A DNA stretch of 64,000 bases from positions 20,112 to 84,111 of the IMG/VR virus record IMGVR_UViG_3300037384_000074; one strand, 5' to 3'. This DNA comes from a virus. Its lineage: Duplodnaviria; Heunggongvirae; Uroviricota; Caudoviricetes. Under the pieces are notes generated by a model that was not told the origin of the DNA, did no database searches, and worked only from the letters and a program-made list of their open reading frames with translations. The position numbers and the translations under genes were made by a program. Positions within the stretch are counted from its first letter, which is position 1, and each line of letters starts with the position of its first letter. This document shows positions 1 to 64,000 of this stretch, one piece after another.

Positions 1-103
1 ATGAAACACTTGTAGCTATTCGTTCACTAGGACGTGATGCTAATCTTACAAATGGCGCAGACGACGCGGAATTCCCTAACTCCTGACCAAGAAGGTGACT
101 GAT

Positions 104-373
104 ATGGTTACCCAGCCAGAAAAAGGTTTTCTAGTAACAGGTAAAACGCTGACAGTATTAGTCAGCGTTATTACTATCGTTGGTGCCCTTTTCGCTGGTG
201 TAACCAAAGTAAATAGCTGGGACAATCGATTGTCAAATCTTGAGATAAACTACTCAGCTCAAGACGAAAATGTGGTAAATTTAAGTAAAAACGTTCAGTC
301 ACTTGAACGTGTTATTATCGATTTGAAGTTGGTTCTAACACATAAGCAGCTTCTGTCGCCACCGGCACAGTGA
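104..373 (+). CDS. small membrane protein, hypothetical
   Basis: ORF with one hydrophobic helix (LTVLVSVITIVGALFAGV). ATG at 104 has a GAAGG RBS; the track's GTG at 95 is an alternative. Confidence 0.4.
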   Translation: MVTQPEKGFLVTGKTLTVLVSVITIVGALFAGVTKVNSWDNRLSNLEINYSAQDENVVNLSKNVQSLERVIIDLKLVLTHKQLLSPPAQ

Positions 374-399
374 TATACAAGTATGAATTTTGAGGGCCA

Positions 400-777
400 A
401 TGAAACAAGAGTTGAACGAAGATAACTTCGTGTTAACTGCAGCCAAGCACTATGACTGCGTATTTCTGAATACAGATGAGTTCCAAGAAGATATCAAACG
501 AATAGCTTACATCAAGCGTTTATTCAATTCATATCGAAAGACTGGTGACCTTAAGGAACGATTGATCCTTAATCATCTGATTGTCATTTATAATGTATTT
601 GGTCTTTTCGCGACGAAGATGTTATTCTTCAAGCTAGATGATTATGACCAATATTTGAAGACTTTCTTGACATTCCTCAGTTATATGCCAGACCATGTTA
701 GTGGAATTGGTCGAGAAATCAGTAGTAAAGAAATACCGCTACACGACGATATTTGGCGTAAGCTTCATAACCTTTAG
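400..777 (+). CDS. hypothetical protein
   Basis: 125-aa ORF, tight spacing, no recognisable motif. Confidence 0.45.
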   Translation: MKQELNEDNFVLTAAKHYDCVFLNTDEFQEDIKRIAYIKRLFNSYRKTGDLKERLILNHLIVIYNVFGLFATKMLFFKLDDYDQYLKTFLTFLSYMPDHVSGIGREISSKEIPLHDDIWRKLHNL

Positions 778-804
778 TAGTGCATAAATAGCTGATGGTA
801 ATAT

Positions 805-1287
805 TTGGGGGTATTGATGGCTTCACTCGTTGACACATATCTATTGTATAGGTTCGTTCGCGGCCTCTCTACACCATTCACTGAATTGAAAACCTATAAA
901 TTAGGCTTGACTGACGACGAGGGCGAATGGGTCGTTCCAAAAGGAGATCGAACTCCTGAACAGAATAATGGTTACACTTACTGGGATATTTTGATCCTCA
1001 ATATCAAGAAGATGCTTGCTAAGATTCCAGGTGGCAACACTAGATTAGGTACGTTTGCTGCAGCTTTATATCTGATCAAGGAGGGCGACGAAGAAGAAGC
1101 TGACCTCCTTAATGTTGACCTTCTTAAAGAAAAATACGATTATTACCTCACTGAGGCCGAGCTGTTCCTTGAAGATGAAGGTGGAGCTCCTACAAACAAT
1201 ATGGGTAGTGGCAATATCGCCGACCCCAAAGCCCCACTGAAGAGAAAGGTGTTGAAGAGATTCAAGGATTTAGTAGATCCTTCTTGA
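805..1287 (+). CDS. hypothetical protein
   Basis: 160-aa ORF, acidic C-terminus, no recognisable motif. Confidence 0.45.
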   Translation: MGVLMASLVDTYLLYRFVRGLSTPFTELKTYKLGLTDDEGEWVVPKGDRTPEQNNGYTYWDILILNIKKMLAKIPGGNTRLGTFAAALYLIKEGDEEEADLLNVDLLKEKYDYYLTEAELFLEDEGGAPTNNMGSGNIADPKAPLKRKVLKRFKDLVDPS

Positions 1288-1318
1288 CTCCAACTTAAGG
1301 ATTCAGTAGTGTCGAAAT

Positions 1319-2353
1319 ATGAATTTCGACAAGATCATCTACCTCAAGCAAGCAGCTCAGCAGCTTTCCTTCAGGTTATCCCTTTATAAACAGCAATCAA
1401 TTGCCCCGTTCAGGGGCAATTTTCGTTGCGATATATGTGGGGACTCCCAGAAGAATCGTTTCAAGCGGCGAGGCTTTATTCTTGAAGAAAACGGCAATCT
1501 CTTCAAATATTGTCATAACTGCGGTTACTCTGCGCCTCTTGAAATTTACCTCCGAGATCATCAGCCTGATATCTACCAACATTTCAAGTTTCAGATGATA
1601 TCGGAGCCGGTTCAAGAATCAGAACCGGAACAAGAAACAATTGGCGAGTATTCGATATTATCGCAATACCAGGCACTTGATGGGCTAACTGATATTATCA
1701 AGTTGAGTAGAAACCATCCTGCTGTTCAATATGTGTTGGGACGTAAACTGCCAGTAGAAGTGGGGCGCTTCTTTTATACTGACAAGTTCTATTCGTATGT
1801 GAACGATATACTCCCAAACAAATTCAAGGAAAATTCTCTAAAAAGAGACCATCCTCGACTAATTCTGCCGTTAAAACGTGAGGATGGTACAGTATTTGGC
1901 GTTGTAGGACGTGACATTAAACCGGATAGTGAACTTCGTTATTTGACGATTAAGTTTGATGATTCTGCCGCTAAGATTTACGGTCTAGAGAGGCTCAATA
2001 GAGCTGAGCACGCTAAGATTGTAGAGGGTCCTTTCGACAGTCTGTTCCTAACGAACTGTATAGCGTTAGCAGGTACTGACGGCAAGCCAGATGATGTATT
2101 TGACAGTCACAGTCAGTACACTTTAATTCTGGATAACCAGCCTAGAAATGTCGAAGTGACGAATAAATATGCTAGATACATATCAGCCGGTTGCCAGATC
2201 GTCATCTGGCCCGATTTCTTGAAAGAAAAAGACATCAATGACCTCATCTTAGCAGGTAAAACCTCTGCCGAGATTGAATCTATTGTTGCAGAAAATACTT
2301 TTCAAGGGATCCAAGCTGAACTTAGATTCAAACGTTGGAAGAAGTGTAAATGA
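1319..2353 (+). CDS. DNA primase (T4 gp61-like, zinc ribbon + Toprim)
   Basis: CxxC-x17-CxxC zinc ribbon (CDICGD...CHNCGY) near the N-terminus; Toprim-like EGPFDSLFL and DNQ motifs; about 340 aa, as for gp61. Confidence 0.7.
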   Translation: MNFDKIIYLKQAAQQLSFRLSLYKQQSIAPFRGNFRCDICGDSQKNRFKRRGFILEENGNLFKYCHNCGYSAPLEIYLRDHQPDIYQHFKFQMISEPVQESEPEQETIGEYSILSQYQALDGLTDIIKLSRNHPAVQYVLGRKLPVEVGRFFYTDKFYSYVNDILPNKFKENSLKRDHPRLILPLKREDGTVFGVVGRDIKPDSELRYLTIKFDDSAAKIYGLERLNRAEHAKIVEGPFDSLFLTNCIALAGTDGKPDDVFDSHSQYTLILDNQPRNVEVTNKYARYISAGCQIVIWPDFLKEKDINDLILAGKTSAEIESIVAENTFQGIQAELRFKRWKKCK

Positions 2354-2538
2354 AGAAGAAATTCACGGTACGAGTTAATGACTACTCCTATGAAGGCGGA
2401 ACCGCAATCGGGTTCGAGATTCCTGAAGACTTCCTAGAAGCAATGGATCTCAAACTACATGAGATTCTAGAATGGGAAGTTGACACAGAAACAAAGACTA
2501 CAACCATTACTAAGACAAATACAGTAGTAAGCCAGTAA
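2350..2538 (+). CDS. hypothetical small acidic protein
   Basis: 62-aa ORF, ATGA overlap with the primase stop. Confidence 0.4.
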   Translation: MKKKFTVRVNDYSYEGGTAIGFEIPEDFLEAMDLKLHEILEWEVDTETKTTTITKTNTVVSQ

Positions 2539-2539
2539 T

Positions 2540-3514
2540 ATGAAACTATTCGACACTCAGATCTCACGTAAGCCCAATCGTTATCCGTGGACTCAAGAAT
2601 TCATCAATGCAATGTGGCAAGGATTTTGGACTCCAAATGAGTTCGATTTCAAGGGCGACAAACACAATTTCAAGCGGGATCTTACTGAAGAAGAGCGTCG
2701 CATTATCGTAAAGACTCTAACTGCAATTGGTCAGATCGAGATCGCAGTTAAGAAGTTTTGGGCTCAGCTTGGCGATCATCTTCCACATCCCTCCATGAGT
2801 GATCTTGGCTATGTTCTAGCCAATACTGAAGTGATCCATAATCAGGCGTATGAGAAACTACTTGACACACTTGGACTACAGAAGGCTTTTGAAGAGAATC
2901 TTCAGGAACCAGTTGTCAAGGGTCGCGTAGAATATCTTCGGAAGCACCTTGAAAATTCCTTCACAGACAATCGCAAGCAGTACATCTACTCAATTATTCT
3001 CTTCACCCTATTTGTAGAGAATGTAAGTCTGTTCAGCCAGTTTTACACGATTCTTTGGTTCAATCGATATAAAAACGTGCTACGTGACACTGCCCAGCAG
3101 GTTAAATATACTCGTAATGAAGAGATGATCCACGCTCAGGTTGGGATCAAGATTATCAATACACTTCGTCAGGAATATCCTGAATTGTTTGATCAGGAAT
3201 TAGAGGATAAGATCCTCAAGGAATGTGCTAGTGCGTTCGAACATGAGAGTGCACTGATCGATTGGATGATTGGCACATATAGTGATGACAAGATTTCTGC
3301 GCCAATCTTAAAGGAATTCATCAAAAGTCGTTTCAACAGCTCGCTCTCGTCGATTGGATTCGGTAAACTGTTCAATATTGATTCTGAATTGATTGATGAT
3401 ACAATGTGGATGGATGAAGAGACTCTTGGTAATAATATGGTCGATTTTTTCCATTCCCGCCCAGTAGAATATACAAAGAAAAATAGGGCCTATACTGAAG
3501 ATGACATTTTCTGA
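2540..3514 (+). CDS. nrdB: ribonucleotide reductase class Ia small subunit
   Basis: Two E..H di-iron ligand motifs (EVIHNQAY, EEMIHAQ), tyrosyl-radical region, about 320 aa, directly upstream of nrdA. Confidence 0.85.
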   Translation: MKLFDTQISRKPNRYPWTQEFINAMWQGFWTPNEFDFKGDKHNFKRDLTEEERRIIVKTLTAIGQIEIAVKKFWAQLGDHLPHPSMSDLGYVLANTEVIHNQAYEKLLDTLGLQKAFEENLQEPVVKGRVEYLRKHLENSFTDNRKQYIYSIILFTLFVENVSLFSQFYTILWFNRYKNVLRDTAQQVKYTRNEEMIHAQVGIKIINTLRQEYPELFDQELEDKILKECASAFEHESALIDWMIGTYSDDKISAPILKEFIKSRFNSSLSSIGFGKLFNIDSELIDDTMWMDEETLGNNMVDFFHSRPVEYTKKNRAYTEDDIF

Positions 3515-3581
3515 TGCCAAATGGCATTATGAATTGATCGATTTAGCACGTTCGAAAGCAAAACAAAGAAGGTATTAATTA

Positions 3582-5225
3582 ATGACTGCACGTTGGCTAA
3601 ACAAGGAATCGCGACAGTTTCTCAGTCGTGGTTACTTGCAAGGAGAGCAGACCGCCGAAGAAAGAATTCGTGAAATAGCAGAAGGCGCTGAGCGATATCT
3701 TTCTAAGCCAGGATTTGCCGATAAATTTGAACAGTATGTGTTGAATGGCTGGGTATCTATGGCCTCCCCTGTATGGGCCAACTTTGCCACTGATAGAGGC
3801 CTTCCAATTAGCTGTAACGGCGTCTACGTAGACGACACTATGGACAGCATTCTCCACAAGGTCGCTGAAGTAGGGATGCAGACTAAGGAAGGTGCCGGCA
3901 CTTCCGGGTATCTGGGAGCTCTAAGACATCGTGGCGCAGCAATTCGTACTGGCGGTGAATCATACGGTCCAGTACACTTCCTTGAGATGTTCGAAACAAT
4001 CACGAATGTAGTCAGTCAGAGTAACGTTCGTAGAGGCTCATTTGCCGCATATCTCGACATTGAACACCCTGATATCAAGGAATTCCTCACTATTCGTGAA
4101 GAAAACTCACCAATGCAGAAGATGTCTTTCGGCGTTTGTGTGACGGATAAGTGGATGGAAGAGATGGTCAATGGCGATAAGGACAAGCGCAAGACCTGGG
4201 CCTCTGTCATTCGCCGGCGCTTCGAGACTGGTTATCCCTATATTTTCTATACTGATAACGTTAACAATGCTCGACCTCAAGTCTACAAGGATAAGGGTGT
4301 AAAGGTACACGCTTCTAATCTCTGCACTGAGATCATGCTACCTTCTTCCGAAGACGAATCATTCGTATGCTGCTTATCGTCACTTAACCTTTTATATTAC
4401 CTCGAATGGAAGGATACTGATGTTGTAGAGACGCTAACTTACTTCCTTGATGCAGTGTTGACAGAGTATATCAACAAGACTCTTGGCAAGAAGTTCATGG
4501 AGCCCTCTCGCAATTTCTCGATTAATCATCGCGCTATTGGTGTAGGTATTCTCGGATGGCACTCATTCCTACAGTCTCAGAATATTGCTTTTGAATCGAG
4601 TGAAGCGCGCGACTATAACGTTGAAATCTTCAAGACTATCGATGAACGTACGCTTGAAGCTTCGAAAGAAATGGCAATTCTATATGGTGAGCCGCCTATG
4701 CTAAAGGGCTATGGCTTAAGAAACACAACTAGAATGGCCGTTGCACCGACAACGTCGTCTTCATTTATTCTAGGACAGGTTTCACCTTCTTCTGAGCCTG
4801 AAAATAGTAATTACTACACTAAGGATCTTGCAAAGGGCAAGCACACCTACAAGAATCCTTGGCTTAAGGATGTATTGAAGAGCCATAAGCAGGATAATCC
4901 AGAGGTTTGGAGATCTATTCTTGTAAATGGTGGTAGTGTTCAGCATCTATCCTTCTTGTCTGAACATGAAAAGAATGTATTCAAGACGTTCGGCGAGATC
5001 GCTCAGATCGAAATTATCACACAGGCTGCTGCTCGTCAGTTGTTTATCGATCAGGGACAGAGCATTAACCTGATGGTTCATCCTGAGGCAGACCTAAAGG
5101 ATGTCAACAACCTGATGATTGAAGCGTGGAAGCTCGGAATCAAGAGCCTTTATTATCAGCGCTCAACCAATCCTGCTCAGCAGCTTGCTAGATCTCTACT
5201 GTCATGCGAATCATGTGAGGCGTAA
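3582..5225 (+). CDS. nrdA: ribonucleotide reductase class I large subunit, no ATP cone
   Basis: Active-site motifs LPISCNG, ASNLCTEI and a C-terminal CESCEA cysteine pair; 547 aa, so it is a short form without the N-terminal ATP cone. Confidence 0.85.
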   Translation: MTARWLNKESRQFLSRGYLQGEQTAEERIREIAEGAERYLSKPGFADKFEQYVLNGWVSMASPVWANFATDRGLPISCNGVYVDDTMDSILHKVAEVGMQTKEGAGTSGYLGALRHRGAAIRTGGESYGPVHFLEMFETITNVVSQSNVRRGSFAAYLDIEHPDIKEFLTIREENSPMQKMSFGVCVTDKWMEEMVNGDKDKRKTWASVIRRRFETGYPYIFYTDNVNNARPQVYKDKGVKVHASNLCTEIMLPSSEDESFVCCLSSLNLLYYLEWKDTDVVETLTYFLDAVLTEYINKTLGKKFMEPSRNFSINHRAIGVGILGWHSFLQSQNIAFESSEARDYNVEIFKTIDERTLEASKEMAILYGEPPMLKGYGLRNTTRMAVAPTTSSSFILGQVSPSSEPENSNYYTKDLAKGKHTYKNPWLKDVLKSHKQDNPEVWRSILVNGGSVQHLSFLSEHEKNVFKTFGEIAQIEIITQAAARQLFIDQGQSINLMVHPEADLKDVNNLMIEAWKLGIKSLYYQRSTNPAQQLARSLLSCESCEA

Positions 5226-5470
5226 TGGAAGAATTAGAAAACGTTAGTGATGTCTACTACGATGACTCGTACATTAAGCTTACTGAGACCTACAGACTTG
5301 ATGAGACCTACATCAAGTCTGTAGCACTTGATCCTTTCGAATTTAAGAATCGTCGTCAGGATCTTCGACTATCGGTTGGGATGGGAACACTATATTTGTC
5401 TGTTTTTCCTGACCCGTTCATAGAGGGAACCCGTATGTGCCAGACAATTGAATGGACACGTGATGAGTGA
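5225..5470 (+). CDS. hypothetical protein
   Basis: 81-aa ORF, TAATG overlap with the nrdA stop. Confidence 0.35.
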   Translation: MEELENVSDVYYDDSYIKLTETYRLDETYIKSVALDPFEFKNRRQDLRLSVGMGTLYLSVFPDPFIEGTRMCQTIEWTRDE

Positions 5471-6125
5471 TGAAGCAGTATTTTACGATGATCGTGAAGT
5501 AGACGGCATCTATGGCTGGTGGTGGAACCCAGTTGACACTGGTGCATGGGAAGGACCAAAGATCGATTGGGAGACCTCTCATAAACATCTTATTGACAGG
5601 CACTGTACACGTAAGCGAACTGTAATACAGGCTGGTGGCAACTTGGGGATGTATCCTAAGCTATTATCACGTCAGTTTGAGAAGGTAATAACATTCGAGC
5701 CAGATCTTTTGAATTACGATATTTTGCAGCGTAATTGTGTCGAAACCAATATTACCGCATTCCCACTTGCACTTGGATATGATCACGGCGTTGGGGTAAT
5801 GAGAAGGCCTTCACGTATTAACGTCGGCATGAATTATGTTGAAAACGTTGGTGAGCTTGATAACTTGTCACCAATTCAAGACAAGGTCGACATAATTCCA
5901 CTCGACCGTATTATGAAGCCAGATTTAAACGTCGATCTACTAATGTTGGATGTAGAGGGAAGTGAACTTAGTGTCCTTCTAGGTAGCAAAGAGATAATCA
6001 CGATGTTTCGACCGGTGATTTTCTGTGAGCGTCCTACAATAAACGTGCATTCTTTTCTCGAAGCATATGGATATAGAAAAGCTGATACATCGGCGATGGA
6101 TACAGTCTTTATTCCGTGGGATTGA
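5463..6125 (+). CDS. FkbM-family SAM-dependent methyltransferase
   Basis: VIQAGGNLG...ITFEP...ALG matches the Methyltransf_21/FkbM signature (G.N.G, FEP). ATG at 5463; TTG at 5448 is an alternative. Confidence 0.55.
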   Translation: MSDEAVFYDDREVDGIYGWWWNPVDTGAWEGPKIDWETSHKHLIDRHCTRKRTVIQAGGNLGMYPKLLSRQFEKVITFEPDLLNYDILQRNCVETNITAFPLALGYDHGVGVMRRPSRINVGMNYVENVGELDNLSPIQDKVDIIPLDRIMKPDLNVDLLMLDVEGSELSVLLGSKEIITMFRPVIFCERPTINVHSFLEAYGYRKADTSAMDTVFIPWD

Positions 6126-6141
6126 CGCCTAAATAGGCGTC

Positions 6142-6573
6142 ATGACTCATGAAACAAATCAGTGGATCTACAAAAATAAGCCCTTTTTAGAATCAGATGT
6201 TGGCGATTTCGTAGGATTCGTCTATCTTATTACTGAGATATCAACAGGCCGAAAGTATATTGGCAAAAAGATATTCTATAATAAGGTTGTAAAACCACCT
6301 CTGAAAGGCAAGAGCCGTCGGAGGATATCTCGGAAGTTCTCCGATTGGCAAACCTATTACTCATCAAGCGATGAAATCAAAGATATTGTTGCTGGGCAGG
6401 GTGACGCCGACTATAAACGAGAGATATTACGGCTTTGTATGAGCAAGGCTGAAATGTCATATTTCGAAACGAAAGAAATATTCTCTCGCGATGCACTTCT
6501 CAAGGATGAGTACATTAATAAATGGGTCAGTTCACGAATTCAGAAAAACCAGCTAAAAAGCGTTATCGTATAA
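6142..6573 (+). CDS. GIY-YIG endonuclease-domain protein (Seg-like, short)
   Basis: GFVYLITEISTGRKYIGKK carries the GIY...YIG motif. At 143 aa it lacks a DNA-binding extension. Confidence 0.5.
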   Translation: MTHETNQWIYKNKPFLESDVGDFVGFVYLITEISTGRKYIGKKIFYNKVVKPPLKGKSRRRISRKFSDWQTYYSSSDEIKDIVAGQGDADYKREILRLCMSKAEMSYFETKEIFSRDALLKDEYINKWVSSRIQKNQLKSVIV

Positions 6574-6997
6574 CGCAATTCCTTGGCGATATTGATGCTA
6601 AGGATCAGCCTGAAGACACTGCAGTGGTGACTCTTGAGGGGGCATGTCCAAACTGTGCTTCTGGTGAAAACTCACTAATCATCCTTAATACTAAAGCAAT
6701 TTCACCTACAGTGAAGAAGTTCTACTTTCGTTGCCTTCAATGCGACAGCGATGAAGGAAGTGTCCTACTTAATATGTGAGAATGTAATGAGAGAACATCT
6801 AGCCCTTACTATTTGTCTACAGTTGATGAGTGACTACGAAGACTTGACCGAGTCAATCGGTGAACCACGTCAGTTGACTTCACGTACTGCTGATGAAATA
6901 CCTCCACTAAATTCCCCGTTTCCATCCTTGAATGTTATGCACGACAATGTGTTGGCTCAGTTCAAGGCTCATTATAGCCATGTTAAGGAGTTCAATT

Positions 6998-7276
6998 ATG
7001 GCAGTTAAGACTCGCTCAAAGGTCGTTTCTAACGGTACTCGACGTTCAGTTCGGAAGATCAACACTCGTAAGGACCCAAGCGTTCGGTTTGCTAACCAGC
7101 TTGATGCCTTTCTTAGCGGTAAGAACGTCGTGATGACGATTCCTAACGGTAATCCGCTAGAGACCAACAAGCGCTTCATTAAGGTCAACGCTTCGCAGAT
7201 CTATGGAGATTGGCGCGCGATGCGGTCAGGCCTCATCGACAAGACTGATCACAGCAAGAAGGGTAAGCGGAAGTGA
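6998..7276 (+). CDS. small basic protein, hypothetical
   Basis: Strong AAGGAG RBS 7 nt upstream of ATG 6998; K/R-rich 92 aa. Confidence 0.45.
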   Translation: MAVKTRSKVVSNGTRRSVRKINTRKDPSVRFANQLDAFLSGKNVVMTIPNGNPLETNKRFIKVNASQIYGDWRAMRSGLIDKTDHSKKGKRK

Positions 7277-7500
7277 CCATCGAGGTATATGGCAAGCGAA
7301 ATTGTTCGTATTGCTCTCTTGCCAAGAGCTTTCTAGATAAACAGAACATCGAATATTCATATTTCGATGTTGAAGCTGAAGGTTTCGACCTCACTACACT
7401 ACTCAAGGTCACTGCTCCTGGTGCTAGAAGCGTACCCATTATAGTAGTTGATGGTAAATGGATTGGCGGTTATACAGAATTGACAAAGGAATTTAAGTGA
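7273..7500 (+). CDS. glutaredoxin/thioredoxin-like redoxin (NrdC/NrdH-type, RNR electron donor)
   Basis: YGKRNCSYCSLAK CxxC active site, 75 aa, located near nrdAB. Confidence 0.75.
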   Translation: MTIEVYGKRNCSYCSLAKSFLDKQNIEYSYFDVEAEGFDLTTLLKVTAPGARSVPIIVVDGKWIGGYTELTKEFK

Positions 7501-7778
7501 ATATCATTGAACTGCTTAGGAACGAGGTTCCAACTCGTATTAAGTTTACTAAGGCTGATGGATCCACTCGTGTAATGTGGGCAACTCTGAACTCTAAGTG
7601 GCTACCTCCTGTTGATCCTGACGCTAAACCTTCTACTAAGGTACGTCCTGAAGGTACGTTTGCCGTATTTGAAATCGACAATGGATGGCGATCCTTCAAG
7701 ATCGAAAATCTCCTCGAAATTGCATCCTATCACACACTCGAACGCGCCAAGGAACATGGTTTGGTGCTAAAGGACTGA
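7497..7778 (+). CDS. hypothetical protein
   Basis: 93-aa ORF, GTG start overlapping the redoxin stop (GTGA). Confidence 0.4.
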   Translation: MNIIELLRNEVPTRIKFTKADGSTRVMWATLNSKWLPPVDPDAKPSTKVRPEGTFAVFEIDNGWRSFKIENLLEIASYHTLERAKEHGLVLKD

Positions 7779-7780
7779 TT

Positions 7781-8092
7781 ATGGCTGACGTGATTGCTAA
7801 GAACTGGGCTATTTTTCAGGTATTCTACGGAGATAATACTTCTATTTTCTGTACTGTTACCAATGTGTTAGGTGTATCTGCCGACGTAACAGTTGCCAGT
7901 GAAGGTGATCAACTATACGTTATGACAGATAATAACACAATTTACTTGGATACCCTTAGAGAACCTCTAAAGTTGGGTCATCTATATGTATGGTCTACAT
8001 GGCTAGATATGCACAAGCGTGACAACAATGTTATTGATGCTTGTGACGTAACTGAGGATTTTATGGGTTTTATGGATTTTACGGATGACTGA
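7781..8092 (+). CDS. hypothetical protein
   Basis: ATG 7781 lies 3 nt after the upstream stop; 104 aa. Confidence 0.4.
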   Translation: MADVIAKNWAIFQVFYGDNTSIFCTVTNVLGVSADVTVASEGDQLYVMTDNNTIYLDTLREPLKLGHLYVWSTWLDMHKRDNNVIDACDVTEDFMGFMDFTDD

Positions 8093-9065
8093 GATTGTTG
8101 AAGGTAAGTTCGTAACAAACGAACTATCTAAGAACGCAATGGGTGGCACAGAGCAGATGGCTCTTAGGATGATTCGGGATATTGATCCTGAACTCCTAAA
8201 GAAATTCCAAATCATCCATTCTCGCCCTCGTGAACTGCGAACTGACCTCAAGAAGATTCTCGTTTGCCATGATCTGGCCGGTGACGATGAGGTAGCCCAA
8301 CTTGCTGATGTAAATTATCGTAAACAGTTTGACAAAATTGTGTTTGTGAGCAATTGGCAAGCTCAAATGTATAATCTTCAGCTCGGAATTCCTTATAGTG
8401 AATTTGTAGTGATTCCTAATGCGATCGAACCTTTCACTGCAGATCGTGAGGCTAGAAAGCCAAAGAGTCCAGATGAGCCTATTCGTTTGATCTATCATAC
8501 TACTCCTCATCGAGGCTTAGTACTACTTTGTCACGCATATGAGGAATTCACTAATAGATTTCCTGATTTTAAGGTTGAATTGGACGTTTATTCGTCGTTT
8601 GATGTATACGGTTGGGGCGAACGAGACACTCCTTATAAGCCTCTGTTTGACCACATTAAATCGCTTCCTGGCGTCACATATCACGGATTTAAGCCGAATT
8701 CAGAGGTTCGCGAAGCTCTGACAAAGAGTGATATCTTTGCATACCCATGTGTTTGGCCTGAAACGTCGTGTATTGCAGCGATTGAAGCGTTGTGCTCAGG
8801 CAATCTAATGCTATATCCTAATTTAGCGGCATTGCCTGAAACAGTGTGGATGTCAGATCCTGTTTTTCAGTATCAGTGGACAGAAAAAGCTCAGGATCAC
8901 GTCAATGTGTTTTTCACAGCATTGACCAATCTTCTATTCAAGATGAGAGAGCATCCTGAGCAAGTCTCTGAAGTAGCATTTCGTCAAATGCTTGTATATA
9001 ATGCTGAATATAATTGGTATTCTAGAGTGAAGAGGTGGGAGTCTCTCCTTAATTCACTCGTCTAA
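8085..9065 (+). CDS. glycosyltransferase, GT-B fold (GT1/GT4-like)
   Basis: C-terminal ETSCIAAIEALCSG is an E-x7-E donor-binding motif typical of GT-B transferases; ATGA overlap with the upstream gene. Confidence 0.5.
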   Translation: MTEIVEGKFVTNELSKNAMGGTEQMALRMIRDIDPELLKKFQIIHSRPRELRTDLKKILVCHDLAGDDEVAQLADVNYRKQFDKIVFVSNWQAQMYNLQLGIPYSEFVVIPNAIEPFTADREARKPKSPDEPIRLIYHTTPHRGLVLLCHAYEEFTNRFPDFKVELDVYSSFDVYGWGERDTPYKPLFDHIKSLPGVTYHGFKPNSEVREALTKSDIFAYPCVWPETSCIAAIEALCSGNLMLYPNLAALPETVWMSDPVFQYQWTEKAQDHVNVFFTALTNLLFKMREHPEQVSEVAFRQMLVYNAEYNWYSRVKRWESLLNSLV

Positions 9066-9076
9066 GGAGAATAGAG

Positions 9077-10351
9077 TTGAAAACTAAGTTTGAGATGGCT
9101 CGAGAAGTCATTAGCACTCATCCCGGAGTATCTCGCAAAGAGATGATTGCAATCTTAGTTGATCGTGTAGGGCTGACTACTGCAGGAGCCTCAACATATC
9201 ATTATAATATCACAAAGAAGGCTGCGAATACTGAAACGCAGCCTTCTCGCGCTGAAGCAGTAAAGACTCAGGTTTCCTTTAACAAGCGCGGTAGCAAGAC
9301 AGCTACCAAGAAGAACTTGATCACATACAAAAATTCTCACGGCGCAGAGCCAACATCGATCAACTCGAAATGTGAACTGACCCGTGCCTTGAATTGGTAC
9401 AACTATATCCATGAGCCTGTTCAGTCGAAAGAATGGCTTATCGAATATGTTACCAAGCATTTCCCTGATAAGACAGCGATTTTTAATCGGTTAGATATTA
9501 ATAATTTCGGATATACGGCTGGTTGGATTGGTCGTATGATACTGAATGGATTGAATATCGATCCGGAAACTGTTAACTGGTTGCACTCGAAGATCAATTC
9601 ATATATTGATGAATCTGCAACAAGTGATGAGACACTGGGTCGTCGTCCTACTGACAAAATCAGCCTTTATTTGCCCGATTTTGAGGATGCGGTTGACAGG
9701 TTTTATGATGGGGAAACAGAGTTCTCTGCATATAATTACTTAACGTCAAACGTCGTACCTCAGATTTATGCATCTCGAATTGCTGAATATTATCGGCCTT
9801 GGCTCGAAGAGCTCGAAGCTGCAATCAAAAATACGGATCCGCAGATCAAAGAAGGGTATGCGCATCTAACAAGTACTCAGAAGCGCGCACGAGCAGCCTT
9901 CATCAAAGCAATTATCGATGATTGCAGTCGATATGTGGGTAACACGCGTAAGGAACGTAAGCCCCGTCAGAAGCGGGCAACATCGAATGCAACAAAGCTC
10001 AAGCACTTCCGATATATGAGTAAACATGACGCTCTTAAGCTCGTTTCAGCTAATCCTGAAACGATCATTGGTGCATCTCAGTTGTTTGCATTGAATACAA
10101 AGAACAATGTACTAACCGTCTTTAACGCAAAGACGGGAGGTCTTGATGTAAGTCGCAGTTCTATCACAAATTATGATGAGACTACCACTAAATGTAAACG
10201 TGTAGGTCGGTCTCTTAGTACCGCAGTGCAGACAGTATTGACTGGCACTAAGTCAATGCGAAATCGAGTTCTTGATGCTGTCAAAACTGATTTTGCAGGT
10301 GTCATTGACCGCCTAAATAATGATACGATCCTATTGAAGGTCGTAAAATAA
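9077..10351 (+). CDS. hypothetical protein (424 aa)
   Basis: Long ORF; AAGGAG RBS 8 nt before TTG 9077 (in-frame ATG at 9095); no recognisable motif. Confidence 0.5.
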   Translation: MKTKFEMAREVISTHPGVSRKEMIAILVDRVGLTTAGASTYHYNITKKAANTETQPSRAEAVKTQVSFNKRGSKTATKKNLITYKNSHGAEPTSINSKCELTRALNWYNYIHEPVQSKEWLIEYVTKHFPDKTAIFNRLDINNFGYTAGWIGRMILNGLNIDPETVNWLHSKINSYIDESATSDETLGRRPTDKISLYLPDFEDAVDRFYDGETEFSAYNYLTSNVVPQIYASRIAEYYRPWLEELEAAIKNTDPQIKEGYAHLTSTQKRARAAFIKAIIDDCSRYVGNTRKERKPRQKRATSNATKLKHFRYMSKHDALKLVSANPETIIGASQLFALNTKNNVLTVFNAKTGGLDVSRSSITNYDETTTKCKRVGRSLSTAVQTVLTGTKSMRNRVLDAVKTDFAGVIDRLNNDTILLKVVK

Positions 10352-10362
10352 GAGGTAGCGTA

Positions 10363-10731
10363 GTGTCAACTGATGACGAAGAAGAAACAAATGTCTACCA
10401 GTTCCCTGATTTGCTAACAGAAGAGCGCAAATTTAACGCAAATTCGGCCAGGAATTTTCTGGAAATGACTAAGAAGGAATTTGTCGAAGAGGCGGCAGAT
10501 TCGATCTACGAGGAAACAATCCATCATCTCAAACAGTTTGGATTTTATAACGGCATCGGCAAGTACGACGGACGTGATCTGCACTTGATCAAAGAGATGT
10601 TAACTAGTATTATGTATCGTCATTATGGCTTCGAGCATTTCTTGCATAACATCGTTGAACAGCTTATGCCATACGAACTTGAAGATTCCGAAAAAACTGA
10701 GCCTGAGCCTGAGCCTGCTCTACAAGATTGA
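10363..10731 (+). CDS. acidic hypothetical protein
   Basis: GTG start with AAGAGG RBS; D/E-rich termini. Confidence 0.45.
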   Translation: MSTDDEEETNVYQFPDLLTEERKFNANSARNFLEMTKKEFVEEAADSIYEETIHHLKQFGFYNGIGKYDGRDLHLIKEMLTSIMYRHYGFEHFLHNIVEQLMPYELEDSEKTEPEPEPALQD

Positions 10732-10740
10732 GAATATCAT

Positions 10741-11595
10741 TTGATTTTAGTCGATTATAGCCAGATCTCGACTGCAGCATTTGCTGCAGCGGCACGAGAA
10801 GCGTCGTACGATATTCAGCTTGAAGTTGAGCTCGAACAGGTACGGCATATGATTCTGAACTCCATTAGGTTGATCAATTCAACATACTCCCATGAATATG
10901 GAGAGGTTGTGATTGCTGCAGATATGCCTAATTCGTGGAGAAAGCAGATCTTCCCTTATTATAAGGCGAATCGAAAGGCTGAGCATGACGCTCAGGATGT
11001 TATCGATTGGCCTAAGCTTCGCGAAGTATGTAAGACTGTACTAAGTGAAATGGAGCAATATCTTCCATACAGGGTTGTTCGAGTAGAAAACTCTGAAGCT
11101 GACGATATCATCGGAGTTCTAGCTCGAAAGGCAAGTGACGAAGGTGAATTGACTCTGATCCTATCAGGAGATAAGGATTTCGTGCAGCTTCAGGCTGATA
11201 CAATCTGGATTAAGCAGTATTGCCCGCGCAGATCAGTATTTCTAGGTCATCAAGAACCCAAGCGACTGCTCTTTGAGCACGTATGTAAGGGTGATAGGGG
11301 TGACGGCATTCCTAACATACTGTCTCCAGCCGATTCGCTAGTAGCAAAGATCCGTCAGAAGCCTGTCAGACAGACAAAGCTAGATCTTTGGTGGGAAGAT
11401 CCTTCAGAGATCAAAGATCTTCCACGATTCAGAGAAAATATCCGCCTGATCGACTTAAAGAAAACGCCTAAAGGACTGCAGGAAGAAATCACAAATAAAT
11501 TTGACACCTTTCAGGTCGCAGATCGCCGTGATCTACTCAATTACTTTGTGAAATTCAAGCTTCCTAAGCTTGCCAAGCAGATCAATGATTTCTAA
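10741..11595 (+). CDS. rnh: RNase H / 5'-3' flap exonuclease (T4 rnh-like, FEN family)
   Basis: N-terminus MILVDYSQIS resembles T4 RNase H ICLIDFSQIA; YYKANRKA matches the FEN YK.NR motif; acidic clusters; TTG start. Confidence 0.8.
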   Translation: MILVDYSQISTAAFAAAAREASYDIQLEVELEQVRHMILNSIRLINSTYSHEYGEVVIAADMPNSWRKQIFPYYKANRKAEHDAQDVIDWPKLREVCKTVLSEMEQYLPYRVVRVENSEADDIIGVLARKASDEGELTLILSGDKDFVQLQADTIWIKQYCPRRSVFLGHQEPKRLLFEHVCKGDRGDGIPNILSPADSLVAKIRQKPVRQTKLDLWWEDPSEIKDLPRFRENIRLIDLKKTPKGLQEEITNKFDTFQVADRRDLLNYFVKFKLPKLAKQINDF

Positions 11596-11621
11596 ATACC
11601 CCATGAGCTTTTGGAGACTTA

Positions 11622-12050
11622 ATGATGTTACGTGAAACTGCCTTTGCCACGCTATCCCGTGTAGCGAAGATTAATGACCGAGATGAACGGGCCGCTGAAC
11701 TTCGGCGGGTATGTCGAGAACGCCCTGCTATCGCAATGTACATTCAGTATGTGTATCACCCGAATGTAGCATTTGACCTTCCCAAGGGAAAGATTGAATA
11801 TCAGCGGTCAGGTGAAGACCAGTACGGGATGTTCTATTCGCAGGTTCGCAAGCTGAAGAATTTCTTCACGACCTCGCCCGTTTCAAAGGAACGGAAGCTA
11901 GAAAATTTCATTGTCCTTCTAGAGACTGTCACGGGATCAGACTCCGATCTATTGATTGCTGCAAAGGATAAGTCGCTGCCTTGGAATAGAATGGGTCGAC
12001 AGTTTTGCGTAGAAGCTCTTCCAGAGTTATTTCCGCAGGAAGCTAGTTGA
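11622..12050 (+). CDS. hypothetical protein
   Basis: 142-aa ORF. Confidence 0.45.
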   Translation: MMLRETAFATLSRVAKINDRDERAAELRRVCRERPAIAMYIQYVYHPNVAFDLPKGKIEYQRSGEDQYGMFYSQVRKLKNFFTTSPVSKERKLENFIVLLETVTGSDSDLLIAAKDKSLPWNRMGRQFCVEALPELFPQEAS

Positions 12051-12277
12051 TGCCAATTTACACATTTGAACATCGTGAAACTGGCGAGCAGAAGACTGAA
12101 TGGATGTCGGATGCAGAACGAGTTGTCTATCTTAAGGACAACCCCCAGTTGATGCAAATTATTGTTAACGCCAATGGATTTATTGGCGGAATCAATCAAA
12201 AGCCCGATGATGGGTTTAGGGATATCTTGCGAGAGATTAAGAGAGTCAATCCAAGAAATACCATTGATACGATGTAA
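12047..12277 (+). CDS. hypothetical protein
   Basis: 76-aa ORF with ATGA overlap. Confidence 0.4.
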   Translation: MMPIYTFEHRETGEQKTEWMSDAERVVYLKDNPQLMQIIVNANGFIGGINQKPDDGFRDILREIKRVNPRNTIDTM

Positions 12278-12291
12278 CCAAGGAGCATAAA

Positions 12292-13095
12292 TTGGATCGT
12301 ACCCGAGTAACAAAGAAGCGTGTAAAGACTAGTGAAGACAAGTCTCAGAAGCCAAATACCTCATTACGATTGAATCAAATAACGCCGCTGACATCTGTTC
12401 AGTCGGCGTTTTTTAATGTCTATAATGAGTACGATGTACTGTCGTTGACAGGATCTCCAGGTACTGGCAAGTCTTTCCTAGCTTTATTCAAGGCTCTCGA
12501 AGATTTTGAAGCTGGCGAACAATACCAGAAAATCGTTATTGTTAGAAGCTCAGTTTCTGGACGAGCTATGGGGTTTTTGCCTGGTAGTAGCAAAGAAAAG
12601 ATGGAAGTTTTCGAAGCTCCGTACATTTCAATTGTTAACGAATTGTATGGTAGAGGTGATGCATACTCGATTCTGAAGAATAAGGGTATAATCGAGTTCA
12701 TTTCATCATCATTCTTGCGTGGAACCACGTGGAACAACATGATCGTCATTGTTGATGAGTGCCAGAATATGTCTTACCAGGAACTTTCCACAATTCTTAC
12801 AAGGTTCGGTAGCAATTGTAAGCTAATACTTTGTGGTGATGTCAATCAAGATGATCTCACAAGCGAGAGATACAACGAAACTTCAGGATATGCTAAAATT
12901 CTTGAGATTCTTCAAGGGGTTAAACGTGCATATTCTCTAACATTCGGTGTTGACGACATTGTACGTAGTGGTTTCGTAAAAGACTTCATTATTGCAGCTA
13001 ATCGGTATGAGAAGAGGGCCAAGAGATCTCTAAATCGTCAGGGCAATGATCAAATAATTGTTACTTCACTTCAATTATTAGATCCAGTCGCTTAA
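12292..13095 (+). CDS. phoH: PhoH-like ATPase
   Basis: Walker A LTGSPGTGKS and Walker B IVIVDECQNM; about 267 aa; a common phage auxiliary gene. Confidence 0.8.
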   Translation: MDRTRVTKKRVKTSEDKSQKPNTSLRLNQITPLTSVQSAFFNVYNEYDVLSLTGSPGTGKSFLALFKALEDFEAGEQYQKIVIVRSSVSGRAMGFLPGSSKEKMEVFEAPYISIVNELYGRGDAYSILKNKGIIEFISSSFLRGTTWNNMIVIVDECQNMSYQELSTILTRFGSNCKLILCGDVNQDDLTSERYNETSGYAKILEILQGVKRAYSLTFGVDDIVRSGFVKDFIIAANRYEKRAKRSLNRQGNDQIIVTSLQLLDPVA

Positions 13096-13157
13096 AAAGA
13101 CTTGCATATCTGTTGAAACGAAGGTATACTCCATGAGTTGAGTAAGTGGAGTGCGTC

Positions 13158-13319
13158 ATGAAGTATAAGCAGATTTCAATTACGAAGGATGATCCCAAGT
13201 CCAAGATTCTTGGAGAAAGCATCTCAGTTTTTCTTGAACCGCGACAAGCGTCGGTTTACATCGGCCTGATTAAGTCAACATGGCCTGAAACAACAATCTC
13301 AACTCGTTTTCCAGCGTGA
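13158..13319 (+). CDS. small hypothetical protein (53 aa)
   Basis: Short ORF between phoH and the terminator; below the 60-aa track cutoff. Confidence 0.25.
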   Translation: MKYKQISITKDDPKSKILGESISVFLEPRQASVYIGLIKSTWPETTISTRFPA

Positions 13320-13337
13320 ATTGAGTATAATACACAA

Positions 13338-13368
13338 ATAACGGGCAAAAGTTGCCCGTTATTTCTAT
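13338..13368 (+). terminator. rho-independent terminator
   Basis: ACGGGCAA-aag-TTGCCCGT hairpin followed by TATTTCTATT. Confidence 0.6.
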
Positions 13369-13371
13369 TAC

Positions 13372-14901
13372 ATGGGTAGCATGGATACATTTTATACGTA
13401 TGTCGGTCAGCATTGGGATGATATCTTAGTGTCTGGGTATGAAAACGGCATCAAATTTAATCGCAAAGTCAAGTATACTCCTTATCTTTTCGTACCAGGC
13501 AATGGCGAATTCAAGACTGTTGACGGTAAGAATCTCTCACGGATTGACTTCGATTCGATCAAAGAAGCTCGTGAATTTGCAAAACAATACGATGAGATCG
13601 CTAATTTTAAGATTTACGGTCTTTCAAACTATCCTTACGTGTATCTCTATGAGAAATACCGTAAACTTAGTGTAGATGCTAAGAAGATTCGAGTTGGTAA
13701 TCTCGATATTGAGACTGATTCACAGGATGGGTATGGCAATATCCAGTTGGCTGATAGAGCCATTGTATCAATTACAATTAAGGTACTCCGCGAAAAGGAA
13801 ATTTTCGTACTCGGGCTCAAGCCATACCAGACGGAAGAGCCTGAATTGCTCGATATGATCACCAAAGGCTACAAGATCAAGTATGTTGAGTGTGTAAATG
13901 AAGCAATGCTGTTGCGTCGTTTCATCAAGATATGGCAGCATTTAGAGCTCGACGCCACGATGGGGTGGAACTCTAAAATGTTCGATATTCCATATATTAT
14001 CAAGCGGATTAAGCAGACCCTTACAGAAAAGGATGCTCTTGAACTGTCGCCTTTCAATCGAATTGACAAGGGCGAAGTCACTATGTATGGAAGAGTGAAC
14101 GATGTGTTCACTATTTGTGGCGTTCCTCACCTTGATTACATTGAGGTATACCAAAAGTTCTCCACGCCTGCGAACGGTAGAGAGGAGTCATATACTCTTA
14201 ACTATATCTCAGGTAAGATTTTGAAAGCAACTAAGCTCGATTATTCTGAGTATAGAACGCTTGCTGCACTATATAATCAGAATTTCAACAAGTTCATCGA
14301 CTACAATATCATCGACGTTCTACGTGTTGAGCAGCTTGAAGAGTACCTAAAATATCTTGAACTAGTGTTCACGATTGCGTATTTTGCAGGCATCAATTAT
14401 GAAGATACGTTTGGAACGATTCGACCTTGGGATATTATGATCCATAATTACCTTATGGATCGCGGGATTGCAATTCCCACAAAGGTTAGAAACACCAAAG
14501 AACGTCAGATCGCAGGTGGACATGTTAAGGATCCACATGTTGGCCGCCATGAACATGTAATTTCATTCGATTTTACAAGCCTCTATCCGATGTTGATTCA
14601 ATCTTTCAATATTTCTCCTGAGACTCTTCTAGGGTCTTTCGACCCAGTTGTTGGTGATTATTCAGTTGATAAGATCCTTTCAGGTATAATGTCACAGTAT
14701 GTTGACGAGATGGTCGAAAATAACGTGGCTATTACGGGTAAGGGAACTGTTTTTTCACGAGATAAACAAGGATTCATGCCGGCTTTGATGCAAGAGTTAT
14801 TTGCCGAACGTAAGCGATATACTGCGATCGAAGAGGCGGCAGATGCTAAGTTAGCTCCGGTGATGACTGAAATTGAGCGTAGAGGAATTAAGACGAAGTG
14901 A
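13372..14901 (+). CDS. DNA polymerase family B, N-terminal portion (exonuclease domain + motif A), gp43-like
   Basis: FDFTSLYPMLIQSFNISPETL equals pol-B motif A and aligns with T4 gp43 FDLTSLYPSIIRQVNISPETI. The ORF ends with ...IKTK immediately before motif B. Confidence 0.85.
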   Translation: MGSMDTFYTYVGQHWDDILVSGYENGIKFNRKVKYTPYLFVPGNGEFKTVDGKNLSRIDFDSIKEAREFAKQYDEIANFKIYGLSNYPYVYLYEKYRKLSVDAKKIRVGNLDIETDSQDGYGNIQLADRAIVSITIKVLREKEIFVLGLKPYQTEEPELLDMITKGYKIKYVECVNEAMLLRRFIKIWQHLELDATMGWNSKMFDIPYIIKRIKQTLTEKDALELSPFNRIDKGEVTMYGRVNDVFTICGVPHLDYIEVYQKFSTPANGREESYTLNYISGKILKATKLDYSEYRTLAALYNQNFNKFIDYNIIDVLRVEQLEEYLKYLELVFTIAYFAGINYEDTFGTIRPWDIMIHNYLMDRGIAIPTKVRNTKERQIAGGHVKDPHVGRHEHVISFDFTSLYPMLIQSFNISPETLLGSFDPVVGDYSVDKILSGIMSQYVDEMVENNVAITGKGTVFSRDKQGFMPALMQELFAERKRYTAIEEAADAKLAPVMTEIERRGIKTK

Positions 14902-14920
14902 CAATTAAGCTAAATAGAGG

Positions 14921-15697
14921 ATGAAACCAAACAGTAAAAAACAGTATATTCAAGAATTGGCCCCAATAATCCAGAACCTCTTAGATTCTGGACTCTCACT
15001 AAGTGAGGGTTGTACTAAACTGGGATTAATATACCACGCGACCTACGCTTTGTTAAAACGTCATACTAATTTAGTAATATCTACTAAGACTAACGGTAAA
15101 AGTGCATCAACATTAAAGGCCTTTCAAAATAAGATCAAAATTCCTGATTCCGAATTAGAAACGATAAAAGATCTATATTTCAATGAAATGATGTGTTTGA
15201 GCGCAATAGGTAAACGTTATAATACAACAGGTGCGACAATTATGTCTTTTATGAAAAGACATAATATCGTTAGACGAACTCATCTCGAAAACAAAATTCG
15301 AATGCTAGATCGACCTGAGTATAGAGCTCAACTAAAAGATTGGGGTGTTCAAGGATATCTAGCTAGACGAACTACACGAACTAAACCTGAACGATTGTTT
15401 GCAGAATTTCTTGAACGTAATAATATAAAATATGAAGAGCAATTTAGACGAGTAGGTAACAAGCACCCTTACGATTTTCGATTGAAAGACTACAATACGT
15501 TAGTTGAAATAGATGGACATTATTGGCACTCCAAACCTGAACAAAAACTGAAGGATGATATTCATACTAATGATGCAATTTCTAAAGGATTTTATGTGGT
15601 CCGTATTTGCACCAGTCAGTTAAAAAATGATAGTTTTAAAGTTATATTAGAGAGATTTTTGAATGAATGTGGATACTCTGTCGAATTTATCGAATGA
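14921..15697 (+). CDS. homing-endonuclease-like protein (Vsr/DUF559-type PD-(D/E)xK nuclease domain) inserted in the polymerase gene
   Basis: The C-terminus VEIDGHYWHSKPEQKLKDDIHTNDAISKGFYVVRI matches the DUF559/Vsr endonuclease pattern (E.DG..H ... D ... G..VvR). AGAGGA RBS. Different codon and amino-acid usage (K/N-rich) from its neighbours. Confidence 0.55.
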   Translation: MKPNSKKQYIQELAPIIQNLLDSGLSLSEGCTKLGLIYHATYALLKRHTNLVISTKTNGKSASTLKAFQNKIKIPDSELETIKDLYFNEMMCLSAIGKRYNTTGATIMSFMKRHNIVRRTHLENKIRMLDRPEYRAQLKDWGVQGYLARRTTRTKPERLFAEFLERNNIKYEEQFRRVGNKHPYDFRLKDYNTLVEIDGHYWHSKPEQKLKDDIHTNDAISKGFYVVRICTSQLKNDSFKVILERFLNECGYSVEFIE

Positions 15698-15813
15698 GGA
15701 ACTGACTAAACACCGTGATTCTCTCGAGCAAGAAGTGTTCCAGAATCATGGGTTTAGCAGCGCGATAAAGGTGTTACTTTAACGGGGGGTACGGCGCACT
15801 TTCGAACGAACAC

Positions 15814-16875
15814 ATGAGGTGGTATGCCGATGATCTAGCAGAGAGTATTACTCTTTCCGGCCAGCTCTCGGTTAAATGGGTAGAGCGTGACGTCAATTTG
15901 TTCCTCAACAACCTATTGAAGACCACTGATGTCGATTATATTGTTGCGATTGACACCGATTCTTGTTATGTGAAGGCTGACGCAGTTGTAAAACGCGCCT
16001 TCAAGGAAGAAACATACGATCAGGAAGAAGTCACTGTATTCCTTGAGAATTTTGCTGCAAAACTTGAACAGGTGATCGCTAACAGCCTTGAAGAACTATA
16101 TATATCAACCAATATCTTCGAGAAGAAGCTTCATATGAAGCTGGAAGCAATTGGTTCTGCTATTTGGACTTCCAAAAAGCACTATGTAATGGCTCTGAAG
16201 TCGTTCAAGGGAGTTCATCACTTCCCTCCAAAGATCAAGATGCAGGGAATCGAGGCAGTTAGATCATCAACGCCTAAGTTCTGCCGTGAGGCAATTAAGG
16301 AAGCTATTCCTAAGATCATTGAGGCAGATCGGGATTGGTTGAAAGCATTCATTGAAACCAAGCGTGAAGAGTTCTCCGAACTACCATTTGATCAAGTAGC
16401 ATCTCCTAGAGGTGTTAGTGATATCGACAAGTGGTTCGACAAGGACTCAATTTACATCAAGCGTACGCCGATCCAAGTGCGTGGAGCATTGCTATATAAT
16501 AACAAGGTAGCAACGACGAAGCTCAATTACGATCTTCCAATGATTCGTAGCGGTGACAAAATTCGATTCTGCTATATGAGACTACCAAATCCGTTAATGG
16601 AGAACGTGTTTGCTGTTCCGGATGAGATGCCAGAAGCGTTCCAATTGGATGACTACATCGATTATAGCAAGCAGTTCGATAAAACGTTCATGGAGCCAAT
16701 CAAGAATCTAATCAAAGCAGCAGGTATCGATATATCTGACAAGATCGACATCACTCAATTCTTCTCGGAGCCGCTTGCAGAGGAAGACCAGGATCCTACT
16801 GCAGGTCTCGATCTAATTGAAGACGATGGGTTCTGGGATAATACTGAAGAGGAAGATACAGTTTGGATAAACTAG
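15814..16875 (+). CDS. DNA polymerase family B, C-terminal portion (motif C + thumb). The motif B sequence is encoded in-frame upstream of this ATG, from 15769.
   Basis: YIVAIDTDSCYV is motif C (DTDS). The in-frame upstream codons 15769-15813 read RCYFNGGYGALSNEH, which matches T4 KILINSLYGALGNIH (motif B). Confidence 0.8.
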   Translation: MRWYADDLAESITLSGQLSVKWVERDVNLFLNNLLKTTDVDYIVAIDTDSCYVKADAVVKRAFKEETYDQEEVTVFLENFAAKLEQVIANSLEELYISTNIFEKKLHMKLEAIGSAIWTSKKHYVMALKSFKGVHHFPPKIKMQGIEAVRSSTPKFCREAIKEAIPKIIEADRDWLKAFIETKREEFSELPFDQVASPRGVSDIDKWFDKDSIYIKRTPIQVRGALLYNNKVATTKLNYDLPMIRSGDKIRFCYMRLPNPLMENVFAVPDEMPEAFQLDDYIDYSKQFDKTFMEPIKNLIKAAGIDISDKIDITQFFSEPLAEEDQDPTAGLDLIEDDGFWDNTEEEDTVWIN

Positions 16876-17183
16876 ACGAGAATGGCCCAACTATTGACTT
16901 TACCAGAAGTGAACTCAAGGATTTCGGGTTTACTTTTGAAGAAGACTTGAGTAATGTATCTGTTACTGAGCTAGAAGAATTGCAAGCTCTAGTCAAGAAG
17001 CAAGAAAAATCGCTTAAGGTTCATGATGCAGTCGCTAGAGAGTTAATCAAGCGAGTCATTTCATTTACCAATAATCTCAAGAGAAGTCCAGAAAAGCCTA
17101 CTATCAATTGGCCAAATAGAGTTGAGTCTATTGACAAGTGGGTAGCTGAGCTGCACGAAATTTACGCTAAGATCAAGGAATAA
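16863..17183 (+). CDS. hypothetical protein
   Basis: 106-aa ORF, TTG start overlapping the polymerase stop. Confidence 0.35.
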   Translation: MDKLDENGPTIDFTRSELKDFGFTFEEDLSNVSVTELEELQALVKKQEKSLKVHDAVARELIKRVISFTNNLKRSPEKPTINWPNRVESIDKWVAELHEIYAKIKE

Positions 17184-17185
17184 TA

Positions 17186-18259
17186 ATGTCTAATGAACTA
17201 ATGAAGCGTTTCAAGAACAATTCTACTCTTGAATACGCTGGAGTAATGTCCGGCTCTGATATCTTTAATACTCGTGATGAAGTAGCAACTCCGATTCTTG
17301 CACTGAATATTGCATATTCATCGAGAATTGATGGTGGTCTCGGCGCAGGTATTACCTTATGGGCAGGTCCATCCAAGCACTTTAAATCGATGTTCTGCCT
17401 AATTTCGGCTGCGTCATACTTGAAGAAGTATCCAGATGCAGTGTGTCTATTCTATGATAATGAGTTTGGTTCGCCGAAGGCCTACTTTGAATCTGTAGGA
17501 ATCGATCCAGACAGAGTCCTACATTCGCCATTCTTCACTTTGGAAGAGCTTCGTACTGATATCGTTAATCAGCTTAAGATGGTTAAGCGTGGCGATAAGG
17601 TAGTAATCGTTATTGATTCGCTTGGGCTTGCAGCTTCTGAGAAAGAAGTCAAGGATGCAGAGGATGGAAGCGAAAAGGCTGACATGACTCGTGCTAAGAT
17701 CAACAAGTCACTATTCCGTATCATCACTCCTCACCTTCGCATCAAGGATATCCCACTTCTAGCTGTAGCTCACGTGTATGATACGATTGAGATGTATTCT
17801 AAGAAGGTAGTTTCAGGTGGTTCTGGTCAGTATCTTGCCGCTGATAACATCTATATTATTGGTCGTCAGCAGGATAAGCAGGGTAAGGAACTTCTTGGTT
17901 ATGACTTTATTATCAATGTAGAAAAGAGTCGATATACGCGCGAGAAGTCGAAGATTCCTGTCAAGGTTTCTGCTGAAAATGGCATCGACAAGTGGACAGG
18001 TCTGTTTGATATGGCAATTCAGGCTGGTATCATCGAGCGTACTGGCAAGCGATATCATGTAATCGATACTCGGAGCGGTGAAGTTCTACGCGAATCCTTC
18101 TATCGAAAGGCAGTTGAGCGTTCCGGTGATTTCTGGCGAATGGTGTTCGAAGGAACAGCCTTCGAAGAATGGATCACTAATGAATACCGTGTAACGCACG
18201 GAGATATCATCTCCGATGTCAACGATGAAGATGAGATCGACCTCAATCTCGAGGATTGA
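17186..18259 (+). CDS. uvsX: UvsX recombinase (RecA-like)
   Basis: Near-colinear with T4 UvsX: GPSKHFKSMFCLISAASYLKKYPDAVCLFYDNEFG vs GPSKSFKSNFGLTMVSSYMRQYPDAVCLFYDSEFG; Walker A GPSKHFKS. Confidence 0.9.
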   Translation: MSNELMKRFKNNSTLEYAGVMSGSDIFNTRDEVATPILALNIAYSSRIDGGLGAGITLWAGPSKHFKSMFCLISAASYLKKYPDAVCLFYDNEFGSPKAYFESVGIDPDRVLHSPFFTLEELRTDIVNQLKMVKRGDKVVIVIDSLGLAASEKEVKDAEDGSEKADMTRAKINKSLFRIITPHLRIKDIPLLAVAHVYDTIEMYSKKVVSGGSGQYLAADNIYIIGRQQDKQGKELLGYDFIINVEKSRYTREKSKIPVKVSAENGIDKWTGLFDMAIQAGIIERTGKRYHVIDTRSGEVLRESFYRKAVERSGDFWRMVFEGTAFEEWITNEYRVTHGDIISDVNDEDEIDLNLED

Positions 18260-18264
18260 TCAGT

Positions 18265-19611
18265 ATGGAGAAGATGATCCTCTCCTCATTGCTGTTCAAT
18301 GAGGATTATACTCGTAAAGTGCTCCCCTATCTGAAGAAGGATTACTTTCATCAGATGGGGGATCAGGTTGTATATAAGCTGATTCGGGATCACTATGTCA
18401 AATACAACAAGTTGCCGAGTGCAGCTACACTCCAGGTTGATCTTGACAATAGTTCGTTAAAGGAAAATGCATATGATCAAGCAGTCACAGCGATTCAAGA
18501 TCTGTCGAACCCTCATGCAGAATTTGATTGGCTAGTTGATAACACAGAACTATTCTGTCAGAAGCAAGCATTCTATAACGCTCTATCGAAGGCCTCAGGC
18601 CTAATTGAGAGTGACACAGTAGATGATTATGGTCAGGCATTAGGTCTAGTTCAGGATGCTCTTGCGGTTACCTTTAATAATCACATTGGTCACGACTATT
18701 TTGAAGATGCTGAAGCTCGATTTCTAGCATACCATGAGAAGAAAGATCATCTTTCTTGTGATCTACAGATCTTTAACAAGGTCACAAAGGGCGGGTTCAG
18801 AGAGAAATCTCTAACTCTGTTCCTTGCGCCAACTGGCGTTGGTAAGTCGCTTGCTCTGTGTCATATGGCGAGCTCATTCTTGTCTATGGGTAAGAATGTT
18901 CTATATATCACGCTTGAAATGTCAGAAAAGCAGGTGGCTGAACGTATTGACGCCAATCTGCTCGACATTCCCTTTGAGCAGCTTGATAAAATTGAGCGTG
19001 GCGGGTTTATCGCACGTGTAAATCGTCTTCGCAAGAAGACTACAGGACAGTTAATTATCCACGAATACCCTGCTCATCAGGCTCATAGTGGACATTTTCG
19101 TCATCTAATCAACGAATTACGGATCAAGAAAGACTTTGTTCCTGACGTAATTGTAATTGACTATCTAGGAATTTGTGGTTCATCTACAACTTCTCGTAAT
19201 GATAATATGTTCGAGAAGGGCAAGCGGATTGCGGAAGAGATTCGCGCACTTGCACAGGAATTTAAGTGTAGAGCATTCTCTGCAGTGCAGGTCAATCGTG
19301 AAGGCACGAAGGCCGGAGATTTCAGTCTGACTGATATCGCTGAAAGTTGGGGCATTGCAAACACGGCCGACTATGCATACGGCATCGTGGCAACGGAAGA
19401 GCTTTTGAAGCTCAAGAAGTGGAAGATTCTACGTCTAAAGGATCGATACAACAACTATACGACCTATTATCCATCATTTATCATTGGAATTGACCACGAC
19501 AAGATGAGAATGTACGATATTGATAGTGATAATGACGATGAAGATAGTGATAACCCAGTGTTTGACAGTACATCGATTGGCGATCAGAGATTTATGGGCC
19601 TGATCTCATAA
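18265..19611 (+). CDS. replicative DNA helicase (T4 gp41 / DnaB-like)
   Basis: N-terminus MEKMILSSLLFNEDY vs T4 gp41 MVEIILSHLIFDQAY; Walker A FLAPTGVGKS; ITLEMSEKQVAERIDANLLD vs T4 ISMEMAEEVCAKRIDANMLD. Confidence 0.85.
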   Translation: MEKMILSSLLFNEDYTRKVLPYLKKDYFHQMGDQVVYKLIRDHYVKYNKLPSAATLQVDLDNSSLKENAYDQAVTAIQDLSNPHAEFDWLVDNTELFCQKQAFYNALSKASGLIESDTVDDYGQALGLVQDALAVTFNNHIGHDYFEDAEARFLAYHEKKDHLSCDLQIFNKVTKGGFREKSLTLFLAPTGVGKSLALCHMASSFLSMGKNVLYITLEMSEKQVAERIDANLLDIPFEQLDKIERGGFIARVNRLRKKTTGQLIIHEYPAHQAHSGHFRHLINELRIKKDFVPDVIVIDYLGICGSSTTSRNDNMFEKGKRIAEEIRALAQEFKCRAFSAVQVNREGTKAGDFSLTDIAESWGIANTADYAYGIVATEELLKLKKWKILRLKDRYNNYTTYYPSFIIGIDHDKMRMYDIDSDNDDEDSDNPVFDSTSIGDQRFMGLIS

Positions 19612-19632
19612 ATATGAGAAAGGAACACTCTG

Positions 19633-20004
19633 ATGCTTACAATTGCACTAGGCGCTTTCACTTGGATCAAGTCAAACATTAAATGGATTGTTATAGGACT
19701 ATGCGTCATTATGGCGTCCATTACGCTAAACAAACTATATAATATGGTTCTAGAGAATGGACAATATAGAATCCATGTTGAAGAACAGCAGAAAACTATC
19801 GCCAATAAGGACAATATTATTCGGAAACTCGAGCAAGATAAGCTAGATGTTCAGATTATATTGATGGATCGTGATGCGAAAGTCAAAGAGCTTGAGCTTC
19901 AGATGGATGGAATAACTGTTGATCTTGGTTCAGATGCAAACGATCAAGCGCCTGAAGCAATTAAAGAATTCTTCAGGCGCTTGAATAAAAGGTATGTAAA
20001 ATGA
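19633..20004 (+). CDS. inner-membrane spanin (i-spanin, Rz-like)
   Basis: N-terminal TM helix followed by a coiled-coil-prone periplasmic domain; directly upstream of a lipoprotein gene. Confidence 0.55.
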   Translation: MLTIALGAFTWIKSNIKWIVIGLCVIMASITLNKLYNMVLENGQYRIHVEEQQKTIANKDNIIRKLEQDKLDVQIILMDRDAKVKELELQMDGITVDLGSDANDQAPEAIKEFFRRLNKRYVK

Positions 20005-20294
20005 ACACGGCGTATAAGATTGCTGTTCTAGTCGCACTCGGTTCCGTTATGGCCGCATGCGCTAAACCTCCAGCGCCAGTAGTAATTGATCAGACGAGGA
20101 CTGTTGTAATTGCGCCTCCGGAAACTCTTTTGAAATGTCCTGAGTTGAAACAACTGCCTAATCCTGATACTCTAACAAATCAGCAGGCTGTGTCAGTTAT
20201 ATCTAAGCTGGTTGAAAATAACCAAACCTGTGCAATCAATATGGCTCAAATTAAAGCCTATGTAACCCGAGCTAAGGTCACTCATGCTGACTAG
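20001..20294 (+). CDS. outer-membrane spanin lipoprotein (o-spanin, Rz1-like)
   Basis: Signal peptide with lipobox VMAAC, proline-rich AKPPAPVVI segment, conserved Cys; ATGA overlap with the i-spanin gene. Confidence 0.6.
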   Translation: MNTAYKIAVLVALGSVMAACAKPPAPVVIDQTRTVVIAPPETLLKCPELKQLPNPDTLTNQQAVSVISKLVENNQTCAINMAQIKAYVTRAKVTHAD

Positions 20295-20466
20295 TTTTAT
20301 TATAATGTATCTAATAGTGAGTGGATCACTTTTGATCCAGACTCTACTATCAGATAACCTCGTTAATATGAGGTTGCGAGAGCGTTTCCGCAATACAAAT
20401 ATGGTGACCACTAGTGTATTTCTACTAGTGTTCTGGCCTCTAATCGTTATTATACACGGCCGATGA
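20284..20466 (+). CDS. small two-TM membrane protein
   Basis: 60 aa with two hydrophobic helices, adjacent to the spanins. Confidence 0.3.
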   Translation: MLTSFIIMYLIVSGSLLIQTLLSDNLVNMRLRERFRNTNMVTTSVFLLVFWPLIVIIHGR

Positions 20467-20888
20467 AATTAATCATTGCTGGCAGTAGAACCATCAATTC
20501 GATGGACGTTTTGTGCCGTGCTTTTGGCAAATTCTCTGACAAATTTGTTGGATTAGACATAATCGTCTCTGGGCATCAACCTAAAGGCGTGGATGCTCTT
20601 GGAGAGAAATTTGCAGAGGATTTTGATCTAGATATCAAGACATTTCCTCCTGACTACGACAATTATCCTCCAAAAGTTGCTCCGCTAATGCGTAATAAGC
20701 AAATGGCTCATTATGCAGATAAGGCGTTGATTGTATGGGACGGAATCTCAACTGGCTCTAAAAATATGGAGTGGAACATGAAACAGTTGAGGAAGCCTGT
20801 CTTCGTCTATAAGGTGGAAATCATCAAGGCGTTTGATGACTCAAATAGGGTATTCTACCAGTTACCGACTGGTGAGATTTTGGAGTAG
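20463..20888 (+). CDS. DUF2493 / YspA-like SLOG-family protein
   Basis: MKLIIAGSRTIN...IIVSGHQPKGVDALGEKFAED...VAPLMRNKQM...VWDGISTGSKNM matches the DUF2493 pattern (GSR ... G..GaD ... RN..M). Confidence 0.55.
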   Translation: MKLIIAGSRTINSMDVLCRAFGKFSDKFVGLDIIVSGHQPKGVDALGEKFAEDFDLDIKTFPPDYDNYPPKVAPLMRNKQMAHYADKALIVWDGISTGSKNMEWNMKQLRKPVFVYKVEIIKAFDDSNRVFYQLPTGEILE

Positions 20889-20891
20889 ACT

Positions 20892-21188
20892 ATGGATTAT
20901 GCTGCTAAAATTCAGATCGGAAAGCATAGCTATAACTGGATGAAACGTGGATATTACGAGCGGATTGTATCTGGTCCTAAAGGAATGGAAATATTCATTG
21001 TAGTCCCGTTTGAAGGCGTCGATCCTGAAAATTGGCGGTTCTCTTATTCTCGTTTTGCGTATACTCCGACCCCGTGGGAATATTCGAAGCTGGTCAACGA
21101 TATTCTGCTGCAGGTGTCGGATAATGCTCAGTCATCGGAAGAAATTCCCGAAATCAAATCTAAGCCTAGCCTTGTTGTGGTGAAGTGA
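20892..21188 (+). CDS. hypothetical protein
   Basis: 98-aa ORF. Confidence 0.4.
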   Translation: MDYAAKIQIGKHSYNWMKRGYYERIVSGPKGMEIFIVVPFEGVDPENWRFSYSRFAYTPTPWEYSKLVNDILLQVSDNAQSSEEIPEIKSKPSLVVVK

Positions 21189-21338
21189 TGATTAACGTAT
21201 ACGACTATGTGTGGCCAACATCCAAATACGATAAGCCGGGTTGGTTCGACAAGATCAAATCCAAGATTAGGGCATACAGACTGAAGCGATCGATCAAAAA
21301 GATCATCGTTGAAGTTGATCAAGTGATGAAGGATCATA

Positions 21339-21752
21339 ATGGAAATCGATAATCACGAAGTAAGATTGTACGTCATTGTCCGAACTGATATGGATTCGAT
21401 GAATCCAGGTCGTGTTGCAGCTCAGGTCAGTCATGCCGCTTCACAGGTAGCGTGGGCAGCGTTCATTGTTCCTCGCGACTCCGAAATCCAGGCTCTATAT
21501 GCGGAGTGGGTCGGCACGAGGGCTGCTGACCAAATTCGAGGTTTTGGAACCACTATTGTTCTCGACGGCGGTGACAATTTCAATGAACTCTGTGAACTCG
21601 GAACACATCATGGCGTCGTAATCGACCCAACCTATCCGATTTTGGACGGTAAAATCGTTCATTTGGTCAACATTCCTACTTGCTCTTGGATCCTAGCACG
21701 TGTTAAGGATGTGCCTGAACAGATCCGAAATCTCCCTCTATACAAAGGATAA
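21339..21752 (+). CDS. peptidyl-tRNA hydrolase, PTH2 family
   Basis: RLYVIVRTDMDSMNPGRVAAQVSHAAS matches the PTH2 signature (vvRtDL.M..GK.aAQ..HAa). Confidence 0.5.
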   Translation: MEIDNHEVRLYVIVRTDMDSMNPGRVAAQVSHAASQVAWAAFIVPRDSEIQALYAEWVGTRAADQIRGFGTTIVLDGGDNFNELCELGTHHGVVIDPTYPILDGKIVHLVNIPTCSWILARVKDVPEQIRNLPLYKG

Positions 21753-21757
21753 TAACG

Positions 21758-22093
21758 ATGATTTACCGTGATAACTGCTTTTCGCCCGCAGATTGGAACA
21801 AGCTGAAGCTTGAGCTTGAGGTTGAATACTCTGAAATTCGACTCGATGTCTTTGATCTCTGCGCAGTTGACACTCTTACTCTCGATTATGAGACGTACAG
21901 CCTCTGGGTACATACCTGGAAGAGTGTTTACAGTGCCCTATCGGATATGATCCGTGAACTCAAGGAAGAGCAGGAATTCCACTACGTCAACAAGTATGCA
22001 AAGCTAGTGAACACTCTGCTGAATGCTCGAGCTTTTGCCAAACAGGAGCATCGGAAGCGTGTCAAGCCACTTATTGAAGACGATCAGTCGTAA
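21758..22093 (+). CDS. hypothetical protein
   Basis: 111-aa ORF. Confidence 0.4.
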   Translation: MIYRDNCFSPADWNKLKLELEVEYSEIRLDVFDLCAVDTLTLDYETYSLWVHTWKSVYSALSDMIRELKEEQEFHYVNKYAKLVNTLLNARAFAKQEHRKRVKPLIEDDQS

Positions 22094-22961
22094 AGAACTG
22101 GCTGTAACTAAGGGTCAGAAGTGGATCGCTGATAGCCTTCAATATGAAGTAATCATGGGTTCAACTGCCTATGGCGTATCAACGGACACTTCTGACCTCG
22201 ATATCTATGGTTGGTGTATCCCACCTAAATCGTTTGTCTTCCCTCATACAGAGGGTTATATTGACGGTTTAGGCCCTTCACCTCCTAGATTTGAACAGTT
22301 TTCACAGCACCATGTGAAAACTGCACGTCACGAGTACGATTTCACAATCTATAACCTCGTCAAATACGTTCAGTTAGTCGCTGAAAACAATCCAAACATG
22401 ATTGATTCACTGTTTGTACCTCCAAACTGTGTCACACATATTACCGAAGTTGGCAATATGTTGCGTGATCGACGTAAAGATCTCCTACACAAGGGATCGT
22501 GGCACAAGTTCAAAGGATATGCTTACTCTCAGATTCACAAGATCAAGAACAAGGAATTCAACCCTAATTGGACAACGAAGCGTAAAGACCGAATCCAAGA
22601 AATTGGCTTCGACAGCAAGCAGTCATACCACGCTGTCCGTTTGATCGACGAAGCCGAGCAGATCCTGCTTCACGGTGACATTGACCTACAGAGAAATCGT
22701 GAGCACTACAAGGCTATTCGTCGCGGTGATCTGACTTTCGACCAGGTTGCTGAATACTTCTTCAACAAAGAACGCGACCTCGAGAAAGTGTATCTCGAGT
22801 GTAAACTGCCTCATGGTCCCAATTGGCCCATGATTAATGGACTAGTTTATGATATTTTGGAACAGTTTTACGGGTCTATTTCTGAAGTACCGAGGCATAA
22901 TGATGTCTCATTACTTCTAAATGATCTAGAGAAACTATTCCATAGGTATAAACAAGCATGA
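22023..22961 (+). CDS. nucleotidyltransferase, pol-beta superfamily
   Basis: GSTAYGVSTDTSDLDIYGW is the GS-x(n)-DxD signature. Start uncertain (ATG 22023 overlaps the upstream ORF). Confidence 0.5.
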   Translation: MLELLPNRSIGSVSSHLLKTISRKELAVTKGQKWIADSLQYEVIMGSTAYGVSTDTSDLDIYGWCIPPKSFVFPHTEGYIDGLGPSPPRFEQFSQHHVKTARHEYDFTIYNLVKYVQLVAENNPNMIDSLFVPPNCVTHITEVGNMLRDRRKDLLHKGSWHKFKGYAYSQIHKIKNKEFNPNWTTKRKDRIQEIGFDSKQSYHAVRLIDEAEQILLHGDIDLQRNREHYKAIRRGDLTFDQVAEYFFNKERDLEKVYLECKLPHGPNWPMINGLVYDILEQFYGSISEVPRHNDVSLLLNDLEKLFHRYKQA

Positions 22962-23740
22962 AATATCTAGACGCTGTTGTATTAATTCTTCTGTCAGTAT
23001 TCGTCTATGCGGCAATGACAGACAGTAATTGGTACGAGTTTCGACACAATATTCTTGGTGAAAACCCGAGAAGTATTGCAGAAAATGTTGAATCTACTAC
23101 TGAGATATTGGTAATCAACTCTGAAAACCCTAAAGAGATGGGATCTGGTACGGGAGTGCTAATTAACTCACGTCAGATCCTGTCTGCTGCCCACATATTT
23201 GACCCCAAGTGGAATAATCCTACTATCAAAGTCAAGGTATTAGGTGAAGATATTGTAGCTAAAGTTGACAACGTTTTCATTGAAAACGGAGAGGATCTAG
23301 CGGTACTAACGCTTGAAAAGGCAGTACCGCTAGATCCTATATCTATTGATTGCACTCCATTGCAATATTCTGCTGAAGATGTATACACTATTGGTTCGCC
23401 ATATGGTACTGAAAAGTTAATCCGGTTCGGCAATATTGCGAGATTGAGCCCAACTTTATACAAACGAGCTTGGCAACAGGATAAAACTGAAGAAGAAAAA
23501 CTTGAGTGGAAGAAGAATCATAAATCACTCAACACGATTGATATGACAGCTTTTCCTGGTAATTCCGGCGGTCCTGTCTTCAATAAGCGCAATAATATGA
23601 TTGGGATAGTCAGTAGTATCATGACTGTTATAAATTTAAATGGGCGTGGATACGAAAATAACCATTATACATTCACTATTAAGCCGGAATTAGTGTGTCA
23701 AGTTCTCACTGATGGCAAATATAAATTCATGAAAGCATAA
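22958..23740 (+). CDS. trypsin-like serine protease (S1 family) with N-terminal signal/TM
   Basis: Catalytic triad contexts ILSAAHI (His), GEDLAVLTL (Asp), FPGNSGGPVF (Ser, GDSGGP-like); hydrophobic N-terminus. Confidence 0.7.
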   Translation: MKYLDAVVLILLSVFVYAAMTDSNWYEFRHNILGENPRSIAENVESTTEILVINSENPKEMGSGTGVLINSRQILSAAHIFDPKWNNPTIKVKVLGEDIVAKVDNVFIENGEDLAVLTLEKAVPLDPISIDCTPLQYSAEDVYTIGSPYGTEKLIRFGNIARLSPTLYKRAWQQDKTEEEKLEWKKNHKSLNTIDMTAFPGNSGGPVFNKRNNMIGIVSSIMTVINLNGRGYENNHYTFTIKPELVCQVLTDGKYKFMKA

Positions 23741-23741
23741 T

Positions 23742-24638
23742 ATGACAACAATTAGTGCCAAATCGGTACAGTCGTCTCGCGGTCTATCAACGGGCGAAAC
23801 TGTCCATTCAATTGAGGCTAGATATCCTCGATTTATCCACGCAGAAGTAATGACTCATCGCGATTTCTCGCGAAATGCAGCTAGCTCTCGAGCTATTCCG
23901 ATCCTTAAAATGATCAAGGATATCATCAAGGATCCGGCAGTCCCACTGCACCTTGGAGCCGCCCAGAAGGGAATGCAGGCAGATGTTGAGCTGACAGGAT
24001 GGCGCCGTTGGCTTGTTCGGACTGCTTGGCTTACTGCAATGTGGTTCGTAATTGTACTAGCTTTGATTGCATACGCAGCCGGTGCTCATAAGCAAGTTGT
24101 AAATCGAATGCTGGAGCCTTGGTCGCATATCACAGTAATCATTACCTCTTCGAGTTGGAATAACTTCTTCCATCTAAGGCGTCATCGAGATGCTGAGCCG
24201 CATATTCATATGCTCGCCGATAGGATTTACGAAGCAATCCAGAACGCTGATGTGTATACTATTGGTGATGGTGAATGGCACGTGCCATACGTAGATCGCG
24301 CTGTTGACATGTATAGTAAAACCGTGTATTCAGTGCGAGATGAGACTGGCAATGTTATCGTCTTGAGTCTAGACGAAGCTCTGATTGTATCAGCAGCACG
24401 TTGTGCATCAACATCTTATCGAACTGTTGACGGTAAGATCATGAGCTATGAACGCGCCAAGATTGTAGCTGACAAACTCGTTAAGGCAGACGTTCTACAC
24501 GCTTCACCTTTCGAACATCAGTGCACTCCTGATCGTAAGGGTCCAGGTGATCAGTGGGATAATCCTAGACTGCACGGCAATCTACGTGGTTTCAAGCAGG
24601 CTCGTAAGCTATATCCAAACGAATCTGTACCGGGATAA
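23742..24638 (+). CDS. thyX: flavin-dependent thymidylate synthase ThyX (motif variant THR for RHR)
   Basis: FIHAEVMTHRDFSRNAASSRA aligns with the ThyX signature F.H..vRHR..S....S.R. No ThyA-type motifs. Confidence 0.65.
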   Translation: MTTISAKSVQSSRGLSTGETVHSIEARYPRFIHAEVMTHRDFSRNAASSRAIPILKMIKDIIKDPAVPLHLGAAQKGMQADVELTGWRRWLVRTAWLTAMWFVIVLALIAYAAGAHKQVVNRMLEPWSHITVIITSSSWNNFFHLRRHRDAEPHIHMLADRIYEAIQNADVYTIGDGEWHVPYVDRAVDMYSKTVYSVRDETGNVIVLSLDEALIVSAARCASTSYRTVDGKIMSYERAKIVADKLVKADVLHASPFEHQCTPDRKGPGDQWDNPRLHGNLRGFKQARKLYPNESVPG

Positions 24639-24693
24639 TGTGTTGACTTGTAACATAAACATCGTATAATTTCGATAATAATGGAGATGTGAT

Positions 24694-25977
24694 ATGCGTG
24701 TTTATGAAGTTGGCGGCAAAGTTAGAGACTCTATATTGGGGATGGCATCAAATGACATTGATTATGTCATTGTTGGAGGCACCCATGAAGAGATGATTGC
24801 TGCCGGTTATAAGCAGGTTGGGGTCGATTTTCCAGTCTACATTGATGAAAAGGGTATCGAGCATGCTTTCGCTCGCACTGAGCGAAAGACTGGTGATGGA
24901 TACACGAGTTTCACTGTATCGACTCTGAATGTCACACTCGAAGAAGATCTTGCCCGCCGCGACCTCACTATCAACGCCATGGCGCAGCGAGCGAGATCTC
25001 ACCCACTCGATGATGGGTCCGACGATGGATATGACCATCATTGGATGGATACTGCCGCGGTAATCGATCCTTATAAGGGTCGTCGTGATCTCGACACTTG
25101 TGTGATTCGGCACGTGACAGACGCCGGGTTTGTTGAAGATCCTGTCCGAATCTTGCGAGTTGCGCGATTTTTGGCACGATTCCCCACGTTTGATGTCCAT
25201 CCTGACACCTTCAAGTTGATCAAGAAAATGGTCGACGACGGGATGGTTCATCATCTTGTACCTGATCGAGTCGCGCTAGAGCTCAAGAAGGCTCTATCAT
25301 CATCGGTTCCTTCTAGGTTCTTCTACTTCCTTCAAATGGTAGGGGCACTGGAAATACTGTTTCCTGAACTCCACGCTTTGATCGGAAAAACTCAGCCTTC
25401 TCGTCATCATCCTGAAGGGGATGCGTTCGTTCATACGATGCTCGTCCTCGAAGAGAGTGCAAATCGATCCGACATCATGTATCGTTGGGCAGCTCTCGTG
25501 CATGATCTTGGGAAGGGGACTTCTGATATAGCGAATCTCCCTCATCATTATGGGCATGAAGATCGTGGGCCTGCTCTTGTAGAGAAGATGGTTAAGCGTC
25601 TCAACCTGTCGAATGACTTCTTGAAGGTCGGGCAGTTTGTGGCGAAGTATCATACTCATGTTCATCGTGTCTTTGTGATGAAGGCTAGCACTATTGCCAA
25701 TATCGCAGAGCTCTCGGTCGTTCGAGATCGAAAGATGATAGAGTATCTGTGCATCACATCTAGCAACGATGCACGTGGGCGTGGGCCATACTATGCGCGC
25801 GTATCGTATCCAAATTGCGCTGCAATGTCCTCTGCTTTGCACGCTGCAGTAGATATCAACCTACGAGATGTAATGACTGAGGAAGAGATTGAAAAGGCTT
25901 CGATCGATAAGCGGAAACAAGTTCTGTTTCGAGCTCGAACCAACGCTGTCAGTAATGCACTCGCAAGATTCAAGTAG
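24694..25977 (+). CDS. cca: CCA-adding tRNA nucleotidyltransferase with HD phosphohydrolase domain
   Basis: Head MRVYEVGGKVRDSILG...DIDYVIVGG (GGxVRD, DxD) and HD domain HHPEGDAFVHTMLVLE...HDLGK; 427 aa, as in class II bacterial CCA enzymes. Confidence 0.8.
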   Translation: MRVYEVGGKVRDSILGMASNDIDYVIVGGTHEEMIAAGYKQVGVDFPVYIDEKGIEHAFARTERKTGDGYTSFTVSTLNVTLEEDLARRDLTINAMAQRARSHPLDDGSDDGYDHHWMDTAAVIDPYKGRRDLDTCVIRHVTDAGFVEDPVRILRVARFLARFPTFDVHPDTFKLIKKMVDDGMVHHLVPDRVALELKKALSSSVPSRFFYFLQMVGALEILFPELHALIGKTQPSRHHPEGDAFVHTMLVLEESANRSDIMYRWAALVHDLGKGTSDIANLPHHYGHEDRGPALVEKMVKRLNLSNDFLKVGQFVAKYHTHVHRVFVMKASTIANIAELSVVRDRKMIEYLCITSSNDARGRGPYYARVSYPNCAAMSSALHAAVDINLRDVMTEEEIEKASIDKRKQVLFRARTNAVSNALARFK

Positions 25978-25985
25978 GATTTACA

Positions 25986-26666
25986 TTGGACTATAATTTC
26001 CCAATCATTGCCAATTATGATGCTATCAAGTTTGCTCTAGAAGGCCCAGGTAGTGATGACTTTGTAGAGGTCGTAAAAGGCTCCTACAAAGTCATCAACT
26101 ACATTAAGATCTCTTCGGACACATTTCGACCAATTAATGTCGAAGGTATTGGTCACGAAGAACGTCAGAGACGTATCATTCGCCGCGAATTCCGTGGCTT
26201 GATCTTTGATGATAAGTCCGGTGATCTAATTCGTCGACCATATTCCAAGTTTTTCAACTTGAATGAACGTGAAGAAACGTTGAAGGAAACGATTGACTTC
26301 AATCAGCCTCATGATATTCTTCAAAAACTCGACGGGAGTATGGTGGCACCCTTCATCACAAGTGATGGAGTACTCCGCTTTGGAACAAAGATGGGAGAGA
26401 CTGATATCTCTCAACAGGCTCTCGACTACTGTAAAAAAAACGATAAAGATCTCGATTTCATTCGTTGGGTAATTGAAGAGCTCGGAAGCACACCCATTTT
26501 TGAGTGGTGTTCTAGGGCAAATCGTGTAGTAATCGACTACCCTCAGCCGCGATTCGTGTTGACCGCTTGTCGTGATATAGTATCAGGGACTTACTGGAGT
26601 TTCGATGAAATGCATGCTACCTTTGGCATGCAAAATTTCGAAATCGTGGGACATTTTAAGGTATAA
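25986..26666 (+). CDS. rnlA: RNA ligase 1 (T4 RnlA-like), N-terminal part with adenylylation motif I
   Basis: LQKLDGSMV is the KxDGS motif I, at the position expected for Rnl1. Ends at an in-frame TAA (26664-26666). Confidence 0.7.
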   Translation: MDYNFPIIANYDAIKFALEGPGSDDFVEVVKGSYKVINYIKISSDTFRPINVEGIGHEERQRRIIRREFRGLIFDDKSGDLIRRPYSKFFNLNEREETLKETIDFNQPHDILQKLDGSMVAPFITSDGVLRFGTKMGETDISQQALDYCKKNDKDLDFIRWVIEELGSTPIFEWCSRANRVVIDYPQPRFVLTACRDIVSGTYWSFDEMHATFGMQNFEIVGHFKV

Positions 26667-26669
26667 TTA

Positions 26670-27215
26670 GTGAAAACTGATATTGATTCCTTGCTTCAGG
26701 TCATTGTGGACCTTGAAGGGCAAGAAGGTGTAGTCGTTCGCTTTAGTGACGGCCACATGACAAAAATCAAGAGCTCCATTTACGTCAATATCCATCGTGC
26801 TAAGGATAATCTCCTGTACGAACGTCACGTCATTGAGATGATTCTTAATGAAACAGTGGATGATGTGAAGGCATTCTTGCCTGATATTGACAAGCAGAAC
26901 CTAGATCAGTACCAAGATAATATCTCAAAGTGGATCGACTCCACAGTTGAGCGCCTGTATTTACTTTGCTATAAGCCAATGATTGAAGAGAAATACTCTC
27001 GTAAACAGTTTGCAATCAATGTATCTGCTCAGGCTAAACCATTCGATTCATTTCTGTTTAAGAATTATGAGCAGATTCAGGAAGCTGACCCCAGTATATA
27101 CCATGAGTTTCTTGTTGAAGGTGTGGAACAAGCTCTACTGAAAGCCTGTAGTTCTAACTCTAGCTTGACAACGTTCAAGTCTATCGCAAATATCCATTTC
27201 AATTGGAGTCTATAA
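26670..27215 (+). CDS. rnlA: RNA ligase 1, C-terminal part (motifs IV and V), same frame as the upstream part
   Basis: EGQEGVVVRF is motif IV and HMTKIKS is motif V. The spacing from motif I (~132 aa) equals that in T4 Rnl1. It is separated from the N-terminal part by a single TAA plus one codon. Confidence 0.65.
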   Translation: MKTDIDSLLQVIVDLEGQEGVVVRFSDGHMTKIKSSIYVNIHRAKDNLLYERHVIEMILNETVDDVKAFLPDIDKQNLDQYQDNISKWIDSTVERLYLLCYKPMIEEKYSRKQFAINVSAQAKPFDSFLFKNYEQIQEADPSIYHEFLVEGVEQALLKACSSNSSLTTFKSIANIHFNWSL

Positions 27216-27688
27216 TGCCTAATTGTGTGCTTTTGGTAGGTCTGCCATGTTCTGGCAAGACCACTTTTGTTCGGAATCACCCCGAATATTGTGACAATCG
27301 TCGTTATGAAATCCTGAGCAGCGACGATATTCTTGAAGAGATGGCTGAGATCCTTGGTAAGACATACAATGAAGCTTGGCCTGATTATTATGCGTGGGCC
27401 GATTTCCTTTTCTGGGAAAGGCTTGATAAGGCAATCGCTGATAAGCGTAATTTTATTGTCGATCGCACGAGTCTGACGGTCAATACACGTCGTAAGATCC
27501 TCAGTAGAGTTCCTAAATCCTACAAGAAAATCGCTATCGATTTTAAGCCAAACCCGACTGTGACTAACAAGCGGAACGTTCGGCCTGGAAAGATTATCCC
27601 TAATGGGACTCTTTGGTCCATGCTTTGCGCTTATGAAATGCCCTCCTTCTTTGAAGGCTTTGATGATATTGAGCAGCGCCATGTTTGA
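27215..27688 (+). CDS. polynucleotide 5'-kinase, P-loop kinase domain only (T4 Pnk-like, no phosphatase domain)
   Basis: CVLLVGLPCSGKTTFVRNHP vs T4 Pnk IILTIGCPGSGKSTWAREF. 157 aa equals the T4 Pnk kinase domain. TAATG overlap with rnlA. Confidence 0.65.
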   Translation: MPNCVLLVGLPCSGKTTFVRNHPEYCDNRRYEILSSDDILEEMAEILGKTYNEAWPDYYAWADFLFWERLDKAIADKRNFIVDRTSLTVNTRRKILSRVPKSYKKIAIDFKPNPTVTNKRNVRPGKIIPNGTLWSMLCAYEMPSFFEGFDDIEQRHV

Positions 27689-27790
27689 AGCTCACGTAAT
27701 TAATGGAATTAAATTCGTATATCGTGTTACTATTAATGGCAATACCAACCGTAGGATTGAGTTGGTTGCTACATACCCAGATTGGAATGA

Positions 27791-28831
27791 TTGATGAGTG
27801 GTTTACAGAAGAAACAGATCAGCAAGCTAGTTGCTGACCGAGTAAAGTATTGGGCATTCTCTTTCAAGGATGCCAAGAACTTCAAGGACGGAAAGATTCT
27901 TGAACTAGAGAACTTTGAAGAGCCGACCGACGACGATAAGTCCAAGATTCGAGATTTCCAGCAGAGTATTATCCATAACACTGTAGTTACTGGCGGTGCG
28001 ATCGCCTCAATGCTTCTAGGAGAAGAAGTTAACGATCTCGACATCTATTTTAAGGATCGTGAAATCGCCAAGAAGGTTGCTCATTATTACATCAACACTA
28101 TGAAGGAAAAGCTTGGTACAACCAATCAGGTTTCACGTGTCGAAGTTATGGACAACACAACTGGAGGCGTTGATATCGTCATCAAGTCCATGGGTGTCGT
28201 ATCCGACGATAGCGGTGGTACTGGCGACTATGATTACTTCGAGGGTCGTACGGAAAACGATGTCAACGAATTCTTTAACAAATATAAGAAGGTTGCTGGT
28301 AAGAATGACGAGGGTCCGAAGCATGCGGTCTCATTCATCTCGTCTAACGCAATCACACTGAAGAACGATATCCAGATTATTCTACGATTCTGTGGCGATC
28401 CAAGTGAGATCCATAAGAACTTCGACTTCGCACATTGTACGAATTATTGGACTAGCCACACTGGCACAGTATATAATGAGGAAGCTCTGTCAGCACTGTT
28501 GGAAAGGCGGCTATATTACATTGGCTCACGTTACCCTGTAGCATCTCTGTTCCGAATTCGTAAGTTTGTTGAGCGTGGATATAGAATTTCTGGTGGAGAG
28601 ATCCTCAAGATTGCATATGACGTATCCAAGTTGGACTTAGATGAGGCGCATACACTCAAAGATCAGCTTTGTGGTATGGATCTAGCATTTTTCTCACAGG
28701 TCATTTCAATGCTCAATAACCGCGAACCTGGAACAACAATAGATAGGACATATCTTTTTAACGTCGTGGATCGGATATTCAAACTCGGAGAGACTGATGC
28801 TGATAATGGCATGGAACTTCATAACGACTGA
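27791..28831 (+). CDS. nucleotidyltransferase, CCA/poly(A)-polymerase head-like (pol-beta superfamily)
   Basis: VVTGGAIASMLLGEEVNDLDIYF resembles the class II CCA/PAP head (GGxxxxxLLGxxxxDxDI). Confidence 0.45.
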   Translation: MMSGLQKKQISKLVADRVKYWAFSFKDAKNFKDGKILELENFEEPTDDDKSKIRDFQQSIIHNTVVTGGAIASMLLGEEVNDLDIYFKDREIAKKVAHYYINTMKEKLGTTNQVSRVEVMDNTTGGVDIVIKSMGVVSDDSGGTGDYDYFEGRTENDVNEFFNKYKKVAGKNDEGPKHAVSFISSNAITLKNDIQIILRFCGDPSEIHKNFDFAHCTNYWTSHTGTVYNEEALSALLERRLYYIGSRYPVASLFRIRKFVERGYRISGGEILKIAYDVSKLDLDEAHTLKDQLCGMDLAFFSQVISMLNNREPGTTIDRTYLFNVVDRIFKLGETDADNGMELHND

Positions 28832-28878
28832 CCATTCCACACTATTGTGCTATATGGAGCAGTAAAGAATCGGAAACG

Positions 28879-29508
28879 TTGATGTGTAATGTAATGTGTA
28901 ACGATTGCGTCCTAAATCAAAACGCAAAGATCGTGTATGAGATTCATGTTACAGTTGATAGTTCTAGTCTATGTGACCTAGATATTCAGTGGTTTCAAAG
29001 GATGTGTTCAGCATGGGGAATCAAAGGTATCGTAATCGAAAACCTTAGTCCATCTGGAGAAGTCTCCGTCGATGTGATGACATCAAGCGTCGTTAAGACA
29101 ACATACCTTGATGCCTTTAATGAAATGAATGAGATTGCATCTGAGCTAACAGCGTTAGATTTTGATGTTATCAGGCGTAAAATTGAGACTGTTTCCTGGA
29201 ATTTCCCCGATAATCCGGACCAAAAGGGATATTTCGAAACACACATCGAATTCGACGTTGCTGACATCGATCATTTCAGTGTACTAGTGCGGCAGTTGGG
29301 TGGATATGTCAGTAGAAATGCGAATAAGCCTGGAAAGGCTATCGCTACTCTACGTAGAAATGCCCGCTCGTGGTTCCTATATGGCTACGATCTAGGTCCA
29401 TTTGTGGATGGGATTGAGTCGGCAGGATACGTAGCAAACAAAACACTTAATGAGTATTGTCCGTACGATGACAATCCAACTCATGATGATTCGTGGATTA
29501 AAGGGTAA
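28879..29508 (+). CDS. hypothetical protein
   Basis: 209-aa ORF inside the tRNA-repair cluster. Confidence 0.45.
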   Translation: MMCNVMCNDCVLNQNAKIVYEIHVTVDSSSLCDLDIQWFQRMCSAWGIKGIVIENLSPSGEVSVDVMTSSVVKTTYLDAFNEMNEIASELTALDFDVIRRKIETVSWNFPDNPDQKGYFETHIEFDVADIDHFSVLVRQLGGYVSRNANKPGKAIATLRRNARSWFLYGYDLGPFVDGIESAGYVANKTLNEYCPYDDNPTHDDSWIKG

Positions 29509-29512
29509 TATT

Positions 29513-29965
29513 ATGTCTCTATTCGAGAAGATTAAGAAAGATTATTACCGAACTCGCCTCGCTAAGGAAACAATCAGAATCAACCTATTGTCAACTCTGA
29601 TTGGCGATCTCGAGAGCTCTGCTAAGTTCGTTGATGGCAAGAAAGTTGTTGACGATCAGGCTGTAATCGGTATGATCAAAAAGTACCTCAAGAATAATGA
29701 AATCATTCTCGAGGCAGTTAAGCGAGTACCAGGTCGTTCTCCTGAAGAGGTGACCGCGCAGAGTGAATCAATCTATCGCACAACGAAGGAAATCGAAGTG
29801 TTGAACAGTTTTCTTCCTCAGCAGTTGTCTGAACAAGAGCTCAAAGATATCCTGAAGACTCTTTCGCAGCGGCCTGATTTCCCAAACTGGATGAAGTTCT
29901 TGAAGGCGAACTTCGCTGGACTGTATGATGGCAAGGTTGCTGCAGAAATCTTCAAGAATGCCTGA
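29513..29965 (+). CDS. GatB/YqeY-domain protein
   Basis: MSLFEKIKKDYYRTRLAKETIRINLLSTLIGDLES resembles the YqeY N-terminus (MSL...LRLSTLR). ATG 29513 follows the upstream stop. Confidence 0.5.
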   Translation: MSLFEKIKKDYYRTRLAKETIRINLLSTLIGDLESSAKFVDGKKVVDDQAVIGMIKKYLKNNEIILEAVKRVPGRSPEEVTAQSESIYRTTKEIEVLNSFLPQQLSEQELKDILKTLSQRPDFPNWMKFLKANFAGLYDGKVAAEIFKNA

Positions 29966-30041
29966 ATGGTCAGCCATAGACACAAATCTAGGCACATCTC
30001 CTATGATGCCAACTGATCCAACATTTAATTGGAGAGAATTT

Positions 30042-31133
30042 ATGCTTGAAACTATTGACGTTATCGAACACGTTGCAATGGATGTTGATATGACTGGCGG
30101 ACGAGCGCTAGCCACCGTCCGTCGCATTTCTGCACTAGATCCGATTCCAAACGCAGATCGGATCGAGCTTGCTACCGTCGATGGTTGGCAGGTTGTTGTC
30201 GCCAAGAATGTTGGTCATAAGGTAGGCGATCTTATCATTTATTTTGAAATCGACTCATTTTTGCCAATTGAGCCACAGTATGAGTTTCTTCGCAAGGGAT
30301 GTTACACCAAGAATACTGTTTACGGTGAAGGGTTCCGCCTCAAGACGATCCGCCTTCGCGGTGCCCTAAGTCAAGGGCTCATTATGCCTATGAGTGATAT
30401 GTATAGCTCTCTGCTTGGGTCTAATGATTTTTACGAAGGACAGGACGTTACCGAAATCCTCGGCGTCAAGAAGTATGAGAAGCCTCTTCCTGCATCTCTT
30501 GGGGGCATTGCTCGCGGCAATTTCCCGAGTTTCATCCCGAAGACTGATGAGGATCGTATCCAGAACTGCTTCGGTCGTCTGAAGCATAAGGTTCCAGACC
30601 AGCTCTACGAGGCTACAATCAAGCTTGATGGTACATCATTCACGGCGTATTATCATCGTGAGACTGATCGTTTCGGTGTCTGTTCGCGTAACCTCGATCT
30701 AGAGGAAACGGAAGGTAACCTATATTGGCAGATCGCTCGCCAGTTCAATATCGAAGATATTCTTTGCAATGCTGTCAGTGGATCTTTCGCCATTCAGGGT
30801 GAAATTATCGGCTCGGGTGTCAACGGCAACTGGGAAGGAATTGGTCACAACGAGCTTTATATTTTCAATGTATGGGACATTGAAAATCAGAAGTATCTTG
30901 ATTCCGAAGAGCGAATCGCTTTTGTCCAGGATATGGCTGGTCTCAAGAACGCGCCTGTAGTTGGCTATTATCGGTTCAGTGAATTTGATAGTGTCAATGA
31001 CTTCCTCCAGTTTGCTGATGGTCCTTCTATCTATAATGATCAGCGTGAAGGTGTTGTTTTCAAGGGTGTTGACGATCCTTCGATCAGTTTTAAAGTTATT
31101 AGCAACGCCTGGTTGATTTCATCTGGAGAATAA
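30042..31133 (+). CDS. ATP-dependent RNA ligase with N-terminal tRNA-binding OB domain (Myf/Trbp111-like)
   Basis: N-terminal IPNADRIELATVDGWQVVVAKN resembles the tRNA_bind domain (hPnADkL...VD.G...iV.ga.N); IKLDGTSFTAYY is the KxDG nucleotidyltransferase motif I; GGAGAG RBS. Confidence 0.6.
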   Translation: MLETIDVIEHVAMDVDMTGGRALATVRRISALDPIPNADRIELATVDGWQVVVAKNVGHKVGDLIIYFEIDSFLPIEPQYEFLRKGCYTKNTVYGEGFRLKTIRLRGALSQGLIMPMSDMYSSLLGSNDFYEGQDVTEILGVKKYEKPLPASLGGIARGNFPSFIPKTDEDRIQNCFGRLKHKVPDQLYEATIKLDGTSFTAYYHRETDRFGVCSRNLDLEETEGNLYWQIARQFNIEDILCNAVSGSFAIQGEIIGSGVNGNWEGIGHNELYIFNVWDIENQKYLDSEERIAFVQDMAGLKNAPVVGYYRFSEFDSVNDFLQFADGPSIYNDQREGVVFKGVDDPSISFKVISNAWLISSGE

Positions 31134-31134
31134 T

Positions 31135-31245
31135 ATGAACGGAACTGCACTAGTATTCGTAGCGATTGCTATAGGATGTCTTACTATCGCTTGGTGGCTA
31201 GACTATAGATTTGCCAAGGATTACTACGAGATTATCGATGAATGA
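31135..31245 (+). CDS. small TM peptide (36 aa)
   Basis: GGAGAA RBS; single hydrophobic helix. Confidence 0.25.
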   Translation: MNGTALVFVAIAIGCLTIAWWLDYRFAKDYYEIIDE

Positions 31246-31459
31246 CATGTCCAATTTCGTCCGTGTAGACGTTTCAGTTGTCAAGGAACGATACGAGGAG
31301 CTTAAACATCAAGAGACTCAGCGTAATTGGGCACATACTGTGTTGAAGTGGCATGAAGAATTCAATAGTATGGGGCTTCAACCAATAATTATGCACAACC
31401 CATTTGGAGGAGAGTGGGTTGTGACTTCCGACGAATCAATTAGGAATTGGTATCACTGA
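31238..31459 (+). CDS. hypothetical protein
   Basis: ORF 31211-31459 in the track; ATG 31238 preferred. Confidence 0.35.
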   Translation: MNDMSNFVRVDVSVVKERYEELKHQETQRNWAHTVLKWHEEFNSMGLQPIIMHNPFGGEWVVTSDESIRNWYH

Positions 31460-31580
31460 TGGCTGCAATTTTCACAATGATCGGAGCACTTGTAGTGTTG
31501 ATGATCATCCTAGCAGGTGTTTATTGGGTTTCCAAGAACATCTATTTTTCTTCCTACACCCCTAATGGAGATTCAAAATG
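31458..31580 (+). CDS. small TM peptide (40 aa)
   Basis: Hydrophobic helix; ATGA overlap with the SPFH gene start. Confidence 0.3.
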
Positions 31581-32438
31581 ACTTTCGGTCGCGGCGTTAC
31601 GCTTGCAGTAACGCTTCTAATCGCCCTCGTGGGACTCTCGTTTGTATTTGGTACCTGGTATACAGTTAATCAGGGCGAACGTGGCGTCATCGTACGAAAT
31701 GGTGCTGTTGTAGGTACCGCTGAACCTGGTCTAGGGTTCAAGATTCCGTGGATTGACAATGTTGTTGATGTGAACGTTCAGACTAACGTTCGTGAATACG
31801 ACAAGATGTCAGTGTATTCTCGTGATCAGCAGCCTGCAGTGATTCGAGTATCGATCAACTATCGTATTCCCGCTGATCGAGCTGCAGAGGTATACGGTGA
31901 GTATGGCGGTCAGGAAGGTATCGTGACTCGACTACTCGACCGCCAGGCATTTGAGAAGATCAAGAACGTTTTTGGTCGTTACAATGCTATCAATGCGATT
32001 CAGGAACGTACTCGACTGAATGCTGATATTACTGAGATCGTACGATCTGGCATCGGTGATGCGCCTATTGTGATCGAAACAGTTCAGCTTGAGAACATTG
32101 ACTTCTCTGATGCATATGAGTCTGCGATTGAAGCTCGTATGACGGCAGAAGTTGGTGTCGAGAAGGAAAAGCAGGGACTAGCTCGAGAGAAGGTATCTGC
32201 TGAGATTGCAGTGACTCAGGCTCAGGCTCAGGCTGATTCGAAGCTTGCAGTTGCTCGATCTAACGCAGAGGCAACTCGACTACAGGGTCTTGCTGAAGCT
32301 GATGCGATCAAGGCTCGAGGTGATGCTCTACGTGAGAATCCAGGCATTCCTGCACTGATTCAGGCGGAAAAGTGGAATGGTCAGCTACCTCAGACGATGG
32401 TGCCAGGATCAGCCGTACCGTTTATCAGCGTCAAGTGA
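31578..32438 (+). CDS. SPFH/band-7 (prohibitin/HflC-like) membrane protein
   Basis: N-terminal TM then YTVNQGERGVIVRNGAV...GLGFKIPWID, typical of the SPFH domain; coiled-coil A/Q-rich C-terminus. Confidence 0.7.
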   Translation: MTFGRGVTLAVTLLIALVGLSFVFGTWYTVNQGERGVIVRNGAVVGTAEPGLGFKIPWIDNVVDVNVQTNVREYDKMSVYSRDQQPAVIRVSINYRIPADRAAEVYGEYGGQEGIVTRLLDRQAFEKIKNVFGRYNAINAIQERTRLNADITEIVRSGIGDAPIVIETVQLENIDFSDAYESAIEARMTAEVGVEKEKQGLAREKVSAEIAVTQAQAQADSKLAVARSNAEATRLQGLAEADAIKARGDALRENPGIPALIQAEKWNGQLPQTMVPGSAVPFISVK

Positions 32439-32443
32439 CTAAG

Positions 32444-32468
32444 AAATCGCCCTTCGGGGCGATTTTTC
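32444..32468 (+). terminator. rho-independent terminator
   Basis: ATCGCCC-ttcg-GGGCGAT followed by TTTTTCG. Confidence 0.65.
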
Positions 32469-32527
32469 GTTGCCTCAGTATGTGATTTCGAGGAGTATCT
32501 CATTACCACAACCGATGGAGTAATCAA

Positions 32528-32893
32528 ATGACGACCTTCAATCGCACCATTCTCCGTGAAATTTCGGCTGATATTGATGTGGCACTCGCTGAAGTTGCTC
32601 GCAAGCATGGAATCAACCTTGAAAAGGGTACGATCCGTTTCAGTGCCGATTCCTTCAAGGTTTCCGTTTCTGGTTCGCAGAAGACTTCTGGTTCCTTGAT
32701 TGATGTGATCAAGGAAAACGATACTGGCACTGATTTGTTTCCGATCAACACTCGAATCCTTGTGAAGCGTACTGTGTATACGATCACTGGCTATAACAAG
32801 AATGCTCCCAAGTACCAGTACAATGTCGTCACCGATAAGGGCGCCAAGTGGCGTGCCTCGCACTCGATGCTCGCTAAGGGCGTTCGTATCTGA
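32528..32893 (+). CDS. hypothetical protein
   Basis: 121-aa ORF. Confidence 0.45.
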   Translation: MTTFNRTILREISADIDVALAEVARKHGINLEKGTIRFSADSFKVSVSGSQKTSGSLIDVIKENDTGTDLFPINTRILVKRTVYTITGYNKNAPKYQYNVVTDKGAKWRASHSMLAKGVRI

Positions 32894-32906
32894 ATAGGAA
32901 AATATA

Positions 32907-34793
32907 ATGTCTGTAAAGACTGTTGAAGATATTGTTGACCAGCTTAATCAGGCAGCTCTCGCATATGCCGAGGGCTTCCCGATTATGACTGATGAAGAGT
33001 TTGACGCACTTGAAATTCTTCTCAAGCTACGTGATCCTAAGAATGACTACTTCAAGGAAGTAGGCGCACCCGTTCGTGGTGCGAAGACTGCACTACCTGT
33101 AGCTATGGGTAGTCTCGATCAGGTGTATGGCAATGATCTGCTCTCTACTGTTCGTCAGTATTGGCTTACAGATGATGTAGCTATCCTCACGGCAAAGCTC
33201 GATGGCGCTTCACTACTACTTGAGTATGTGGATGGCGTTTTCAAGCGTGCGCTGACACGTGGTGATGGATATGAAGGCCAGGACGTAACGCAGATTTTCA
33301 CTCATTGTGAGTGTGTTCCGAAGAAGGTTCCGGGCATTTTTATGCCGAATCCTCTCTACATTCGGGCAGAAGCTATCTTTACTGAGAGTGATTTCAAGTC
33401 ACTCAATGAGGCTGGAAAGCTCGGCCGAACGTACAAGAACGCTCGAAACTACGTCGCTGGACAGCTAAATCGGCAGTATGCTGATGCTGAAAGCGTGTTT
33501 GTCAAGAACATTCACGTTATTGCATACCAGATCTTCGGCGATTTCAGCAAGTCACATCAGCTTGACATGCTCCGATTATTCGGGTTTGAGATCGCTGAAA
33601 ACCTGACTTCGACGTTCGAATCGCTGGATGAATCGAAGCTTGAGCGTGTCCTACGTCAGTTCAAGTCGAGTGAAATCTCATCAAAGTATGCTATTGATGG
33701 CGTCGTAGTCGATGTGGACGCCAATGATACTCGCGTTCGCCTCGCTGAATCCGACAATCGTGGTAGCATCAACCCGAACTTTCAGTGGAAGTTCAAGATC
33801 AATGACAACCGCACGATCACAACAGTTGTCGATGTCGAGTGGAACATCTCCAAGAATGGATATCTGAAGCCTCGAGTGCAGGTTGAACCTGTTGAGCTCG
33901 CTGGTGTCACTATTTCATTCGCAACAGGCTTCAATGCGAAGTTCATTGAGCTCAATGGTATTGGCAAGGGTGCCAAGATCCAGATTACTCGCTCCGGAGA
34001 CGTTATTCCACTCATCGAGAAGGTTGTGGAACGAGTAGAACCGTCTCTTCCAACTGAGGAAGAATATGGCGAACTTGAGTGGACGCCTAACCGCGTTGAC
34101 CTCAAACTTGTACATGATCACGACGACGCTAAGATTGGTCGGATGATTGATCTGTTTTCGTCACTCGACGTTCCTCAGCTTCGTGAAGGAACTGTGATTA
34201 AGCTGTTTGACGCTGGCTTCCAGGACCCTGCTTCAGTGATTAACGCTAGCCTTGATGCACTGATTCATGCGGTAGGTGATGCTGCTGGTCGCAAGGTGTT
34301 CAACGGTATTCAATCGAAACTGAACCCTGTCACGATCTCTGATCTCGCTGGTTCTTCGCAGGTATTCGGTCGAGGACTCGGGAAGAGGAAGTTCAAGAAG
34401 CTGTTTGAGCAGTATCAGGACATCCTCGGACTGACTCGTGAGCAGATCATCGCTGCCGAAGGGTTCGATGTTAAGAGTGCTGACAAGATTATCGGTGGGA
34501 TGGGAGCGTTTAAGCAGTTCTTGGCCGACATCGAAGGGAAGTATACTCTCAAGATCGAAGGTAAGATCGAGGGTCCCTTGACTGGTATTGGCGTCTGTTT
34601 CACTGGAGTTCGCAGCAAGGAACTAGAGGAAGCTATCACTTCAAAGGGTGGTCGAATCGATAGTTCCGTCAGCAAGAAGACGACTCACCTCGTCTGCAAG
34701 GATCCGAATAGCGGGTCTGCGAAGCTCAAGAAGGCTTCTGATAGTGGCGTAAACGTTCTCTCGATCGAGAATGCATGGAAGCTGTGGGGTTGA
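32907..34793 (+). CDS. ligA: NAD-dependent DNA ligase LigA with C-terminal BRCT
   Basis: Adenylation motif LTAKLDGASL (KxDG); 628 aa; C-terminal GVCFTGVRSKELEEAITSKGGRIDSSVSKKTTHLVC is a BRCT domain. Confidence 0.85.
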   Translation: MSVKTVEDIVDQLNQAALAYAEGFPIMTDEEFDALEILLKLRDPKNDYFKEVGAPVRGAKTALPVAMGSLDQVYGNDLLSTVRQYWLTDDVAILTAKLDGASLLLEYVDGVFKRALTRGDGYEGQDVTQIFTHCECVPKKVPGIFMPNPLYIRAEAIFTESDFKSLNEAGKLGRTYKNARNYVAGQLNRQYADAESVFVKNIHVIAYQIFGDFSKSHQLDMLRLFGFEIAENLTSTFESLDESKLERVLRQFKSSEISSKYAIDGVVVDVDANDTRVRLAESDNRGSINPNFQWKFKINDNRTITTVVDVEWNISKNGYLKPRVQVEPVELAGVTISFATGFNAKFIELNGIGKGAKIQITRSGDVIPLIEKVVERVEPSLPTEEEYGELEWTPNRVDLKLVHDHDDAKIGRMIDLFSSLDVPQLREGTVIKLFDAGFQDPASVINASLDALIHAVGDAAGRKVFNGIQSKLNPVTISDLAGSSQVFGRGLGKRKFKKLFEQYQDILGLTREQIIAAEGFDVKSADKIIGGMGAFKQFLADIEGKYTLKIEGKIEGPLTGIGVCFTGVRSKELEEAITSKGGRIDSSVSKKTTHLVCKDPNSGSAKLKKASDSGVNVLSIENAWKLWG

Positions 34794-34794
34794 T

Positions 34795-35088
34795 ATGGAA
34801 ATTGAGACCTCTGAGCTCTCATTCAACGCTACTATCGTTAACCGCTTGAAAGAACTAGGGTATTCCAAGTTCTTCACAACTGATGTCCGCCTTGGAAACT
34901 ATGAAGGACGCAACTTCATCGTACGAGGTTGGGCTGTTGACGATGATTTCGAGTATCAGTTCACCAATCGTTTTCCTAAGGATACCACAATCATCGTCTA
35001 TGAAGGATATGTTAAGGATCCTTCTGCCCCAATTTTCTCATTTGCTCCAATTCTATCAGAAAGTGATATCAATGAAGTTCAACGCTAA
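34795..35088 (+). CDS. hypothetical protein
   Basis: ATG 34795 lies 1 nt after the ligA stop. Confidence 0.4.
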   Translation: MEIETSELSFNATIVNRLKELGYSKFFTTDVRLGNYEGRNFIVRGWAVDDDFEYQFTNRFPKDTTIIVYEGYVKDPSAPIFSFAPILSESDINEVQR

Positions 35089-35296
35089 CTATCAGTCTAT
35101 CGATTCCCTGATCGGCACCACTGTTATTCTCAACAGTGGCGGCCCTCGTATGACAATCAAGAAGGCTCGTGTCACAACCACCCGCCCCACTCTCGATAAG
35201 GAAATCACCAATGTGTATGTCACATGCACTTGGTTGAACGATGAATATGGGATCGGTGAAGCTGAATACCCAATCGAATGTGTAAAGGTTAACTGA
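35072..35296 (+). CDS. hypothetical protein
   Basis: 74 aa from ATG 35072. Confidence 0.35.
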   Translation: MKFNANYQSIDSLIGTTVILNSGGPRMTIKKARVTTTRPTLDKEITNVYVTCTWLNDEYGIGEAEYPIECVKVN

Positions 35297-35297
35297 G

Positions 35298-35429
35298 ATG
35301 AAGAAGTATATCAAAGTAATCGCAATCTCTCTCGCAGCTCTCTCACTCGCTGGCTGTCTAACATCTGAAGAGAAGTACTGGAAGCAGGCGACTCCTGTTA
35401 TCTCTGACATCCTCAATAGCCCAAAATGA
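35298..35429 (+). CDS. small lipoprotein (43 aa)
   Basis: Signal with lipobox LAGC. Confidence 0.3.
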   Translation: MKKYIKVIAISLAALSLAGCLTSEEKYWKQATPVISDILNSPK

Positions 35430-35517
35430 AGATAGAGCTCATCAAGCACGAGCCAAAAAGGTTCCCAGATATCAACAATCCAGACGAATTCGCACTCAAG
35501 ATCACGAACGACTTCAA

Positions 35518-35925
35518 ATGAAACTGACAATCATTCCATCTAGCAATCCCGATCGTCCCTGGGTCCTAGTGCCAACTCACACAATCAGTAAGTCAATCCC
35601 TCTCGCTGAGCTTACTGACGAAGGCGCTAAGATCGTATCAGAAGCTATCTATAACGGAGAAAAGATAGGCTTCCTCAATGGTCCGCCAGACTGGAACCGT
35701 ATCGATAAGGTCCGGCGTTACAATAAGCTCAATATCAAAGACGTTTTCCCGAAGTATGTGATTGTTCAGGGAGACCCCAACAAATATAGTAAGCCTGTTT
35801 GGTATGTTGAACAGATTACAGGTAAAGGTCCTAAGTATCGCTTAATCAATTGTGATTCCGAAGCAAGGTGTAGGCAGTATCTGGATAATTTGGGAAAGGC
35901 TTGCTGGACCGTTAGATATTTTTGA
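35518..35925 (+). CDS. hypothetical protein
   Basis: 135-aa ORF. Confidence 0.45.
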   Translation: MKLTIIPSSNPDRPWVLVPTHTISKSIPLAELTDEGAKIVSEAIYNGEKIGFLNGPPDWNRIDKVRRYNKLNIKDVFPKYVIVQGDPNKYSKPVWYVEQITGKGPKYRLINCDSEARCRQYLDNLGKACWTVRYF

Positions 35926-35944
35926 CAAAGATTCGAACGTAGAC

Positions 35945-35981
35945 GGGTAATAATATTACCCTTTTATACCATGGTATAAAA
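35945..35981. promoter_or_regulatory. two adjacent palindromes: a terminator-like hairpin plus a 20-bp perfect palindrome
   Basis: GGGTAAT-aat-ATTACCC, then TTTTATACCATGGTATAAAA. Intergenic between 35925 and 36014. Confidence 0.4.
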
Positions 35982-36013
35982 ACGGTCCAAATTAAATGAT
36001 TGGAGAGATATAA

Positions 36014-36241
36014 ATGTTGGTAATCGCGGTACTTTTTATTTGGTTTTTGAGCGGATTTCTGCCCGCGATTTACATGTGGTATAGGGATCCATCGTATACC
36101 GAATTGACCGTGCGCGAGCTCGCACAGATGTGTACCGTTGGCGCATTTGGCCCCGTTGCACTCGTTTGTTGGATCTATCACAATGTTGATACCGACAAGT
36201 TCTGGAATTTCACGCTGATTACGAAGAAAGAAAAGTCATGA
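36014..36241 (+). CDS. small membrane protein
   Basis: Two hydrophobic helices. Confidence 0.4.
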   Translation: MLVIAVLFIWFLSGFLPAIYMWYRDPSYTELTVRELAQMCTVGAFGPVALVCWIYHNVDTDKFWNFTLITKKEKS

Positions 36242-36326
36242 TTACATGCTCGTTCCAAATGATGATTACAACGAGTTAATGAGTGAAAAAGTTAACCTCG
36301 CTCAGTGTTAGTAGGTAACAAATGAT
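36238..36326 (+). repeat. direct repeat R1, copy a (89 bp, ~81% identical to 37518-37606; last 35 nt nearly identical)
   Basis: ATGATTACATGCT...AACCTCGCYCAGTGTTAGTAGGTAACAAATGAT present twice; it ends with the start codon of the downstream ORF. Confidence 0.75.
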
Positions 36327-36346
36327 GAAGGAAATGAGCTCCTAAA

Positions 36347-36661
36347 ATGCTGAATCGCATTGTATATTACGGTAATGACGGGGCAGTTGTAAGTGAAGTC
36401 GAGAATCAGTCGCTCGATATCTCAATTGACTTCCGTTTTGCAAGTCTCTACACTGACTGTAAGTCTCTCACTTTGACCAAGAAAGAGATCGACCAGTTGT
36501 GGCCTGTTACTAGCAATGGTAGGTGGGAGAAAGAGAGATCCTCTGGAACTCCGAAAAGGATCGCCGCCTCGCAGTTCATGTCCTACCTGTTCGGCAAATA
36601 TTACGAAAATAAGGTGCGAAAACGCATTGAGGACCGTAAATTGCTCGACTATCTTCGGTGA
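36347..36661 (+). CDS. hypothetical protein
   Basis: 104-aa ORF downstream of R1 copy a. Confidence 0.4.
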   Translation: MLNRIVYYGNDGAVVSEVENQSLDISIDFRFASLYTDCKSLTLTKKEIDQLWPVTSNGRWEKERSSGTPKRIAASQFMSYLFGKYYENKVRKRIEDRKLLDYLR

Positions 36662-36984
36662 TAACCACGAATTATTGCCCGAAACCTGCGGTAGAATACA
36701 TTCCCCGTCTAGGCCGGGCGGCTCGCGTGGACGTGCGCGTCCACGGCCAGCACGGCCGGCTGCTGATGATCGAGATCAAGGCAGAGGCGGGCAAGGCCAG
36801 CGAGGAGCAGCAGGACCGGCACGCGCTGCTTATCGGGCTCGGATACATGGTGGTGACGATCCACGCCAGCACCGAAGACGAATGCGCCGACTTGGTGGAG
36901 TCGATCGTTGAAGAGTGGCTGGCGGTGGGCGCGGCGGCGAATGACAATGAGTTACCGGCCAAGAAAACGCGAATTAGGGCTTGA
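36658..36984 (+). CDS. chimeric ORF: phage N-terminus fused to a GC-rich VRR-NUC-like nuclease fragment
   Basis: The first 18 aa (NYCPKPAVEYI) are encoded by repeat R2, which is also inside ORF 37602. The rest is ~68% GC. VDVRVHGQHGRLLMIEIKAEAGKASEEQQ matches the VRR-NUC D...E.K...Q core. Confidence 0.45.
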   Translation: MITTNYCPKPAVEYIPRLGRAARVDVRVHGQHGRLLMIEIKAEAGKASEEQQDRHALLIGLGYMVVTIHASTEDECADLVESIVEEWLAVGAAANDNELPAKKTRIRA

Positions 36985-37042
36985 CGCCCTAGGGCATTTA
37001 GCCTATATTCACATCCATGGACAGCGGCGGTGCCGCAACGAG

Positions 37043-37246
37043 ATGGAGACGGAAATGACCAAGGCACAGGCAATCAGCCAGATGATCCTCGATCAGGCTC
37101 AAGCAAAAGCGAACTTCCGATTTTCATCGATGGCCACCGACGTAACCGCCATGAAAGAAGCCATCGACTTCGTGCTTGGCGCTGGCACCTACGACCGTCT
37201 CGTCTCCGACTTGTATGACGAGCTCCGCGCTAAGGCGAGCAAATAG
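37043..37246 (+). CDS. small GC-rich ORF (67 aa), hypothetical
   Basis: High-GC codon usage; followed by a strong terminator. Confidence 0.35.
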   Translation: METEMTKAQAISQMILDQAQAKANFRFSSMATDVTAMKEAIDFVLGAGTYDRLVSDLYDELRAKASK

Positions 37247-37266
37247 CCCACCACACCACTAACCAC

Positions 37267-37293
37267 AGCCCGGCCACGTGCCGGGCTTTTTCG
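37267..37293 (+). terminator. rho-independent terminator inside the GC-rich island
   Basis: AGCCCGGC-cacgt-GCCGGGCT followed by TTTTTCG. Confidence 0.65.
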
Positions 37294-37517
37294 TTCGGAC
37301 TTAGGACAACTCTGCCGCACCGATCTAATCCAGCCCGCCACGCCTCCAGAGCGCCTATATCGTGGCAGTTCACCGTGGGGAGGCATCTGGTGCAGCCAGA
37401 CAACGACAACACAAAATGGACGGCCGAGCAGCGCGAGGAGCGCAGCTAGGCCCCCAGGGGGTGGTCCGCGTGATCCCGGCCTCAATATGTGGCTGGTTTT
37501 CAAGAATAACGGCACGG

Positions 37518-37606
37518 ATGATTACATGCTTGTGCCGCATGATGTCTATAACGAGTATATTTGTAAACTGGTGAACCTCGCCCAGTGTTAGTAGGTAACA
37601 AATGAT
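37518..37606 (+). repeat. direct repeat R1, copy b
   Basis: See 36238-36326. It ends with ATG 37602 of the downstream ORF. Confidence 0.75.
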
Positions 37607-37811
37607 CTGCAGAACGATCGAAGAAGCCTTATTTCACGCTCAGCAGACTGCGAATCACTTGATTTCTCTCGGCTGCAATGACGTTTGGATCGAATATAAT
37701 CGCGAAATATGCGCTGTAAACGTGTATTATTGCCCGAAACCTGTGGTAGAATGCATCGAATTGAGCTGCATCAGAGATGTTGAAGGGAATTATGTTCATG
37801 TTGAACTTTGA
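37602..37811 (+). CDS. hypothetical protein; contains repeat R2 (37726-37756) internally
   Basis: 69-aa ORF; residues VYYCPKPVVECI are shared with the chimeric ORF 36658. Confidence 0.35.
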   Translation: MICRTIEEALFHAQQTANHLISLGCNDVWIEYNREICAVNVYYCPKPVVECIELSCIRDVEGNYVHVEL

Positions 37812-38265
37812 AGAAGTGAAGGCAAACCGCAGGAAGTGGATCGATTTTCTTCGTGAAGATGGCCGTAAGAAAGCGGTCGATGCTCTCGATGTAGGTAATG
37901 AAGAACGTTGCTGCTTAGGTCACGCTTGTTTCGTCCTCGGCGTCGAACAGCATGTCAGTGTTAGCCAGGAAAATTCTAATGGAATCTTTTACGGAAAGGG
38001 ATGGAATTGTGGAGCAGCTCCTGCAGAGCTGATAGAGCTCGTTGGACTAAGAAGCAGTGGCGGTTCATTCGCACCATTCACATTTGCAGTAGAAATGAAC
38101 CTGCAGTCGTTGATGATAACTTCTCTCGCTGAACTCAACGACAAGACCAATTATACGCCAAAAGAAATTGGCGACTTCATTGAGAGCCACTATGACTACG
38201 TGTTCCTCAACGAGGAAGAATATATGGAAAAGTATGAGGTGGTTTCACCGTGGACCCTTCGTTAG
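37777..38265 (+). CDS. hypothetical protein
   Basis: 162-aa ORF; alternative ATGs at 37792 and 37798. Confidence 0.4.
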   Translation: MLKGIMFMLNFEEVKANRRKWIDFLREDGRKKAVDALDVGNEERCCLGHACFVLGVEQHVSVSQENSNGIFYGKGWNCGAAPAELIELVGLRSSGGSFAPFTFAVEMNLQSLMITSLAELNDKTNYTPKEIGDFIESHYDYVFLNEEEYMEKYEVVSPWTLR

Positions 38266-38306
38266 AAATAGCGGAGGGTCCTTTATCAACTGAGGGAGAT
38301 CTTGTC
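38252..38306 (+). promoter_or_regulatory. intergenic cassette copy 1: hairpin + TTTATCAACTGAGGGAGA 5' leader
   Basis: GGACCCT...AGGGTCC stem, then CTTTATCAACTGAGGGAGATCTTGTC ATG. Confidence 0.55.
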
Positions 38307-38464
38307 ATGAAAGACTTCAACGTTAAGCAGGCTCAGCGATGATGATGCGTTCGGACAAGGATTTCGAGCAGTATGTTAAGGAAAATCTACCGAATTCCTA
38401 TGCTGCGAAGAACAAGCTGATGGAAATGCTCCACGAAAAGTTCAAGATCTGAAGGGGTTACACA

Positions 38465-38719
38465 ATGATCGAAGATATCACGAAGACCAGGACTATCGAG
38501 CTGACCGAATGTGAGCTCACCCATCTGTACCACTTGATGCAGATGGTTGGCGGCCATCCTGACAATACTGGCCGGGGAGTAACTGATAGTGTTGGCCGCA
38601 AGATCCACGCTATGATCGATGAGGGTGATGAAGACGAGGGGTTTGAATGGCGCGAAGCTAATATCAGGGGATCGATATATTTCAACGACATCTCACCGAT
38701 CTTCAGGTTTAATGACTAG
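38465..38719 (+). CDS. hypothetical acidic protein
   Basis: 84-aa ORF. Confidence 0.45.
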   Translation: MIEDITKTRTIELTECELTHLYHLMQMVGGHPDNTGRGVTDSVGRKIHAMIDEGDEDEGFEWREANIRGSIYFNDISPIFRFND

Positions 38720-38720
38720 T

Positions 38721-38777
38721 TGTTGACCTTCTCGGAGAAATCTGGGAAGGTCTTTCATCAACTGAGGGAGAGCTCAA
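38721..38777 (+). promoter_or_regulatory. intergenic cassette copy 2
   Basis: TTGACCTTCtcggagaaatctggGAAGGTCTTT then CATCAACTGAGGGAGAGCTCAA ATG. Confidence 0.6.
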
Positions 38778-38951
38778 ATGGCGAAGACGCCCCGTATGTC
38801 GATCGTTTGGGAAGTGCTTGAAGGCGCGAAGGATGCTCAGGACGACGTTGTTATCGCAGCGTGCCGTCGTCTGATTTGGGCGAATACTCTCGGCTGGAAG
38901 CGGCACGCTACTGCCGAAGATAAGGCGCTCGTTTTCGCGTTTGCTAGTTGA
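38778..38951 (+). CDS. small hypothetical protein (57 aa)
   Basis: ATG immediately after the cassette. Confidence 0.35.
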   Translation: MAKTPRMSIVWEVLEGAKDAQDDVVIAACRRLIWANTLGWKRHATAEDKALVFAFAS

Positions 38952-39003
38952 CCTTTAGTCCAAGTTGGAGTAAGGTCAATCTATCAACTGAGGGAGAGAT
39001 CAA
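38950..39003 (+). promoter_or_regulatory. intergenic cassette copy 3
   Basis: GACCTT...AAGGTC hairpin + AATCTATCAACTGAGGGAGAGATCAA ATG. Confidence 0.55.
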
Positions 39004-39117
39004 ATGTATCCGGCTGGGAGTTTCTTGCATGACCCAGTGTTGCTGATCACTCAAGTCGAGGATGATCTCACGATCACTATCCTTAAGGACCGCAGCGGAA
39101 GACTGCGTGATACGTGA
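39004..39117 (+). CDS. small hypothetical protein (37 aa)
   Basis: Follows cassette 3. Confidence 0.25.
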   Translation: MYPAGSFLHDPVLLITQVEDDLTITILKDRSGRLRDT

Positions 39118-39234
39118 CGATATACGTTTATTGAGTGCTGCATAGACGCCAAAAGACCGTAAATAGCGAAATTTGCCCTTGTAAACCACTGTGTTTGCAG
39201 GGGTATTTTTGCGTTTATTCGTGTAATTGACTGT

Positions 39235-39783
39235 TCAGACGTGTTTAAATTTCGGGAATGTATACATTCCACTTGTCGCAAATGTACCTTTGAACCTTGG
39301 ATCTGCACGAAGATATCCGACATCCTTTGTATCTTTACCGCGGAATTCGCGGATCCAAATACCGGTTAGAGCTGCCCCTACGCTGATCTTCTTCGCAAAT
39401 ATCATCTCTTCAAACTCGTGGAAGTGATCTGGAAGGTCATACTTGTCGAAAACGGCACTGTTGCGGATCGGTTCAAGTTTGTATCTGTTGGCGATTCTGT
39501 CACGTGAAAATTCGAGAATCACTGGGAAGTCTGCAGCACGTTGATAGCTTCGTGTGAATGAGATTGTACGCGCTTTCCAAGCACCATCCTCATGATAAGC
39601 CACCTCGACTGCATGTGCTGGGAACTCAATTTGAGGCGGAATAACGGTCCAAGTATTTTGGTTTGAAGAGGAGTGCAGTTCACCGGATTTGATGATGCTT
39701 ACAGCAGCCTTGATATTTGTACCGTGAAAAAGCATATTACGGGCCGATGCGGCTTCGGATATGAATTGAGAGAAGGTTTTCAT
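39235..39783 (-). CDS. ADP-ribosyltransferase-fold protein (diphtheria-toxin/Tpt1-like H-Y-E class), paralogue A
   Basis: N-terminal LFHGTN (the Y/F-H-G-T NAD-binding motif of DT/KptA) with downstream Y and E-F-E-E. One of only two sizeable minus-strand genes in the window. Confidence 0.5.
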   Translation of the reverse strand: MKTFSQFISEAASARNMLFHGTNIKAAVSIIKSGELHSSSNQNTWTVIPPQIEFPAHAVEVAYHEDGAWKARTISFTRSYQRAADFPVILEFSRDRIANRYKLEPIRNSAVFDKYDLPDHFHEFEEMIFAKKISVGAALTGIWIREFRGKDTKDVGYLRADPRFKGTFATSGMYTFPKFKHV

Positions 39784-39808
39784 GACCTATTTATCAACTG
39801 ACATATCA

Positions 39809-40303
39809 TCATTTCAATAGGTCAGACTTGACCGGAAATCCGAAGTGTTCGATTCGCTCGAATGCAGTAGGCGATGCTACGTGGAAGGCTGTTATATAGC
39901 TTCGGATATTAGTCAAGTTTTTGTTAACAATCCGCTCTTCATATTCGTTCATACCGTACACAGGATCGTCCTTTAGATACCGACTCTTCGCCATATGGAA
40001 CGGTACCTGTGTATGATAGAAATTGTAAGTCTGTAACTTGTATCGCTGACGGATTTTTCTTTGGTCGAGCTCTATAACAACAGCATTGATCTTGCTGCGT
40101 GAAAGAGTAGTCGCCCAATCTAAGGCGTATTTGAGACTGCGGGTTAATGATACTACCTTCGTCTTATTGTCATCTTCACCCTCAGATATCCTACCTTCTA
40201 AGGTATTCTGATGCATTATAGACTCGAGTCTATCAACCGTAGTGCCGTGATATAGTGGTGCTGAGTGGCTTTCCGCCAGGAATTCGAGGAAGGTTTTCAT
40301 CAC
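39809..40303 (-). CDS. ADP-ribosyltransferase-fold protein (diphtheria-toxin/Tpt1-like), paralogue B
   Basis: PLYHGTTVDRLESIMHQ..LEG and KVVSLTRS resemble KptA [21 protein letters not shown]...HYVHLS; NEYEE acidic catalytic candidate; shares the MKTF.EF..E N-terminus with paralogue A. Confidence 0.5.
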   Translation of the reverse strand: MMKTFLEFLAESHSAPLYHGTTVDRLESIMHQNTLEGRISEGEDDNKTKVVSLTRSLKYALDWATTLSRSKINAVVIELDQRKIRQRYKLQTYNFYHTQVPFHMAKSRYLKDDPVYGMNEYEERIVNKNLTNIRSYITAFHVASPTAFERIEHFGFPVKSDLLK

Positions 40304-40366
40304 CTATTTATATCCGTTGCCTCAATCTCATTTAGGAGCGATATTATCTTCACGTTCAAATGAGGA

Positions 40367-40591
40367 GTGATTCAAATGACCGATATTATACACGTCGTTC
40401 ATGGTAAAAACATGAGTGCTCGAGTAGTTAATGCTCGTAGTCTCCCTGGGAAGCTCGGTCATTTCGAAGTGCAGAGTGAATACTCCCGCAAGACCAATAT
40501 GTGGAAGTATCATACTGATCGTAGCGGCCACATGAAGACGTTTACAACGAAAGCGCTTGCCGTAGCGGCGGCGAAGCGTATTGTTTGGTGA
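40367..40591 (+). CDS. hypothetical protein
   Basis: AGGAGTGATTCAA ATG leader variant. Confidence 0.4.
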   Translation: MIQMTDIIHVVHGKNMSARVVNARSLPGKLGHFEVQSEYSRKTNMWKYHTDRSGHMKTFTTKALAVAAAKRIVW

Positions 40592-40608
40592 AACGAGGAG
40601 ATACACAA

Positions 40609-40821
40609 ATGTCTGGTCATGCTGTTAACTGGCGCAAGTTCAAGGCTTACGAAAAGCTCCATATGTCTGCGGTCGAGAAGGCTTATCATGAGGGTGGGAA
40701 TGCCGTATATTCCCGCAAGCCCCGGATCAACCCGTATCCTGCCGGCCGTCGTCATGACGAGTGGAATCGAGGATACAATCTTTCGGATCCGCTCGGTGAT
40801 TACTACGGCAGAAATTACTGA
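40609..40821 (+). CDS. hypothetical protein
   Basis: GAGGAG RBS, ATG 40609. Confidence 0.4.
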   Translation: MSGHAVNWRKFKAYEKLHMSAVEKAYHEGGNAVYSRKPRINPYPAGRRHDEWNRGYNLSDPLGDYYGRNY

Positions 40822-40840
40822 TCGTCCGTCAAATAAATGT

Positions 40841-40895
40841 GGACCTTCCTATAGAAATCTGGGAAGGTCTTTTTATCAACTGAGGAGTGATTCAA
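40841..40895 (+). promoter_or_regulatory. intergenic cassette copy 4
   Basis: GGACCTTCC...GGAAGGTC hairpin + TTTTTATCAACTGAGGAGTGATTCAA ATG. Confidence 0.6.
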
Positions 40896-41078
40896 ATGCG
40901 CCCTTATGGTGGAGATCGTACTTATTACGACTGCCGGACTTCCAAGAAGGTTGGTAAGCCGATCAAGGTCGAGCAGGATCACCACGCGAAAAAGTCTCGC
41001 GCTCGTCGTGAGGGCAAGGTTGACCTTCTCGGGGAAATCAGTGAAGGTCCTTTATCAAATGAGGAGAGCACGTCATGA
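40896..41078 (+). CDS. hypothetical protein; its 3' end encodes cassette copy 5
   Basis: 60 aa; the C-terminus KVDLLGEISEGPLSNEESTS is translated from the cassette sequence. Confidence 0.35.
   Translation: MRPYGGDRTYYDCRTSKKVGKPIKVEQDHHAKKSRARREGKVDLLGEISEGPLSNEESTS
41021..41074 (+). promoter_or_regulatory. intergenic cassette copy 5 (embedded in the upstream CDS 3' end)
   Basis: TTGACCTTCtcggggaaatcagtGAAGGTCCTTTATCAAATGAGGAGAGCACGTC ATG. Confidence 0.55.
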
Positions 41079-41263
41079 AGGCCTTCAACATTGAATTCGA
41101 ATTTACTTCGTCGAAGGCCTATGGCGACAATTACAAGCTGTATGCGACTGTGGAAGCGAAGAATGCTGAGCAGGCCCTTAACATCGCGCATATAGTTGGC
41201 TTCAAACAATTCGGTGCGCGGTTTAACGACAACTGCATCGATTGGCGGATCAAGAACGATTGA
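41075..41263 (+). CDS. hypothetical protein
   Basis: 62-aa ORF. Confidence 0.4.
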   Translation: MKAFNIEFEFTSSKAYGDNYKLYATVEAKNAEQALNIAHIVGFKQFGARFNDNCIDWRIKND

Positions 41264-41290
41264 TTGGCCCTACCAAGAGGAGATCGCATC

Positions 41291-41599
41291 ATGAAAACGG
41301 TTCTGGTTCACTACCGCACGAATCCCGACTATTATGATGATGACGTCGAGCTTTACCACGCCGATTATGTTCTCGATGTCGCGAAGCTTCGCGCTGTTGT
41401 TGACACTGATGACTGCTACTATGCTCAGAATGAGATCAAGAAGATCCTGTGGCTCGTTGACAATCCCACGAAGCTCTGCGATCTCCACGAGCACGACAAA
41501 TATACGCTCTATGATACGTCGTGGGAGCTTGAGCTCGTTCTCGCTGATGATCAGGAGAGCAAGGCCGATCTCGAGATCACTGTCCTTCTCAACGCGTGA
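41291..41599 (+). CDS. hypothetical protein
   Basis: AGGAGA RBS, ATG 41291. Confidence 0.45.
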   Translation: MKTVLVHYRTNPDYYDDDVELYHADYVLDVAKLRAVVDTDDCYYAQNEIKKILWLVDNPTKLCDLHEHDKYTLYDTSWELELVLADDQESKADLEITVLLNA

Positions 41600-41617
41600 A
41601 AAGAGGAGTTTCGAATA

Positions 41618-41908
41618 ATGTTTATGGTCTGCGTTTACCATACTGAGTATGGATCTGACAGCATTCATGGTCACATCGACGAATCTACGATGAAACTCGA
41701 AGAAACTGCCGAACGATGTTTCGATCAGATCATCGAGTGGCAGATCGGTGGTGGAGGAAATTCCTTCGAAGGATATACGTTCTCTCACTACCGGATCTTC
41801 GAGATCAAACACTCCAAATTCGTTCCGTTCCGCACGTATCATGACCTCGATGATTTCCTGGCCGATATGCGGCAGCGGAAAATCAAAGTCAAATTATACA
41901 CGATTTAA
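41618..41908 (+). CDS. hypothetical protein
   Basis: 96-aa ORF. Confidence 0.45.
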   Translation: MFMVCVYHTEYGSDSIHGHIDESTMKLEETAERCFDQIIEWQIGGGGNSFEGYTFSHYRIFEIKHSKFVPFRTYHDLDDFLADMRQRKIKVKLYTI

Positions 41909-41926
41909 TGAACAGGAGTTACTACA

Positions 41927-42430
41927 ATGCGTAGTATCAAAATTTCCAATGGCATGAAGATCTGTATTGAGAACTCGATCGTTCCTCGAGGCCAGTCAAT
42001 CTTCATTGAGACTGCCGAAGGTCCAGCCTACAGGAGCTCTAGTGTCGCTGAGTTTCTTATCAGGCTCGAAGCTGGGCGATACCTCGAGCGTACCGACTAC
42101 GTTGATATCATCTCTCTCTGGTTTGGCCAGGAGAACAACACGAAGATCGATGCCTATATTCGGAACACCGTGACAGGCGGATTCTATCGTTTCAATTGCG
42201 ATTATCCGGATCAGCCCAATTGTCTCAAGCTGTTTGATGCTACTGGAGGCCGTGGAGATTACATCTTCGAGAAAGATTCGATGCCTTATGAGCGAGACAA
42301 TCTCGAGGTCACTGAATATAAGATCTACGCGTTTCCGACCGGCCGAAAAGTCTATGAAAACGGTACTCTTGTCGGTTATGACAGGCACGGCGATAAGATC
42401 AAGGAAGAAGTTGAAGAGGATTTCGACTAA
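41927..42430 (+). CDS. hypothetical protein
   Basis: 167-aa ORF. Confidence 0.5.
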   Translation: MRSIKISNGMKICIENSIVPRGQSIFIETAEGPAYRSSSVAEFLIRLEAGRYLERTDYVDIISLWFGQENNTKIDAYIRNTVTGGFYRFNCDYPDQPNCLKLFDATGGRGDYIFEKDSMPYERDNLEVTEYKIYAFPTGRKVYENGTLVGYDRHGDKIKEEVEEDFD

Positions 42431-42621
42431 TGGCACAACATTGCGCAGCGTGTGGAAGAGCACTTATTCGCGGCGATACGAGGTGGGAATCGGCTATATA
42501 CGGCTCGCATCACATCCTATGCGAACCATGTGGTCACGATGAAGAGCAGTTGATTGACAATGTCGGAACGAATGACCTTCCGAACATTCTCGAGCTCTAT
42601 GGCCCGCCAAATGATCGATAA
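42430..42621 (+). CDS. small zinc-ribbon protein
   Basis: CAACGR...CEPCGH, two Cys pairs. Confidence 0.4.
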   Translation: MAQHCAACGRALIRGDTRWESAIYGSHHILCEPCGHDEEQLIDNVGTNDLPNILELYGPPNDR

Positions 42622-42679
42622 CAGTGGACCTTCTCGGAGAAATCTGGGAAGGTCTTTTATCAACTGAGGGAGAGACCAA
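42621..42679 (+). promoter_or_regulatory. intergenic cassette copy 6
   Basis: ACAGTGGACCTTCtcggagaaatctggGAAGGTCTTTTATCAACTGAGGGAGAGACCAA ATG. Confidence 0.6.
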
Positions 42680-42886
42680 ATGTCGACCGAAACCAAGTTC
42701 GTTCTGTTCAACATGCATCGCAAGCAGTATGTCACGAAGGTTTTCACGCACTCTCATGACCTCCAAAATGCTATGCAGTGGGACAGTTTTGCTGAGGCGT
42801 GCATTGCGCTTGATATCTTCTCTGAAGCGCAGGCTGAAATGATCGAGATTCGTGAGCTTCGGATCTCGTATAGCATCGTTGGTTAA
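42680..42886 (+). CDS. hypothetical protein
   Basis: 68-aa ORF. Confidence 0.4.
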   Translation: MSTETKFVLFNMHRKQYVTKVFTHSHDLQNAMQWDSFAEACIALDIFSEAQAEMIEIRELRISYSIVG

Positions 42887-42900
42887 TCAGGAGAGATCCA

Positions 42901-43176
42901 ATGTTCGCAATTCGTCGCAAGTCTGATCGAGCGTTTGCTGGCTTCACAACTTACGCAACGCGCGATGGATATGTTGAAGTGTCAATCACTTTCGCCGACT
43001 GGAAGGAAACGATCGCTGTCTTCCGGGAGAGGGTAGAAGCGATAAGCGCAGTCGATCCTAGTATACGGTCCGGGGAATTTCTAAAGTCGTTGGAATATCC
43101 TTCTCGTGAGCGCGATTTTCGTGACGCAATCGATGCAGATGACGTCGAAATCGTTGATCTGACTCCCGCAACGTAA
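42901..43176 (+). CDS. hypothetical protein
   Basis: 91-aa ORF. Confidence 0.4.
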   Translation: MFAIRRKSDRAFAGFTTYATRDGYVEVSITFADWKETIAVFRERVEAISAVDPSIRSGEFLKSLEYPSRERDFRDAIDADDVEIVDLTPAT

Positions 43177-43213
43177 TATGCAGTAGTTAACAATAGTTTG
43201 ACAGGAGAGCAAT

Positions 43214-43564
43214 ATGCTCACTAAGCAAGAAATTTTTACCAAGGCGTATGAGGGTCTTAAGGCCCAAGGCTTTGAAAAATCTGCTGGATATGACCTCAGC
43301 GGCAATTTTACATGCATGTATCGCTTTGACAATTTGAAGTGCGCTATCGGCCATTGTATCCCTGACGAGAGGTACAATACTGACCTCGAAAATATCAGAG
43401 CACGTGATCCGATGATTCGTCGGGCTGCAGGGATCCACCCTGACGTGCCAGATGAGTGGCTGGTTGATCTTCAGCATTGCCATGACGCGTCGTTGGATCC
43501 TGAAGATATGAAGCTGCGCCTCTCCGATTTCGCCAGATTTTACGATCTCAAGATCGAGGAATGA
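43214..43564 (+). CDS. hypothetical protein, tandem paralogue 1 of 3 (MLTKQEIF family)
   Basis: MLTKQEIFTKAYEGLKAQGF...CAIGHCIPDE conserved in three consecutive genes. Confidence 0.5.
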   Translation: MLTKQEIFTKAYEGLKAQGFEKSAGYDLSGNFTCMYRFDNLKCAIGHCIPDERYNTDLENIRARDPMIRRAAGIHPDVPDEWLVDLQHCHDASLDPEDMKLRLSDFARFYDLKIEE

Positions 43565-43567
43565 CGA

Positions 43568-43918
43568 ATGCTAACTAAGCAGGAAATCTTCAATAAGGCG
43601 TATGCCGGCCTTAAGGCGCAGGGCTTTCAGCGAGCTGTTCGTGATGCTGGTCCGTTAGCAATTTGTCAGTATCGTGGAAGAAATGGTCTCAAGTGTGCTA
43701 TCGGTCACTTGATTCCTGATGAGAATTACTGCCCAACACTCGAAGGTAAAGGCGCTGAACTATTAGTTGTTCGTGAGGCTGCGAATATTCCACTTGACGT
43801 GCCAATTAGCTTCCTTGTTGATCTTCAGACGTGCCATGACGCTGGCAGTTCTCCGGAAGCGATGAAGCGGTCACTGACCGTGTTTTCTCATCAGTATAAT
43901 CTCAAGATTGAGGATTGA
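43568..43918 (+). CDS. hypothetical protein, tandem paralogue 2
   Basis: MLTKQEIFNKAYAGLKAQGF...CAIGHLIPDE. Confidence 0.5.
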   Translation: MLTKQEIFNKAYAGLKAQGFQRAVRDAGPLAICQYRGRNGLKCAIGHLIPDENYCPTLEGKGAELLVVREAANIPLDVPISFLVDLQTCHDAGSSPEAMKRSLTVFSHQYNLKIED

Positions 43919-44277
43919 AAATGCTTACCCAACAGGAAATCTTTAATAGGGTGTATACCGGTCTTAAGGCTCAAGGCTTTAAGAGGTCGCTTTCAGGGCC
44001 CGATGATGCCGTTTCACGGTGTCGATATCGTGGCGAGGATGGTCTCAAGTGTGCTATTGGGCACCTGATTCCTGATGAAAAATATGAAGAGGGTTTGGAA
44101 GGTCTATGTGCTTCTGTTGTTGAAGTTCGTAACGCTTCAGGCACTAGCGGGATCGATTGGAACTTTCTCGATGATCTCCAGGTTTGCCATGACGAGGGTA
44201 ACACTCCTGCAGATATGGAGAGACTCCTTAAGCGTTTTGCTGCAGATTACGAGCTCGTCATCGAGGAATCGATTTGA
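43915..44277 (+). CDS. hypothetical protein, tandem paralogue 3
   Basis: LTQQEIFNRVYTGLKAQGF...CAIGHLIPDE. Confidence 0.5.
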   Translation: MKMLTQQEIFNRVYTGLKAQGFKRSLSGPDDAVSRCRYRGEDGLKCAIGHLIPDEKYEEGLEGLCASVVEVRNASGTSGIDWNFLDDLQVCHDEGNTPADMERLLKRFAADYELVIEESI

Positions 44278-44531
44278 TGGAGCTGATCCTTATACTATCA
44301 TGGTGGCTTGTTGGTATCATCTCAAGCATCATCTTTTGGTGGTGCGCCGCATCTAAGGGTGAGCCATTTACTACAGCAACTTTCTGCCGCTGTTTGCTAT
44401 TTGGTCTCGCTGGTTGGATTGTAACATATGTACTTGTTACATTTTTTCTTGTATATATCTGTGTAAAGATATATGATAGATACGACAAGTTTATGAAGGA
44501 TCGTGAGTGGAATGTTTGGTTCAGGCGATGA
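44274..44531 (+). CDS. small membrane protein (family with 44912 and 49697)
   Basis: Two TM helices, W-rich (FWWCAASKGEPF). Confidence 0.45.
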   Translation: MMELILILSWWLVGIISSIIFWWCAASKGEPFTTATFCRCLLFGLAGWIVTYVLVTFFLVYICVKIYDRYDKFMKDREWNVWFRR

Positions 44532-44728
44532 GTGACGACCTTATTCGAAAGATACGAGCTACGACTCCGGATCAACTCGCGAGAGAATTACTACTTGTTC
44601 AGCCAATGCCTAACAATACGTTTGAGGTGTTGTATAACGAATCCAAGAGTCAAGCAGAATTGAAGGCGGAGGGATATAAGCCCGTATCCAGCCTTGGTCT
44701 AATGTGGATTAAAGACAATGACAGTTGA
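44507..44728 (+). CDS. hypothetical protein (paralogue of 45686)
   Basis: Shared C-terminal LGLMWIKDND / GLLWIKKEDP. Confidence 0.4.
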   Translation: MECLVQAMSDDLIRKIRATTPDQLARELLLVQPMPNNTFEVLYNESKSQAELKAEGYKPVSSLGLMWIKDNDS

Positions 44729-44915
44729 TCAAGCTCAACGCAAGATTACAGATCTTCTACTCGAACTCAAAGAAGCTAGACTGCTGACAATTGAGAAGGT
44801 AACTGATGAAGGAACTGGCCATCAACTGCTGATGTTCTCTGCAGATCTACCGGATCTTTGTCTCGTTGTGTCTGCTGATATTCAAGTGACGCCAGAAGTA
44901 TTCGAGTTGCTGTGA
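44718..44915 (+). CDS. hypothetical protein
   Basis: 65-aa ORF. Confidence 0.35.
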   Translation: MTVDQAQRKITDLLLELKEARLLTIEKVTDEGTGHQLLMFSADLPDLCLVVSADIQVTPEVFELL

Positions 44916-45178
44916 TGGAATATTTGGTCGTTCACATGATTTGGGCCGTATTTGGCGTCGCATCCGCATTCGGATTTTGGTGGATGTTCTCTCAAAAGGG
45001 TGACGAATTCCGTGGGTATCATGCCGTTACATGTGCTATTGTCGGCGGCATTGGCGGGGGACTTCTCGCCTTTGTCCTAGGGCTGTTCTTGATCTTTGTA
45101 GCGGCGATATGGGCGTATCAGAAATATGCCTCGACGCGCGTCGAGGTATTCATGAACAAAAGGATGTTCAAGAAATGA
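44912..45178 (+). CDS. small membrane protein (paralogue of 44274)
   Basis: FGFWWMFSQKGDEF, two TM helices. Confidence 0.45.
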   Translation: MMEYLVVHMIWAVFGVASAFGFWWMFSQKGDEFRGYHAVTCAIVGGIGGGLLAFVLGLFLIFVAAIWAYQKYASTRVEVFMNKRMFKK

Positions 45179-45414
45179 ATGAAAATGTCAATGTTGTTTT
45201 GGAGTCGCTAACACTGGGTGAGGTTCATTTCTCGAAGATTGTTCCGCTCCATGTTCTTTATGGTCGTCAGATCATTAGTCGGAATCACCGCTATTATGTG
45301 TTCCATCATAGTAAGTTGGAGGATGGTGTCCAACGGATTGTCTATACTGAGACGCAGCAACCACTCTTGATCGAATTCGTGGACCTAGAGGAAACTAATG
45401 TTGACTCATTTTGA
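45175..45414 (+). CDS. hypothetical protein
   Basis: ATGA overlap; 79 aa. Confidence 0.4.
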   Translation: MNENVNVVLESLTLGEVHFSKIVPLHVLYGRQIISRNHRYYVFHHSKLEDGVQRIVYTETQQPLLIEFVDLEETNVDSF

Positions 45415-45610
45415 AGCTCATCAGCAGATATGGGATCTACTTCAGTCATATAAAAATTTTCTGAAGTATGAGTCGCATTTTGAAAAGGGATCTGGCAAGA
45501 AGTTTGGGCCCGGAGAATTTGTCGAGGCGTGTGAACTAATGGGACAATACCACAAACTTCGTGATCAGATGATCTTGACTCTCTCGAGGTGCTCTGATGA
45601 ACAGACTTGA
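45398..45610 (+). CDS. hypothetical protein
   Basis: 70-aa ORF. Confidence 0.35.
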   Translation: MLTHFEAHQQIWDLLQSYKNFLKYESHFEKGSGKKFGPGEFVEACELMGQYHKLRDQMILTLSRCSDEQT

Positions 45611-45685
45611 CAGGATCCATGTGGTGAATGTCAGATCTCGGAAGGACCGCTTCTATGTGGTCCTTTCAGACTCTTCCGAAGTTCA

Positions 45686-45964
45686 GTGGGACATCTGGAT
45701 AAAGATGTCCGAGGAAGAAAGGTTCTCGCAATGAGTGAAGATCAGACCGAGAATTTTCTGAAAGACGTCAGGAAGAATACTCCTATGTGCTTGGCTGTAG
45801 ACATCTTGAGTGTACAGCCATTCAAAGGCGACGAGTTTTCGATCTTCTCAACAGGTTTGATGTCTGAGAAGGAACTGACAGAGAAGGGCTACTCTCCAGT
45901 ATCTCGGATGGGACTCCTGTGGATCAAGAAGGAGGATCCTGATGGAAACGCCACTCGAACTTGA
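45686..45964 (+). CDS. hypothetical protein (paralogue of 44507)
   Basis: 92-aa ORF. Confidence 0.4.
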   Translation: MGHLDKDVRGRKVLAMSEDQTENFLKDVRKNTPMCLAVDILSVQPFKGDEFSIFSTGLMSEKELTEKGYSPVSRMGLLWIKKEDPDGNATRT

Positions 45965-46140
45965 GAAGATCGAAGAGTTCGCGAAGGAGAAAGGTTTGGA
46001 TCCTATTCTCCTCCGGCTTTTTCTAAGAGGTCTTCGAGCGAAGGCGCCTTCGAACACTCTGGTCCAGGCTGCAAGAATGCACGGCGAAGATCAAGGATCC
46101 CAGTCCAATGTTTCTGATATACTCTGTGGAAGGAAACCAG

Positions 46141-46428
46141 ATGAGCGGTGAACTCGAACCTGATGCCTGGGATCTACTCGGAAGAGATTCTGAGAGTGAC
46201 CTGCTGGTCCTGAAGAAGAGGGAAGGAGCTTGTCTCTATAGCATCGCTCTGTCCCTGAAGCGTATCGCTGATGCTCTCACCGATGAAGAAGGCATCGGCA
46301 AGAAACTCGGGGCCGACTTCATCGAGTCGATAATCCACACTTCTGCAAACTGCTACGGCGAGAACATAGTCGAAGGAATGCAGAATAGCATCGAACGCGG
46401 CCTCCGTGGCATCAACACCAACCGATAA
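46141..46428 (+). CDS. hypothetical protein
   Basis: ORF 46108-46428 in the track; ATG 46141 avoids a long overlap. Confidence 0.35.
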   Translation: MSGELEPDAWDLLGRDSESDLLVLKKREGACLYSIALSLKRIADALTDEEGIGKKLGADFIESIIHTSANCYGENIVEGMQNSIERGLRGINTNR

Positions 46429-46522
46429 GAATGTGAACTTCGTTAGTCACATCTGACAAATATGGTTTACGAAGTTCCCAAATGTGATATGATGAAATTG
46501 TCTCAAACAGAAGGCTACTAAA

Positions 46523-46672
46523 ATGGCTAACATCGTCTACCGCGACAATGCTTTCGAACCGATCGACTGGAAGTATCTCGACATCGACACCGAGATCCAG
46601 TACAAGGAGAACGAGTTCGGCACCATCATCATGGCTTCCTCTGTCGAAGAGGCTGGTCTCGAAGATGCATGA
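46523..46672 (+). CDS. small hypothetical protein (49 aa)
   Basis: GAAGG RBS; start of a chain of three ATGA-coupled mini-ORFs. Confidence 0.3.
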   Translation: MANIVYRDNAFEPIDWKYLDIDTEIQYKENEFGTIIMASSVEEAGLEDA

Positions 46673-46784
46673 GAATTATACACTTCGAGAACGCCTGCCG
46701 CTAATTGAGTATGAGTCTGTAGAATGGATGAAGGTTCATCGTCAGCCGTTCATTGACGCGCTAATAGCGGCTAATTCGCTATGA
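46669..46784 (+). CDS. small hypothetical protein (38 aa)
   Basis: ATGCATGA overlap. Confidence 0.25.
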
Positions 46785-46945
46785 CTGTCAATGTCAAAGA
46801 GTTGATCAAATTGCTCGAAAAGTATCCAGAAGATACTGAAGTGATTATTGATATCGGTCTTGAAAATGTGCCGATTAGTATCAAATACCGCGAAATCAAG
46901 AGTCTCAGATACAACATCGCTGACAAGAAATTGATTATTGGGTGA
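46781..46945 (+). CDS. small hypothetical protein (54 aa)
   Basis: ATGA overlap. Confidence 0.3.
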   Translation: MTVNVKELIKLLEKYPEDTEVIIDIGLENVPISIKYREIKSLRYNIADKKLIIG

Positions 46946-47007
46946 TCGGCACTATTGACCTTCGTCATAAAGGTCGTATAATACTCTCTTAAACAGGGAG
47001 ATAACTT

Positions 47008-47238
47008 ATGGCCAATCTCAAGGGAACTCTGGAAGTTGAAGCGGTAATTGATAGCCGAAAGGGTCTTTCGGAAGATTTCGTACCGGCAGGCTCCATTGGA
47101 TATGTTCTCGGAGTTCATCCCAATGGAGCCGATTGGCTCGTGCACTGGCCTAACGCCGAACGAGCCTACAAGTCTGATTGCCGCACATCTTCGCATGCGA
47201 AGATTACTCTTCGCCCTACAGGCAATCGTCATCCTTGA
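47008..47238 (+). CDS. hypothetical protein
   Basis: GGAGATAACTT ATG. Confidence 0.4.
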   Translation: MANLKGTLEVEAVIDSRKGLSEDFVPAGSIGYVLGVHPNGADWLVHWPNAERAYKSDCRTSSHAKITLRPTGNRHP

Positions 47239-47256
47239 CGATAGACTAAATAGACG

Positions 47257-47706
47257 ATGATCACTTTCAACCAATACATCACCGAGCTCTTCGATAAGGC
47301 CGCACCATACCAGATAGTAAATGAGAAGCTCACTCATTTTGGAGGGTACGTAAGATATCATTTCGAAATTGACTCGCTACAATACGACGCTTATGTTACA
47401 TACTCGTCCAAAGACAAGAGTATCAGCGTGGATTTTAAGCTAAAAAGATCCGATGGAACCTCAACTGTAGAAACTACAGGTGAAGCTGGTCACGACGCAT
47501 CTCTAAAGGTGTTCGGAACGTTAGCTGAGATATTGAGACACGCTCTCGGTAAATGGCCAAAAGCCAGAATCTTGTTCAATGGCGATGGCGATTCTAGAGT
47601 CAAACTGTACCGATCTCTCGGCATGAAGATAGCAAAGATCCTTGGATATAATTACGAGGCTGATGGCGGCGGCAACCATATTTCGATAACACTGACGCCA
47701 AAATAA
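47257..47706 (+). CDS. hypothetical protein, 149-aa family copy A (paralogue of 51979-52428)
   Basis: MITFNQYITELFDK...TTGEAGH...VKLYRSLGMK...TLTPK; about 55% identical to copy B. Confidence 0.5.
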   Translation: MITFNQYITELFDKAAPYQIVNEKLTHFGGYVRYHFEIDSLQYDAYVTYSSKDKSISVDFKLKRSDGTSTVETTGEAGHDASLKVFGTLAEILRHALGKWPKARILFNGDGDSRVKLYRSLGMKIAKILGYNYEADGGGNHISITLTPK

Positions 47707-47765
47707 CAGTGGTCTTCTAATTCAAAATATGATAATCTCCATTAGTTGATAATGGAGATTATCAA
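47707..47765 (+). promoter_or_regulatory. intergenic cassette copy 7 (first 36 nt identical to 52427-52462)
   Basis: ACAGTGGTCTTCTAATTCAAAATATGATAATCTCC then hairpin TCTCCATTA..TAATGGAGA and ATCAA ATG. Confidence 0.55.
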
Positions 47766-48026
47766 ATGTCGATTTTTGACAAAATCCAGAACCGAGAGTA
47801 TGTTAACAAGATGACATATTCATTTGATACTCGAGACGATTATGATGACGAAGGTAATCGCCTGTTTTGGCTGTTTAAGTGCGATCTTGAATCTTACTTT
47901 AGTCAAACTGGAGAGCCGAAGGCGGACATGCTTTTCGAAATAGCCTGTGAATTGGCTCGCAGCAGACATCCGCGCCCTTGCCGACAAGTCGGAGGAGGCG
48001 GAGAGTTGGACGATTCTGTGCTTTGA
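47766..48026 (+). CDS. hypothetical protein
   Basis: 86-aa ORF. Confidence 0.35.
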   Translation: MSIFDKIQNREYVNKMTYSFDTRDDYDDEGNRLFWLFKCDLESYFSQTGEPKADMLFEIACELARSRHPRPCRQVGGGGELDDSVL

Positions 48027-48284
48027 CGACCCTCCGCCTACCCCGGAAGGATACACCCTTGAAGTTCAATGTCAGATGACTGAAGAACGTAATTTCCGAC
48101 AAAAGGTCTTTATCCGAGTCTGTAGAGATAGCGGTTTCAAACTAGAACCGAGTAGAGCCGCACAGTTTGCGGCTCAACTTATTGGTATACATCCGTTTGA
48201 AATCCTAAACGCAATCGGCTGTCTCAACACAATGAACCAGATCGCAGATGGCACTCATCCTGTACTACAAATGGAAGAATATAA

Positions 48285-48650
48285 ATGATCAAGCCTGGAA
48301 CATACACCCAAAATCCATACCAGTCCCATTATGGCCAGGGATCTCTATTAATTGCAGATGAGTTGATTGGCAGAATTCTCGACGACGACTGTATGGCTGT
48401 TCTCTGGAGCTACGATCCACACTGCATCCGAGTATCAACAGGATCGTTGACGTGTGACGGCCACTCTAATCGGATTACAGTGATCGTTAGCCAGCTTGGA
48501 CGTGTCGAAGGCGTTTGGTGGGAGCATAATATATACCTGCCAGATGATGTTAAGGGTGGATCTGGTTCACTAAGACATCGTATGAAGAGCAATCCACAGC
48601 TACTCGATCAGATCGATCTTGACAGGGCTGACCGTTATAGGAGAGTTTGA
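48285..48650 (+). CDS. hypothetical protein
   Basis: 121-aa ORF. Confidence 0.4.
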   Translation: MIKPGTYTQNPYQSHYGQGSLLIADELIGRILDDDCMAVLWSYDPHCIRVSTGSLTCDGHSNRITVIVSQLGRVEGVWWEHNIYLPDDVKGGSGSLRHRMKSNPQLLDQIDLDRADRYRRV

Positions 48651-48651
48651 C

Positions 48652-48801
48652 GTGAATCTGCAAGAAATTTTCGATAAGGTATATCTCGGTCTCAAACAAC
48701 AGAACTTCGATAAGTCGATCAATGTTATACATGGGACTCGAACCTGTCAGTACCGTGAAGTCCATGTAAATAATTTTGTAGCTCAGGAAACGGCCGCATG
48801 A
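48652..48801 (+). CDS. truncated fourth member of the MLTKQEIF family (GTG start)
   Basis: NLQEIFDKVYLGLKQQNFDKS; AGGAGAG RBS before GTG 48652. Confidence 0.3.
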   Translation: MNLQEIFDKVYLGLKQQNFDKSINVIHGTRTCQYREVHVNNFVAQETAA

Positions 48802-48974
48802 TTAACTGGTTTAAAGATCGATATTGGCCAATGGAATATGTCGAATTTGATTTCATTGACATCGTATCCGGAAACAGTGTCAATCGATATCGCACCGCCG
48901 GCACCGGCCAGATTGTGATGGCTGAAAGTCGTTGGTCATTTTTCCGAGTTCCTTCGTCAAAAGGTGTGAAATGA
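48798..48974 (+). CDS. small hypothetical protein (58 aa)
   Basis: ATGA overlaps at both ends. Confidence 0.3.
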   Translation: MINWFKDRYWPMEYVEFDFIDIVSGNSVNRYRTAGTGQIVMAESRWSFFRVPSSKGVK

Positions 48975-49453
48975 ATATCGAACGGTTGATCGAAATCGCT
49001 GAAATCCTCGAGACGCGATCCTACACTGAGCAATTTGATGTAGGATTCAACATGGCGTATGTTATTACGCCAGCCGCCGAACCAACCCACCTAGGCCCTT
49101 TGACAAATAAGGAGGAGCATGAGTGTGGGACGACCTGCTGTATTGCAGGTATCGCTGCGCTTAGATACCGGCCGGAAATGTTCCACAAAGATTACGTCAT
49201 TTATGATTCAGTATTCATCAGCCCGTTGTATGGCGTAGTTGATATTGCCGAGGAGGTTCTTGGGCTAGATTCCGAAACGGCAGAAAGTCTGTTCTTTCCG
49301 TTGGATGGAATAGTCGCAGGCAGCAACATTAATTGGCGTGACATCAAACCTGAGACTGCTGCCAAAGTGATTCGTAATTTGGTCGCAACTGGTAAGGTTG
49401 ATTGGACAACTCCCGTACTCGAGCAGATAGCTGAGACAGCACCACATCTATAG
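48971..49453 (+). CDS. hypothetical protein, Cys-motif family copy A (paralogue of 53312-53743)
   Basis: MNIERLIEIAEILETRSY...CGTTCCIAG shared with 53312. Confidence 0.5.
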   Translation: MNIERLIEIAEILETRSYTEQFDVGFNMAYVITPAAEPTHLGPLTNKEEHECGTTCCIAGIAALRYRPEMFHKDYVIYDSVFISPLYGVVDIAEEVLGLDSETAESLFFPLDGIVAGSNINWRDIKPETAAKVIRNLVATGKVDWTTPVLEQIAETAPHL

Positions 49454-49596
49454 GAGCATTAACAATGTATATCGTTTATTCGTTCGGCGACTACTATTTG
49501 ACATCTATTCCGGAAACGTGGACATGTCCTGGCCCTTCGGACAGTGTTACGCTGATTCCAGGAACCCTGGACCCCAACGAAGATTGAAACAAATTC

Positions 49597-49680
49597 ACTA
49601 GGTATGCAGAATGGGGCTGCCGGCTGCTCATAACGGTCTCCCGCAAGGGCGAGTAGGTTCGATTCCTACACCTAGTACCA
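49597..49680 (+). tRNA. tRNA-like gene, anticodon CAU (Met or Ile-lysidine), encoded CCA, atypical long variable arm
   Basis: 7-bp acceptor stem ACTAGGT/ACCTAGT; D arm GCAG-aatgggg-CTGC; anticodon loop CUCAUAA; T arm GTAGG-TTCGATT-CCTAC; discriminator A then CCA. A 14-nt variable arm and A at position 8 are atypical. Confidence 0.5.
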
Positions 49681-49696
49681 ATTTCCAGAGGTTGTT

Positions 49697-49969
49697 ATGA
49701 TTATAGTTGTCTGGTTTGTTGTGGGGTTTGCGTCCTCAGTATATCTGTGGCGGATAATGTCTTATGATCACTCTGACTTCAAAGTGTCATCCTTAATTGG
49801 ATGTTTACTGGCCGCAATTCCTGCTCCTATCACTTTTGGTGTGGCAGTTGTAAGTGCTATTGTCGAGCTGGCGATGTGGCTATATGACTTGGCCGTCAAC
49901 TGCGACCTCAACAAAGTGATTATTCGAAGAAAGCCAAAATATGGAAACTACGACAATGTCAGATTCTGA
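49697..49969 (+). CDS. small membrane protein (family with 44274 and 44912)
   Basis: Two TM helices. Confidence 0.45.
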   Translation: MIIVVWFVVGFASSVYLWRIMSYDHSDFKVSSLIGCLLAAIPAPITFGVAVVSAIVELAMWLYDLAVNCDLNKVIIRRKPKYGNYDNVRF

Positions 49970-50321
49970 ACCTGAAGATCCGCTACTGAACAGACTCCGA
50001 GCACTGGCGCTTGATGCCAGTCTTTCCGATGGATGGGAAGACACTGAAGCTGATATTCTATTAGCAGTGGAGATTATCAAGAATCTCACGGCTTTCAATC
50101 TGGCCTCTCTCGAGAAAGACAAGACTCATCGTGAAGAGTTGGAACGTTATATCAAGATGATCAAGGATCTTGAAGAGCAGATCAACAAAAAGGACGAAGC
50201 TCTCGATTGGTATGATGAGCACGGTGCTGGTTGTCGTAAACTAGGTAGTGTCGGCGATCCGTTTCGCCACGCACTTGATGCAGATGGCGGAAAGCGAGCT
50301 CGTGAAGCTAGAATGTGTTGA
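49956..50321 (+). CDS. hypothetical protein
   Basis: ORF 49941-50321; acidic N-terminus, coiled-coil. Confidence 0.4.
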   Translation: MSDSEPEDPLLNRLRALALDASLSDGWEDTEADILLAVEIIKNLTAFNLASLEKDKTHREELERYIKMIKDLEEQINKKDEALDWYDEHGAGCRKLGSVGDPFRHALDADGGKRAREARMC

Positions 50322-50371
50322 CCTTAAACTGATGAAGTGATATGATCCTTTATCAACCAAGGGAGACTCCA
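50318..50371 (+). promoter_or_regulatory. cassette copy 8 carrying a sigma70-like promoter
   Basis: TTGACC-N17-TATGAT, then CCTTTATCAACCAAGGGAGACTCCA ATG. Confidence 0.5.
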
Positions 50372-50581
50372 ATGACGATGATTGTGCACTATCCGTCCAA
50401 GAAAGTCCTGAAGGAAAATATCGGCGAGAAGCTCAACTATACCGAGACGTCGATGTTCGGTGAAGAATACAAGAGCAACGGAACTTTTGCTGTCGCGAAT
50501 CGGCCGCATATTACCAAGATTGGTCGAGAATTTTTCGCTGAAGTGACGATGGAAAATGATCTGATCAAGAAGGTCGTTTGA
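50372..50581 (+). CDS. hypothetical protein
   Basis: 69 aa from ATG 50372. Confidence 0.4.
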   Translation: MTMIVHYPSKKVLKENIGEKLNYTETSMFGEEYKSNGTFAVANRPHITKIGREFFAEVTMENDLIKKVV

Positions 50582-50592
50582 GTCGTCAGTTA

Positions 50593-50620
50593 ATACCCTG
50601 GAGAATTCTCCAGGGTATTT
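50593..50620 (+). terminator. palindromic hairpin, possible terminator
   Basis: ATACCCTGGAGAATTCTCCAGGGTAT perfect palindrome followed by TTG. Confidence 0.4.
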
Positions 50621-50651
50621 GCGGGTGTCTTGCCCTGTTTGGAGAAGTCAA

Positions 50652-50807
50652 ATGAACCTTCGTCAGATGAAGACCAATGAACTTGCCCTACTTTTGCACG
50701 GCCTTCGTGCTGTTATGGTTGCTGATGAGGAAGAAACTCGTCAGCGATTGATTTCGAAGCTGGAAAGCGAGCTTGCGGCGCGTGGAGTAGCACTCGCCGA
50801 AGTGTGA
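50652..50807 (+). CDS. hypothetical protein
   Basis: GGAGAAGTCAA ATG. Confidence 0.35.
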   Translation: MNLRQMKTNELALLLHGLRAVMVADEEETRQRLISKLESELAARGVALAEV

Positions 50808-50812
50808 AACTA

Positions 50813-50873
50813 ACAGTGGGCCCTCTTCCGGAAATGGTAGAGGGTCTTTCTGCGTTCAGAACAGGAGATCAAT
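50813..50873 (+). promoter_or_regulatory. intergenic cassette copy 9
   Basis: ACAGTGGGCCCTCT...AGAGGGTCTTT hairpin + CAGAACAGGAGATCAAT ATG. Confidence 0.5.
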
Positions 50874-51233
50874 ATGTCACGGAACTTCAACGTCACCGCA
50901 ATTTATGTGATCACCGAGCAGGTTCCAGTTCCGGATCATTCAGGAAATCCATACACACCTGAAGTATATAAAGCTGGTACAATTTGCGCTCTCGGAGAGG
51001 ATCGTGAATGGTATCTCTATACCCATAGATTCACTGATGAAGGCGATCTACATTCCAGCTCATGGCCTCGAATCAATAAAGGACTTATCAGTCTGTTTCG
51101 TGATTATTGGCGCGTCATAGTGCACGATGATCATCTATATCTACCTTCTGATCGGATTTCTCCTATTAATAAGTCATTTAAGGCTGCTAAAAAGCGCCTT
51201 ATCAAGGGCACTCATGTTAAGGGAGTTGTGTGA
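50874..51233 (+). CDS. hypothetical protein
   Basis: 119-aa ORF. Confidence 0.45.
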   Translation: MSRNFNVTAIYVITEQVPVPDHSGNPYTPEVYKAGTICALGEDREWYLYTHRFTDEGDLHSSSWPRINKGLISLFRDYWRVIVHDDHLYLPSDRISPINKSFKAAKKRLIKGTHVKGVV

Positions 51234-51433
51234 TGACACATTATGCTTTAGCAATATGTGAGAACCGCAGGTGGTCGGTAGTTGCATCACACTCATTATA
51301 TGGAGTCCTTTTAGGTACACGGGATTCCTTATATGATCAAATTCCAATTAAAATGACCAAAATCCTTGTTTTGGAGACGGCCGACCAAGAGGAGATTGAT
51401 CGACGAATCGCAGAATTGAACCGAAAGAAATAA
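51230..51433 (+). CDS. hypothetical protein
   Basis: ATGA overlap. Confidence 0.4.
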   Translation: MMTHYALAICENRRWSVVASHSLYGVLLGTRDSLYDQIPIKMTKILVLETADQEEIDRRIAELNRKK

Positions 51434-51494
51434 TAGTGGACCCTCTTCCAGAAATGGTGGAGGGTCTTAATATGTTCGGTTGAGGAGACATCAA
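51434..51494 (+). promoter_or_regulatory. intergenic cassette copy 10
   Basis: TAGTGGACCCTC...GAGGGTCTT hairpin + GAGGAGACATCAA ATG. Confidence 0.5.
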
Positions 51495-51683
51495 ATGTTG
51501 AAGCTCTGGGAAGTTCGGCAGGATGGTAAGCGAGTCGCTACTTATTACGCGAAGAATGAAAAGCATGCAGTGCAGCGTCATAAGGATGACCAGATGCAAT
51601 ATGCAGCTTCCTTTCGACGTTCCCATGGAATCGGCACACTCGAAAATCTGACCGCTGTTCAGATTGAACCTCATAAGGATTGA
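51495..51683 (+). CDS. hypothetical protein
   Basis: 62-aa ORF. Confidence 0.4.
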   Translation: MLKLWEVRQDGKRVATYYAKNEKHAVQRHKDDQMQYAASFRRSHGIGTLENLTAVQIEPHKD

Positions 51684-51955
51684 ATATGAATGCTCCTTTA
51701 ATTTCTAAGGTTGATCGTCCACTCAAAGGAGTGGATCTATCGCCGTACCTCCCTGATCTAATCAAATTCGACCAGCCTCCATTCGTGCTCGAAATTGGTC
51801 CTTTGGATGAACTTCGGGCTCGAATTTGGCCTCAGTTGGCTGAGCGAACGGTACTAACGCTTGTCTGCATCACTCGTGAAATATACCGAGAGTTGGCGCT
51901 CAGAGCGTTGATGGGTGAATATGTGCCAGAGTATAATGGGGTTGACACCAAGTGA
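51680..51955 (+). CDS. hypothetical protein
   Basis: ATGA overlap. Confidence 0.4.
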   Translation: MNMNAPLISKVDRPLKGVDLSPYLPDLIKFDQPPFVLEIGPLDELRARIWPQLAERTVLTLVCITREIYRELALRALMGEYVPEYNGVDTK

Positions 51956-51978
51956 TTTAATTATCTCATAAATAATCG

Positions 51979-52428
51979 ATGATCACTTTCAACCAATATC
52001 TCACTGAACTCTTTGACAAAGCTGTGCCGTACCAGTCGGTAAAGACTACAATAAACAGCTATGGAAGCTTCACTAAATTTAAATTTACAGTTGGTTCGCA
52101 CTATTTCGAAGTCAATATAGCTTATACGACAGGTGATAATAACATCGAAGTAGACTTTTACCTACTAAACCCTGATGGCAGCACGACAGTAAAAACTACA
52201 GGGGAGGCTGGTCATCAGGTTTCCGTAAAAGTATTTGCCACTGTGGCTGACATTCTCAAGCATGCTCTCAAGAATTGGCCAAATGCTAGAATCACGTTTA
52301 TTGGAGATGGTTTATCTAAAGTAAAACTGTACCGATCTCTTGGGATGAAATTAGCGAAAGTCCTCAATTACAAATATGATGAGCGCGGTGCAGGTGATTG
52401 GATCGGAGTCGTCCTAACACCAAAATAA
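51979..52428 (+). CDS. hypothetical protein, 149-aa family copy B
   Basis: Same length as copy A, with a shared N-terminus (MITFNQY.TELFDKA.PYQ) and C-terminus (KLYRSLGMK). Confidence 0.5.
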   Translation: MITFNQYLTELFDKAVPYQSVKTTINSYGSFTKFKFTVGSHYFEVNIAYTTGDNNIEVDFYLLNPDGSTTVKTTGEAGHQVSVKVFATVADILKHALKNWPNARITFIGDGLSKVKLYRSLGMKLAKVLNYKYDERGAGDWIGVVLTPK

Positions 52429-52486
52429 CAGTGGTCTTCTAATTCAAAATATGATAATCTCCTTTATCAACTGAGGGAGAGTTCAA
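52429..52486 (+). promoter_or_regulatory. intergenic cassette copy 11
   Basis: ACAGTGGTCTTCTAATTCAAAATATGATAATCTCC + TTTATCAACTGAGGGAGAGTTCAA ATG. Confidence 0.55.
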
Positions 52487-52885
52487 ATGTCCATGTCATT
52501 CATCGGCGCAAAGCGTTCCTCGAACAATAACCTTGTTCCTGTCTATGACCTTGTGAAGATCCTCAACGAACGGATCTATGGAGATCCTCTTGATGTCGAG
52601 GACATGGGTGAACCCAATCCTTACTACGAGCCTGATGCTGATTTCAATGTAGCTAGCGGAAATGCTAAGTGGATCATCGAAGATCTCCTCGGTTACAAGA
52701 TCGAGGATGGCTACGTTGAGATGGAGATCGAAGATCTCGAGAGGAGAATCGTTGAAGCTTCTTCGAAGCTATCGAGCAGAAAATATTATTCGGAACGTAA
52801 TTATGCTATGAGCTTCTTCGTCCGGACGAAGAAGCTCATCGACTTCTCCCAGGCACGTGGTGCCACACATATCTATGGAGCCTAA
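52487..52885 (+). CDS. hypothetical protein
   Basis: 132-aa ORF. Confidence 0.45.
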   Translation: MSMSFIGAKRSSNNNLVPVYDLVKILNERIYGDPLDVEDMGEPNPYYEPDADFNVASGNAKWIIEDLLGYKIEDGYVEMEIEDLERRIVEASSKLSSRKYYSERNYAMSFFVRTKKLIDFSQARGATHIYGA

Positions 52886-52887
52886 CA

Positions 52888-53322
52888 GTGATTCATATTG
52901 ATTCTATCCGGCATATTGCCAAGCTGATTCGACCCTCTAACGGTGTTCGGGCAAATGTGATGTACCGCGACCCGGAACCTATTCGAATCGCTGCAGATTT
53001 TATCGACCAGGAAGTTGCTCGACGTGACCTTGCACTTAAAACTCCGTGGTCTGAACAGCCACTCGAAGTGTTGTACGAAGCCGTCAATCAGCTTCAAGAC
53101 CCTTATGATCCTAACAGTAAGGATGGCCAACTTAATTACAAGATTGCAGAATCTCTCATGACGATTGAATCCGCTCTGAAACAGCTTGAGGATCTGATCA
53201 GTATGAATGAGACTTATACTGACGATCGTGGAACAGTTTGGACTCGACCAACCGCAGAAGCGTATGCCCGTGCTTGTCGCACGATTGAAAATCTGAGGAA
53301 GGAACACTCTGATGAACGTTGA
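52888..53322 (+). CDS. hypothetical protein
   Basis: 144 aa, GTG start. Confidence 0.45.
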   Translation: MIHIDSIRHIAKLIRPSNGVRANVMYRDPEPIRIAADFIDQEVARRDLALKTPWSEQPLEVLYEAVNQLQDPYDPNSKDGQLNYKIAESLMTIESALKQLEDLISMNETYTDDRGTVWTRPTAEAYARACRTIENLRKEHSDER

Positions 53323-53743
53323 GCGATTGACTGAAATTGCAGCGATTCTCGAGACTGAATCTTACTCCAAAGAGTTGGGCGTTGGGTTCAGCATGGATCG
53401 AATCTTCGGCCACGTGGAAACTATGGAAGGCGTTGAACTCCAATTTTCACATGGTTGCGGAACGGTATGTTGCATTGCAGGACTTGCGGCGGTCAAATAT
53501 ACACCTAATTCATTTTTGGTCGTCGATGGGAAATGTCGTCAAATTTCTGGTTTCAAGAACGGCATCGAGTTTCTCGCAATAACGGCACTTGACCTCAGTT
53601 TTGACGAGGCTGAAGAGCTCTTTTACCCCACTATTGAAGGTGCAGATATAATTGATTATCAAGGAATCTCGCCAAGTGAGGCCGCGAAAGTAATTCGAAA
53701 TTTTATTGAGAATAAGAGGATTGATTGGAGCATCATTCTATGA
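53312..53743 (+). CDS. hypothetical protein, Cys-motif family copy B
   Basis: MNVERLTEIAAILETESY...CGTVCCIAG. Confidence 0.5.
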   Translation: MNVERLTEIAAILETESYSKELGVGFSMDRIFGHVETMEGVELQFSHGCGTVCCIAGLAAVKYTPNSFLVVDGKCRQISGFKNGIEFLAITALDLSFDEAEELFYPTIEGADIIDYQGISPSEAAKVIRNFIENKRIDWSIIL

Positions 53744-53904
53744 GCCACACTATCAGATATCCCGTGTTCGTTACACCGGACGGAGATCGTTTTGTCTTTC
53801 CGAGCATCGTTGAAGACCTCTCGAGGGACAAAACGATTGACTTTTTCCAATGTTTGGAGCTGACCATGACGCTCGGTCTCGAAAAAGGAAGAGTCGCCAA
53901 TTGA
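53740..53904 (+). CDS. small hypothetical protein (54 aa)
   Basis: ATGA overlap. Confidence 0.3.
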   Translation: MSHTIRYPVFVTPDGDRFVFPSIVEDLSRDKTIDFFQCLELTMTLGLEKGRVAN

Positions 53905-54042
53905 AGCGATCGTCGAAGGCGATTATGTCATGCTTCCTCATATCGACACTGAAATGGGACATAGTTCATTCCTTCATGGCCGTGCGACTGTCTGGCTAAT
54001 TGGCGGCCCGACGTTTGAATCAGTTAAAAATGGAACATCAAC

Positions 54043-54756
54043 ATGAGTTTTATCTCAGCAATTATTGACTTCTTTCGTGGACTATTTGGTGGAAAGAAGT
54101 CCAAGGCTCCGACTGAATTTCCAATTGTTCAGCGACCCGTACCACCTGATGAACTAACGGCAGATGTGGTTGTTACTCTTGATGGTAACAGCATGTCATA
54201 TGCGTATGCTCCGATTCTGAAAGAGAAGCTGAAGGCTGCATACGGTGACAATGTCCAGTTCTTTGACTTCTCGATTCCTGGACAGACGACTCGGCAGATG
54301 TCTGCTTCTGCGAAGGAAGTTGACGCGATCCCTGCGAAGGATCAGTCCAAACGACATATTCTTGTTGTATGGGAAATCCGCAACGAGATGAACCTAGGAA
54401 TTGCCAGTTCGGCCAGAGAAGCCGTTGACAATATGAAGAGGTATTGTCACGAACGTTTCCTTGCCGGGTTTGACACGATCATTCTTCTTGGTCCTCTTCC
54501 ATCCGGAGGCAGTTTTGGCGGATCGTGGAATGCCATATCTCACATTGAGGTTACGAGTATTCTGGCAAAAGAGACGCCGGCTTTCTGTGATTATTTTGTC
54601 AACCTATATCAGCTTTGTCCGCAGCTTCGTACGCCGAGTGATCGAAAGTACTTCAAGGAAGACATGTTGCATTTAACTGATGCTGGCAGTGAAATCGTTG
54701 CGAGTGAAGTAATCGACTCAATTGACGAATTACTTCAACTGGATGGGAATGTGTAA
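54043..54756 (+). CDS. SGNH/GDSL-family hydrolase
   Basis: Block I VVVTLDGNSMSY (GDS-like), block II IPGQTT, block V MLHLTDAG (DxxH). Confidence 0.55.
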   Translation: MSFISAIIDFFRGLFGGKKSKAPTEFPIVQRPVPPDELTADVVVTLDGNSMSYAYAPILKEKLKAAYGDNVQFFDFSIPGQTTRQMSASAKEVDAIPAKDQSKRHILVVWEIRNEMNLGIASSAREAVDNMKRYCHERFLAGFDTIILLGPLPSGGSFGGSWNAISHIEVTSILAKETPAFCDYFVNLYQLCPQLRTPSDRKYFKEDMLHLTDAGSEIVASEVIDSIDELLQLDGNV

Positions 54757-55000
54757 TGGAAGCAAAGAAACTGGCTACACTCCCATGAATCCTTACTGTG
54801 TCCTTCACAAGAACCTTACTCCAGGCTTCTGGTATCTGAGAGTGGATTATGAGCCATTCTACGATATTGTCAGCATCGTAAAAATGATGGTTGGGCCGGA
54901 TGAAGGTGAACTTGTCGTTTTCTCGATTGACCACGAAGGTTATCACTATATTGCAGACTTTGCGAACGATCAGTTTATCTGTAGGGTTCCAGGTCCATGA
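54722..55000 (+). CDS. hypothetical protein
   Basis: Start ambiguous (ATGs at 54722, 54743, 54749, 54787). Confidence 0.35.
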   Translation: MTNYFNWMGMCNGSKETGYTPMNPYCVLHKNLTPGFWYLRVDYEPFYDIVSIVKMMVGPDEGELVVFSIDHEGYHYIADFANDQFICRVPGP

Positions 55001-55308
55001 CCCCTTTATACGATCCTGAACTAGCAGCCAAAGTCACTAAATCTGGACAAGAAGCGATTAAGTCGATGACAGCCTCAATCAAAGTATGGGTGATTCGTGG
55101 CCAGATGATGGTCAACACGAGTGCACTTGAGTGGCATGACCCTGATCATCCGTACAACCAGATTAAGTCGCAAGGCCTAATACCTGAGTACTACGGATAC
55201 TCCCATCCGCTACATGAGCGATTCAAGGACAACTCTAGAGGTGACTTGATCGACATGATTGTAGATCTTGAAACACAGTTAGTTGGTTATATGAGGGAAT
55301 TTGGATGA
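54997..55308 (+). CDS. hypothetical protein
   Basis: ATGA overlap. Confidence 0.4.
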   Translation: MTPLYDPELAAKVTKSGQEAIKSMTASIKVWVIRGQMMVNTSALEWHDPDHPYNQIKSQGLIPEYYGYSHPLHERFKDNSRGDLIDMIVDLETQLVGYMREFG

Positions 55309-55652
55309 GCAAGATTACCAAGGAACAGATCACTCAGTGGATTGAGGATCTCAGGTCAGGAAATTACCGAAAGTGTACAGGTGTCCTAAAGATGATTGGT
55401 GTCGACAATGATTGTTCATATTGTGCGCTCGGCGTTCTTGCACTACAGCTTCAGGATCAGTATATGATCGAAGTGAATAAATCGAGTATTTCAGCTGAAT
55501 TGGTTGAACGCAATGGTACCCCTGTTGGGTATCGCCCTTTCGATGAATTGCTGGGCGGTTTTGAGGAAACCCAATCAATCTATCGACTTTCCGATGGAAG
55601 CGCTACATTTGACGCCGTGATTCAGTATTTGGAGAATAAGCTCAATGGCTAA
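55305..55652 (+). CDS. hypothetical protein
   Basis: ATGA overlap; CxxC pair (CSYCALG). Confidence 0.45.
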   Translation: MSKITKEQITQWIEDLRSGNYRKCTGVLKMIGVDNDCSYCALGVLALQLQDQYMIEVNKSSISAELVERNGTPVGYRPFDELLGGFEETQSIYRLSDGSATFDAVIQYLENKLNG

Positions 55653-56055
55653 GGTCACCATCACTAAACGTATCGAATACGATGTTAAGTATCTATACGT
55701 AGTTGCCAACGTTCGATACTGGGAAGACGCTGATATCAATGGCGTATCTGACGTAAATGGAACTCTGACGCCGTGCAAAGAAGGCCCACTCTGGTGTCCA
55801 ATTATTGACGTTGATAGTGGACAGATCACTAATTGGAAGCAGGGAACGACTGCTTCCATCCATTTCAAGGTATGTGACGAAGGCGAATATACGCTCAAGG
55901 ATGTCAATCGTACCACTATCACTTCGTATGCTGGCTACGTTCCTAACATGATGAGTCCTGCTGAACCCGGATATGGTGACTACATCATTATGAATATCGA
56001 TGAGAACGGATATATCGACAGTTGGAAATTTACGCCGTGGGTATTTGAAGATTGA
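55645..56055 (+). CDS. hypothetical protein
   Basis: 136-aa ORF. Confidence 0.45.
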   Translation: MAKVTITKRIEYDVKYLYVVANVRYWEDADINGVSDVNGTLTPCKEGPLWCPIIDVDSGQITNWKQGTTASIHFKVCDEGEYTLKDVNRTTITSYAGYVPNMMSPAEPGYGDYIIMNIDENGYIDSWKFTPWVFED

Positions 56056-56070
56056 ACCGGGAGAATAGAA

Positions 56071-56319
56071 ATGTCGGCAGCAACTCGTCAAGAAATTTCT
56101 GAATGGTTCGATCGTGGTCGTGACCAGAAGTCTCGATATATGGTTGTAGTGTGCGACACATATGACCATGATGACTATCCGAGCTACTTCGCCACTCGTG
56201 AAGGTGTGGTCGATAAGATCGCAAATCCCGGGAATATGCAGCGAGTTATGGAAGTGTACGATCTCAACAAGAACAAGGAAGAACAGCTCGATCTTCCTCG
56301 GGCGTGGTCAATAAGGTGA
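56071..56319 (+). CDS. hypothetical protein
   Basis: 82-aa ORF. Confidence 0.45.
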   Translation: MSAATRQEISEWFDRGRDQKSRYMVVVCDTYDHDDYPSYFATREGVVDKIANPGNMQRVMEVYDLNKNKEEQLDLPRAWSIR

Positions 56320-56322
56320 TTC

Positions 56323-56568
56323 ATGAACTATTTTGTCCTTCTCGATTATATTAATTGGAGTGCACTTGCCTCCTGGTGTTGGCCAGGACTGCTTGTGGCA
56401 ATTGTATTGGCGTATATCCAATGGTATAGTGGCAATCCAATTACAGTGAGAACGCTGTTTGCGGCTTGCCTGCTGACGTTGGTGGGCCCTATTTCGGTGA
56501 TTCTTGCACTAGGTCTGTTCATTGTTGTATGTGCCGATACTGCTGTCATTCCTGGTCGTAAGGGTTAG
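56323..56568 (+). CDS. small membrane protein
   Basis: Three hydrophobic segments. Confidence 0.4.
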   Translation: MNYFVLLDYINWSALASWCWPGLLVAIVLAYIQWYSGNPITVRTLFAACLLTLVGPISVILALGLFIVVCADTAVIPGRKG

Positions 56569-56636
56569 TCGATTTGGCAGTTGACCTATTCCGGATATGA
56601 CATATAGTCCTTATATCGTCAATTGGGAGAAATCAA

Positions 56637-56828
56637 ATGTTCCTCGGCATCCTTCTGGCAATCCTCAGCGGTCCCTTTTGGTTTTTCGGTATTGTATTTT
56701 GGATTGCCGCAGTCTTCAACGTACTGACCATAACGGGGCGACACTCAGTTTTGGGTAGGGATTTCTCGGTAAACGCAAGGCTACGTCCAAAGAGCGCTTT
56801 TGGTTCATGTTGGGTAGTTCCTGTGTGA
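56637..56828 (+). CDS. small membrane protein
   Basis: Hydrophobic N-terminus. Confidence 0.35.
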   Translation: MFLGILLAILSGPFWFFGIVFWIAAVFNVLTITGRHSVLGRDFSVNARLRPKSAFGSCWVVPV

Positions 56829-56868
56829 TCCTGTTCGCGTATTTCCTTGCTACGATCGGTTTCTGATT

Positions 56869-57060
56869 ATGAGTGAGATCAAGTATATCAAGGTTCCTAA
56901 GAAGGTTGGGGATATCTGGGTACTCTCTGTCGTCAAGACGAAATTCGGTGGCGAAGCCAGAAATTTCATAGCCTCAGTTTCGAACGACGCAGAAGCTGAT
57001 CAGGTGATCACACACGTCAAATCGGCTCTTGCACATCAAAAACGTATTAGTGGCCGATAA
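56869..57060 (+). CDS. hypothetical protein
   Basis: 63-aa ORF followed by a terminator. Confidence 0.4.
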   Translation: MSEIKYIKVPKKVGDIWVLSVVKTKFGGEARNFIASVSNDAEADQVITHVKSALAHQKRISGR

Positions 57061-57077
57061 ATACTGACACACAGTCC

Positions 57078-57106
57078 AAACGGGGCAAGCTTGCCCCGTT
57101 TTTGGC
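57078..57106 (+). terminator. rho-independent terminator
   Basis: AAACGGGGCAAGCTTGCCCCGTTT palindrome followed by TTGG; it resembles the 13338 terminator. Confidence 0.65.
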
Positions 57107-57260
57107 GTTTGAGGTTGAAAAGTGACCACACTTTTGTCTGCTGCCCTATCGATACTTTTTATTTTTGTGGTAATGGGTGGCACTATTGTTTTTCTGTTGC
57201 CTGTCTTGGCAATCTTCAGTATATTGATGCTAATTGCTGCACTTTGCCTGGAGAAGACAA

Positions 57261-57458
57261 ATGGTCGTGGAAAAGCCTAAGTTCCGATTCCGTACTGGCT
57301 TTCGTGGAAAGTTGATTCTGCAGGTTCAAGAGAGGCTCGAATATACCGACCCTCAGTGCTTCGACACGACATATTACAATCAGTGGCGTGATGCGACCGT
57401 GTCAGATATGACTGTCGATTGTCTGCTGATGTTGGATAACCTTTCGAAGGATCATTGA
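57261..57458 (+). CDS. hypothetical protein
   Basis: ORF 57234-57458; ATG 57261. Confidence 0.35.
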   Translation: MVVEKPKFRFRTGFRGKLILQVQERLEYTDPQCFDTTYYNQWRDATVSDMTVDCLLMLDNLSKDH

Positions 57459-57562
57459 AATGACTCAGCTTCTTCGCACTCGCCATGGCCGGATGTCCTG
57501 CGCGTTCGTGGCAATGTATTTCGCAACGTTTTTGTTTGTCGTATTCCACTAAGGATGCTATC

Positions 57563-57832
57563 ATGACTAAAGACAAGGGCCGATTCGAAGCATGGTACGA
57601 TCGTAAATCCGCATCAGAGAAATATTCTGATAGGGTAGTGGCACAGTTTGCCTTTTACTCGATCATTGCGCTTTTTATTGCGGCTCTCGCAGGGGCAACA
57701 TTCGCGGGCGGAATAGGGCTTAGCATTGCGCTAGAAGCGATCCATGGCTGGTTTAGCTTGCCTGGCCTGTTTCTGACTATTGTGATCATTGGCGTCAGTG
57801 TAATGGCACTTATTACTGCCAGAAAGAAGTGA
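57563..57832 (+). CDS. membrane protein
   Basis: AAGGA RBS; two TM helices. Confidence 0.4.
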   Translation: MTKDKGRFEAWYDRKSASEKYSDRVVAQFAFYSIIALFIAALAGATFAGGIGLSIALEAIHGWFSLPGLFLTIVIIGVSVMALITARKK

Positions 57833-57835
57833 AAA

Positions 57836-58042
57836 TTGGCCGGATTTAACAAGAACTTTAGTGTTGACGAACGTGTTAAAATCGTCAACACTAATGAATT
57901 ACTTGATGGAACGACTGGAACCATTCTGGGCCAGTCGACAACCGGCGTTATAAACAACGCATACATTGTGTTGTTGGACGTCCCTCTTACAACTCATAAG
58001 GCAATTACAATGCCTGAAAGCCTACTGGAAAGAATTCCATGA
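57836..58042 (+). CDS. hypothetical protein
   Basis: 68-aa ORF. Confidence 0.35.
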   Translation: MAGFNKNFSVDERVKIVNTNELLDGTTGTILGQSTTGVINNAYIVLLDVPLTTHKAITMPESLLERIP

Positions 58043-58680
58043 AAACATTTCGCCTGACTGCCGCAATTCGTGACGAAATCATCGAGGATATGATCAGTCA
58101 TCGATACCTTGAAGAATGTCATGAGCACATCATGCATATGAAGTGCTTTGCTGAAGCCGTGTATGAGGATATTTATTCCGAGAAGACTCGTGCTGAATTT
58201 GAAGCTCTTCCGAAGGGCTGGCTGCCTGAGTCAACGATGATCAAGGTTATTTTCGGCAATAGTCACGCTGAACTCAATTTCAATGGTCTATTCGAAACCC
58301 GTTATTCGAATCAGGAATTTAGCTTCCTGAAAGATTTCGACACTAAGGTTTACCAGCCAATTTCGAAGAGACTTCCTGATAAGGATAAGGGGAGTTGGAT
58401 CAAGCGGTATGAAGCCAACTCGTCAATGGCGATCGAGTATGACCAGTTGATCAATGACCGTAAGACAATCATTGCCGAGATGAAGGATTCGAAAACAAAG
58501 CTCGGAGGAGTCCTAAATAGCTTCTCTTCTTCTGGACCTCTGGTCGAATCCTGGCCTGAAATTGCTCCTTTCCTGAAGAAGTTCATTAAGGAGCCGGCTC
58601 CTCTTCCTGCAATCCCAGTCGAGTCGTTTAACGCCACATTCAAGCTTCCTATCACGACCGAAAATAAAATCGCAGCCTGA
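58039..58680 (+). CDS. hypothetical protein
   Basis: 213-aa ORF, ATGA overlap. Confidence 0.5.
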   Translation: MKTFRLTAAIRDEIIEDMISHRYLEECHEHIMHMKCFAEAVYEDIYSEKTRAEFEALPKGWLPESTMIKVIFGNSHAELNFNGLFETRYSNQEFSFLKDFDTKVYQPISKRLPDKDKGSWIKRYEANSSMAIEYDQLINDRKTIIAEMKDSKTKLGGVLNSFSSSGPLVESWPEIAPFLKKFIKEPAPLPAIPVESFNATFKLPITTENKIAA

Positions 58681-59114
58681 ATAAAAATCTCAAATAACAG
58701 TTGTCTGCGAGAAGCGAATATCGGATAAAGATCTTGTTGAGATTGGTTGCCACGAGCAACCGCACTTGAGAGCGAAAGCAATCAAACAGCAGGAGGTTAT
58801 CATGTAGCAATCTGGATTTTTATCTTTTGGAAACAGTTGAAAAAGTTTAGATTAGATGTGATAAAGATATAGACGATGCTAACAAGCTTAGTCTACCGTC
58901 CAGGTGCTAGCGGGTGGATAATACCCCTGGGTAATACGTCCTAGTCTTAGTGGCGTGACAGTCCGGAGAGTGGTTCAAGTGAACGGACAAGGAATGCAGA
59001 ATTCCTGAACATTAAACGCTTGATATTCTATCTGCATTGGGGTATCAAGACGGAAGCCTGATTGCGACGAACGGGTTTAATTAAAAGATTGAGGTGTTGC
59101 AATCGCACCTCTTT

Positions 59115-59353
59115 CTCTCTAATTAGATGGGTAGAGATAGGAAGAATGAATGATTGCAATCATTCATATCTTCTGACAAGATCAGTAAAATGCAGTGAAA
59201 GTCTAGGGATCCCGCTTGACCGTTGTGTGGGACAAGGCAAGTATCTGATAGTGTTTGGTTCAGCGATATCGAGATGACTCAGTAAAATGGTCCTGTTTGG
59301 TCATCACGCTTAAGACCAGCCGAAAGATCTTCTCTACCTTTCTAATTAGAGAG
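59115..59353. repeat. 239-bp element bounded by 23-bp terminal inverted repeats (21/23 match) inside the ORF-poor region
   Basis: CTCTCTAATTAGATGGGTAGAGA at 59115 and its reverse complement TCTCTACCTTTCTAATTAGAGAG at 59331; an internal 10-bp-stem hairpin ATGAATGATTgcAATCATTCAT; an 11-nt direct repeat CAGTAAAATG. Confidence 0.4.
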
Positions 59354-60552
59354 GCGAGTATTTAGTGAAGCAGAGGGCTATTAGGTATAGATCTCCCACG
59401 CATGCAGGAGGTCGAGAAGGGTACAACGACACCGTCCCTTACCTGAGTTGCTATTGCGGGGACAAACGGCACTCGATGATTCTAGATCAATTCGATGCCT
59501 CTGTTTCACTAAGTATTTGTTGACTTTATACGCCTGTAGATTGAATATCTACGTGCACAGTAGTAAACGGATGTGTGGTGGACCACAGGGCCCTCTGAAA
59601 AGGGCCCGTTCTGGGTTCGATTCCTGGCTCTGGTTTGATCTACAGGCGTATAAAGTCAAGCTGTTTGAAATGTGAATTAGAACTTCTGAACTGAGCTTTG
59701 ATGGTATATCACCTTATGGGAGAATGGCCCATGGGTAGATATTCGGGAACAATCGTATGGAATGCTGCAACATTCCTATATAAACCCCGACCATTTGCAG
59801 ATGGCTCGCTTGAACTAGCGACGAGTCAAGGCTCTGTTCAGAAGTTCTTTAGTGTCATATTCGCAAATTATAGAATACAACGTTGAGTGTTGAATCAAGC
59901 GAAAGAACGGGTCGACCGATCAGGCAACTTCGTGGAAATAAATACACTAGCGGCGAGTTAGGCTACCTGAAAGCAATCCTCGTGTAACAGAGTTAGGGTG
60001 ATGTAAACTGTGGCAAGTAGTGAATTGGTCGAAATTCACGAAAGGATCATAGGCTAAGTTGGATAGTAGTCGAAGAGGTTCGGCCGAACTTTTAGGTGAA
60101 ATTTGGCGATGCAGCATGACAGGTCCAAAAATAAATCCTGCTGTGTAGGTGGAATCCCTACCCCTTACAGATTTGAATTGACTGAGTGACGGTTTCCAAG
60201 GTATGCGAAAGTAGGAGCGTCGTTTCACTCTGAGGATAGCAGAAAAAGGCGGGTAGAGCTTAATAGGCTCCTGTGGGGTTTGCCGCCAGGTATTAGTACG
60301 GAACGTGAGTTTGGCAGAAATGCCGGAAACGGAACTCTCTCCTGAAAGTTATCTGTCCACCGACAATACGAATTGGCTCTCTGGCGAAATGGTAGACGCA
60401 CCTCGCGAAGAGTTGATGGAAGTAGTAAGCGAAGGATATCATGTATTAGCTAGTGCATGATTTGAGAATGCGCTGCGAAACGGGATGCGAAGATTCTAGC
60501 TGGATAGAGGCGCCGCGATACCAGTGAGGAATAATAGCAGAACACCATTGTT

Positions 60553-60580
60553 CCAGGTTCGAGTCCTGGGAGGGCCACCA
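60553..60580 (+). other. tRNA-like 3' portion (T arm + acceptor 3' strand + CCA)
   Basis: CCAGG-TTCGAGT-CCTGG, then GAGGGCC-A-CCA. A possible 5' partner GGCTCTC sits 170 nt upstream at 60375. Confidence 0.35.
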
Positions 60581-60586
60581 AATTAG

Positions 60587-60614
60587 AACCCCGTTCCTTG
60601 ATTGGAACGGGGTT
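60587..60614 (+). terminator. hairpin, possible terminator before the tail fibre genes
   Basis: AACCCCGTTCC-ttgatt-GGAACGGGGTT, 11-bp stem. Confidence 0.4.
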
Positions 60615-60635
60615 CATTCGTTGATAAATAGGTTC

Positions 60636-62006
60636 ATGCAACCAACTCTCTCACTATATCTAAACACAAATGCCCCTGCTAAAAGAATTCAATTCTTAGG
60701 AGTTGACTTTACAGGATCTGTCGTTGAACTTGTTCTAACGAACCTAGTGACATCAGAGGAGATCACTCTTTCGACAGCAGATGATGAGATCTCAATTGAT
60801 CAAGACATTGTTGTTTGGGATTACGATCAAACAATTTTGGAACAGCTTCCGGTAGGAAATTGGACATCCTTTTCTGTGTATCGCAGTATTGGTGAAACGC
60901 GCGAATTCATTGGGTCCGGTCGCGTCTCCATAATTGCAAATGGTGGATACCAGGTCGACAACGGTACAATGGTTATCAACGTACCAGGTGTTAGAGGACC
61001 TGCTGGTACGCTTGAGGTTGATAGTGTTGTCACTCTCGATCCCGATGAAGATGCATATATTGAAGAGCTCGGTACCAACACTGAGTCCGCGTGGAGAGTA
61101 GGCATCCCTCGTGGATACACTGGGTTAACTCCAGATATAGAGATTTTATCAACCACAACTCTAGCTGCAGGACAGCCCGCCACGGTGACGCTCGATCCGA
61201 GCAGCACGCCGGAAGAGCCGAAGCTGGTGTTCGGGGTGCCGAAGGGCGACACGGGCGCGACGCCGGACATCTCGGTGCTCTCGACCGCCACGCTGGCGCC
61301 CAGCCAGCCCGCCACGGTGACGCTTGACCCGAGCAGCACGCCGGAAGAGCCGAAGCTGGTATTCGGCGTCCCGCGCGGTGACACGGGCGCGACGGGTCTG
61401 ACGCCTGCAATCTCGGTGCTCTCGACTTCTACCCTTGCGCCGGGATCGCAGGCAACCGTCGCGCTCGATCCCTCCAGCACCCCGGAAGCGCCTAAGCTCA
61501 ACTTCGGCGTCCCGCGCGGCGACACGGGAGACACGGGCGCCGCTGCGACGATCGTGATTGCTGGCACGGACACGCTTGCCCCCGGCGCGCCGGCAACCGT
61601 CGTTAATGAGGGCACGTCCGCAGCGGCAAGCCTGCGTGTTGGCATCCCTGCCGGCGTGCAGGGCCTGCCCGGCGCCCCCGGCGAGCCGCTGGCGCTGGTG
61701 GTGAGCGACACGACAGATATCGGCCTCGGTGGATGGTGGGTGGCGCGAGATTATCACGGTGCCGCCACCTGCGATTATCTCCGCGCGGAAATGCTGGTTG
61801 GTGAGGCCGACGCTGTGACGCTTGCCGTGCGGAAGAATGGCGCGACCGTCCGCAGTGGTATCGCACTCGGTGCCGGTGTGACTGTGATCACAGATCTTGG
61901 CCTTGTGCTCGCAGAAGGCGACCAAGTATCCGTACATCGCGTTGGCGGCGGTACGCTCACAGGACCATGGATGATGCTAGTTCAAATCGACGGAAGGACG
62001 CCCTGA
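60636..62006 (+). CDS. tail fibre-like structural protein with tandem 40-aa repeats and a short collagen-like stretch
   Basis: Three tandem copies of (L/P)xxISVLSTxTLAxxQPATVTLDPSSTPEEPKLVFGVPRGDTGxTG; GIPAGVQGLPGAPGEP; GC rises to about 68% within the gene. Confidence 0.6.
   Translation: MQPTLSLYLNTNAPAKRIQFLGVDFTGSVVELVLTNLVTSEEITLSTADDEISIDQDIVVWDYDQTILEQLPVGNWTSFSVYRSIGETREFIGSGRVSIIANGGYQVDNGTMVINVPGVRGPAGTLEVDSVVTLDPDEDAYIEELGTNTESAWRVGIPRGYTGLTPDIEILSTTTLAAGQPATVTLDPSSTPEEPKLVFGVPKGDTGATPDISVLSTATLAPSQPATVTLDPSSTPEEPKLVFGVPRGDTGATGLTPAISVLSTSTLAPGSQATVALDPSSTPEAPKLNFGVPRGDTGDTGAAATIVIAGTDTLAPGAPATVVNEGTSAAASLRVGIPAGVQGLPGAPGEPLALVVSDTTDIGLGGWWVARDYHGAATCDYLRAEMLVGEADAVTLAVRKNGATVRSGIALGAGVTVITDLGLVLAEGDQVSVHRVGGGTLTGPWMMLVQIDGRTP
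61131..61531 (+). repeat. tandem repeat, about 3 x 120-132 bp, inside the tail fibre gene
   Basis: ...GCCACGGTGACGCT(C/T)GA(T/C)CCGAGCAGCACGCCGGAAGAGCCGAAGCTGGT(G/A)TTCGG... is repeated. Confidence 0.7.
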
Positions 62007-63361
62007 TGCCTACGCTTACCTATGCCAATATCGGCAAGCTCCCGATCAAGCCGACGCTGCAAGATTTTTTCAGCAATGGTGAGGCTGGCGCCGCTTCAGC
62101 TTTTCCCGATTTGTCGTCGCTCTATCAGGACGCGGCAGGCACGGTGCCGGTGACGGCGATTGGTCAACAGGTCTACCGGGTCAACGACCTCAGCGGCCGC
62201 AACAATCACCTCTTGCAGGCGACGGCGCTTGCTCGCCCTCGGCTTGGGCGAACGCCGGCGGGTGGCGTACGGAATTTGCTTCAACAGACTGAAGCATTTG
62301 ACAATACCTTTTGGACAAAGACAAACGTGTCTGTAGCACCGAGCGCTACAGCTGCGCCTGATGGTGTATCCGCAGTATATGAAATAACGCCATCTGCTGT
62401 GCTTGGCTATGCTCATGGCGTCTCTGTAATCGTGGCACTTACCAGTGTAGCGTATACTGTTTCATGCTATGCAAAGGCAAATGAATACAATGTCCTCGTG
62501 TTTGTGCTTAACAATAGCTCAAGCACGAGTATAAGCTTCGACTTGAGCACTGGTGTTTTGGGGGCCAATCCACAAGGATATGGTTTTAGCATAGAAAATT
62601 CGGGCAACGGATGGTTTCGGTGTTCGTTCACATTTACGCCGGGCGCGGGAAACAATACCATCAGAATAATAGCCAGGAACGACAGCGTTGTCGCAAACTG
62701 GACGCCAGACGGTACATCCGGCATCTGCATCTGTGGCGCTCAACTCGAACTTGGCTCCACTGTCACCCCTTACCAGCGCGTCACAACACAATGGGACGTC
62801 ACCGAGGCCGGCAAGCGCGACTGCTATTGCCTCTATGGCGACGGCATCGACGACACGATGGCGACCGCTGGTGCCGTCCTGCCCGTGCGAAATGGCTTGT
62901 CGCTGATTGGCGCCTTTAACGCTGTCACACCGGGGGCGTCCTCCTCCTTCGCTACAACCTTTGGCCTCGTCTCGGGAGCGGTCGGGTTCACCCTCTTAAC
63001 CCGCAGACAGGCTGATTTCCGTCAGGTGGGCGCTTATGTGCGTGGTGCTGGTGGCGCAACTATCACGCCGATCACAAATCTTGGAAACGCAGGGTTTGAC
63101 TACGGGCGCCCATTCATAACGTCGGCGACGCAGAATGCTGATAATTTACAGGTGTTGTCGATTAACCCGGAAGGCAACGCTTCTGCGCCATCCGCGCTTG
63201 GCTTGACAACCACAGCGTTTCTTCCTCTGGGCGCTTTCATTGTGGCGGGCAATTCCCCGATTTTCTGGTATGGCGGGCTGGCAATTGATCGCCCGCTCAC
63301 TTCGCTGGAACGTGAAATTGCAATGGAGTACTACGCCTATATCTCAGGAGCAATCGAATGA
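62006..63361 (+). CDS. tail fibre-like structural protein
   Basis: TGATG overlap with the upstream gene. The N-terminal module LSSLYQDAAGTVPVTAIGQQV...HLLQATALARPRLGR is shared with the next gene. Confidence 0.55.
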   Translation: MPTLTYANIGKLPIKPTLQDFFSNGEAGAASAFPDLSSLYQDAAGTVPVTAIGQQVYRVNDLSGRNNHLLQATALARPRLGRTPAGGVRNLLQQTEAFDNTFWTKTNVSVAPSATAAPDGVSAVYEITPSAVLGYAHGVSVIVALTSVAYTVSCYAKANEYNVLVFVLNNSSSTSISFDLSTGVLGANPQGYGFSIENSGNGWFRCSFTFTPGAGNNTIRIIARNDSVVANWTPDGTSGICICGAQLELGSTVTPYQRVTTQWDVTEAGKRDCYCLYGDGIDDTMATAGAVLPVRNGLSLIGAFNAVTPGASSSFATTFGLVSGAVGFTLLTRRQADFRQVGAYVRGAGGATITPITNLGNAGFDYGRPFITSATQNADNLQVLSINPEGNASAPSALGLTTTAFLPLGAFIVAGNSPIFWYGGLAIDRPLTSLEREIAMEYYAYISGAIE

Positions 63362-64000
63362 CACAAATGACTTATACTGAAATCGGAAAACCTGTCATTG
63401 ATCCTGCGATGTTAGACCTGTTTGTTTATAATGAACAGGGCCTCTGGCTCGACCCCTCCGACCTCTCGACGCTCTTTCAGGACACGGCCGGGACCACCCC
63501 TGTAACGGCTCCGGGGCAGACCGTGGCGCTTGCGTTGGATAAGCGCTTGGGGCTTCGACGCGGGCCGGAATTGGTATCGAACGGCGACTTCTCGAATGGG
63601 CCAGCGGGGTATGTTGAAGCTCTGAACGGCACAATCAGCTACGCAAACGCAACCATGTTGGCGACGGGGACGACTGGCAATACTGGCGTGTATCGGGATG
63701 TTGCAGTTGTTGCCGGCCGCCCATATCAGGTATCGTGGCGGCAGGTTTCGGGCTCCAATAATCGCATCAACATCTATAACGGCGCGTCCTTCGCGTCTTC
63801 ACTTTACAACAATGGGGTGGGTGACACTATAACGGGCACGAGGTCTGTAATAGTTCTGCCTACCGCAACAGTGCTCCGAATTTATATCCACACTGCTCCG
63901 GGCTTCACGGCAGAGTTCGACAACGTTTCTGTGCGCGATCTTGAGGGTAATCACCTAATCCAGCCTGTAGCCCTCTCGCGCCCGACGCTGGGGCGACATC
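63358..64000 (+). CDS. tail fibre-like protein, 5' partial (runs past the window end)
   Basis: ATGA overlap. N-terminal LSTLFQDTAGTTPVTAPGQTV...RLGLRRG repeats the module of the upstream gene, and recurs as HLIQPVALSRPTLGR at the window end. Confidence 0.5.
   Translation, partial: MTQMTYTEIGKPVIDPAMLDLFVYNEQGLWLDPSDLSTLFQDTAGTTPVTAPGQTVALALDKRLGLRRGPELVSNGDFSNGPAGYVEALNGTISYANATMLATGTTGNTGVYRDVAVVAGRPYQVSWRQVSGSNNRINIYNGASFASSLYNNGVGDTITGTRSVIVLPTATVLRIYIHTAPGFTAEFDNVSVRDLEGNHLIQPVALSRPTLGRH

Follow-up and report, generated by a model that had tools for sequence, protein, structure and literature searches.

Behind each of two diverged genes for 149-aa proteins in the 64,000-nt stretch of phage DNA analysed here (the window) lies an identical 43-nt tract, which is the 5' half of an intergenic element of about 60 nt and not a free-standing unit. 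We consider it likely that old, diverged genes are combined here with a family of regulatory elements resembling the promoter-early stem-loop (PeSL) cassettes of T4-type phages, in which promoter function, masking of Shine-Dalgarno (SD) sites and a role as crossover linkers come together. The features on which this reading is based are listed in Table 1.

The two genes, copies A and B, lie on the + strand and, as an earlier preliminary description had reported, encode proteins of equal length that are 55% identical, aligning without gaps over all 149 residues. Nucleotide identity is 62.4% across the coding sequence (CDS) and 38.3% at third positions. Synonymous sites are saturated, and with dN = 0.35, dS = 2.3 (Nei-Gojobori) and a dN/dS of about 0.15, the coding divergence is old and has mostly been shaped by purifying selection. 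Copies A and B are therefore probably old paralogues, or alleles brought together, with purifying selection acting on both. The near-identity of the gene starts is also borne out: an uninterrupted 22-nt patch sits inside a 75-nt stretch in which A and B are 79% identical, while the longest identical run in the remaining CDS is at most 20 nt. In copy A, this patch belongs to a longer tract, from about -25 to +60, over which a 30%-diverged relative, L002, is nearly identical; the 149-aa gene of L002 is itself a mosaic, A-like over the first ~85 nt at the 5' end and B-like at the 3' end.

The 35-nt string quoted in the preliminary description occurs exactly twice in the window (47706-47740 and 52428-52462); it found no match in 100 shuffles, and the window holds no third copy at three or fewer mismatches. 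Since it starts on the final A of the stop codon (TAA), 34 nucleotides after the stop are identical rather than the 36 claimed, and since identity reaches 9 nt back into the CDS, the uninterrupted tract measures 43 nt. The probability of such a tract arising by chance is about 1.6e-9 at the CDS identity (0.624^43) and about 7e-15 for the 34 intergenic positions, hereafter the cassette, with third positions as the neutral yardstick (0.383^34). The flank is thus far more alike between the copies than the CDS (100% versus 62%), so the alignment suggested as a check does not refute the proposal that constraint or conversion acts on the flank rather than on the CDS. That proposal is valid only at the nucleotide level, because the CDS is constrained as well.

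Table 1. Positions in the window of the two gene copies, their flanks and the members of the intergenic element family.
Feature	Position	Strand	Details
Hairpin-type member	38250..38312	+	
Hairpin-type member	38722..38784	+	GTTGACC 5' arm
Member with variant hairpin	38947..39009	+	
Hairpin-type member, then T5	40839..40901	+	terminator-like per generic scan
Hairpin-type member	41019..41081	+	
Hairpin-type member	42624..42686	+	window's closest match to element at right end of L001 insertion
Predicted promoter	46955..46982	+	TTGACC-16-TATAAT, GACCTT/AAGGTC stem in spacer; upstream of ORF 47008; same in L001
Late-promoter-like motif, T4/Aeh1-type	47246..47253	+	CTAAATAG; ends 4 nt before copy A ATG
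5' patch, 22 nt	47255..47276 (= 51977..51998)	+	CGATGATCACTTTCAACCAATA; same in A and B; encodes start of MITFNQY
Copy A ORF	47257..47706	+	149 aa; divergent DUF6934 member; GNAT-like predicted fold; N-terminus MITFNQYITE
Identical tract A, 43 nt	47698..47740	+	9 coding nt including stop (CCAAAATAA) plus 34 intergenic nt; 5' half of intergenic element A
Promoter-like core A	47710..47738	+	TGGTCT (-35-like), 17-nt AT-rich spacer ending TGa, TAATCT (-10-like); in register with predicted promoters 50317 and 56580
Perfect 15-bp inverted repeat, 5-nt loop	47730..47764	+	5' arm overlaps -10-like hexamer; 3' arm holds SD (GGAG, 47754-47757) of ORF 47766
ORF behind element A	47766..48026	+	86 aa, phrog_10980
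Promoter-type member	50317..50374	+	TTGACC-17-TGaTATGAT plus TTTATCAAC leader; same in L001
Hairpin-type member, different leader	50816..50876	+	
Hairpin-type member	51436..51497	+	3' edge is left junction of 0.5-kb indel relative to L001
Late-promoter-like motif	51968..51975	+	ATAAATAA; ends 4 nt before copy B ATG
Copy B ORF	51979..52428	+	149 aa; 55% identical to copy A; N-terminus MITFNQYLTE
Identical tract B, 43 nt	52420..52462	+	same as 47698-47740; 5' half of intergenic element B; holds promoter-like core 52432-52460
3' module of element B	52463..52489	+	TTTATCAACTGAGGGAGAGTTCAAATG; leader, SD and start codon of ORF 52487; common to six other elements; recombination junction relative to L001
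ORF behind element B	52487..52885	+	132 aa, phrog_25491; hairpin-type elements precede same gene in L001 and L002
Promoter-type member	56580..56639	+	TTGACC-16-TATAGT

A profile search (nhmmer) recovered 12 members of the element family in the window, and each of them lies on the + (coding) strand, within 38.2 to 56.7 kb; in L002, the orientation of family members follows that of the genes. The layout begins at the upstream stop codon and continues through (A)CAGTGG, a middle slot, TTTATCAAC and an SD site to the ATG of the next gene, with the middle slot holding, in the same register, either a GAAA-loop hairpin or a sigma-70-like promoter. The 3' module TTTATCAACTGAGGGAGAG was matched six times against 0.03 expected, and the hairpin pattern seven times against 0 expected. 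The hairpin comprises 12 bp, with 90% of cells paired and five pairs changed on both sides, and its covariation score of 0.415 compares with 0.23 in shuffles, none of 500 of which reached 0.415. Moreover, the stem tolerates G-U pairs on the + strand, and an A-U to U-A swap separates the copy at 51436 from its counterpart at position 7107 of L001, a second relative. Most hairpin-type members are without a usable -10, and strictly they are terminator-like hairpins, not promoter-plus-stem-loop composites.

In both cassettes, the segment that occupies the hairpin slot is AT-rich and promoter-like, reading TGGTCT-17-TGaTAATCT. No gaps are needed to align the cassette with the promoter-type members at 50317 (TTGACC-17-TATGAT) and 56580; it matches the sigma-70 consensus at 6 of 12 positions, which is why a generic promoter scan omits it. 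From these features we infer that the cassette is a promoter with an anti-SD 3' end, but it could also be a decayed element without promoter activity. Related arrangements occur in L002, which carries TTGACT-17-TAATCT-CTC-TTTATCAAC-AGGAGAG, that is, the -10 hexamer and leader of the cassette with a consensus -35; behind its own 149-aa gene, at an equal distance from the stop codon, it carries TTGAGG-17-TACATT followed by a palindrome before GGAG. By its anatomy, the cassette appears to be regulatory, as it starts at the upstream stop, shares its register, as well as both ends, with the sigma-70-type promoters and terminator-like hairpins of the family, and runs into an SD site and ATG.

The promoter-like segment ends in TCTCC, which is complementary to the SD of the gene that follows; read-through transcripts would therefore mask that site, with 15 perfect base pairs at copy A and nine at copy B, while transcripts starting about 7 nt past the -10-like hexamer would keep it free. 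The copy A hairpin has a folding energy of -22.2 kcal/mol (z = -4.9), and when the transcript is cut at the predicted start, folding leaves GGAG in a loop. The loop of the inverted repeat (47745-47749) is inverted relative to L001, and the palindrome of copy A is not present at copy B.

Three lineages were compared, including the window, L001 and L002. L001, an independent contig from another sample that is 92-97% identical to the window, holds copies of both genes, each followed by this cassette, so that the cassette is identical in all four copies across two phages. It also carries a three-gene insertion of 1.29 kb, with cassette B on one side and a hairpin-type element on the other. At the insertion site the window has one element, which joins, in register, parts of the two elements flanking the insertion; this hybrid shows recombination at the element. 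A second indel between the two phages has one end at the 3' edge of the 51436 hairpin, while three of the five indels relative to L001 are not element-bounded. With three lineages, the junction evidence amounts to a single clear in-register event, and the cassette can be called recombinogenic to the extent that comparison with this one relative indicates. The comparison with relatives suggested in the preliminary description found both copies in L001 and a hybrid junction, and that description's view of the cassette as a regulatory or recombinogenic unit agrees with the anatomy and with that junction; the unit, however, is the element of ~60 nt in a 12-member family rather than 36 nt. The elements are short, conserved linkers, and homologous recombination is efficient in this phage; they would therefore also serve as crossover points, and crossovers there would move gene-plus-element modules and hold element copies alike. 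Conversion, not site-by-site selection, thus probably keeps cassettes A and B identical. There is also evidence of selection on the elements, so gene conversion is unnecessary for some of the conservation: for instance, 50304-50418 shows no differences from L001 although the surrounding block is 8% diverged.

The latter observation, together with the identity of all four cassettes, also fits pure functional constraint, in which the 34 nt of the cassette act as a binding site (for example, a promoter for phage-modified RNAP, or an operator including the palindrome) whose every base is maintained by purifying selection, without conversion or recombination. The perfect inverted repeat at copy A, overlapping the -10-like hexamer in operator fashion, agrees with this explanation, but its absence from copy B does not. 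Moreover, the L002 element in the same place keeps the architecture with only ~37% ungapped match to the cassette, family members are otherwise just 65-92% alike, the spacer of the cassette is identical too, though promoter spacers normally vary freely, and the limits of the identity tract differ between the window (-9 to +34) and L001 (-6 to +47). We therefore regard constraint by itself as possible but rather unlikely. A dedicated mobility system, with the cassette as an attC-like recombinase site or as a homing endonuclease target with co-converted flanks, seems quite improbable: homing endonuclease genes do occur in the window (SegE-like, 6142-6573; HNH/Vsr-like, 14921-15697), a NUMOD3 ORF lies close to the locus in L002, and Arbiol et al. 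suggested a possible helper protein acting on PeSL stem-loops (PMC2839356), but neither cassette is adjoined by a recombinase or endonuclease, both are without the family hairpin, and the hybrid junction falls in register where the elements share sequence, the outcome expected of ordinary homologous recombination.

Flanks too young to have changed would be expected from a recent duplication followed by fast diversifying (arms-race) selection on the protein. The family resembles proteins that are injected or act against host defence, with an N-terminus resembling a capsid-targeting sequence (CTS) and a domain fused to toxin-like domains in relatives, and such proteins often evolve fast; the dS, third-position identity and dN/dS values given above contradict this scenario, which we hold to be highly improbable. 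Chance similarity or a collapsed or chimeric repeat in the assembly has a negligible probability, and no evidence in its support was found. Chance is ruled out by the shuffles (0/100) and a tract probability of at most 1e-9, and an assembly artefact by L001, which shows the same arrangement in another sample with the copies 3117 nt apart, compared with 4722 nt in the window.

A split PolB search returned about 2,600 records, mostly from T4-like phages, and the window is best explained as DNA of a distant T4-type phage, with small accessory genes forming a hyperplastic region at 38-57 kb. PeSL cassettes, described in T4-type phages (Arbiol et al. 2010, PMC2839356; Comeau et al. 2014, PMC4122927), are therefore the closest known system, so a regulatory and shuffling linker system of this kind is already known from T4 relatives. 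Like PeSLs, the window elements are short intergenic repeats concentrated in hyperplastic small-ORF regions, pair sigma-70-like boxes with a stem-loop overlapping or between the boxes, lie at indel or replacement junctions of close relatives where hybrid elements remain, and include "degraded" half-elements. Unlike PeSLs, they have an unrelated sequence (stem GACCTTC...GAAGGTC with a GAAA loop versus polyG/polyC) and the conserved leader TTTATCAACTGAGGGAGAG; in most of them hairpin and promoter are alternatives within a single register, the -35 of cassettes A and B is weak and their 3' end is anti-SD, and promoter, terminator and mini-circle roles are putative.

PeSLs are also tied to internal-protein (IP) loci (PMC2839356, PMC4122927), and the variable IP loci of T-even phages have a conserved CTS and PeSL-like flanks (Repoila et al. 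1994, as related in PMC2839356; CTS: PMC8442874, PMC3012670). Similarly, the 149-aa proteins are small and basic (pI 8.7-9.4), are strongly conserved only in a ~10-residue N-terminus, and have several diverged copies per genome in a plastic region, with 5' and 3' flanks conserved at the nucleotide level. The N-terminus, M-x-T-F/Y-x-Q/E-F/Y-I/L-x-E, ends in an (I/L)-x-E protease-type motif and resembles the T4 CTS in sequence. In contrast, the protein body, a GNAT-like DUF6934 domain, is not related to T4 IPI, IPII or IPIII, and packaging and cleavage are putative.

In T4 genes e, soc, 49 and I-TevI, the ribosome-binding site is sequestered in read-through transcripts and a promoter lies within the hairpin (PMC3014915). 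The copy A hairpin is predicted to act likewise, pairing the SD region with upstream sequence, while the promoter's own transcript would be without the 5' arm. In T4 the internal promoter is late and it is early read-through that is silenced, whereas that of the cassette is predicted to be sigma-70-like (early type), and read-through would come from an upstream gene with a late-promoter-like motif.

Against Pfam DUF6934 (PF22028), copies A and B score 20.1 and 24.9 bits, below the gathering threshold of 27, and share this domain with multi-domain phage proteins. A search with a profile of the 149-aa family returned proteins carrying 3-6 DUF6934 domains in tandem (E = 7.8e-48 in Pfam for the best hit), together with standalone relatives of ~145 aa. 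The two proteins are divergent DUF6934 members with a GNAT-like predicted fold. Since part of the N-terminal motif, Q-x-L/V-x-E-L-F-D, recurs within internal repeats of the multi-domain relatives, it may be a domain helix and not a targeting signal. Finally, both genes are preceded by motifs resembling the T4/Aeh1-type late-promoter consensus (PMC1524935), with no SD site between motif and ATG at copy A, and TAAATA-N4-6-ATG occurs nine times in the window against 2.0 expected.

Two open reading frames of equal length on the + strand, 47257-47706 (copy A) and 51979-52428 (copy B), encode proteins of 149 aa each that share 55% identity, in agreement with the preliminary description on both counts. 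Pairwise alignment of the two regions also bore out its central observation, namely that the downstream flank is more alike than the coding sequence: an uninterrupted identity of 43 nt, CCAAAATAACAGTGGTCTTCTAATTCAAAATATGATAATCTCC (47698-47740 = 52420-52462), comprises the last two codons, TAA and 34 nt past the stop, compared with 62.4% nucleotide identity over the coding sequences and 38.3% at third positions. The identical stretch after the stop had been given as 36 nt; the identity holds, the length is 34 nt, and the 35-nt string quoted for it begins at the last A of the stop codon. This string has two exact occurrences in the window and no more when three mismatches are allowed, against 0 of 100 shuffles. 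The chance of a 43-nt identity is ~1e-9 at the coding-sequence rate and ~1e-14 at the third-position rate, so the flank is far better conserved than the gene. At the 5' ends, where near identity had been reported over ~30 nt, the exact match covers 22 nt, CGATGATCACTTTCAACCAATA (47255-47276 = 51977-51998).

The cassettes contained in the two identical tracts, referred to here as A and B, both begin at TAA and are the 5' halves of intergenic elements A and B, which run to GGAG...ATG or GGGAGAG...ATG. Repeat finding placed cassette B in a ~63-nt family with copies at 38250, 38722, 40839, 41019 and 42624, and pattern and profile searches extended this family to 12 members, all on the + strand between 38.2 and 56.7 kb; the same searches yielded no convincing element in the replication-gene block at 0-38 kb. 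In a gap-free alignment of the members, a 5' module, (A)CA-GT[G/T]G[A/T]CC, lies right after the upstream stop codon, and a 3' module, TTT-ATCAAC-TGA-GGGAGAG-N-TCAA-ATG, supplies the next gene with its leader, Shine-Dalgarno (SD) sequence and start codon. Between the two modules is a middle part that takes either a hairpin form or a promoter form in the same register. Rfam searches returned nothing, whether at the gathering threshold or at E <= 1.

The hairpin form is present in 7-8 members as a 12-bp stem closed by a GAAA loop, of the type GACCTTCTCGGA-GAAA-TCTGGGAAGGTC. In an alignment of 11 copies drawn from three genomes, pairing holds in 90% of cells, five pairs are changed on both sides, and the covariation score is 0.415 compared with 0.23 in shuffles (reached by 0 of 500). 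G-U pairs are tolerated on the + strand, and the pattern points to a hairpin that acts as RNA in the sense transcript. Since the hairpin is followed by 3-5 T, it is predicted to resemble a leaky terminator or attenuator. Hairpin-type elements were also considered as promoters and rejected, as GAAGGT occupies the -10 position. The promoter form has good sigma-70 boxes in the elements starting at 50317 (TTGACC-17-TGaTATGAT) and 56580 (TTGACC-16-TATAGT), and the promoter at 46955 holds a small GACCTT/AAGGTC stem within its spacer. The position of the stem relative to the promoter boxes varies: in element A a 15-bp stem lies downstream of and overlaps the -10, and in element B the stem is 9 bp.

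When aligned to the promoter form, cassettes A and B read G-TGGTCT-17 nt-TAATCT-CC-TTT-ATCAAC, with a TG one base upstream of the hexamer. The resulting TGGTCT-17-TGaTAATCT matches the sigma-70 consensus at 6 of 12 positions and is absent from the calls of a generic promoter scan. In L002, a relative contig that is ~30% diverged, one element reads TTGACT-17-TAATCT-CTC-TTTATCAAC-AGGAGAG, where the -10 and leader are as in the cassette and the -35 is consensus, and its 149-aa gene is followed by TTGAGG-17-TACATT at exactly the cassette's distance from the stop codon. Because of the register shared with 50317 and 56580 and of these two L002 elements, we consider it likely, with modest confidence, that the cassette has promoter activity.

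The cassette closes with TCTCC, a sequence complementary to the SD of the next gene. Element A contains an inverted repeat whose 15 bp match perfectly (47730-47744 with 47750-47764, loop 47745-47749) and which, upon folding, gives -22.2 kcal/mol (z = -4.9) and buries GGAG at 47754-47757; in the 9-bp stem of element B, UCUCCUUUA pairs with UGAGGGAGA. An RNA begun ~7 nt past TAATCT starts in the loop, lacks the 5' arm and, folded alone, leaves the SD unpaired. The promoter-type elements of L002 show the same overlap of -10 and anti-SD (ATCTCTC with GAGAGAT, CTCTC with GAGAG). We therefore infer a link to translation at elements A and B, whereby the 3' end of the cassette would mask the next gene's SD in read-through transcripts, and transcripts from the cassette promoter would lack the 5' arm and leave the SD free. 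This predicted masking follows the logic of the T4 genes e, soc, 49 and I-TevI, whose read-through transcripts are translationally silent and whose promoter-in-hairpin transcripts are active (PMC3014915). The element A loop reads GTTGA in the window (47745-47749) and TCAAC at 4566-4570 of L001, an independent ENA contig 92-97% identical to the window; the two are exact reverse complements between identical arms. This is a small inversion of the kind left by template switching or by recombination within a palindrome, and the window loop is probably the derived one, given that the L001 loop fits the family consensus ATCAAC.

L001 encodes the exact copy A protein and a 97% version of copy B and is collinear with the window, yet the two copies are spaced by 3117 nt in L001 versus 4722 nt in the window. 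Directly after cassette B, L001 carries 1.29 kb with three ORFs that the window lacks; a hairpin-type element (L001 8950-9014) closes this insert, and next to it comes the homologue of ORF 52487, the gene after element B. Window element B equals the left L001 element up to ...GATAATCTCC and the right L001 element from TTTATCAACTGA... on, and is thus an in-register hybrid, as expected of homologous exchange between two family members. Together with the anatomy of the elements, this hybrid supports the earlier proposal that the cassette is a recombinogenic or regulatory unit, and the observation behind that proposal is confirmed.

Other differences between the two genomes are of several kinds. 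A second indel, window 51467-51968 (two ORFs), starts at the 3' edge of the hairpin at 51436, whereas three differences, at 49721/50208, 50581/51225 and ~45.4-46.7 kb, have no element boundary. At the first of these, L001 is without window 49722-50208, and a TGGT microhomology junction joins the beginning of ORF 49697 with the last part of ORF 49941 (window 49697-50321 versus L001 6516-6644), an instance of illegitimate deletion not mediated by elements; the second has its junction at a stop/start overlap, and the third is a replacement. Between 46600 and 49730, the comparison with L001 is patchy, with zero-difference tracts of 650, 342 and 616 nt and hot patches at 47047-47094 (13/48), 48699-48722 (9/24) and 49524-49569 (9/46), a pattern typical of mosaic recombination with more distant alleles. 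A recent module transfer was considered for the zero-difference tract 47095-47744 and rejected in view of the 342- and 616-nt tracts in the same block. The 149-aa gene of L002 is itself a mosaic, near-identical to copy A from ~-25 to +60, whereas its 3' half is more similar to copy B. L002 also holds a second family member (721->273, - strand) with a 5' patch of the B type, TAAATAATCGATG; a frameshift or an assembly error interrupts its reading frame after 58 codons, and a cassette-like TTGTCC...AACTCTC-TTTATCAACTGATGGAGAG follows its stop codon (L002 212-265).

Several explanations may be considered for the identity of the two cassettes. An assembly artefact is ruled out by the same arrangement on the independent contig L001, and a recent duplication followed by fast protein evolution would leave young flanks beside diverged genes but is ruled out by saturated synonymous divergence (dN = 0.35, dS = 2.3). 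Both copies stem from an old duplication and are subject to purifying selection; the earlier suggestion that constraint acts on the flank rather than on the coding sequence thus applies at the nucleotide level only.

The elements themselves are under selection. The stretch 50304-50418 has zero differences from L001 inside an 8%-diverged block, and in the hairpin at 51436 a compensatory exchange of A-U for U-A separates the window from L001. However, the L002 element at the matching position keeps the design with only ~37% of positions matching gap-free, other family members are 65-92% alike, and the ends of the identity tract shift from -9 to +34 in the window to -6 to +47 in L001, so selection alone is insufficient to account for every spacer base. 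For this reason we favour homogenisation of the two cassettes by recombination or gene conversion, with function then maintained by selection; equivalently, two alleles may have been brought together through crossovers in conserved flanks.

The genomic setting is that of a distant T4-type phage. Nearly all window genes lie on the + strand, and within the first 35 kb there are genes for a primase, ribonucleotide reductase, DnaB-type helicase, tRNA nucleotidyltransferase, RNA ligase and NAD-dependent DNA ligase, in addition to the split PolB and the endonucleases listed in the table. A tblastn search with PolB retrieved ~2,660 phage records, the great majority from T4-like phages infecting enterobacteria, cyanobacteria, vibrios and rhizobia, with Rhizobium phage RHph_I1_18 as the best match (47%); an 8-kb query compared by megablast with 50,697 phage records gave no nucleotide match. 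The region at ~38-57 kb, with dense small ORFs without assigned function and at least five families of diverged paralogues, has the anatomy of a T4-type hyperplastic region. Apart from copies A and B, diverged paralogue sets lie at 43214-44277, 44274/44912, 44507/45686 and 48971-49453 with 53312-53743, with a fragment at 48619-48801. They include three ORFs of 116-118 aa in tandem (48-56% identity; a fourth, truncated copy at 48619) and a 160/143-aa pair (39% identity) whose members lie downstream of copy A and copy B, respectively, at 1.3-1.7 kb, a position that hints at an old segmental duplication.

PeSLs, the promoter-early stem-loop cassettes of T4-type phages, have promoter and terminator activity and give rise to mini-circles via recombination between neighbouring elements (PMC2839356), and hybrid elements at junctions are the signature that defines PeSL-mediated shuffling (PMC2839356; PMC4122927). 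Like PeSLs, the present elements are a repeated intergenic motif in the hyperplastic small-ORF region of a T4-type genome; A and B begin at the upstream stop codon and extend as far as the downstream SD and start codon; a stable stem-loop occurs at variable position, whether as the covarying 12-bp stem or the 15-bp stem of element A; and a chimeric element marks the 1.29-kb insertion, though three indels are not element-bounded. A sigma-70 promoter is clear in 50317, 56580 and 46955, and in the cassette a candidate promoter is placed by register and by the L002 -10. In anatomy and in genome comparison, then, these elements appear to work like PeSLs. In stem and boxes their sequences depart from the consensus described in print for RB49/phi1, T4/PST and KVP40/nt-1, which, together with the lack of nucleotide matches in the phage collection, makes the relation one of kind and not of homology.

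The lineage is rare, with only three related contigs recovered across all searches of viral contigs, metagenome contigs and proteins. The exact cassette core was absent from viral and metagenome contigs, a protein-guided search of viral contigs for the locus found nothing, and the same three lineages alone came back when copy B and the 132-aa protein downstream of it were used as queries in word-indexed protein searches. Looking up the JGI protein of the window itself gave no result. Probe matches were attributed to chance: 17 single viral-contig matches to a 16-nt probe from the 3' module had no blastn or tblastx similarity to the window, and four metagenome matches to a 5'-patch probe all fell inside an unrelated gene on the other strand.

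The main result would be expected by specialists in T4-type genomes. It extends to a rare, distant, environmental T4-type lineage the idea that PeSL linkers drive expression and serve as crossover points for accessory genes, and the absence of shared sequence with published PeSLs supports a general, convergent design instead of a peculiarity of a few coliphages and vibriophages. Two 43-nt direct repeats 4.7 kb apart, with other cargo at the same junction in a sister genome, offer a clean testable case. More novel leads are the hairpin loop inversion between sister phages, late-promoter motifs abutting AUG, and DUF6934 proteins as possible capsid-targeted proteins, which connects this uncharacterised family with the biology of internal proteins and injected effectors in T4-like phages.

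The 149-aa proteins score 20.1 (copy A) and 24.9 bits (copy B) against DUF6934 (PF22028), below the 27-bit Pfam gathering threshold. This threshold is exceeded by two relatives, P0007 with 28.7 bits and P0004 with 162.6 bits, so by profile linkage the window proteins are divergent members. A family profile retrieved 352 proteins at E <= 1e-3, many with 3-6 tandem DUF6934 domains and one with a Zeta-toxin/AAA domain. The AlphaFold (AF2) model (pLDDT 73) has a GNAT-like topology and order of secondary-structure elements; the top PDB structure matches, SpeG and GCN5, are weak (E >= 3e-3, TM ~0.4), and matches in a viral structure library are stronger (E down to 8e-8), including multi-domain proteins from Agrobacterium phage Atu_ph07 and the Alt-like enzymes that ADP-ribosylate RNA polymerase in T4-like phages. 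A PDB sequence search gave nothing useful.

Both proteins are basic (pI 8.7-9.4), and their N-termini, MITFNQYITE (copy A) and MITFNQYLTE (copy B), resemble the T4 capsid-targeting sequence (CTS) MKTYQEFIAE, which is cleaved off internal proteins by the prohead protease (PMC8442874; PMC3012670). The motif stands at the N-terminus in 34 of 75 standalone relatives. In the Vibrio phage nt-1 homologue, ORF252, the domain is at the C-terminus only and the start is not CTS-like. Within the window, a CTS-like N-terminus occurs in four ORFs only, namely copies A and B and two minus-strand paralogues starting at 39783 and 40300. The part Q-x-(L/V)-x-E-L-F-D recurs in internal repeats of multi-domain relatives, and for this reason we give a capsid-targeting role for the motif about an even chance. 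Among the window genes, none was identified as a head or protease gene. In T-even phages, the loci for internal proteins are highly variable and are flanked by PeSL-like elements (Arbiol et al., PMC2839356), and the 149-aa locus looks like the counterpart of these loci in a distant lineage. The two minus-strand ORFs, which have no Pfam or PHROG match, carry the motifs L(F/Y)HGT, S(F/L)TRS and E(F/Y)EE, which recall those of ADP-ribosyltransferases.

Coordinates of replication-region, CTS-like and late-promoter-like features in the window
Feature	Position	Strand	Remarks
Split PolB	13372-14901 + 15814-16875		two halves
HNH/Vsr-like endonuclease ORF	14921-15697		between PolB halves; late-promoter-like motif
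SegE-type GIY-YIG endonuclease	6142-6573
CTS-like paralogue	39238-39783	-	182 aa, pI ~9, MKTFSQFISE
CTS-like paralogue	39812-40300	-	163 aa, pI ~9, MKTFLEFLAE
TAAATA-N4-6-ATG	785-797
TAAATA-N4-6-ATG	6130-6144
TAAATA-N4-6-ATG	11593-11605
TAAATA-N4-6-ATG	14911-14923
TAAATA-N4-6-ATG	47247-47259
TAAATA-N4-6-ATG	51969-51981
TAAATA-N4-6-ATG	60625-60638
TAAATA-N4-6-ATG	39781-39793	-
TAAATA-N4-6-ATG	40298-40310	-

Copies A and B each have a late-promoter-like sequence, CTAAATAG or ATAAATAA, whose end lies 4 nt ahead of the ATG, and all four CTS-like ORFs have (C/A/G/T)ATAAATA or CTAAATA in this place without an SD. The arrangement TAAATA-N4-6-ATG occurs nine times in the window against 2.0 expected, a count reached by 0 of 100 shuffles. 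Seven of the nine sites precede long ORFs without an SD: the four CTS-like ORFs, the SegE-type GIY-YIG (6142) and HNH/Vsr-type (14921) endonucleases and a tail-like protein (60636). The T4 late promoter, TATAAATA, lies at -13 to -6, and its Aeh1 version is CTAAATA (PMC1524935). With T4 spacing, transcription is predicted to start within 1 nt of the A of AUG, leading us to hypothesize leaderless late mRNAs; a search of the available literature found no paper linking leaderless mRNAs to T4-type late promoters. The 5' patch shared by the two copies would combine late promoter, start codon and the codons of the N-terminal motif, a composition that would explain both its nucleotide-level conservation and its possible use as a homology arm.

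We also entertain, as a speculative and rather improbable extension, that DUF6934 149-aa proteins represent a widespread, unrecognised class of capsid-targeted, injected proteins made from late-only leaderless mRNAs and encoded in portable modules with homology-arm flanks. Their expression would rely on a (C/A)TAAATA late promoter with a start at or within 1 nt of the AUG and no SD, and the 5' patch and the 3' PeSL-like promoter would be the homology arms through which alleles are swapped or stacked.

Additional features were observed elsewhere in the window. ARAGORN predicted a tRNA-Met at 49597-49680 (84 nt, long variable arm, encoded CCA) and a tRNA-Phe at 59565-59636; Rfam detected no tRNA in the window at the gathering threshold or at E <= 1, and L002 has a normal-looking tRNA-Met at the place equivalent to the window's tRNA-Met. 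A tRNA 3'-end-like sequence, GGTTCGAGTCCTGGGAGGGCCACCA, lies near 60590, upstream of ORF 60636. The leaders 19610-19635 and 53289-53314 are 92% identical over 26 nt, AAAT(A/C)TGAG(A/G)AAGGAACACTCTGATG, and serve the unrelated ORFs 19633 and 53312, forming a shared translation-initiation region outside the main element family. Finally, the tail-like ORF 60636-62006 contains three tandem 141-nt repeats (74% identity) at 61112-61525, where G+C is 0.55, higher than in the rest of the window.

Follow-up and report, generated by a model that had tools for sequence, protein, structure and literature searches.

What does a tRNA gene encode when it reads CAU in its anticodon, the triplet of methionine tRNAs, and yet carries a long, hairpin-forming variable arm? 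We addressed this question for a gene in a 64,000-nucleotide stretch (referred to below as the window) of the virus record IMGVR_UViG_3300037384_000074, positions 20,112 to 84,111 of that record. ARAGORN called a tRNA-Met(cat) with boundaries at exactly 49597-49680 (+), and the same complete 84-nt gene, with its CCA encoded, is supported by the family covariance model described below and by reading the sequence. The two strands of the acceptor stem, ACTAGGT (49597-49603) and ACCTAGT (49670-49676), form seven out of seven pairs and are followed by the discriminator A73 (49677) and the CCA (49678-49680). Positions 8 and 9 (49604-49605) are A and U. The D arm (49606-49620) consists of the stem GCAG/CUGC and a 7-nt loop, AAUGGGG, in which G18 and G19 are present; a single C separates it from the anticodon arm (49622-49638), where the stem GGCUG/CGGUC, including two G.U pairs, carries the loop CUCAUAA, with U33, the anticodon CAU (CAT in the gene, 49629-49631) and a purine at position 37. 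The variable region (49639-49652) spans 14 nt and reads U, then a 3-bp stem CCC/GGG (49640-49642 with 49647-49649) capped by a GCAA tetraloop (49643-49646), then the junction CGA (49650-49652). It is followed by the T arm GUAGG-UUCGAUU-CCUAC (49653-49669), whose loop is of the T-psi-C type. All of these elements lie on the + strand. The gene therefore has canonical dimensions, with 7 bp in the acceptor stem and with 5 bp and a 7-nt loop in both the anticodon arm and the T arm, while at 49604 it has an A where a canonical tRNA has the U8 of the U8-A14 tertiary pair. The original prediction, made from the letters alone, had named the fully paired acceptor stem, the D arm, the CUCAUAA loop, the canonical T arm, the encoded CCA, the A at position 8 and the 14-nt variable region with its CCC-GCAA-GGG hairpin, and the sequence agrees with it on every one of these.

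If class II tRNAs are taken as those with a variable region of at least 10 nt that has its own stem-loop, the 14-nt hairpin-forming region of this tRNA(CAU) qualifies; the anticodon, however, is not that of a class II isoacceptor (Leu, Ser, Tyr or Sec). The 8/4, 9/3 or 8/5 acceptor and T stems of allo-tRNAs and tRNA-Sec-like species are absent, the arrangement here being 7/5. According to a review of non-canonical tRNAs, which mentions neither phages nor tRNA-Met, class II comprises only the tRNAs for Ser, Leu and Tyr and Sec-like species (PMC7609411). A literature search for long-arm CAU tRNAs in phages found no description of such a tRNA or of a phage-only family of them, and the paper on phage vB_OspM_OC, which has a homologue, only counts the tRNAs without commenting on the long CAU one.

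General tRNA tools gave a divided answer. The Rfam tRNA model (RF00005, gathering threshold 29 bits) did not report the window copy at the gathering score or at E<=10, the whole window gave no Rfam match at the gathering score, and the vB_OspM_OC homologue barely passed RF00005 (32.9 bits against 29). As the model misses this copy, such tRNAs may be under-counted in phage annotation. The single-sequence folding energy was ordinary (z = -0.97). Because the generic tRNA scores are weak, the case for the gene was built on homologues and covariation.

To this end, blastn against 50,697 phage records yielded one full-length relative, an 86-nt gene of the cultured T4-like Ochrobactrum phage vB_OspM_OC that is annotated as tRNA-Met(CAT). 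A sequence pattern was made of the loops of the D, anticodon and T arms that these genes have in common, spaced so that only long variable regions fit; it matched 23 IMG/VR contigs and 48 metagenome contigs, the latter mostly marine and freshwater. A second pattern without the D-loop constraint contributed just three more contigs (L137-L139, bringing the IMG/VR total to 26), and the copies on these three are the closest relatives of the window gene, with the D loop ACUGGGG and the D stem GCAG/CUGC. Altogether, 42 distinct homologues were collected from more than 70 phage or metagenome contigs and from vB_OspM_OC, and ARAGORN called a tRNA(cat) of 80-86 nt in nearly all of the matched contigs. 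Both patterns gave zero matches in 185,579 bacterial and archaeal species, represented by one genome each, consistent with the earlier remark that such an arm does not occur in bacterial Met or Ile tRNAs; judged by these searches the family appears to be phage-restricted, as its members were found only in phages. A covariance model (R1) built from 18 members scored the family at 87-105 bits and the window copy at 99.9 bits, as against 68 bits for a short-arm paralogue and at most 63 bits for other tRNAs.

The homologues covary. Among 39 distinct sequences, 94.7% of the cells were standard-paired and 20 of the 24 pairs showed double (compensatory) changes; none of 500 shuffles matched the observed values, and slid registers were only 32-46% paired. 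All five helices covaried, and RNAalifold independently yielded the same five-helix fold. Pairing reached 99.6% in the acceptor helix (double changes in 6 of 7 pairs), 94.4% in the anticodon helix (4 of 5) and 100% in the T helix (3 of 5), while the D stem comprises 3 bp and an R13.A22 mismatch in 33 of the 39 copies, the window subclade having a fourth G-C pair instead. In the stem of the extra arm all three pairs covaried and 97.3% of the cells were paired, the outer pair being G-C in 22 copies, C-G in 11, U-A in 4 and A-U in 2. Across the family the arm starts with a single unpaired nucleotide and has a stem of 2-4 bp that is closed by a loop; this loop fits GNRA in about 29 of 39 copies when the aligned loop columns are read as 4 nt, and opens with G in 30. 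The covariation shows that the extra arm is a real, selected structure. A chance cloverleaf, or a false positive of ARAGORN, is ruled out by the homologues, the covariation and the RNAalifold fold; on this comparative evidence, the gene is a real phage tRNA gene with a CAU anticodon and an extra arm. The core of the original prediction, a phage tRNA-CAU with a type-II-like arm, was thus upheld by the ARAGORN call, by the covariation of the arm and by a family found only in phage DNA.

The search patterns themselves set AAUGGGG, CUCAUAA and GGUUCRANUCC, and since they fixed CAU, the invariance of the anticodon is not independent evidence. Several positions that were not forced by the patterns are nevertheless strongly conserved among the 39 distinct copies: A8 (37), U9 (31), A22 (36), G5-C68 (39), A4-U69 (34), G31-C39 (39), A73 (39) and the encoded CCA (36), together with a C-R-A junction after the arm (C in 39, R in 39, of which 34 are G and 5 are A, and A in 38). 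The arm is accompanied by an altered core, comprising A8, a D loop ending in G (no A21), R13.A22 in most members and the invariant C-R-A junction. In the search free of the D-loop constraint, a D loop ending in UGGGG was present in 25 of 25 long-arm contigs, while the short-arm paralogue on contig L003 has UGGUG. This hints at a possible coupling between this D-loop G and the arm, comparable to the one that links D-loop nucleotides to the arm of class II tRNAs. On L003, the short-arm (1616-1690, 75 nt) and long-arm (1804-1887, 84 nt) CAU tRNAs lie 113 nt apart, with a near-same D arm, an identical T arm and A8 in both; what sets them apart is the inserted hairpin and a single base of the D loop (UGGUG in the short, UGGGG in the long).

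Compared with known tRNAs, the window gene combines features that are usually separate. Like bacterial elongator tRNA-Met, it has a CUCAUAA loop, A73, acceptor and T stems of 7 and 5 bp, a UUCGAUU-type T loop and G18 G19, and the expected route of charging by MetRS is common to both; unlike elongator tRNA-Met, with its 4-5 nt variable loop, it has a 14-nt hairpin variable region, A8 rather than U8 and a D loop, AAUGGGG, without A21, and most members of its family have a 3-bp D stem. With class II tRNA-Leu and tRNA-Tyr the family shares the long variable arm with a stem of 3-4 bp and a 4-nt loop, A14, A15 and A73, and, in most members, a 3-bp D stem with a 13.22 mismatch, but it differs from them in its CAU anticodon, its shorter D loop, A8 U9, and A48 in place of U48. 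In bacterial tRNA-Leu, tRNA-Ser and tRNA-Tyr the long variable arm is an identity or structural element. The allo-tRNAs and selC* tRNA-Cys are likewise natural long-arm tRNAs with anticodons outside Leu, Ser and Tyr; they have 8/4 or 9/3 stems and serine (or Cys) identity and are bacterial (Mukai et al. 2017, via PMC7609411), whereas in the present family, which occurs in phages only, the stems are 7/5, the discriminator is A73 and the arm is short.

The genomic setting points to a T4-like phage. All large ORFs of the window are on the + strand and include a ribonucleotide reductase, a family B DNA polymerase, a DnaB-like helicase and an NAD-dependent ligase, as well as a toolkit for tRNA maturation and repair, namely a CCA-adding enzyme with an HD domain (tRNA nucleotidyltransferase, 24694-25977) and an RNA ligase (29925-31133). 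For the polymerase, the nearest counterpart is the enzyme of Rhizobium phage RHph_I1_18 (47% identity), followed by those of T4-like cyanophages and Sinorhizobium phages; for the ligase, it is the enzyme of Sinorhizobium phage Phosso (42%). On these affinities we assign the window to a phage of the T4 superfamily, and its host may be an alphaproteobacterium. The T4 gp43-like polymerase is split into adjacent ORFs in different frames, 13372-14901 (509 aa) and 14921-15697 (258 aa). Recoding of stop codons in the window was considered and found no support, given that TAG ends 10 of 85 ORFs and that the polymerase is split by frame and not by an in-frame TAG. On two of the contigs with the closest relatives, a tRNA with a CUA anticodon (amber suppressor; labelled 'Pyl' by ARAGORN) precedes the family member by 5 nt (L137:3336-3410 and L138:5016-5090), and it was this tRNA that raised the question of recoding.

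An ORF of 40 codons stops 10 nt ahead of the tRNA gene, and about 6 nt downstream of the gene comes the ribosome-binding site of the following ORF. A scan for promoters and terminators around the gene found nothing convincing, and the flanking DNA (49000-50400) had no match in the 50,697 phage records. The adjoining ORFs belong to no Pfam family and have no homologues beside other family members, so the context is not conserved, with one exception: next to the copies on L137 and L138 there is an ORF resembling window 55060-55281. Paralogous 149-aa ORFs (47257-47706 and 51979-52428, about 4.7 kb apart) flank the tRNA region; both start with MITFNQY.TELFDKA and finish with LTPK, and both show a weak DUF6934 match below the Pfam cut-off. 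Over 54 non-redundant loci, a family member usually sits in a tRNA cluster, often 5-8 nt from tRNA-Arg(UCU) or other tRNAs. The vB_OspM_OC copy (L001, MT028491, 53521-53606) is, like the solitary window copy, isolated; it stands among baseplate genes, about 87 kb from the other 23 tRNAs of that phage at 141-157 kb.

The description of the gene as solitary is right for the window, where the sole other ARAGORN call, a tRNA-Phe(gaa) at 59565-59636, is a dubious tRNA-like element with a poor cloverleaf that scored 13.4 bits on the Rfam tRNA-Sec model and nothing on the tRNA model. Its T-loop motif, GGGTTCGATTCC, is good, it contains a strong GGGCCC hairpin, and an inverted repeat of 22 nt without mismatches (59520-59541 and 59638-59659) encloses it. 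Taken as a whole (59520-59659), the element folds far better than its shuffles (-70.4 kcal/mol, z = -8), and the left repeat arm has a promoter-like look, with TTGACT at its start and GAATAT 17 nt later.

To assign an amino acid to the window tRNA, we weighed its identity elements together with the tRNAs that accompany the family. A CAU anticodon and A73 are the main determinants of MetRS, CAU being dominant, and both are present here. A separate reader of AUA, tRNA-Ile(UAU), occurs in 15 of the 54 non-redundant loci with a family member and in 4 of the 5 non-redundant large clusters (at least 10 tRNAs), and on L139, among the closest relatives of the window copy, it lies 6 nt after the family member. 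In the complete genome of vB_OspM_OC the CAU tRNAs number exactly three, namely an initiator-like one (C1xA72), an ordinary type I one resembling that phage's own tRNA-Ile(GAU) and the long one; the assignment of the two non-initiator tRNAs to Met or Ile2 is by resemblance only. Because the family co-occurs with tRNA-Ile(UAU), and because vB_OspM_OC has three CAU tRNAs, we cautiously favour an elongator tRNA-Met as the identity of the window tRNA.

The alternative that has to be taken most seriously, although we think it less likely, is a tRNA-Ile2, in which the host TilS would turn C34 into lysidine, IleRS would charge the product and AUA would be read, a codon commoner in the phage than a GC-rich host supplies for. 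The anticodon loop is the same as that of tRNA-Ile2 of bacteria and T4-like phages, the window phage is itself T4-like, by the 47% identity of its polymerase to that of RHph_I1_18, with a GC content below that of its likely host, and T4-like phages with tRNAs are reported to carry a CAU tRNA that is read as lysidine-modified tRNA-Ile (PMC1524935). The commonest partners of the family, Arg(UCU) at 26 and Leu(UAA) at 21 of the 54 loci, serve codons ending in A, which GC-rich hosts use rarely, a pattern better suited to a reader of AUA than to a Met tRNA, and several contigs hold only Arg(UCU) and the family tRNA. Moreover, AUA is used at 6.8 per 1000 codons in the window, so an AUA reader would be useful, and since vB_OspM_OC is without tRNA-Ile(UAU), AUA should be decoded there by one of the CAU tRNAs. 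That role may, however, belong to the type I CAU tRNA of vB_OspM_OC that resembles its tRNA-Ile(GAU), and a tRNA-Ile2 would be redundant wherever the long-arm family and tRNA-Ile(UAU) occur together, which is often the case, and sometimes side by side. For E. coli TilS, the determinants in the acceptor stem are reportedly C4-G69 and C5-G68, a rule said to be species-specific, whereas in the window tRNA 4-69 is A-U and 5-68 is G-C. A GAU-containing arm loop, present in the long tRNA-Ile(UAU) genes that these phages encode, is also missing from the window tRNA. The tRNA-Ile of T4, at 74 nt, is of the ordinary class I type, unlike the long-arm family; a kinship with it was rejected, as it shares nothing with the family beyond general tRNA features and is not matched by the family model.

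The remaining readings are less probable still. An initiator specific to the phage, one of the options in the original prediction, is the least likely of all: the CAU anticodon and the weak A1-U72 pair of the window copy would suit it, but positions 1 and 72 form a standard pair in 38 of the 38 copies that cover position 1 (G-C in 17, C-G in 11, G.U in 6 and A-U in 4), the anticodon stem has C29-G41, U30.G40 and G31-C39 and hence not the three G-C pairs by the loop, and several of the carrier phages have a separate initiator-like CAU tRNA (C1xA72 or A1xA72). It is because 1 and 72 pair and the GGG/CCC anticodon stem is missing that we set this option aside. Scarcely more credible is a remoulded tRNA-Leu that kept Leu or a dual Leu/Met identity, so that some AUG codons would be read as Leu. 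Bacterial LeuRS does not read the anticodon, and the 3-bp D stem with its 13.22 mismatch, A14, A15, A73 and the 3-4 bp arm are in keeping with such an origin, as are tRNA-Leu and tRNA-Tyr being the next-best matches of the family model after its members, and the tRNA-Leu(UAG) of Ralstonia phage RsoM2USA, whose arm (UG-CCC-GAAA-GGG-CGU) and T arm are nearly identical and whose score on the family model is 63 bits. Yet CAU is a dominant MetRS determinant, and the family has a D loop 2 nt shorter than that of tRNA-Leu, A48 instead of U48, and A8 U9 instead of U8 G9; D-loop size, position 48 and positions 8-9 are core features on which E. coli LeuRS depends. A comparison of D-arm and T-arm identity across isotypes did not separate them and found no special closeness to tRNA-Leu. 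A tRNA-shaped RNA with a mainly non-decoding function is improbable, though a little less so than these two; it could act as a decoy or sponge for tRNA-targeting host enzymes, as a processing signal in an operon, or as a primer or handle for a phage enzyme. The unusual core (A8), the low scores on generic tRNA models, the repair and maturation enzymes encoded by the phage, and the position of the window and vB_OspM_OC copies, isolated between protein-coding genes and distant from the main tRNA cluster, would fit this reading. Against it, the anticodon loop, A73 and encoded CCA are conserved (CAU itself having been set in the search patterns), a canonical T loop is accompanied by G18 G19, and most homologues are found inside tRNA operons, a few nucleotides from other tRNAs. 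This usual place in phage tRNA clusters makes a purely regulatory element, which the original prediction had also proposed, unlikely.

If the window tRNA is an elongator tRNA-Met, its life cycle can be sketched as follows. Since there is no adjoining promoter or terminator, the upstream stop lies 10 nt before the gene and the next ribosome-binding site about 6 nt after it, we infer that the tRNA would be cut by RNase P from a polycistronic transcript of small genes and trimmed at its 3' end to the encoded CCA. With CCA encoded, this end would need trimming only; the phage also has a CCA-adding enzyme of its own. By the established identity rules of MetRS, the host enzyme would charge the tRNA with methionine via CAU and A73. 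Class I synthetases approach the tRNA with the variable region facing away, so the arm should be tolerated. The charged tRNA would then be used normally on the ribosome, as an elongator for internal AUG codons. As to the arm itself, our best guess is that it stabilizes the altered core and sets the phage tRNA structurally apart from the host tRNA-Met, a distinct shape that could help it escape host enzymes acting on tRNA, such as nucleases and modification enzymes. Alternatively, the arm may simply have been inherited from a class II ancestor; descent from a tRNA-Leu is weakly suggested by the architecture and by the one very similar arm of a phage tRNA-Leu.

Added arms are not confined to the CAU tRNA. 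On contigs of the closest relatives, the tRNAs for Met, Ile(UAU), Lys, Gln, Asn and Cys have an added arm, mostly GNRA-capped, and the tRNA-Leu arms are lost. The long-arm tRNAs include Ile(UAU) of 90-94 nt, Gln(UUG) of 88 nt (L138:2751-2838), Lys(UUU) of 87 nt (L138:8402-8488), Cys of 84 nt (L139:12991-13074) and Asn of 82 nt (L138:7991-8072), with the arm loops GUAA in Lys(UUU), GCAA in Asn and GAAA in Cys, while tRNA-Leu is short and class-I-like at 76-79 nt (L138:80-157 and 860-938, L139:13360-13435); the tRNA-Leu(UAA) of vB_OspM_OC measures 78 nt. Long tRNA-Ile(UAU) genes (L012:1065-1155, L018:9801-9894, L139:13175-13264, and on L089, L106, L118 and L129) are built on at least three different scaffolds, and all have an arm with a 7-nt loop YNGAUUR (CAGAUUA, CGGAUUA, CCGAUUA or UAGAUUG), in which GAU, the major tRNA-Ile anticodon, occupies the anticodon-equivalent positions. 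The tRNA-Ile(UAU) copy of L002 has a 5-nt arm loop, AGAUG, again with GAU, and the long tRNA-Leu(UAA) of L004 also contains CAGATTA. The YNGAUUR loop may imitate the GAU anticodon loop and so recruit IleRS.

A bolder and rather doubtful proposal is that the arm of the CAU tRNA belongs to a wider redesign of tRNAs in one group of T4-like phages, in which it would serve as a phage mark; the hosts of the T4-like phages with added arms are probably Alphaproteobacteria and marine or freshwater bacteria. If this were true, the mark would let phage tRNAs escape the tRNA-targeting nucleases or modification enzymes of the host while host synthetases still charged them or, alternatively, would be recognized by the phage-encoded maturation and repair enzymes. 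The family raises the questions of which synthetase charges the tRNA, of how far TilS, MetRS and host tRNA nucleases tolerate the arm, and of whether the shape of a tRNA can distinguish phage from host. The conserved, covarying arm on a CAU tRNA seen in phages only shows that class I and class II architectures are exchangeable in nature without loss of the gene.

Follow-up and report, generated by a model that had tools for sequence, protein, structure and literature searches.

What is encoded by a gene-free stretch of about 1.9 kb (positions 58681-60635) that lies between the Nmad5 gene and the tail genes of a phage that is T4-like by its DNA polymerase? The window, i.e., the whole stretch of DNA that was analyzed, is 64 kb long. 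The locus is positioned at a module border between replication genes and tail genes. The phage genes include a CCA-adding enzyme at 24694-25977, two RNA ligases (Rnl1 and Rnl2 type), and RlaP. The candidates named in the first-pass annotation were structured non-coding RNAs, a degraded tRNA cluster, a miniature inverted-repeat element, and an origin or packaging region. Conservation, folding, and RNA-type substitutions support the first of these: the locus is probably a large structured non-coding RNA transcribed from the + strand, the strand that also carries all the neighboring genes.

The longest open reading frame (ORF) fully inside the locus was 93 aa (59947-60228, - strand), as had been noted at first reading, and each of the six frames had 24-52 stop codons of all three kinds in 651 codons (24-54 when the relative described below was counted as well). 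Since every one of the six frames holds many stops of each type, stop-codon recoding is excluded. A gene missed because of recoding or a frameshift was rejected: no frame was free of any stop type, substitutions between the two phages had no 3-nt periodicity (p 0.35-0.77), and the indels in the conserved blocks (1, 2, 7, and 14 nt) were not multiples of three. The annotation had also considered that relatives might encode ordinary proteins here; the relative was gene-free at the same place.

This one diverged relative is Logan contig L129, and all comparative evidence comes from two distinct sequences, the window and L129. The flanking genes of the two were saturated at synonymous sites on both sides of the locus (pS 0.55-0.79), and the DNA identity of the Nmad5 gene was 66-67%. 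Within the locus, three blocks were 85-100% identical (58701-59150, 59325-59850, and 60371-60620), and the two intervening segments (59151-59325 and 59850-60370) were unalignable. The tRNA-like pieces and their surroundings evolve 5-8 times slower than the neighboring synonymous sites. The longest identical runs were 82 and 76 nt (58896-58977 and 59428-59503). Sequence conservation began at 58701; the preceding 20 nt, which follow the Nmad5 stop codon, were not conserved. The block pattern could partly reflect mosaic recombination; a tail-gene segment was 92% identical to an unrelated contig. A very recent block transfer between contigs is argued against by the unalignable segments V1 and V2 (Table 1) inside the locus.

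Searches elsewhere were negative. INPHARED blastn gave no DNA match to any phage, the Nmad5 k-mer search returned only itself, and no matches were obtained with the tail-protein N-terminus, in IMG/VR scans with Nmad5 or P0002, or in the JGI metagenome scan with P0002. The pattern scan for the tRNA-like ends had 0 matches, and the ultra-conserved 17-20-mers had chance matches only in metagenome, viral, and genome collections, from which the source contig is absent. A region of comparable kind was absent from the Nmad5 neighborhood of Pam3, and no region like the locus was found in Rhizobium phage RHph_I1_18 (50 kb). Two leads were discarded: contig L009, reached via tail protein 2, had only a recombined tail module in common with the window, and the matches to the duplicated UCAGUAAAAUG pattern were unrelated coding repeats.

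Table 1. Features of the locus in window coordinates
Feature	Position	Strand	Description
Promoter-like site	TTGTCT 58701-58706, 17-nt spacer, GATAAA 58724-58729	+	Hexamers identical in L129
5' domain (block I), multi-hairpin	58701-59114	+	~88% identity overall to L129
Domain A	59115-59353	+	Closing stem 59115-59137/59331-59353, 23-nt arms, 91% complementary
V1, hypervariable interior of domain A	~59141-59325	+	~40% identity to L129, i.e., unalignable
Domain B	59354-59520	+	20-21-bp closing stem (inverted repeat 59359-59376/59498-59515), three-way interior
Domain C	59520-59659	+	Perfect closing stem of 22-27 bp (59520-59541/59638-59659), tRNA-like module
Domain D	59679-59848	+	23-bp closing stem (59679-59701/59826-59848) with 10-bp extension, four hairpins
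V2, variable segment	59849-60374	+	526 nt here, 655 nt in L129
tRNA-Leu-like unit	60375-60583	+	209 nt; acceptor, D arm, T arm, A73, encoded CCA
Intrinsic-terminator-like hairpin	60586-60615	+	GAACCCCGUUCC/GGAACGGGGUUC, 3 nt past CCA

The middle of the locus is made up of four tandem domains (A-D), which are closed by stems of 18-27 bp and spaced by 0-19 nt. The closing arms of the four domains are mutually unrelated, and their stems are the sole long-range inverted repeats of at least 91% complementarity and at least 22 nt in the window; in other phage tRNA-region DNA, perfect repeats of this kind had a frequency of about two per 1.17 Mb. The 239-bp unit with 23-bp inverted repeats that had been singled out initially is present, and its inverted repeat is real; what had been missed is that this unit, domain A, is one of four adjacent stem-closed domains. 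L129 has the same arms at the same site, with 1 change in 21 pairs of the stem, and the interior alone is replaced, by a different 174-nt sequence that folds into hairpins. Judged from these two sequences, domain A behaves as a variable tip on a conserved helix and not as the insertion polymorphism that had been suggested for it.

These observations also bear on neutral remains, i.e., a decaying tRNA cluster and/or stacked miniature inverted-repeat elements, which would account for the two T-arm motifs, for the tRNA-Leu- and tRNA-Phe-like pieces, and for units bounded by inverted repeats. Terminal inverted repeats are indeed there, but target-site duplications, extra copies, and presence/absence polymorphism were not found, and the arms are unrelated to one another. 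The covariance model of domain B detected no second copy in the 64-kb window (genome 136 kb) and only itself over ~1 Mb of phage loci. The tRNA-like pieces are tRNA-derived, but their slow evolution means that they are maintained, and a decaying sequence would not be expected to form blocks of 85-100% identity where synonymous sites are saturated. Neutral remains are thus extremely unlikely.

Domain B was the most conserved of the four (96% identity to L129), and the 76-nt identical run falls within it. Six pairs of its closing stem had changed in L129 and 5 of the 6 were still paired, two of them through double changes (U.G to A-U and U-A to C-G). In domain D, all 23 closing pairs were unchanged, a double compensatory change was found at the pair 59744/59789 (C-G to U-A), and a 14-nt insertion in L129 fell exactly in the hairpin loop 59811-59816. 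The hairpin and T-arm motif reported earlier at 59588-59627 was confirmed as part of domain C, whose module has a T arm (59611-59627) with the T loop UUCGAUU and two further hairpins, one with a GG and the other where an anticodon arm would be. ARAGORN called a tRNA-Phe here (59565-59636), the Rfam tRNA model had no match even at E<=10, and neither program found a tRNA in L129. The T-arm stem in L129 had changed from U.G to U-A and from G.U to A-U with an identical loop; in the "anticodon" hairpin the stem was kept, and the loop CUGAAAA was not. By this comparison, the ARAGORN tRNA-Phe is a tRNA-like module of which the T arm is the only conserved part.

The segment 59100-59870 folded far better than dinucleotide shuffles (z = -12.8). 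When z-scores were scanned in sliding 200-nt segments, the noise was high (mean -1.0, sd 1.75), and just the extreme value, at 59501-59700, was informative. When the structure predicted from the window only was applied to L129, 27 of 48 changed pairs could still pair. Double compensatory pairs numbered 4 vs 0.6 expected (P about 0.0015), and 21 pairs were broken vs 27.2 +/- 1.3 expected. Extra pair types numbered 16 in register vs 2-5 with the partners slid, with a weak shuffle control (65/500). Because only two distinct sequences are compared, this covariation is thin, and the many helices that are invariant between the window and L129 speak neither for nor against pairing. Substitutions in stems mostly kept the pairing, largely via G.U on the + strand, and a few were double compensatory. 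The consensus fold had -190 kcal/mol on the + strand vs -157 on the - strand, one-sided G.U-type changes numbered 13 on the + strand vs 3 on the - strand, and 22 consensus pairs contained a G.U on the + strand that is an A.C on the other strand. The non-Watson-Crick positions of the closing stems are likewise G.U on the + strand.

If the locus acted as DNA, cruciforms or protein sites could form a replication origin, a packaging site, or a recombination hotspot. The long near-perfect inverted repeats are almost unchanged (2 changes among the 70 pairs that make up stems A, C, and D), the - strand fold, too, is far more stable than its shuffles (z = -9.7), and the location is a module boundary, all of which would suit such an element. 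However, iterons and direct repeats were not beyond chance, the cumulative GC skew had no turn at the locus, and the most conserved runs (82 and 76 nt) lie mostly outside the long repeats. A tRNA-like unit with CCA and a terminator is sensible only as RNA, and the strand-asymmetric, G.U-mediated substitutions fit RNA as well. An element of this kind is distinctly unlikely, and the origin or packaging region proposed initially was not upheld; a constraint on the DNA itself could also explain why the perfect 22-27-bp helices are so conserved. The locus is non-coding, its blocks are under strong purifying selection, and its helices are maintained via RNA-type substitutions. The non-coding indels, the conserved blocks, and the pairing-preserving substitutions together point to a selected multi-domain structured RNA on the + strand.

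Upstream of domain A, the 5' domain is closed by AGGAGGU (58793-58799) paired with ACCUCUU (59105-59111), and two runs in it, the 82-nt one and another of 43 nt (58983-59025), match L129 at every position. RNAalifold gave 117 pairs, all of which were kept and 8 of which had one-sided changes; the fold z was -3.7. The domain begins with a promoter-like site, in which the 17-nt spacer had 5 substitutions in L129 and both hexamers were unchanged. The site fits just 8 of the 12 consensus positions and was therefore not listed by the promoter scan; 58701-58729 may possibly mark the start of the RNA. No T4 late promoter signal was found in the TATAAATA scan. Downstream of domain D, V2 had ~40% identity to L129, with no blastn or tblastx match. 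The partition function predicted an irregular long-range stem in it (59929-59981/60232-60302), and the evidence for folding was weak (z = -0.4 for 59850-60640, which includes V2, and -2.2 for V2 of L129). The terminator-like site GTTCGG/CCGAAC + TTTT reported at ~60077-60095 holds up as a 12-nt palindrome, but it was not listed by the terminator scan, and the segment around it is unconserved in L129.

At the 3' end, conservation with L129 starts at most 2 nt from the first base of the tRNA-Leu-like unit, and the conservation boundaries match the edges of the unit. The T arm, acceptor, and ACCA (60553-60583) and the upstream acceptor strand GGCTCTC with its D-arm-like sequence, all spotted at first reading, are present, and the D arm proved to be of the tRNA-Leu type. 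The unit has the acceptor stem GGCUCUC/GAGGGCC, the class-II D arm GCGAAAUGGUAGACGC, and the T arm CCAGGUUCGAGUCCUGG, and it carries A73, A14/A15, G18G19, A20a, and the T loop. Of the defining parts of a tRNA (RF00005), it has the acceptor stem and both the D and T arms, including the conserved residues of their loops, and these parts are kept in L129; an anticodon arm with a 7-nt loop is absent. At the anticodon-loop position there are ~112 nt of conserved non-tRNA sequence (insert ~85-90% identical). The Rfam tRNA model was silent on the unit at gathering score and at E<=10, and the unit folded alone was no more stable than shuffles. On these sequence features, 60375-60583 is a tRNA-Leu-derived element, and it cannot decode.

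For this 3' unit alone, a real tRNA gene with a ~112-nt intron, spliced perhaps by the phage RNA ligases, would be an alternative. With introns allowed, ARAGORN arrives at a cloverleaf that has a class-II variable arm and, in the anticodon loop, a 112-nt intron; L129 keeps the stem CCUCG/UGAGG; and ligases of both the Rnl1 and Rnl2 type are encoded. However, there is no consistent anticodon loop (the options are ACC, AAC, or AAG with G33), 112 nt is far under group I size, and the Rfam intron models had no match. Across 44 similar phage tRNA-Leu-like genes, the "anticodons" that ARAGORN assigned were spread over almost the full range of amino acids; the middle part is therefore no interrupted anticodon arm. 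An alternative helix, GAUGG/CCAUU, is also conserved and bounds the insert in the manner of an enlarged variable arm. An intron-containing tRNA gene is unlikely.

The unit resembles tmRNA in having a tRNA-like acceptor/T-arm domain around a long insert, and at a lowered threshold ARAGORN reported a tmRNA at 60266-60580 with the tag APREELMEVVSEGYHVLASA. The 20-codon tag frame is also open in L129; with 3 amino-acid vs 2 silent changes, it bears no sign of selection on the peptide. A tmRNA is unlikely: it was not called at ARAGORN default in the window or L129, Rfam tmRNA models were silent, there is no G3.U70 (C-G and U.G occupy the third and fourth positions of the acceptor stem), the D arm is complete, and the proposed resume codon overlaps the D stem. 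For group I and II introns, no catalytic-core model matched. The same Rfam scan did pick up a group I intron elsewhere, in phage locus L035, so the method works.

The hairpin after the unit has a 12-bp perfect stem with a pairing probability of 1.0, and L129 keeps a 7-bp version of it followed by a U-richer tail; it is a much better terminator hairpin than the site in V2. Its position also matters for a long untranslated region (UTR), be it a 3' UTR that trails the Nmad5 operon or a 5' leader that regulates the tail genes. Both neighbors are on the same strand, no strong terminator directly follows Nmad5, and a 34-nt stretch that runs up to and into the tail gene is 100% conserved in L129, as such a region would have it, but the terminator hairpin and the tRNA-like 3' end lie before the tail gene, and the locus is more conserved than the genes to be regulated. 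Its 1.9 kb with a 1.15-kb conserved core is far above the 29-151 nt of the phage structured RNA candidates catalogued from IMG/VR (PMC10690425). A long UTR is very unlikely.

The Rfam scan that had been proposed as a check was run, and the locus matches no catalogued family: Rfam 15 gave no match on the window at gathering score (GOLLD and ROOL included), and relaxed-filter scans (E<=10) of the region and L129 gave chance-level matches to unrelated families only. As no known RNA family matches, nothing on function can be transferred. GGA was not enriched as in a CsrA-type sponge. GNRA hairpins were only about 2-fold enriched, a weak signal.

Under the preferred reading, a large + strand RNA, the anatomy would be a core of ~1.15 kb (58701-59848), a hypervariable spacer of 0.5-0.65 kb, the 209-nt tRNA-Leu-derived unit, and the terminator. 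The transcript would run from near 58735 to the terminator at 60615. The tRNA-like 3' unit would be recognized by tRNA enzymes, with an RNase P cut at 60375, and the phage CCA-adding enzyme would maintain its 3' end. For the leucyl-tRNA synthetase (LeuRS), the anticodon arm is dispensable (PMC9976931). All E. coli-type LeuRS identity elements, among which the anticodon is not counted, are kept in the unit, so it may even be leucylated. The 20-27-bp helices would either be cut by RNase III, which would free several stable domain RNAs, or serve as rigid struts within one ornate RNA. By analogy with GOLLD and ROOL, large phage RNAs encoded beside tRNA genes, the product is most likely a stable RNA scaffold or RNA-protein particle used in infection and not a regulator of neighboring genes.

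More tentatively, and rather doubtful as a whole, the locus might be the founding example of a class of giant phage RNAs, in which the ~1.15-kb core of tandem helix-closed domains, with its tRNA-elbow module, is linked through the hypervariable spacer to a tRNA-Leu mimic that lacks an anticodon. RNase P and the phage CCA-adding enzyme would mature this mimic, the host LeuRS would charge it with leucine, and the large RNA or its particles would carry or regulate it as a handle. If so, the aminoacylated handle could engage ribosomes, aminoacyl-transferases, or tRNA-targeting defence nucleases, and the phage tRNA-Leu-like genes with non-tRNA middles would be related, overlooked, chargeable tRNA mimics that do not decode. 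Many such genes without an anticodon arm are skipped or mislabelled by standard tRNA finders. They retain just those features that LeuRS requires, which hints that phages put tRNA charging to a use other than decoding.

Among known systems, RNAs C and D of phage T4 ("species 1 and 2") are stable RNAs with tRNA-like 3' parts, ~120-140 nt long, which lie inside a real tRNA cluster and are processed with the tRNAs. The locus is set apart from them, as described, by its size and by having no tRNA cluster. The 3' unit shares with tRNA-Leu the 7-bp acceptor stem, the D arm (UGGCGAAAUGGUAGACGC), the canonical form of the T arm, A73, and CCA, and ordinary phage tRNA-Leu genes contain this very 17-nt D arm; where tRNA-Leu has its anticodon arm and loop, the 3' unit has the conserved insert. 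The frame (acceptor, D arm, T arm, and A73) is also that of the tRNA-Leu-like genes in IMG/VR, in which the D arm and T arm are 41-148 nt apart, vs 31-36 nt in ordinary genes; the 3' unit, with 153 nt between the arms, has the longest insert of the set. These genes often close a helix just before the T arm (GAUGG/CCAUC, vs GAUGG/CCAUU in the 3' unit), and some score above the threshold of the Rfam tRNA model, which then assigns the insert to the anticodon arm. The inserts and that of the 3' unit have no common sequence. Whereas the IMG/VR genes sit in ordinary tRNA arrays, the 3' unit ends a 1.7-kb structured region and has no true tRNA near it.

Very large structured RNAs besides rRNA are rare. 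Of the few phage cases, GOLLD and ROOL have recently been shown to build RNA-only cages, still without an assigned function, through homo-oligomeric assembly into a nanocage, and GOLLD has a conserved and a poorly conserved part, with tRNAs sometimes inside the linker (PMC12286853). Like the locus, GOLLD and ROOL are very large, many-helix non-coding phage RNAs found with tRNA genes, and like GOLLD the locus alternates conserved and hypervariable blocks and has embedded tRNA-like modules. Unlike GOLLD and ROOL, it consists of tandem domains closed by near-perfect helices of 18-27 bp and is larger (core ~1.15 kb, whole ~1.9-2.1 kb), and unlike the tRNAs of GOLLD its tRNA-like parts are not functional tRNAs. 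The locus would thus be a larger example, unrelated to GOLLD and ROOL, in a T4-like lytic phage, with a clear modular layout of conserved helix-closed domains, hypervariable inserts, and tRNA mimicry.

The window derives from a 136-kb phage contig with a T4-like family B DNA polymerase (best identity 47%, Rhizobium phage RHph_I1_18), and nearly all of its genes lie on the + strand, e.g., those for ribonucleotide reductase, DnaB helicase, and NAD ligase. The polymerase seems to be split (window 13372–15697, +): a 509-aa ORF covers no more than the first ~490 of 856 profile positions, and a separate 258-aa ORF follows. The locus between the Nmad5-domain gene and the tail genes had been described as ORF-poor, and its longest internal ORF is indeed 93 aa. 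Each of the six frames (651 codons each) contains 24–52 stop codons of all three kinds, which excludes stop-codon reassignment.

A relative was found by an exhaustive phmmer search of 1.84 billion cluster representatives with Nmad5 as the query. One protein, P0002, was returned (50% identity); it is encoded on the Logan contig L129 (SRR25435845, 4951 bp) and on L130, which is identical but shorter, and the comparison rests on two distinct sequences, the window and L129. L129 has the same layout, with three small genes and Nmad5, ~2.07 kb free of called genes, and a tail protein homologue (ATG at 3662). Proteins missed in the window had been considered in the first-pass annotation, but the L129 counterpart has no called gene either and has 29–54 stops in every frame. 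A 28-nt self-complementary stretch lies at the start of L129, and a perfect 32-bp palindrome (16-nt arms, no spacer) is found at window 52808–52839; Logan contig L001 starts two bases into the left arm of this palindrome, at window base 52810. Short-read assembly of these phages is probably interrupted at palindromes of this sort.

Features of the window and examples of enlarged tRNA-Leu-like genes in IMG/VR contigs (set L010–L128, contig coordinates)
Feature	Position	Identity with L129	Remarks
RlaP-family nucleotidyltransferase	22023–22961		+ strand
CCA-adding enzyme	24694–25977		+ strand
Rnl1-type RNA ligase	25986–26666		+ strand
YqeY-like protein	29450–29965		+ strand
PHA02142/Rnl2-type RNA ligase	29925–31133		+ strand
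Nmad5-domain gene	58039–58680		upstream border of gene-free locus
Block I	58701–59150	~88%	82-nt identical run 58896–58977
V1	59151–59325	~40%	unalignable
Block II	59325–59850	~90%	76-nt identical run 59428–59503
Domain B closing arms	59359–59376/59498–59515		18 nt, both mismatches G.U
Domain C closing arms	59520–59541/59638–59659		22 nt, perfect
Domain D closing arms	59679–59701/59826–59848		23 nt
V2	59850–60370	~40%	526 nt in window, 655 nt in L129
Block III	60371–60620	~85%	3' tRNA-like unit and terminator
First tail protein gene	ATG at 60636		downstream border of gene-free locus
Enlarged gene, L057	6630–6827		
Enlarged gene, L106	8523–8717		
Enlarged genes, L017	644–812, 876–1010		
Enlarged gene, L010	5482–5581		

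Between the window and L129, Nmad5 retains 48% protein and 66–67% DNA identity. Synonymous sites differ at a proportion of 0.79 in Nmad5, 0.67–0.74 in two small upstream genes, and 0.55–0.58 in the tail gene, so neutral sites are at or near saturation on both sides of the locus. The variable segments V1 and V2 had no similarity by sensitive blastn and tblastx. Blocks I–III evolve ~5–8 times more slowly than the adjacent synonymous sites, which amounts to strong purifying selection. They are non-coding: substitutions had no three-base periodicity (p = 0.35–0.77), and indels of 1, 2, 7, and 14 nt occur within them. Neutral decay and MITEs are both contradicted by this conservation pattern, and with them the earlier candidates of a degraded tRNA cluster and a miniature inverted-repeat element.

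In the tail gene, a stretch of 70% G+C (~61150–61750) coincides with ~47-aa tandem repeats (…TLDPSSTPEEPKLVFGVP(K/R)GDTG…). Window 61386–62280, which covers the final part of tail protein 1 and the beginning of tail protein 2, has 92% DNA identity to positions 5508–6402 of L009, an otherwise unrelated 10-kb IMG/VR contig; this match points to a recombining tail-fibre module.

Conservation with L129 begins ~20 nt past the Nmad5 stop codon, at TTGTCT-17 nt-GATAAA (58701–58729), a promoter-like candidate site that offers a lead; its hexamers are identical in L129 and its spacer has five changes. In block I, pairing of AGGAGGU (58793–58799) with ACCUCUU (59105–59111) closes a multi-hairpin domain. 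At 58793–58807 (+), a perfect Shine-Dalgarno AGGAGG, predicted to pair with the anti-SD-like ACCUCUU, is followed by a 6-nt spacer and ATG TAG, an immediate stop, which reads ATG TGA in L129. Keeping a stop after two transitions is statistically unremarkable, as three of the four possible outcomes are stops.

Block I hairpins are followed by domain A, which has a variable tip. The 23-nt inverted repeat reported to bound a 239-bp unit (59115–59353) was confirmed, but it is merely the first of four adjacent stem-closed units, domains A–D, separated by spacers of 0–19 nt. By the criterion used (at least 22 nt, at least 91% complementary, arms 90–200 nt apart), the four-domain repeats are the only such inverted repeats in the 64-kb window; in 1.17 Mb of other phage DNA, there are two perfect examples. 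Folded as RNA, 59100–59870 reaches −298 kcal/mol (z = −12.8 against dinucleotide shuffles) and the 5' part (58681–59115) z = −3.7; the fold of 59850–60640 was indistinguishable from shuffles. Insertion polymorphism of the 239-bp unit had been suggested as a comparison, but L129 keeps the 23-bp closing stem in place and differs only in the interior, which coincides exactly with V1 and is replaced by a different 174-nt sequence, again hairpin-folded inside the same stem. The 11-mer UCAGUAAAAUG occurs twice in this variable interior (59182–59192 and 59279–59289, +); L129 does not conserve it, and where comparable pairs of matches were found elsewhere, they are coding repeats.

Domain B is the most conserved (96% identity). 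Six pairs of its closing stem are changed in L129 and pairing is kept in five, with two-sided changes from U.G to A-U at 59361/59513 and from U-A to C-G at 59366/59508. Domain C has a perfect 22–27-bp helix, unchanged in L129, around a T arm with an invariant loop (UUCGAUU) and two G.U stem pairs that become A-U and U-A. The hairpin and T-arm motif noticed here earlier is present, and ARAGORN calls tRNA-Phe at 59565–59636, yet no tRNA was reported by Rfam at E ≤ 10. At the "anticodon" position the stem is kept (GGGCCCU/AGGGCCC to GCCCC/GGGGC) and the loop CUGAAAA is lost in L129, where neither ARAGORN nor Rfam found a tRNA; a tRNA-Phe gene was therefore rejected, and domain C is best described as a tRNA-like structural module. 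All 23 closing pairs of domain D, which precedes V2, are unchanged, and a 14-nt L129 insertion in block II sits in the loop of the hairpin 59806–59821.

For a pair test, the centroid structure was computed from the window sequence alone, pair fates were read in L129, and 3' partners were reassigned within the same pair type in the shuffles. Among 329 testable pairs in the conserved blocks, 281 were unchanged, 23 kept pairing after a one-sided change, and 4 after a two-sided change (expected 0.6, P ~0.0015). Only 21 were broken (expected 27.2 ± 1.3; as low in 0 of 2000 shuffles), mostly in weak helices and in domain C, where the energy-minimum and tRNA-like folds compete. An independent tool counted 16 additional pair types in register in block II against 2–5 with partners slid by 1–3 columns, its shuffle control being weak with two sequences (65/500). 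In RNAalifold, 168 block II pairs fit both sequences, and 4 of these are changed on both sides. Covariation is modest but consistent, next to strong block-wise conservation.

Consensus folding of block II gives −190 kcal/mol for the + strand against −157 for the − strand, with 22 versus 10 pairs involving G.U and 13 versus 3 one-sided G.U-mediated changes. Together with the CCA-terminator arrangement, this asymmetry places the functional molecule as an RNA from the + strand. A DNA-level element (origin or packaging site) is a possible reading of the perfect repeats, but leaves the G.U asymmetry, the conserved single-stranded runs, and the tRNA-like end unexplained. Of the earlier candidates, structured non-coding RNAs are backed by block conservation, maintained pairing, and strand bias. 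At 20–27 bp, the helices that close domains A–D have sufficient length for RNase III to act on. Cuts in them would yield four stable RNAs of 140–240 nt; alternatively, the helices would be rigid arms of one large RNA.

After V2, conservation picks up again no more than two bases from 60375, where the acceptor strand starts, and runs through an insert to CCA and the terminator. The T arm, acceptor, and CCA noted previously are present, and ARAGORN with introns allowed builds a cloverleaf (60375–60580) with 112 nt in the anticodon loop; the Rfam tRNA model did not report it even at E ≤ 10. The unit has a tRNA-Leu D arm (UGGCGAAAUGGUAGACGC; canonical AAAUUGG in L129), a canonical T arm, A73, and encoded CCA. 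Its middle has two conserved foldings, between which two sequences allow no choice: CCUCG/UGAGG at the anticodon-stem position with the 112-nt insert, or a mini-hairpin and a long domain closed by GAUGG/CCAUU before the T arm. The palindrome at 60077–60095 (GTTCGG/CCGAAC), previously taken as terminator-like, is unconvincing, and the hairpin at 60586–60615, directly after CCA, is a convincing terminator. An intron-containing tRNA or a tmRNA is unlikely here, as the 3' unit lacks an anticodon loop and G3.U70, and the putative tag shows no selection.

The 17-nt D-arm sequence was found in >119 IMG/VR contigs. About 45 matches are ordinary tRNA genes, mostly tRNA-Leu, and ~15 in GC-rich coding DNA were judged by eye as chance. 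Another ~45 share the acceptor/D/T frame and A73, with 41–148 nt between D and T arms (31–36 in ordinary genes); the window unit, with 153 nt, is the extreme of this series. Many have the acceptor AGUCAGG/CCUGACU, and their inserts are unrelated, often weakly structured, and replace the anticodon and variable arms. They are missed by ARAGORN at default settings; Rfam scores some as tRNAs that carry a large insert, and the longest align as full-length tRNA, the insert replacing the anticodon arm. With introns, ARAGORN assigns anticodons for nearly every amino acid, so they have no real anticodon loop. They lie in normal tRNA arrays, and no gene-free flank longer than ~0.9 kb was seen among the relatives checked. 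Literature searches returned no description of this set, whose members may form a class of tRNA mimics that do not decode and can possibly be charged.

L031, a distantly related 126-kb phage contig syntenic with window 5448–11595 (five genes, 27–42% protein identity), carries an ordinary tRNA-Leu (9226–9306) that also has this D arm. The tRNA gene sits between homologues of 8085–9065 and 9077–10351, which are directly adjacent in the window. The window also has an ARAGORN tRNA-Met (CAU; 84 nt, 49597–49680, +) with an A1-U72 start, encoded CCA, and a 14-nt variable arm (hairpin CCC-GCAA-GGG), a class-II-like shape unusual for a CAU tRNA; the Rfam tRNA model did not report it in the whole-window scan at gathering score.

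A single primary transcript would run from ~58735 to the terminator at 60615. RNase P would release or define the 3' unit at 60375, and the phage CCA-adding enzyme would keep its CCA end intact. The RNA repair/tRNA maturation cluster (22023–31133, +) is possibly linked functionally to the tRNA-like RNAs. Recognition by bacterial LeuRS depends on A73, A15, G18G19, A20a, and the elbow of the D and T loops rather than on the anticodon, and tRNA-Leu variants can lose the anticodon and variable arms and still be charged (PMC9976931). The 3' unit has every one of these elements, which makes its leucylation plausible. With this terminator and a locus of such size, the region is unlikely to serve as a leader or trailer.

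The comparison shows a + strand, non-coding, selected, and helix-rich locus with tRNA mimicry. The Rfam scan proposed in the first-pass annotation matched no known RNA family in the window, the locus, or L129, which excludes GOLLD or ROOL membership, and a structured-RNA survey of IMG/VR lists only candidates of 29–151 nt (PMC10690425). By the sequence evidence, the locus is real and previously uncatalogued, and encodes a large structured RNA in a T4-like phage. In kind, it comes closest to GOLLD and ROOL, large phage RNAs adjoining tRNA genes. Both form RNA-only cages of unknown function, and GOLLD combines a conserved part with a variable one, its linker sometimes containing tRNAs (PMC12286853).
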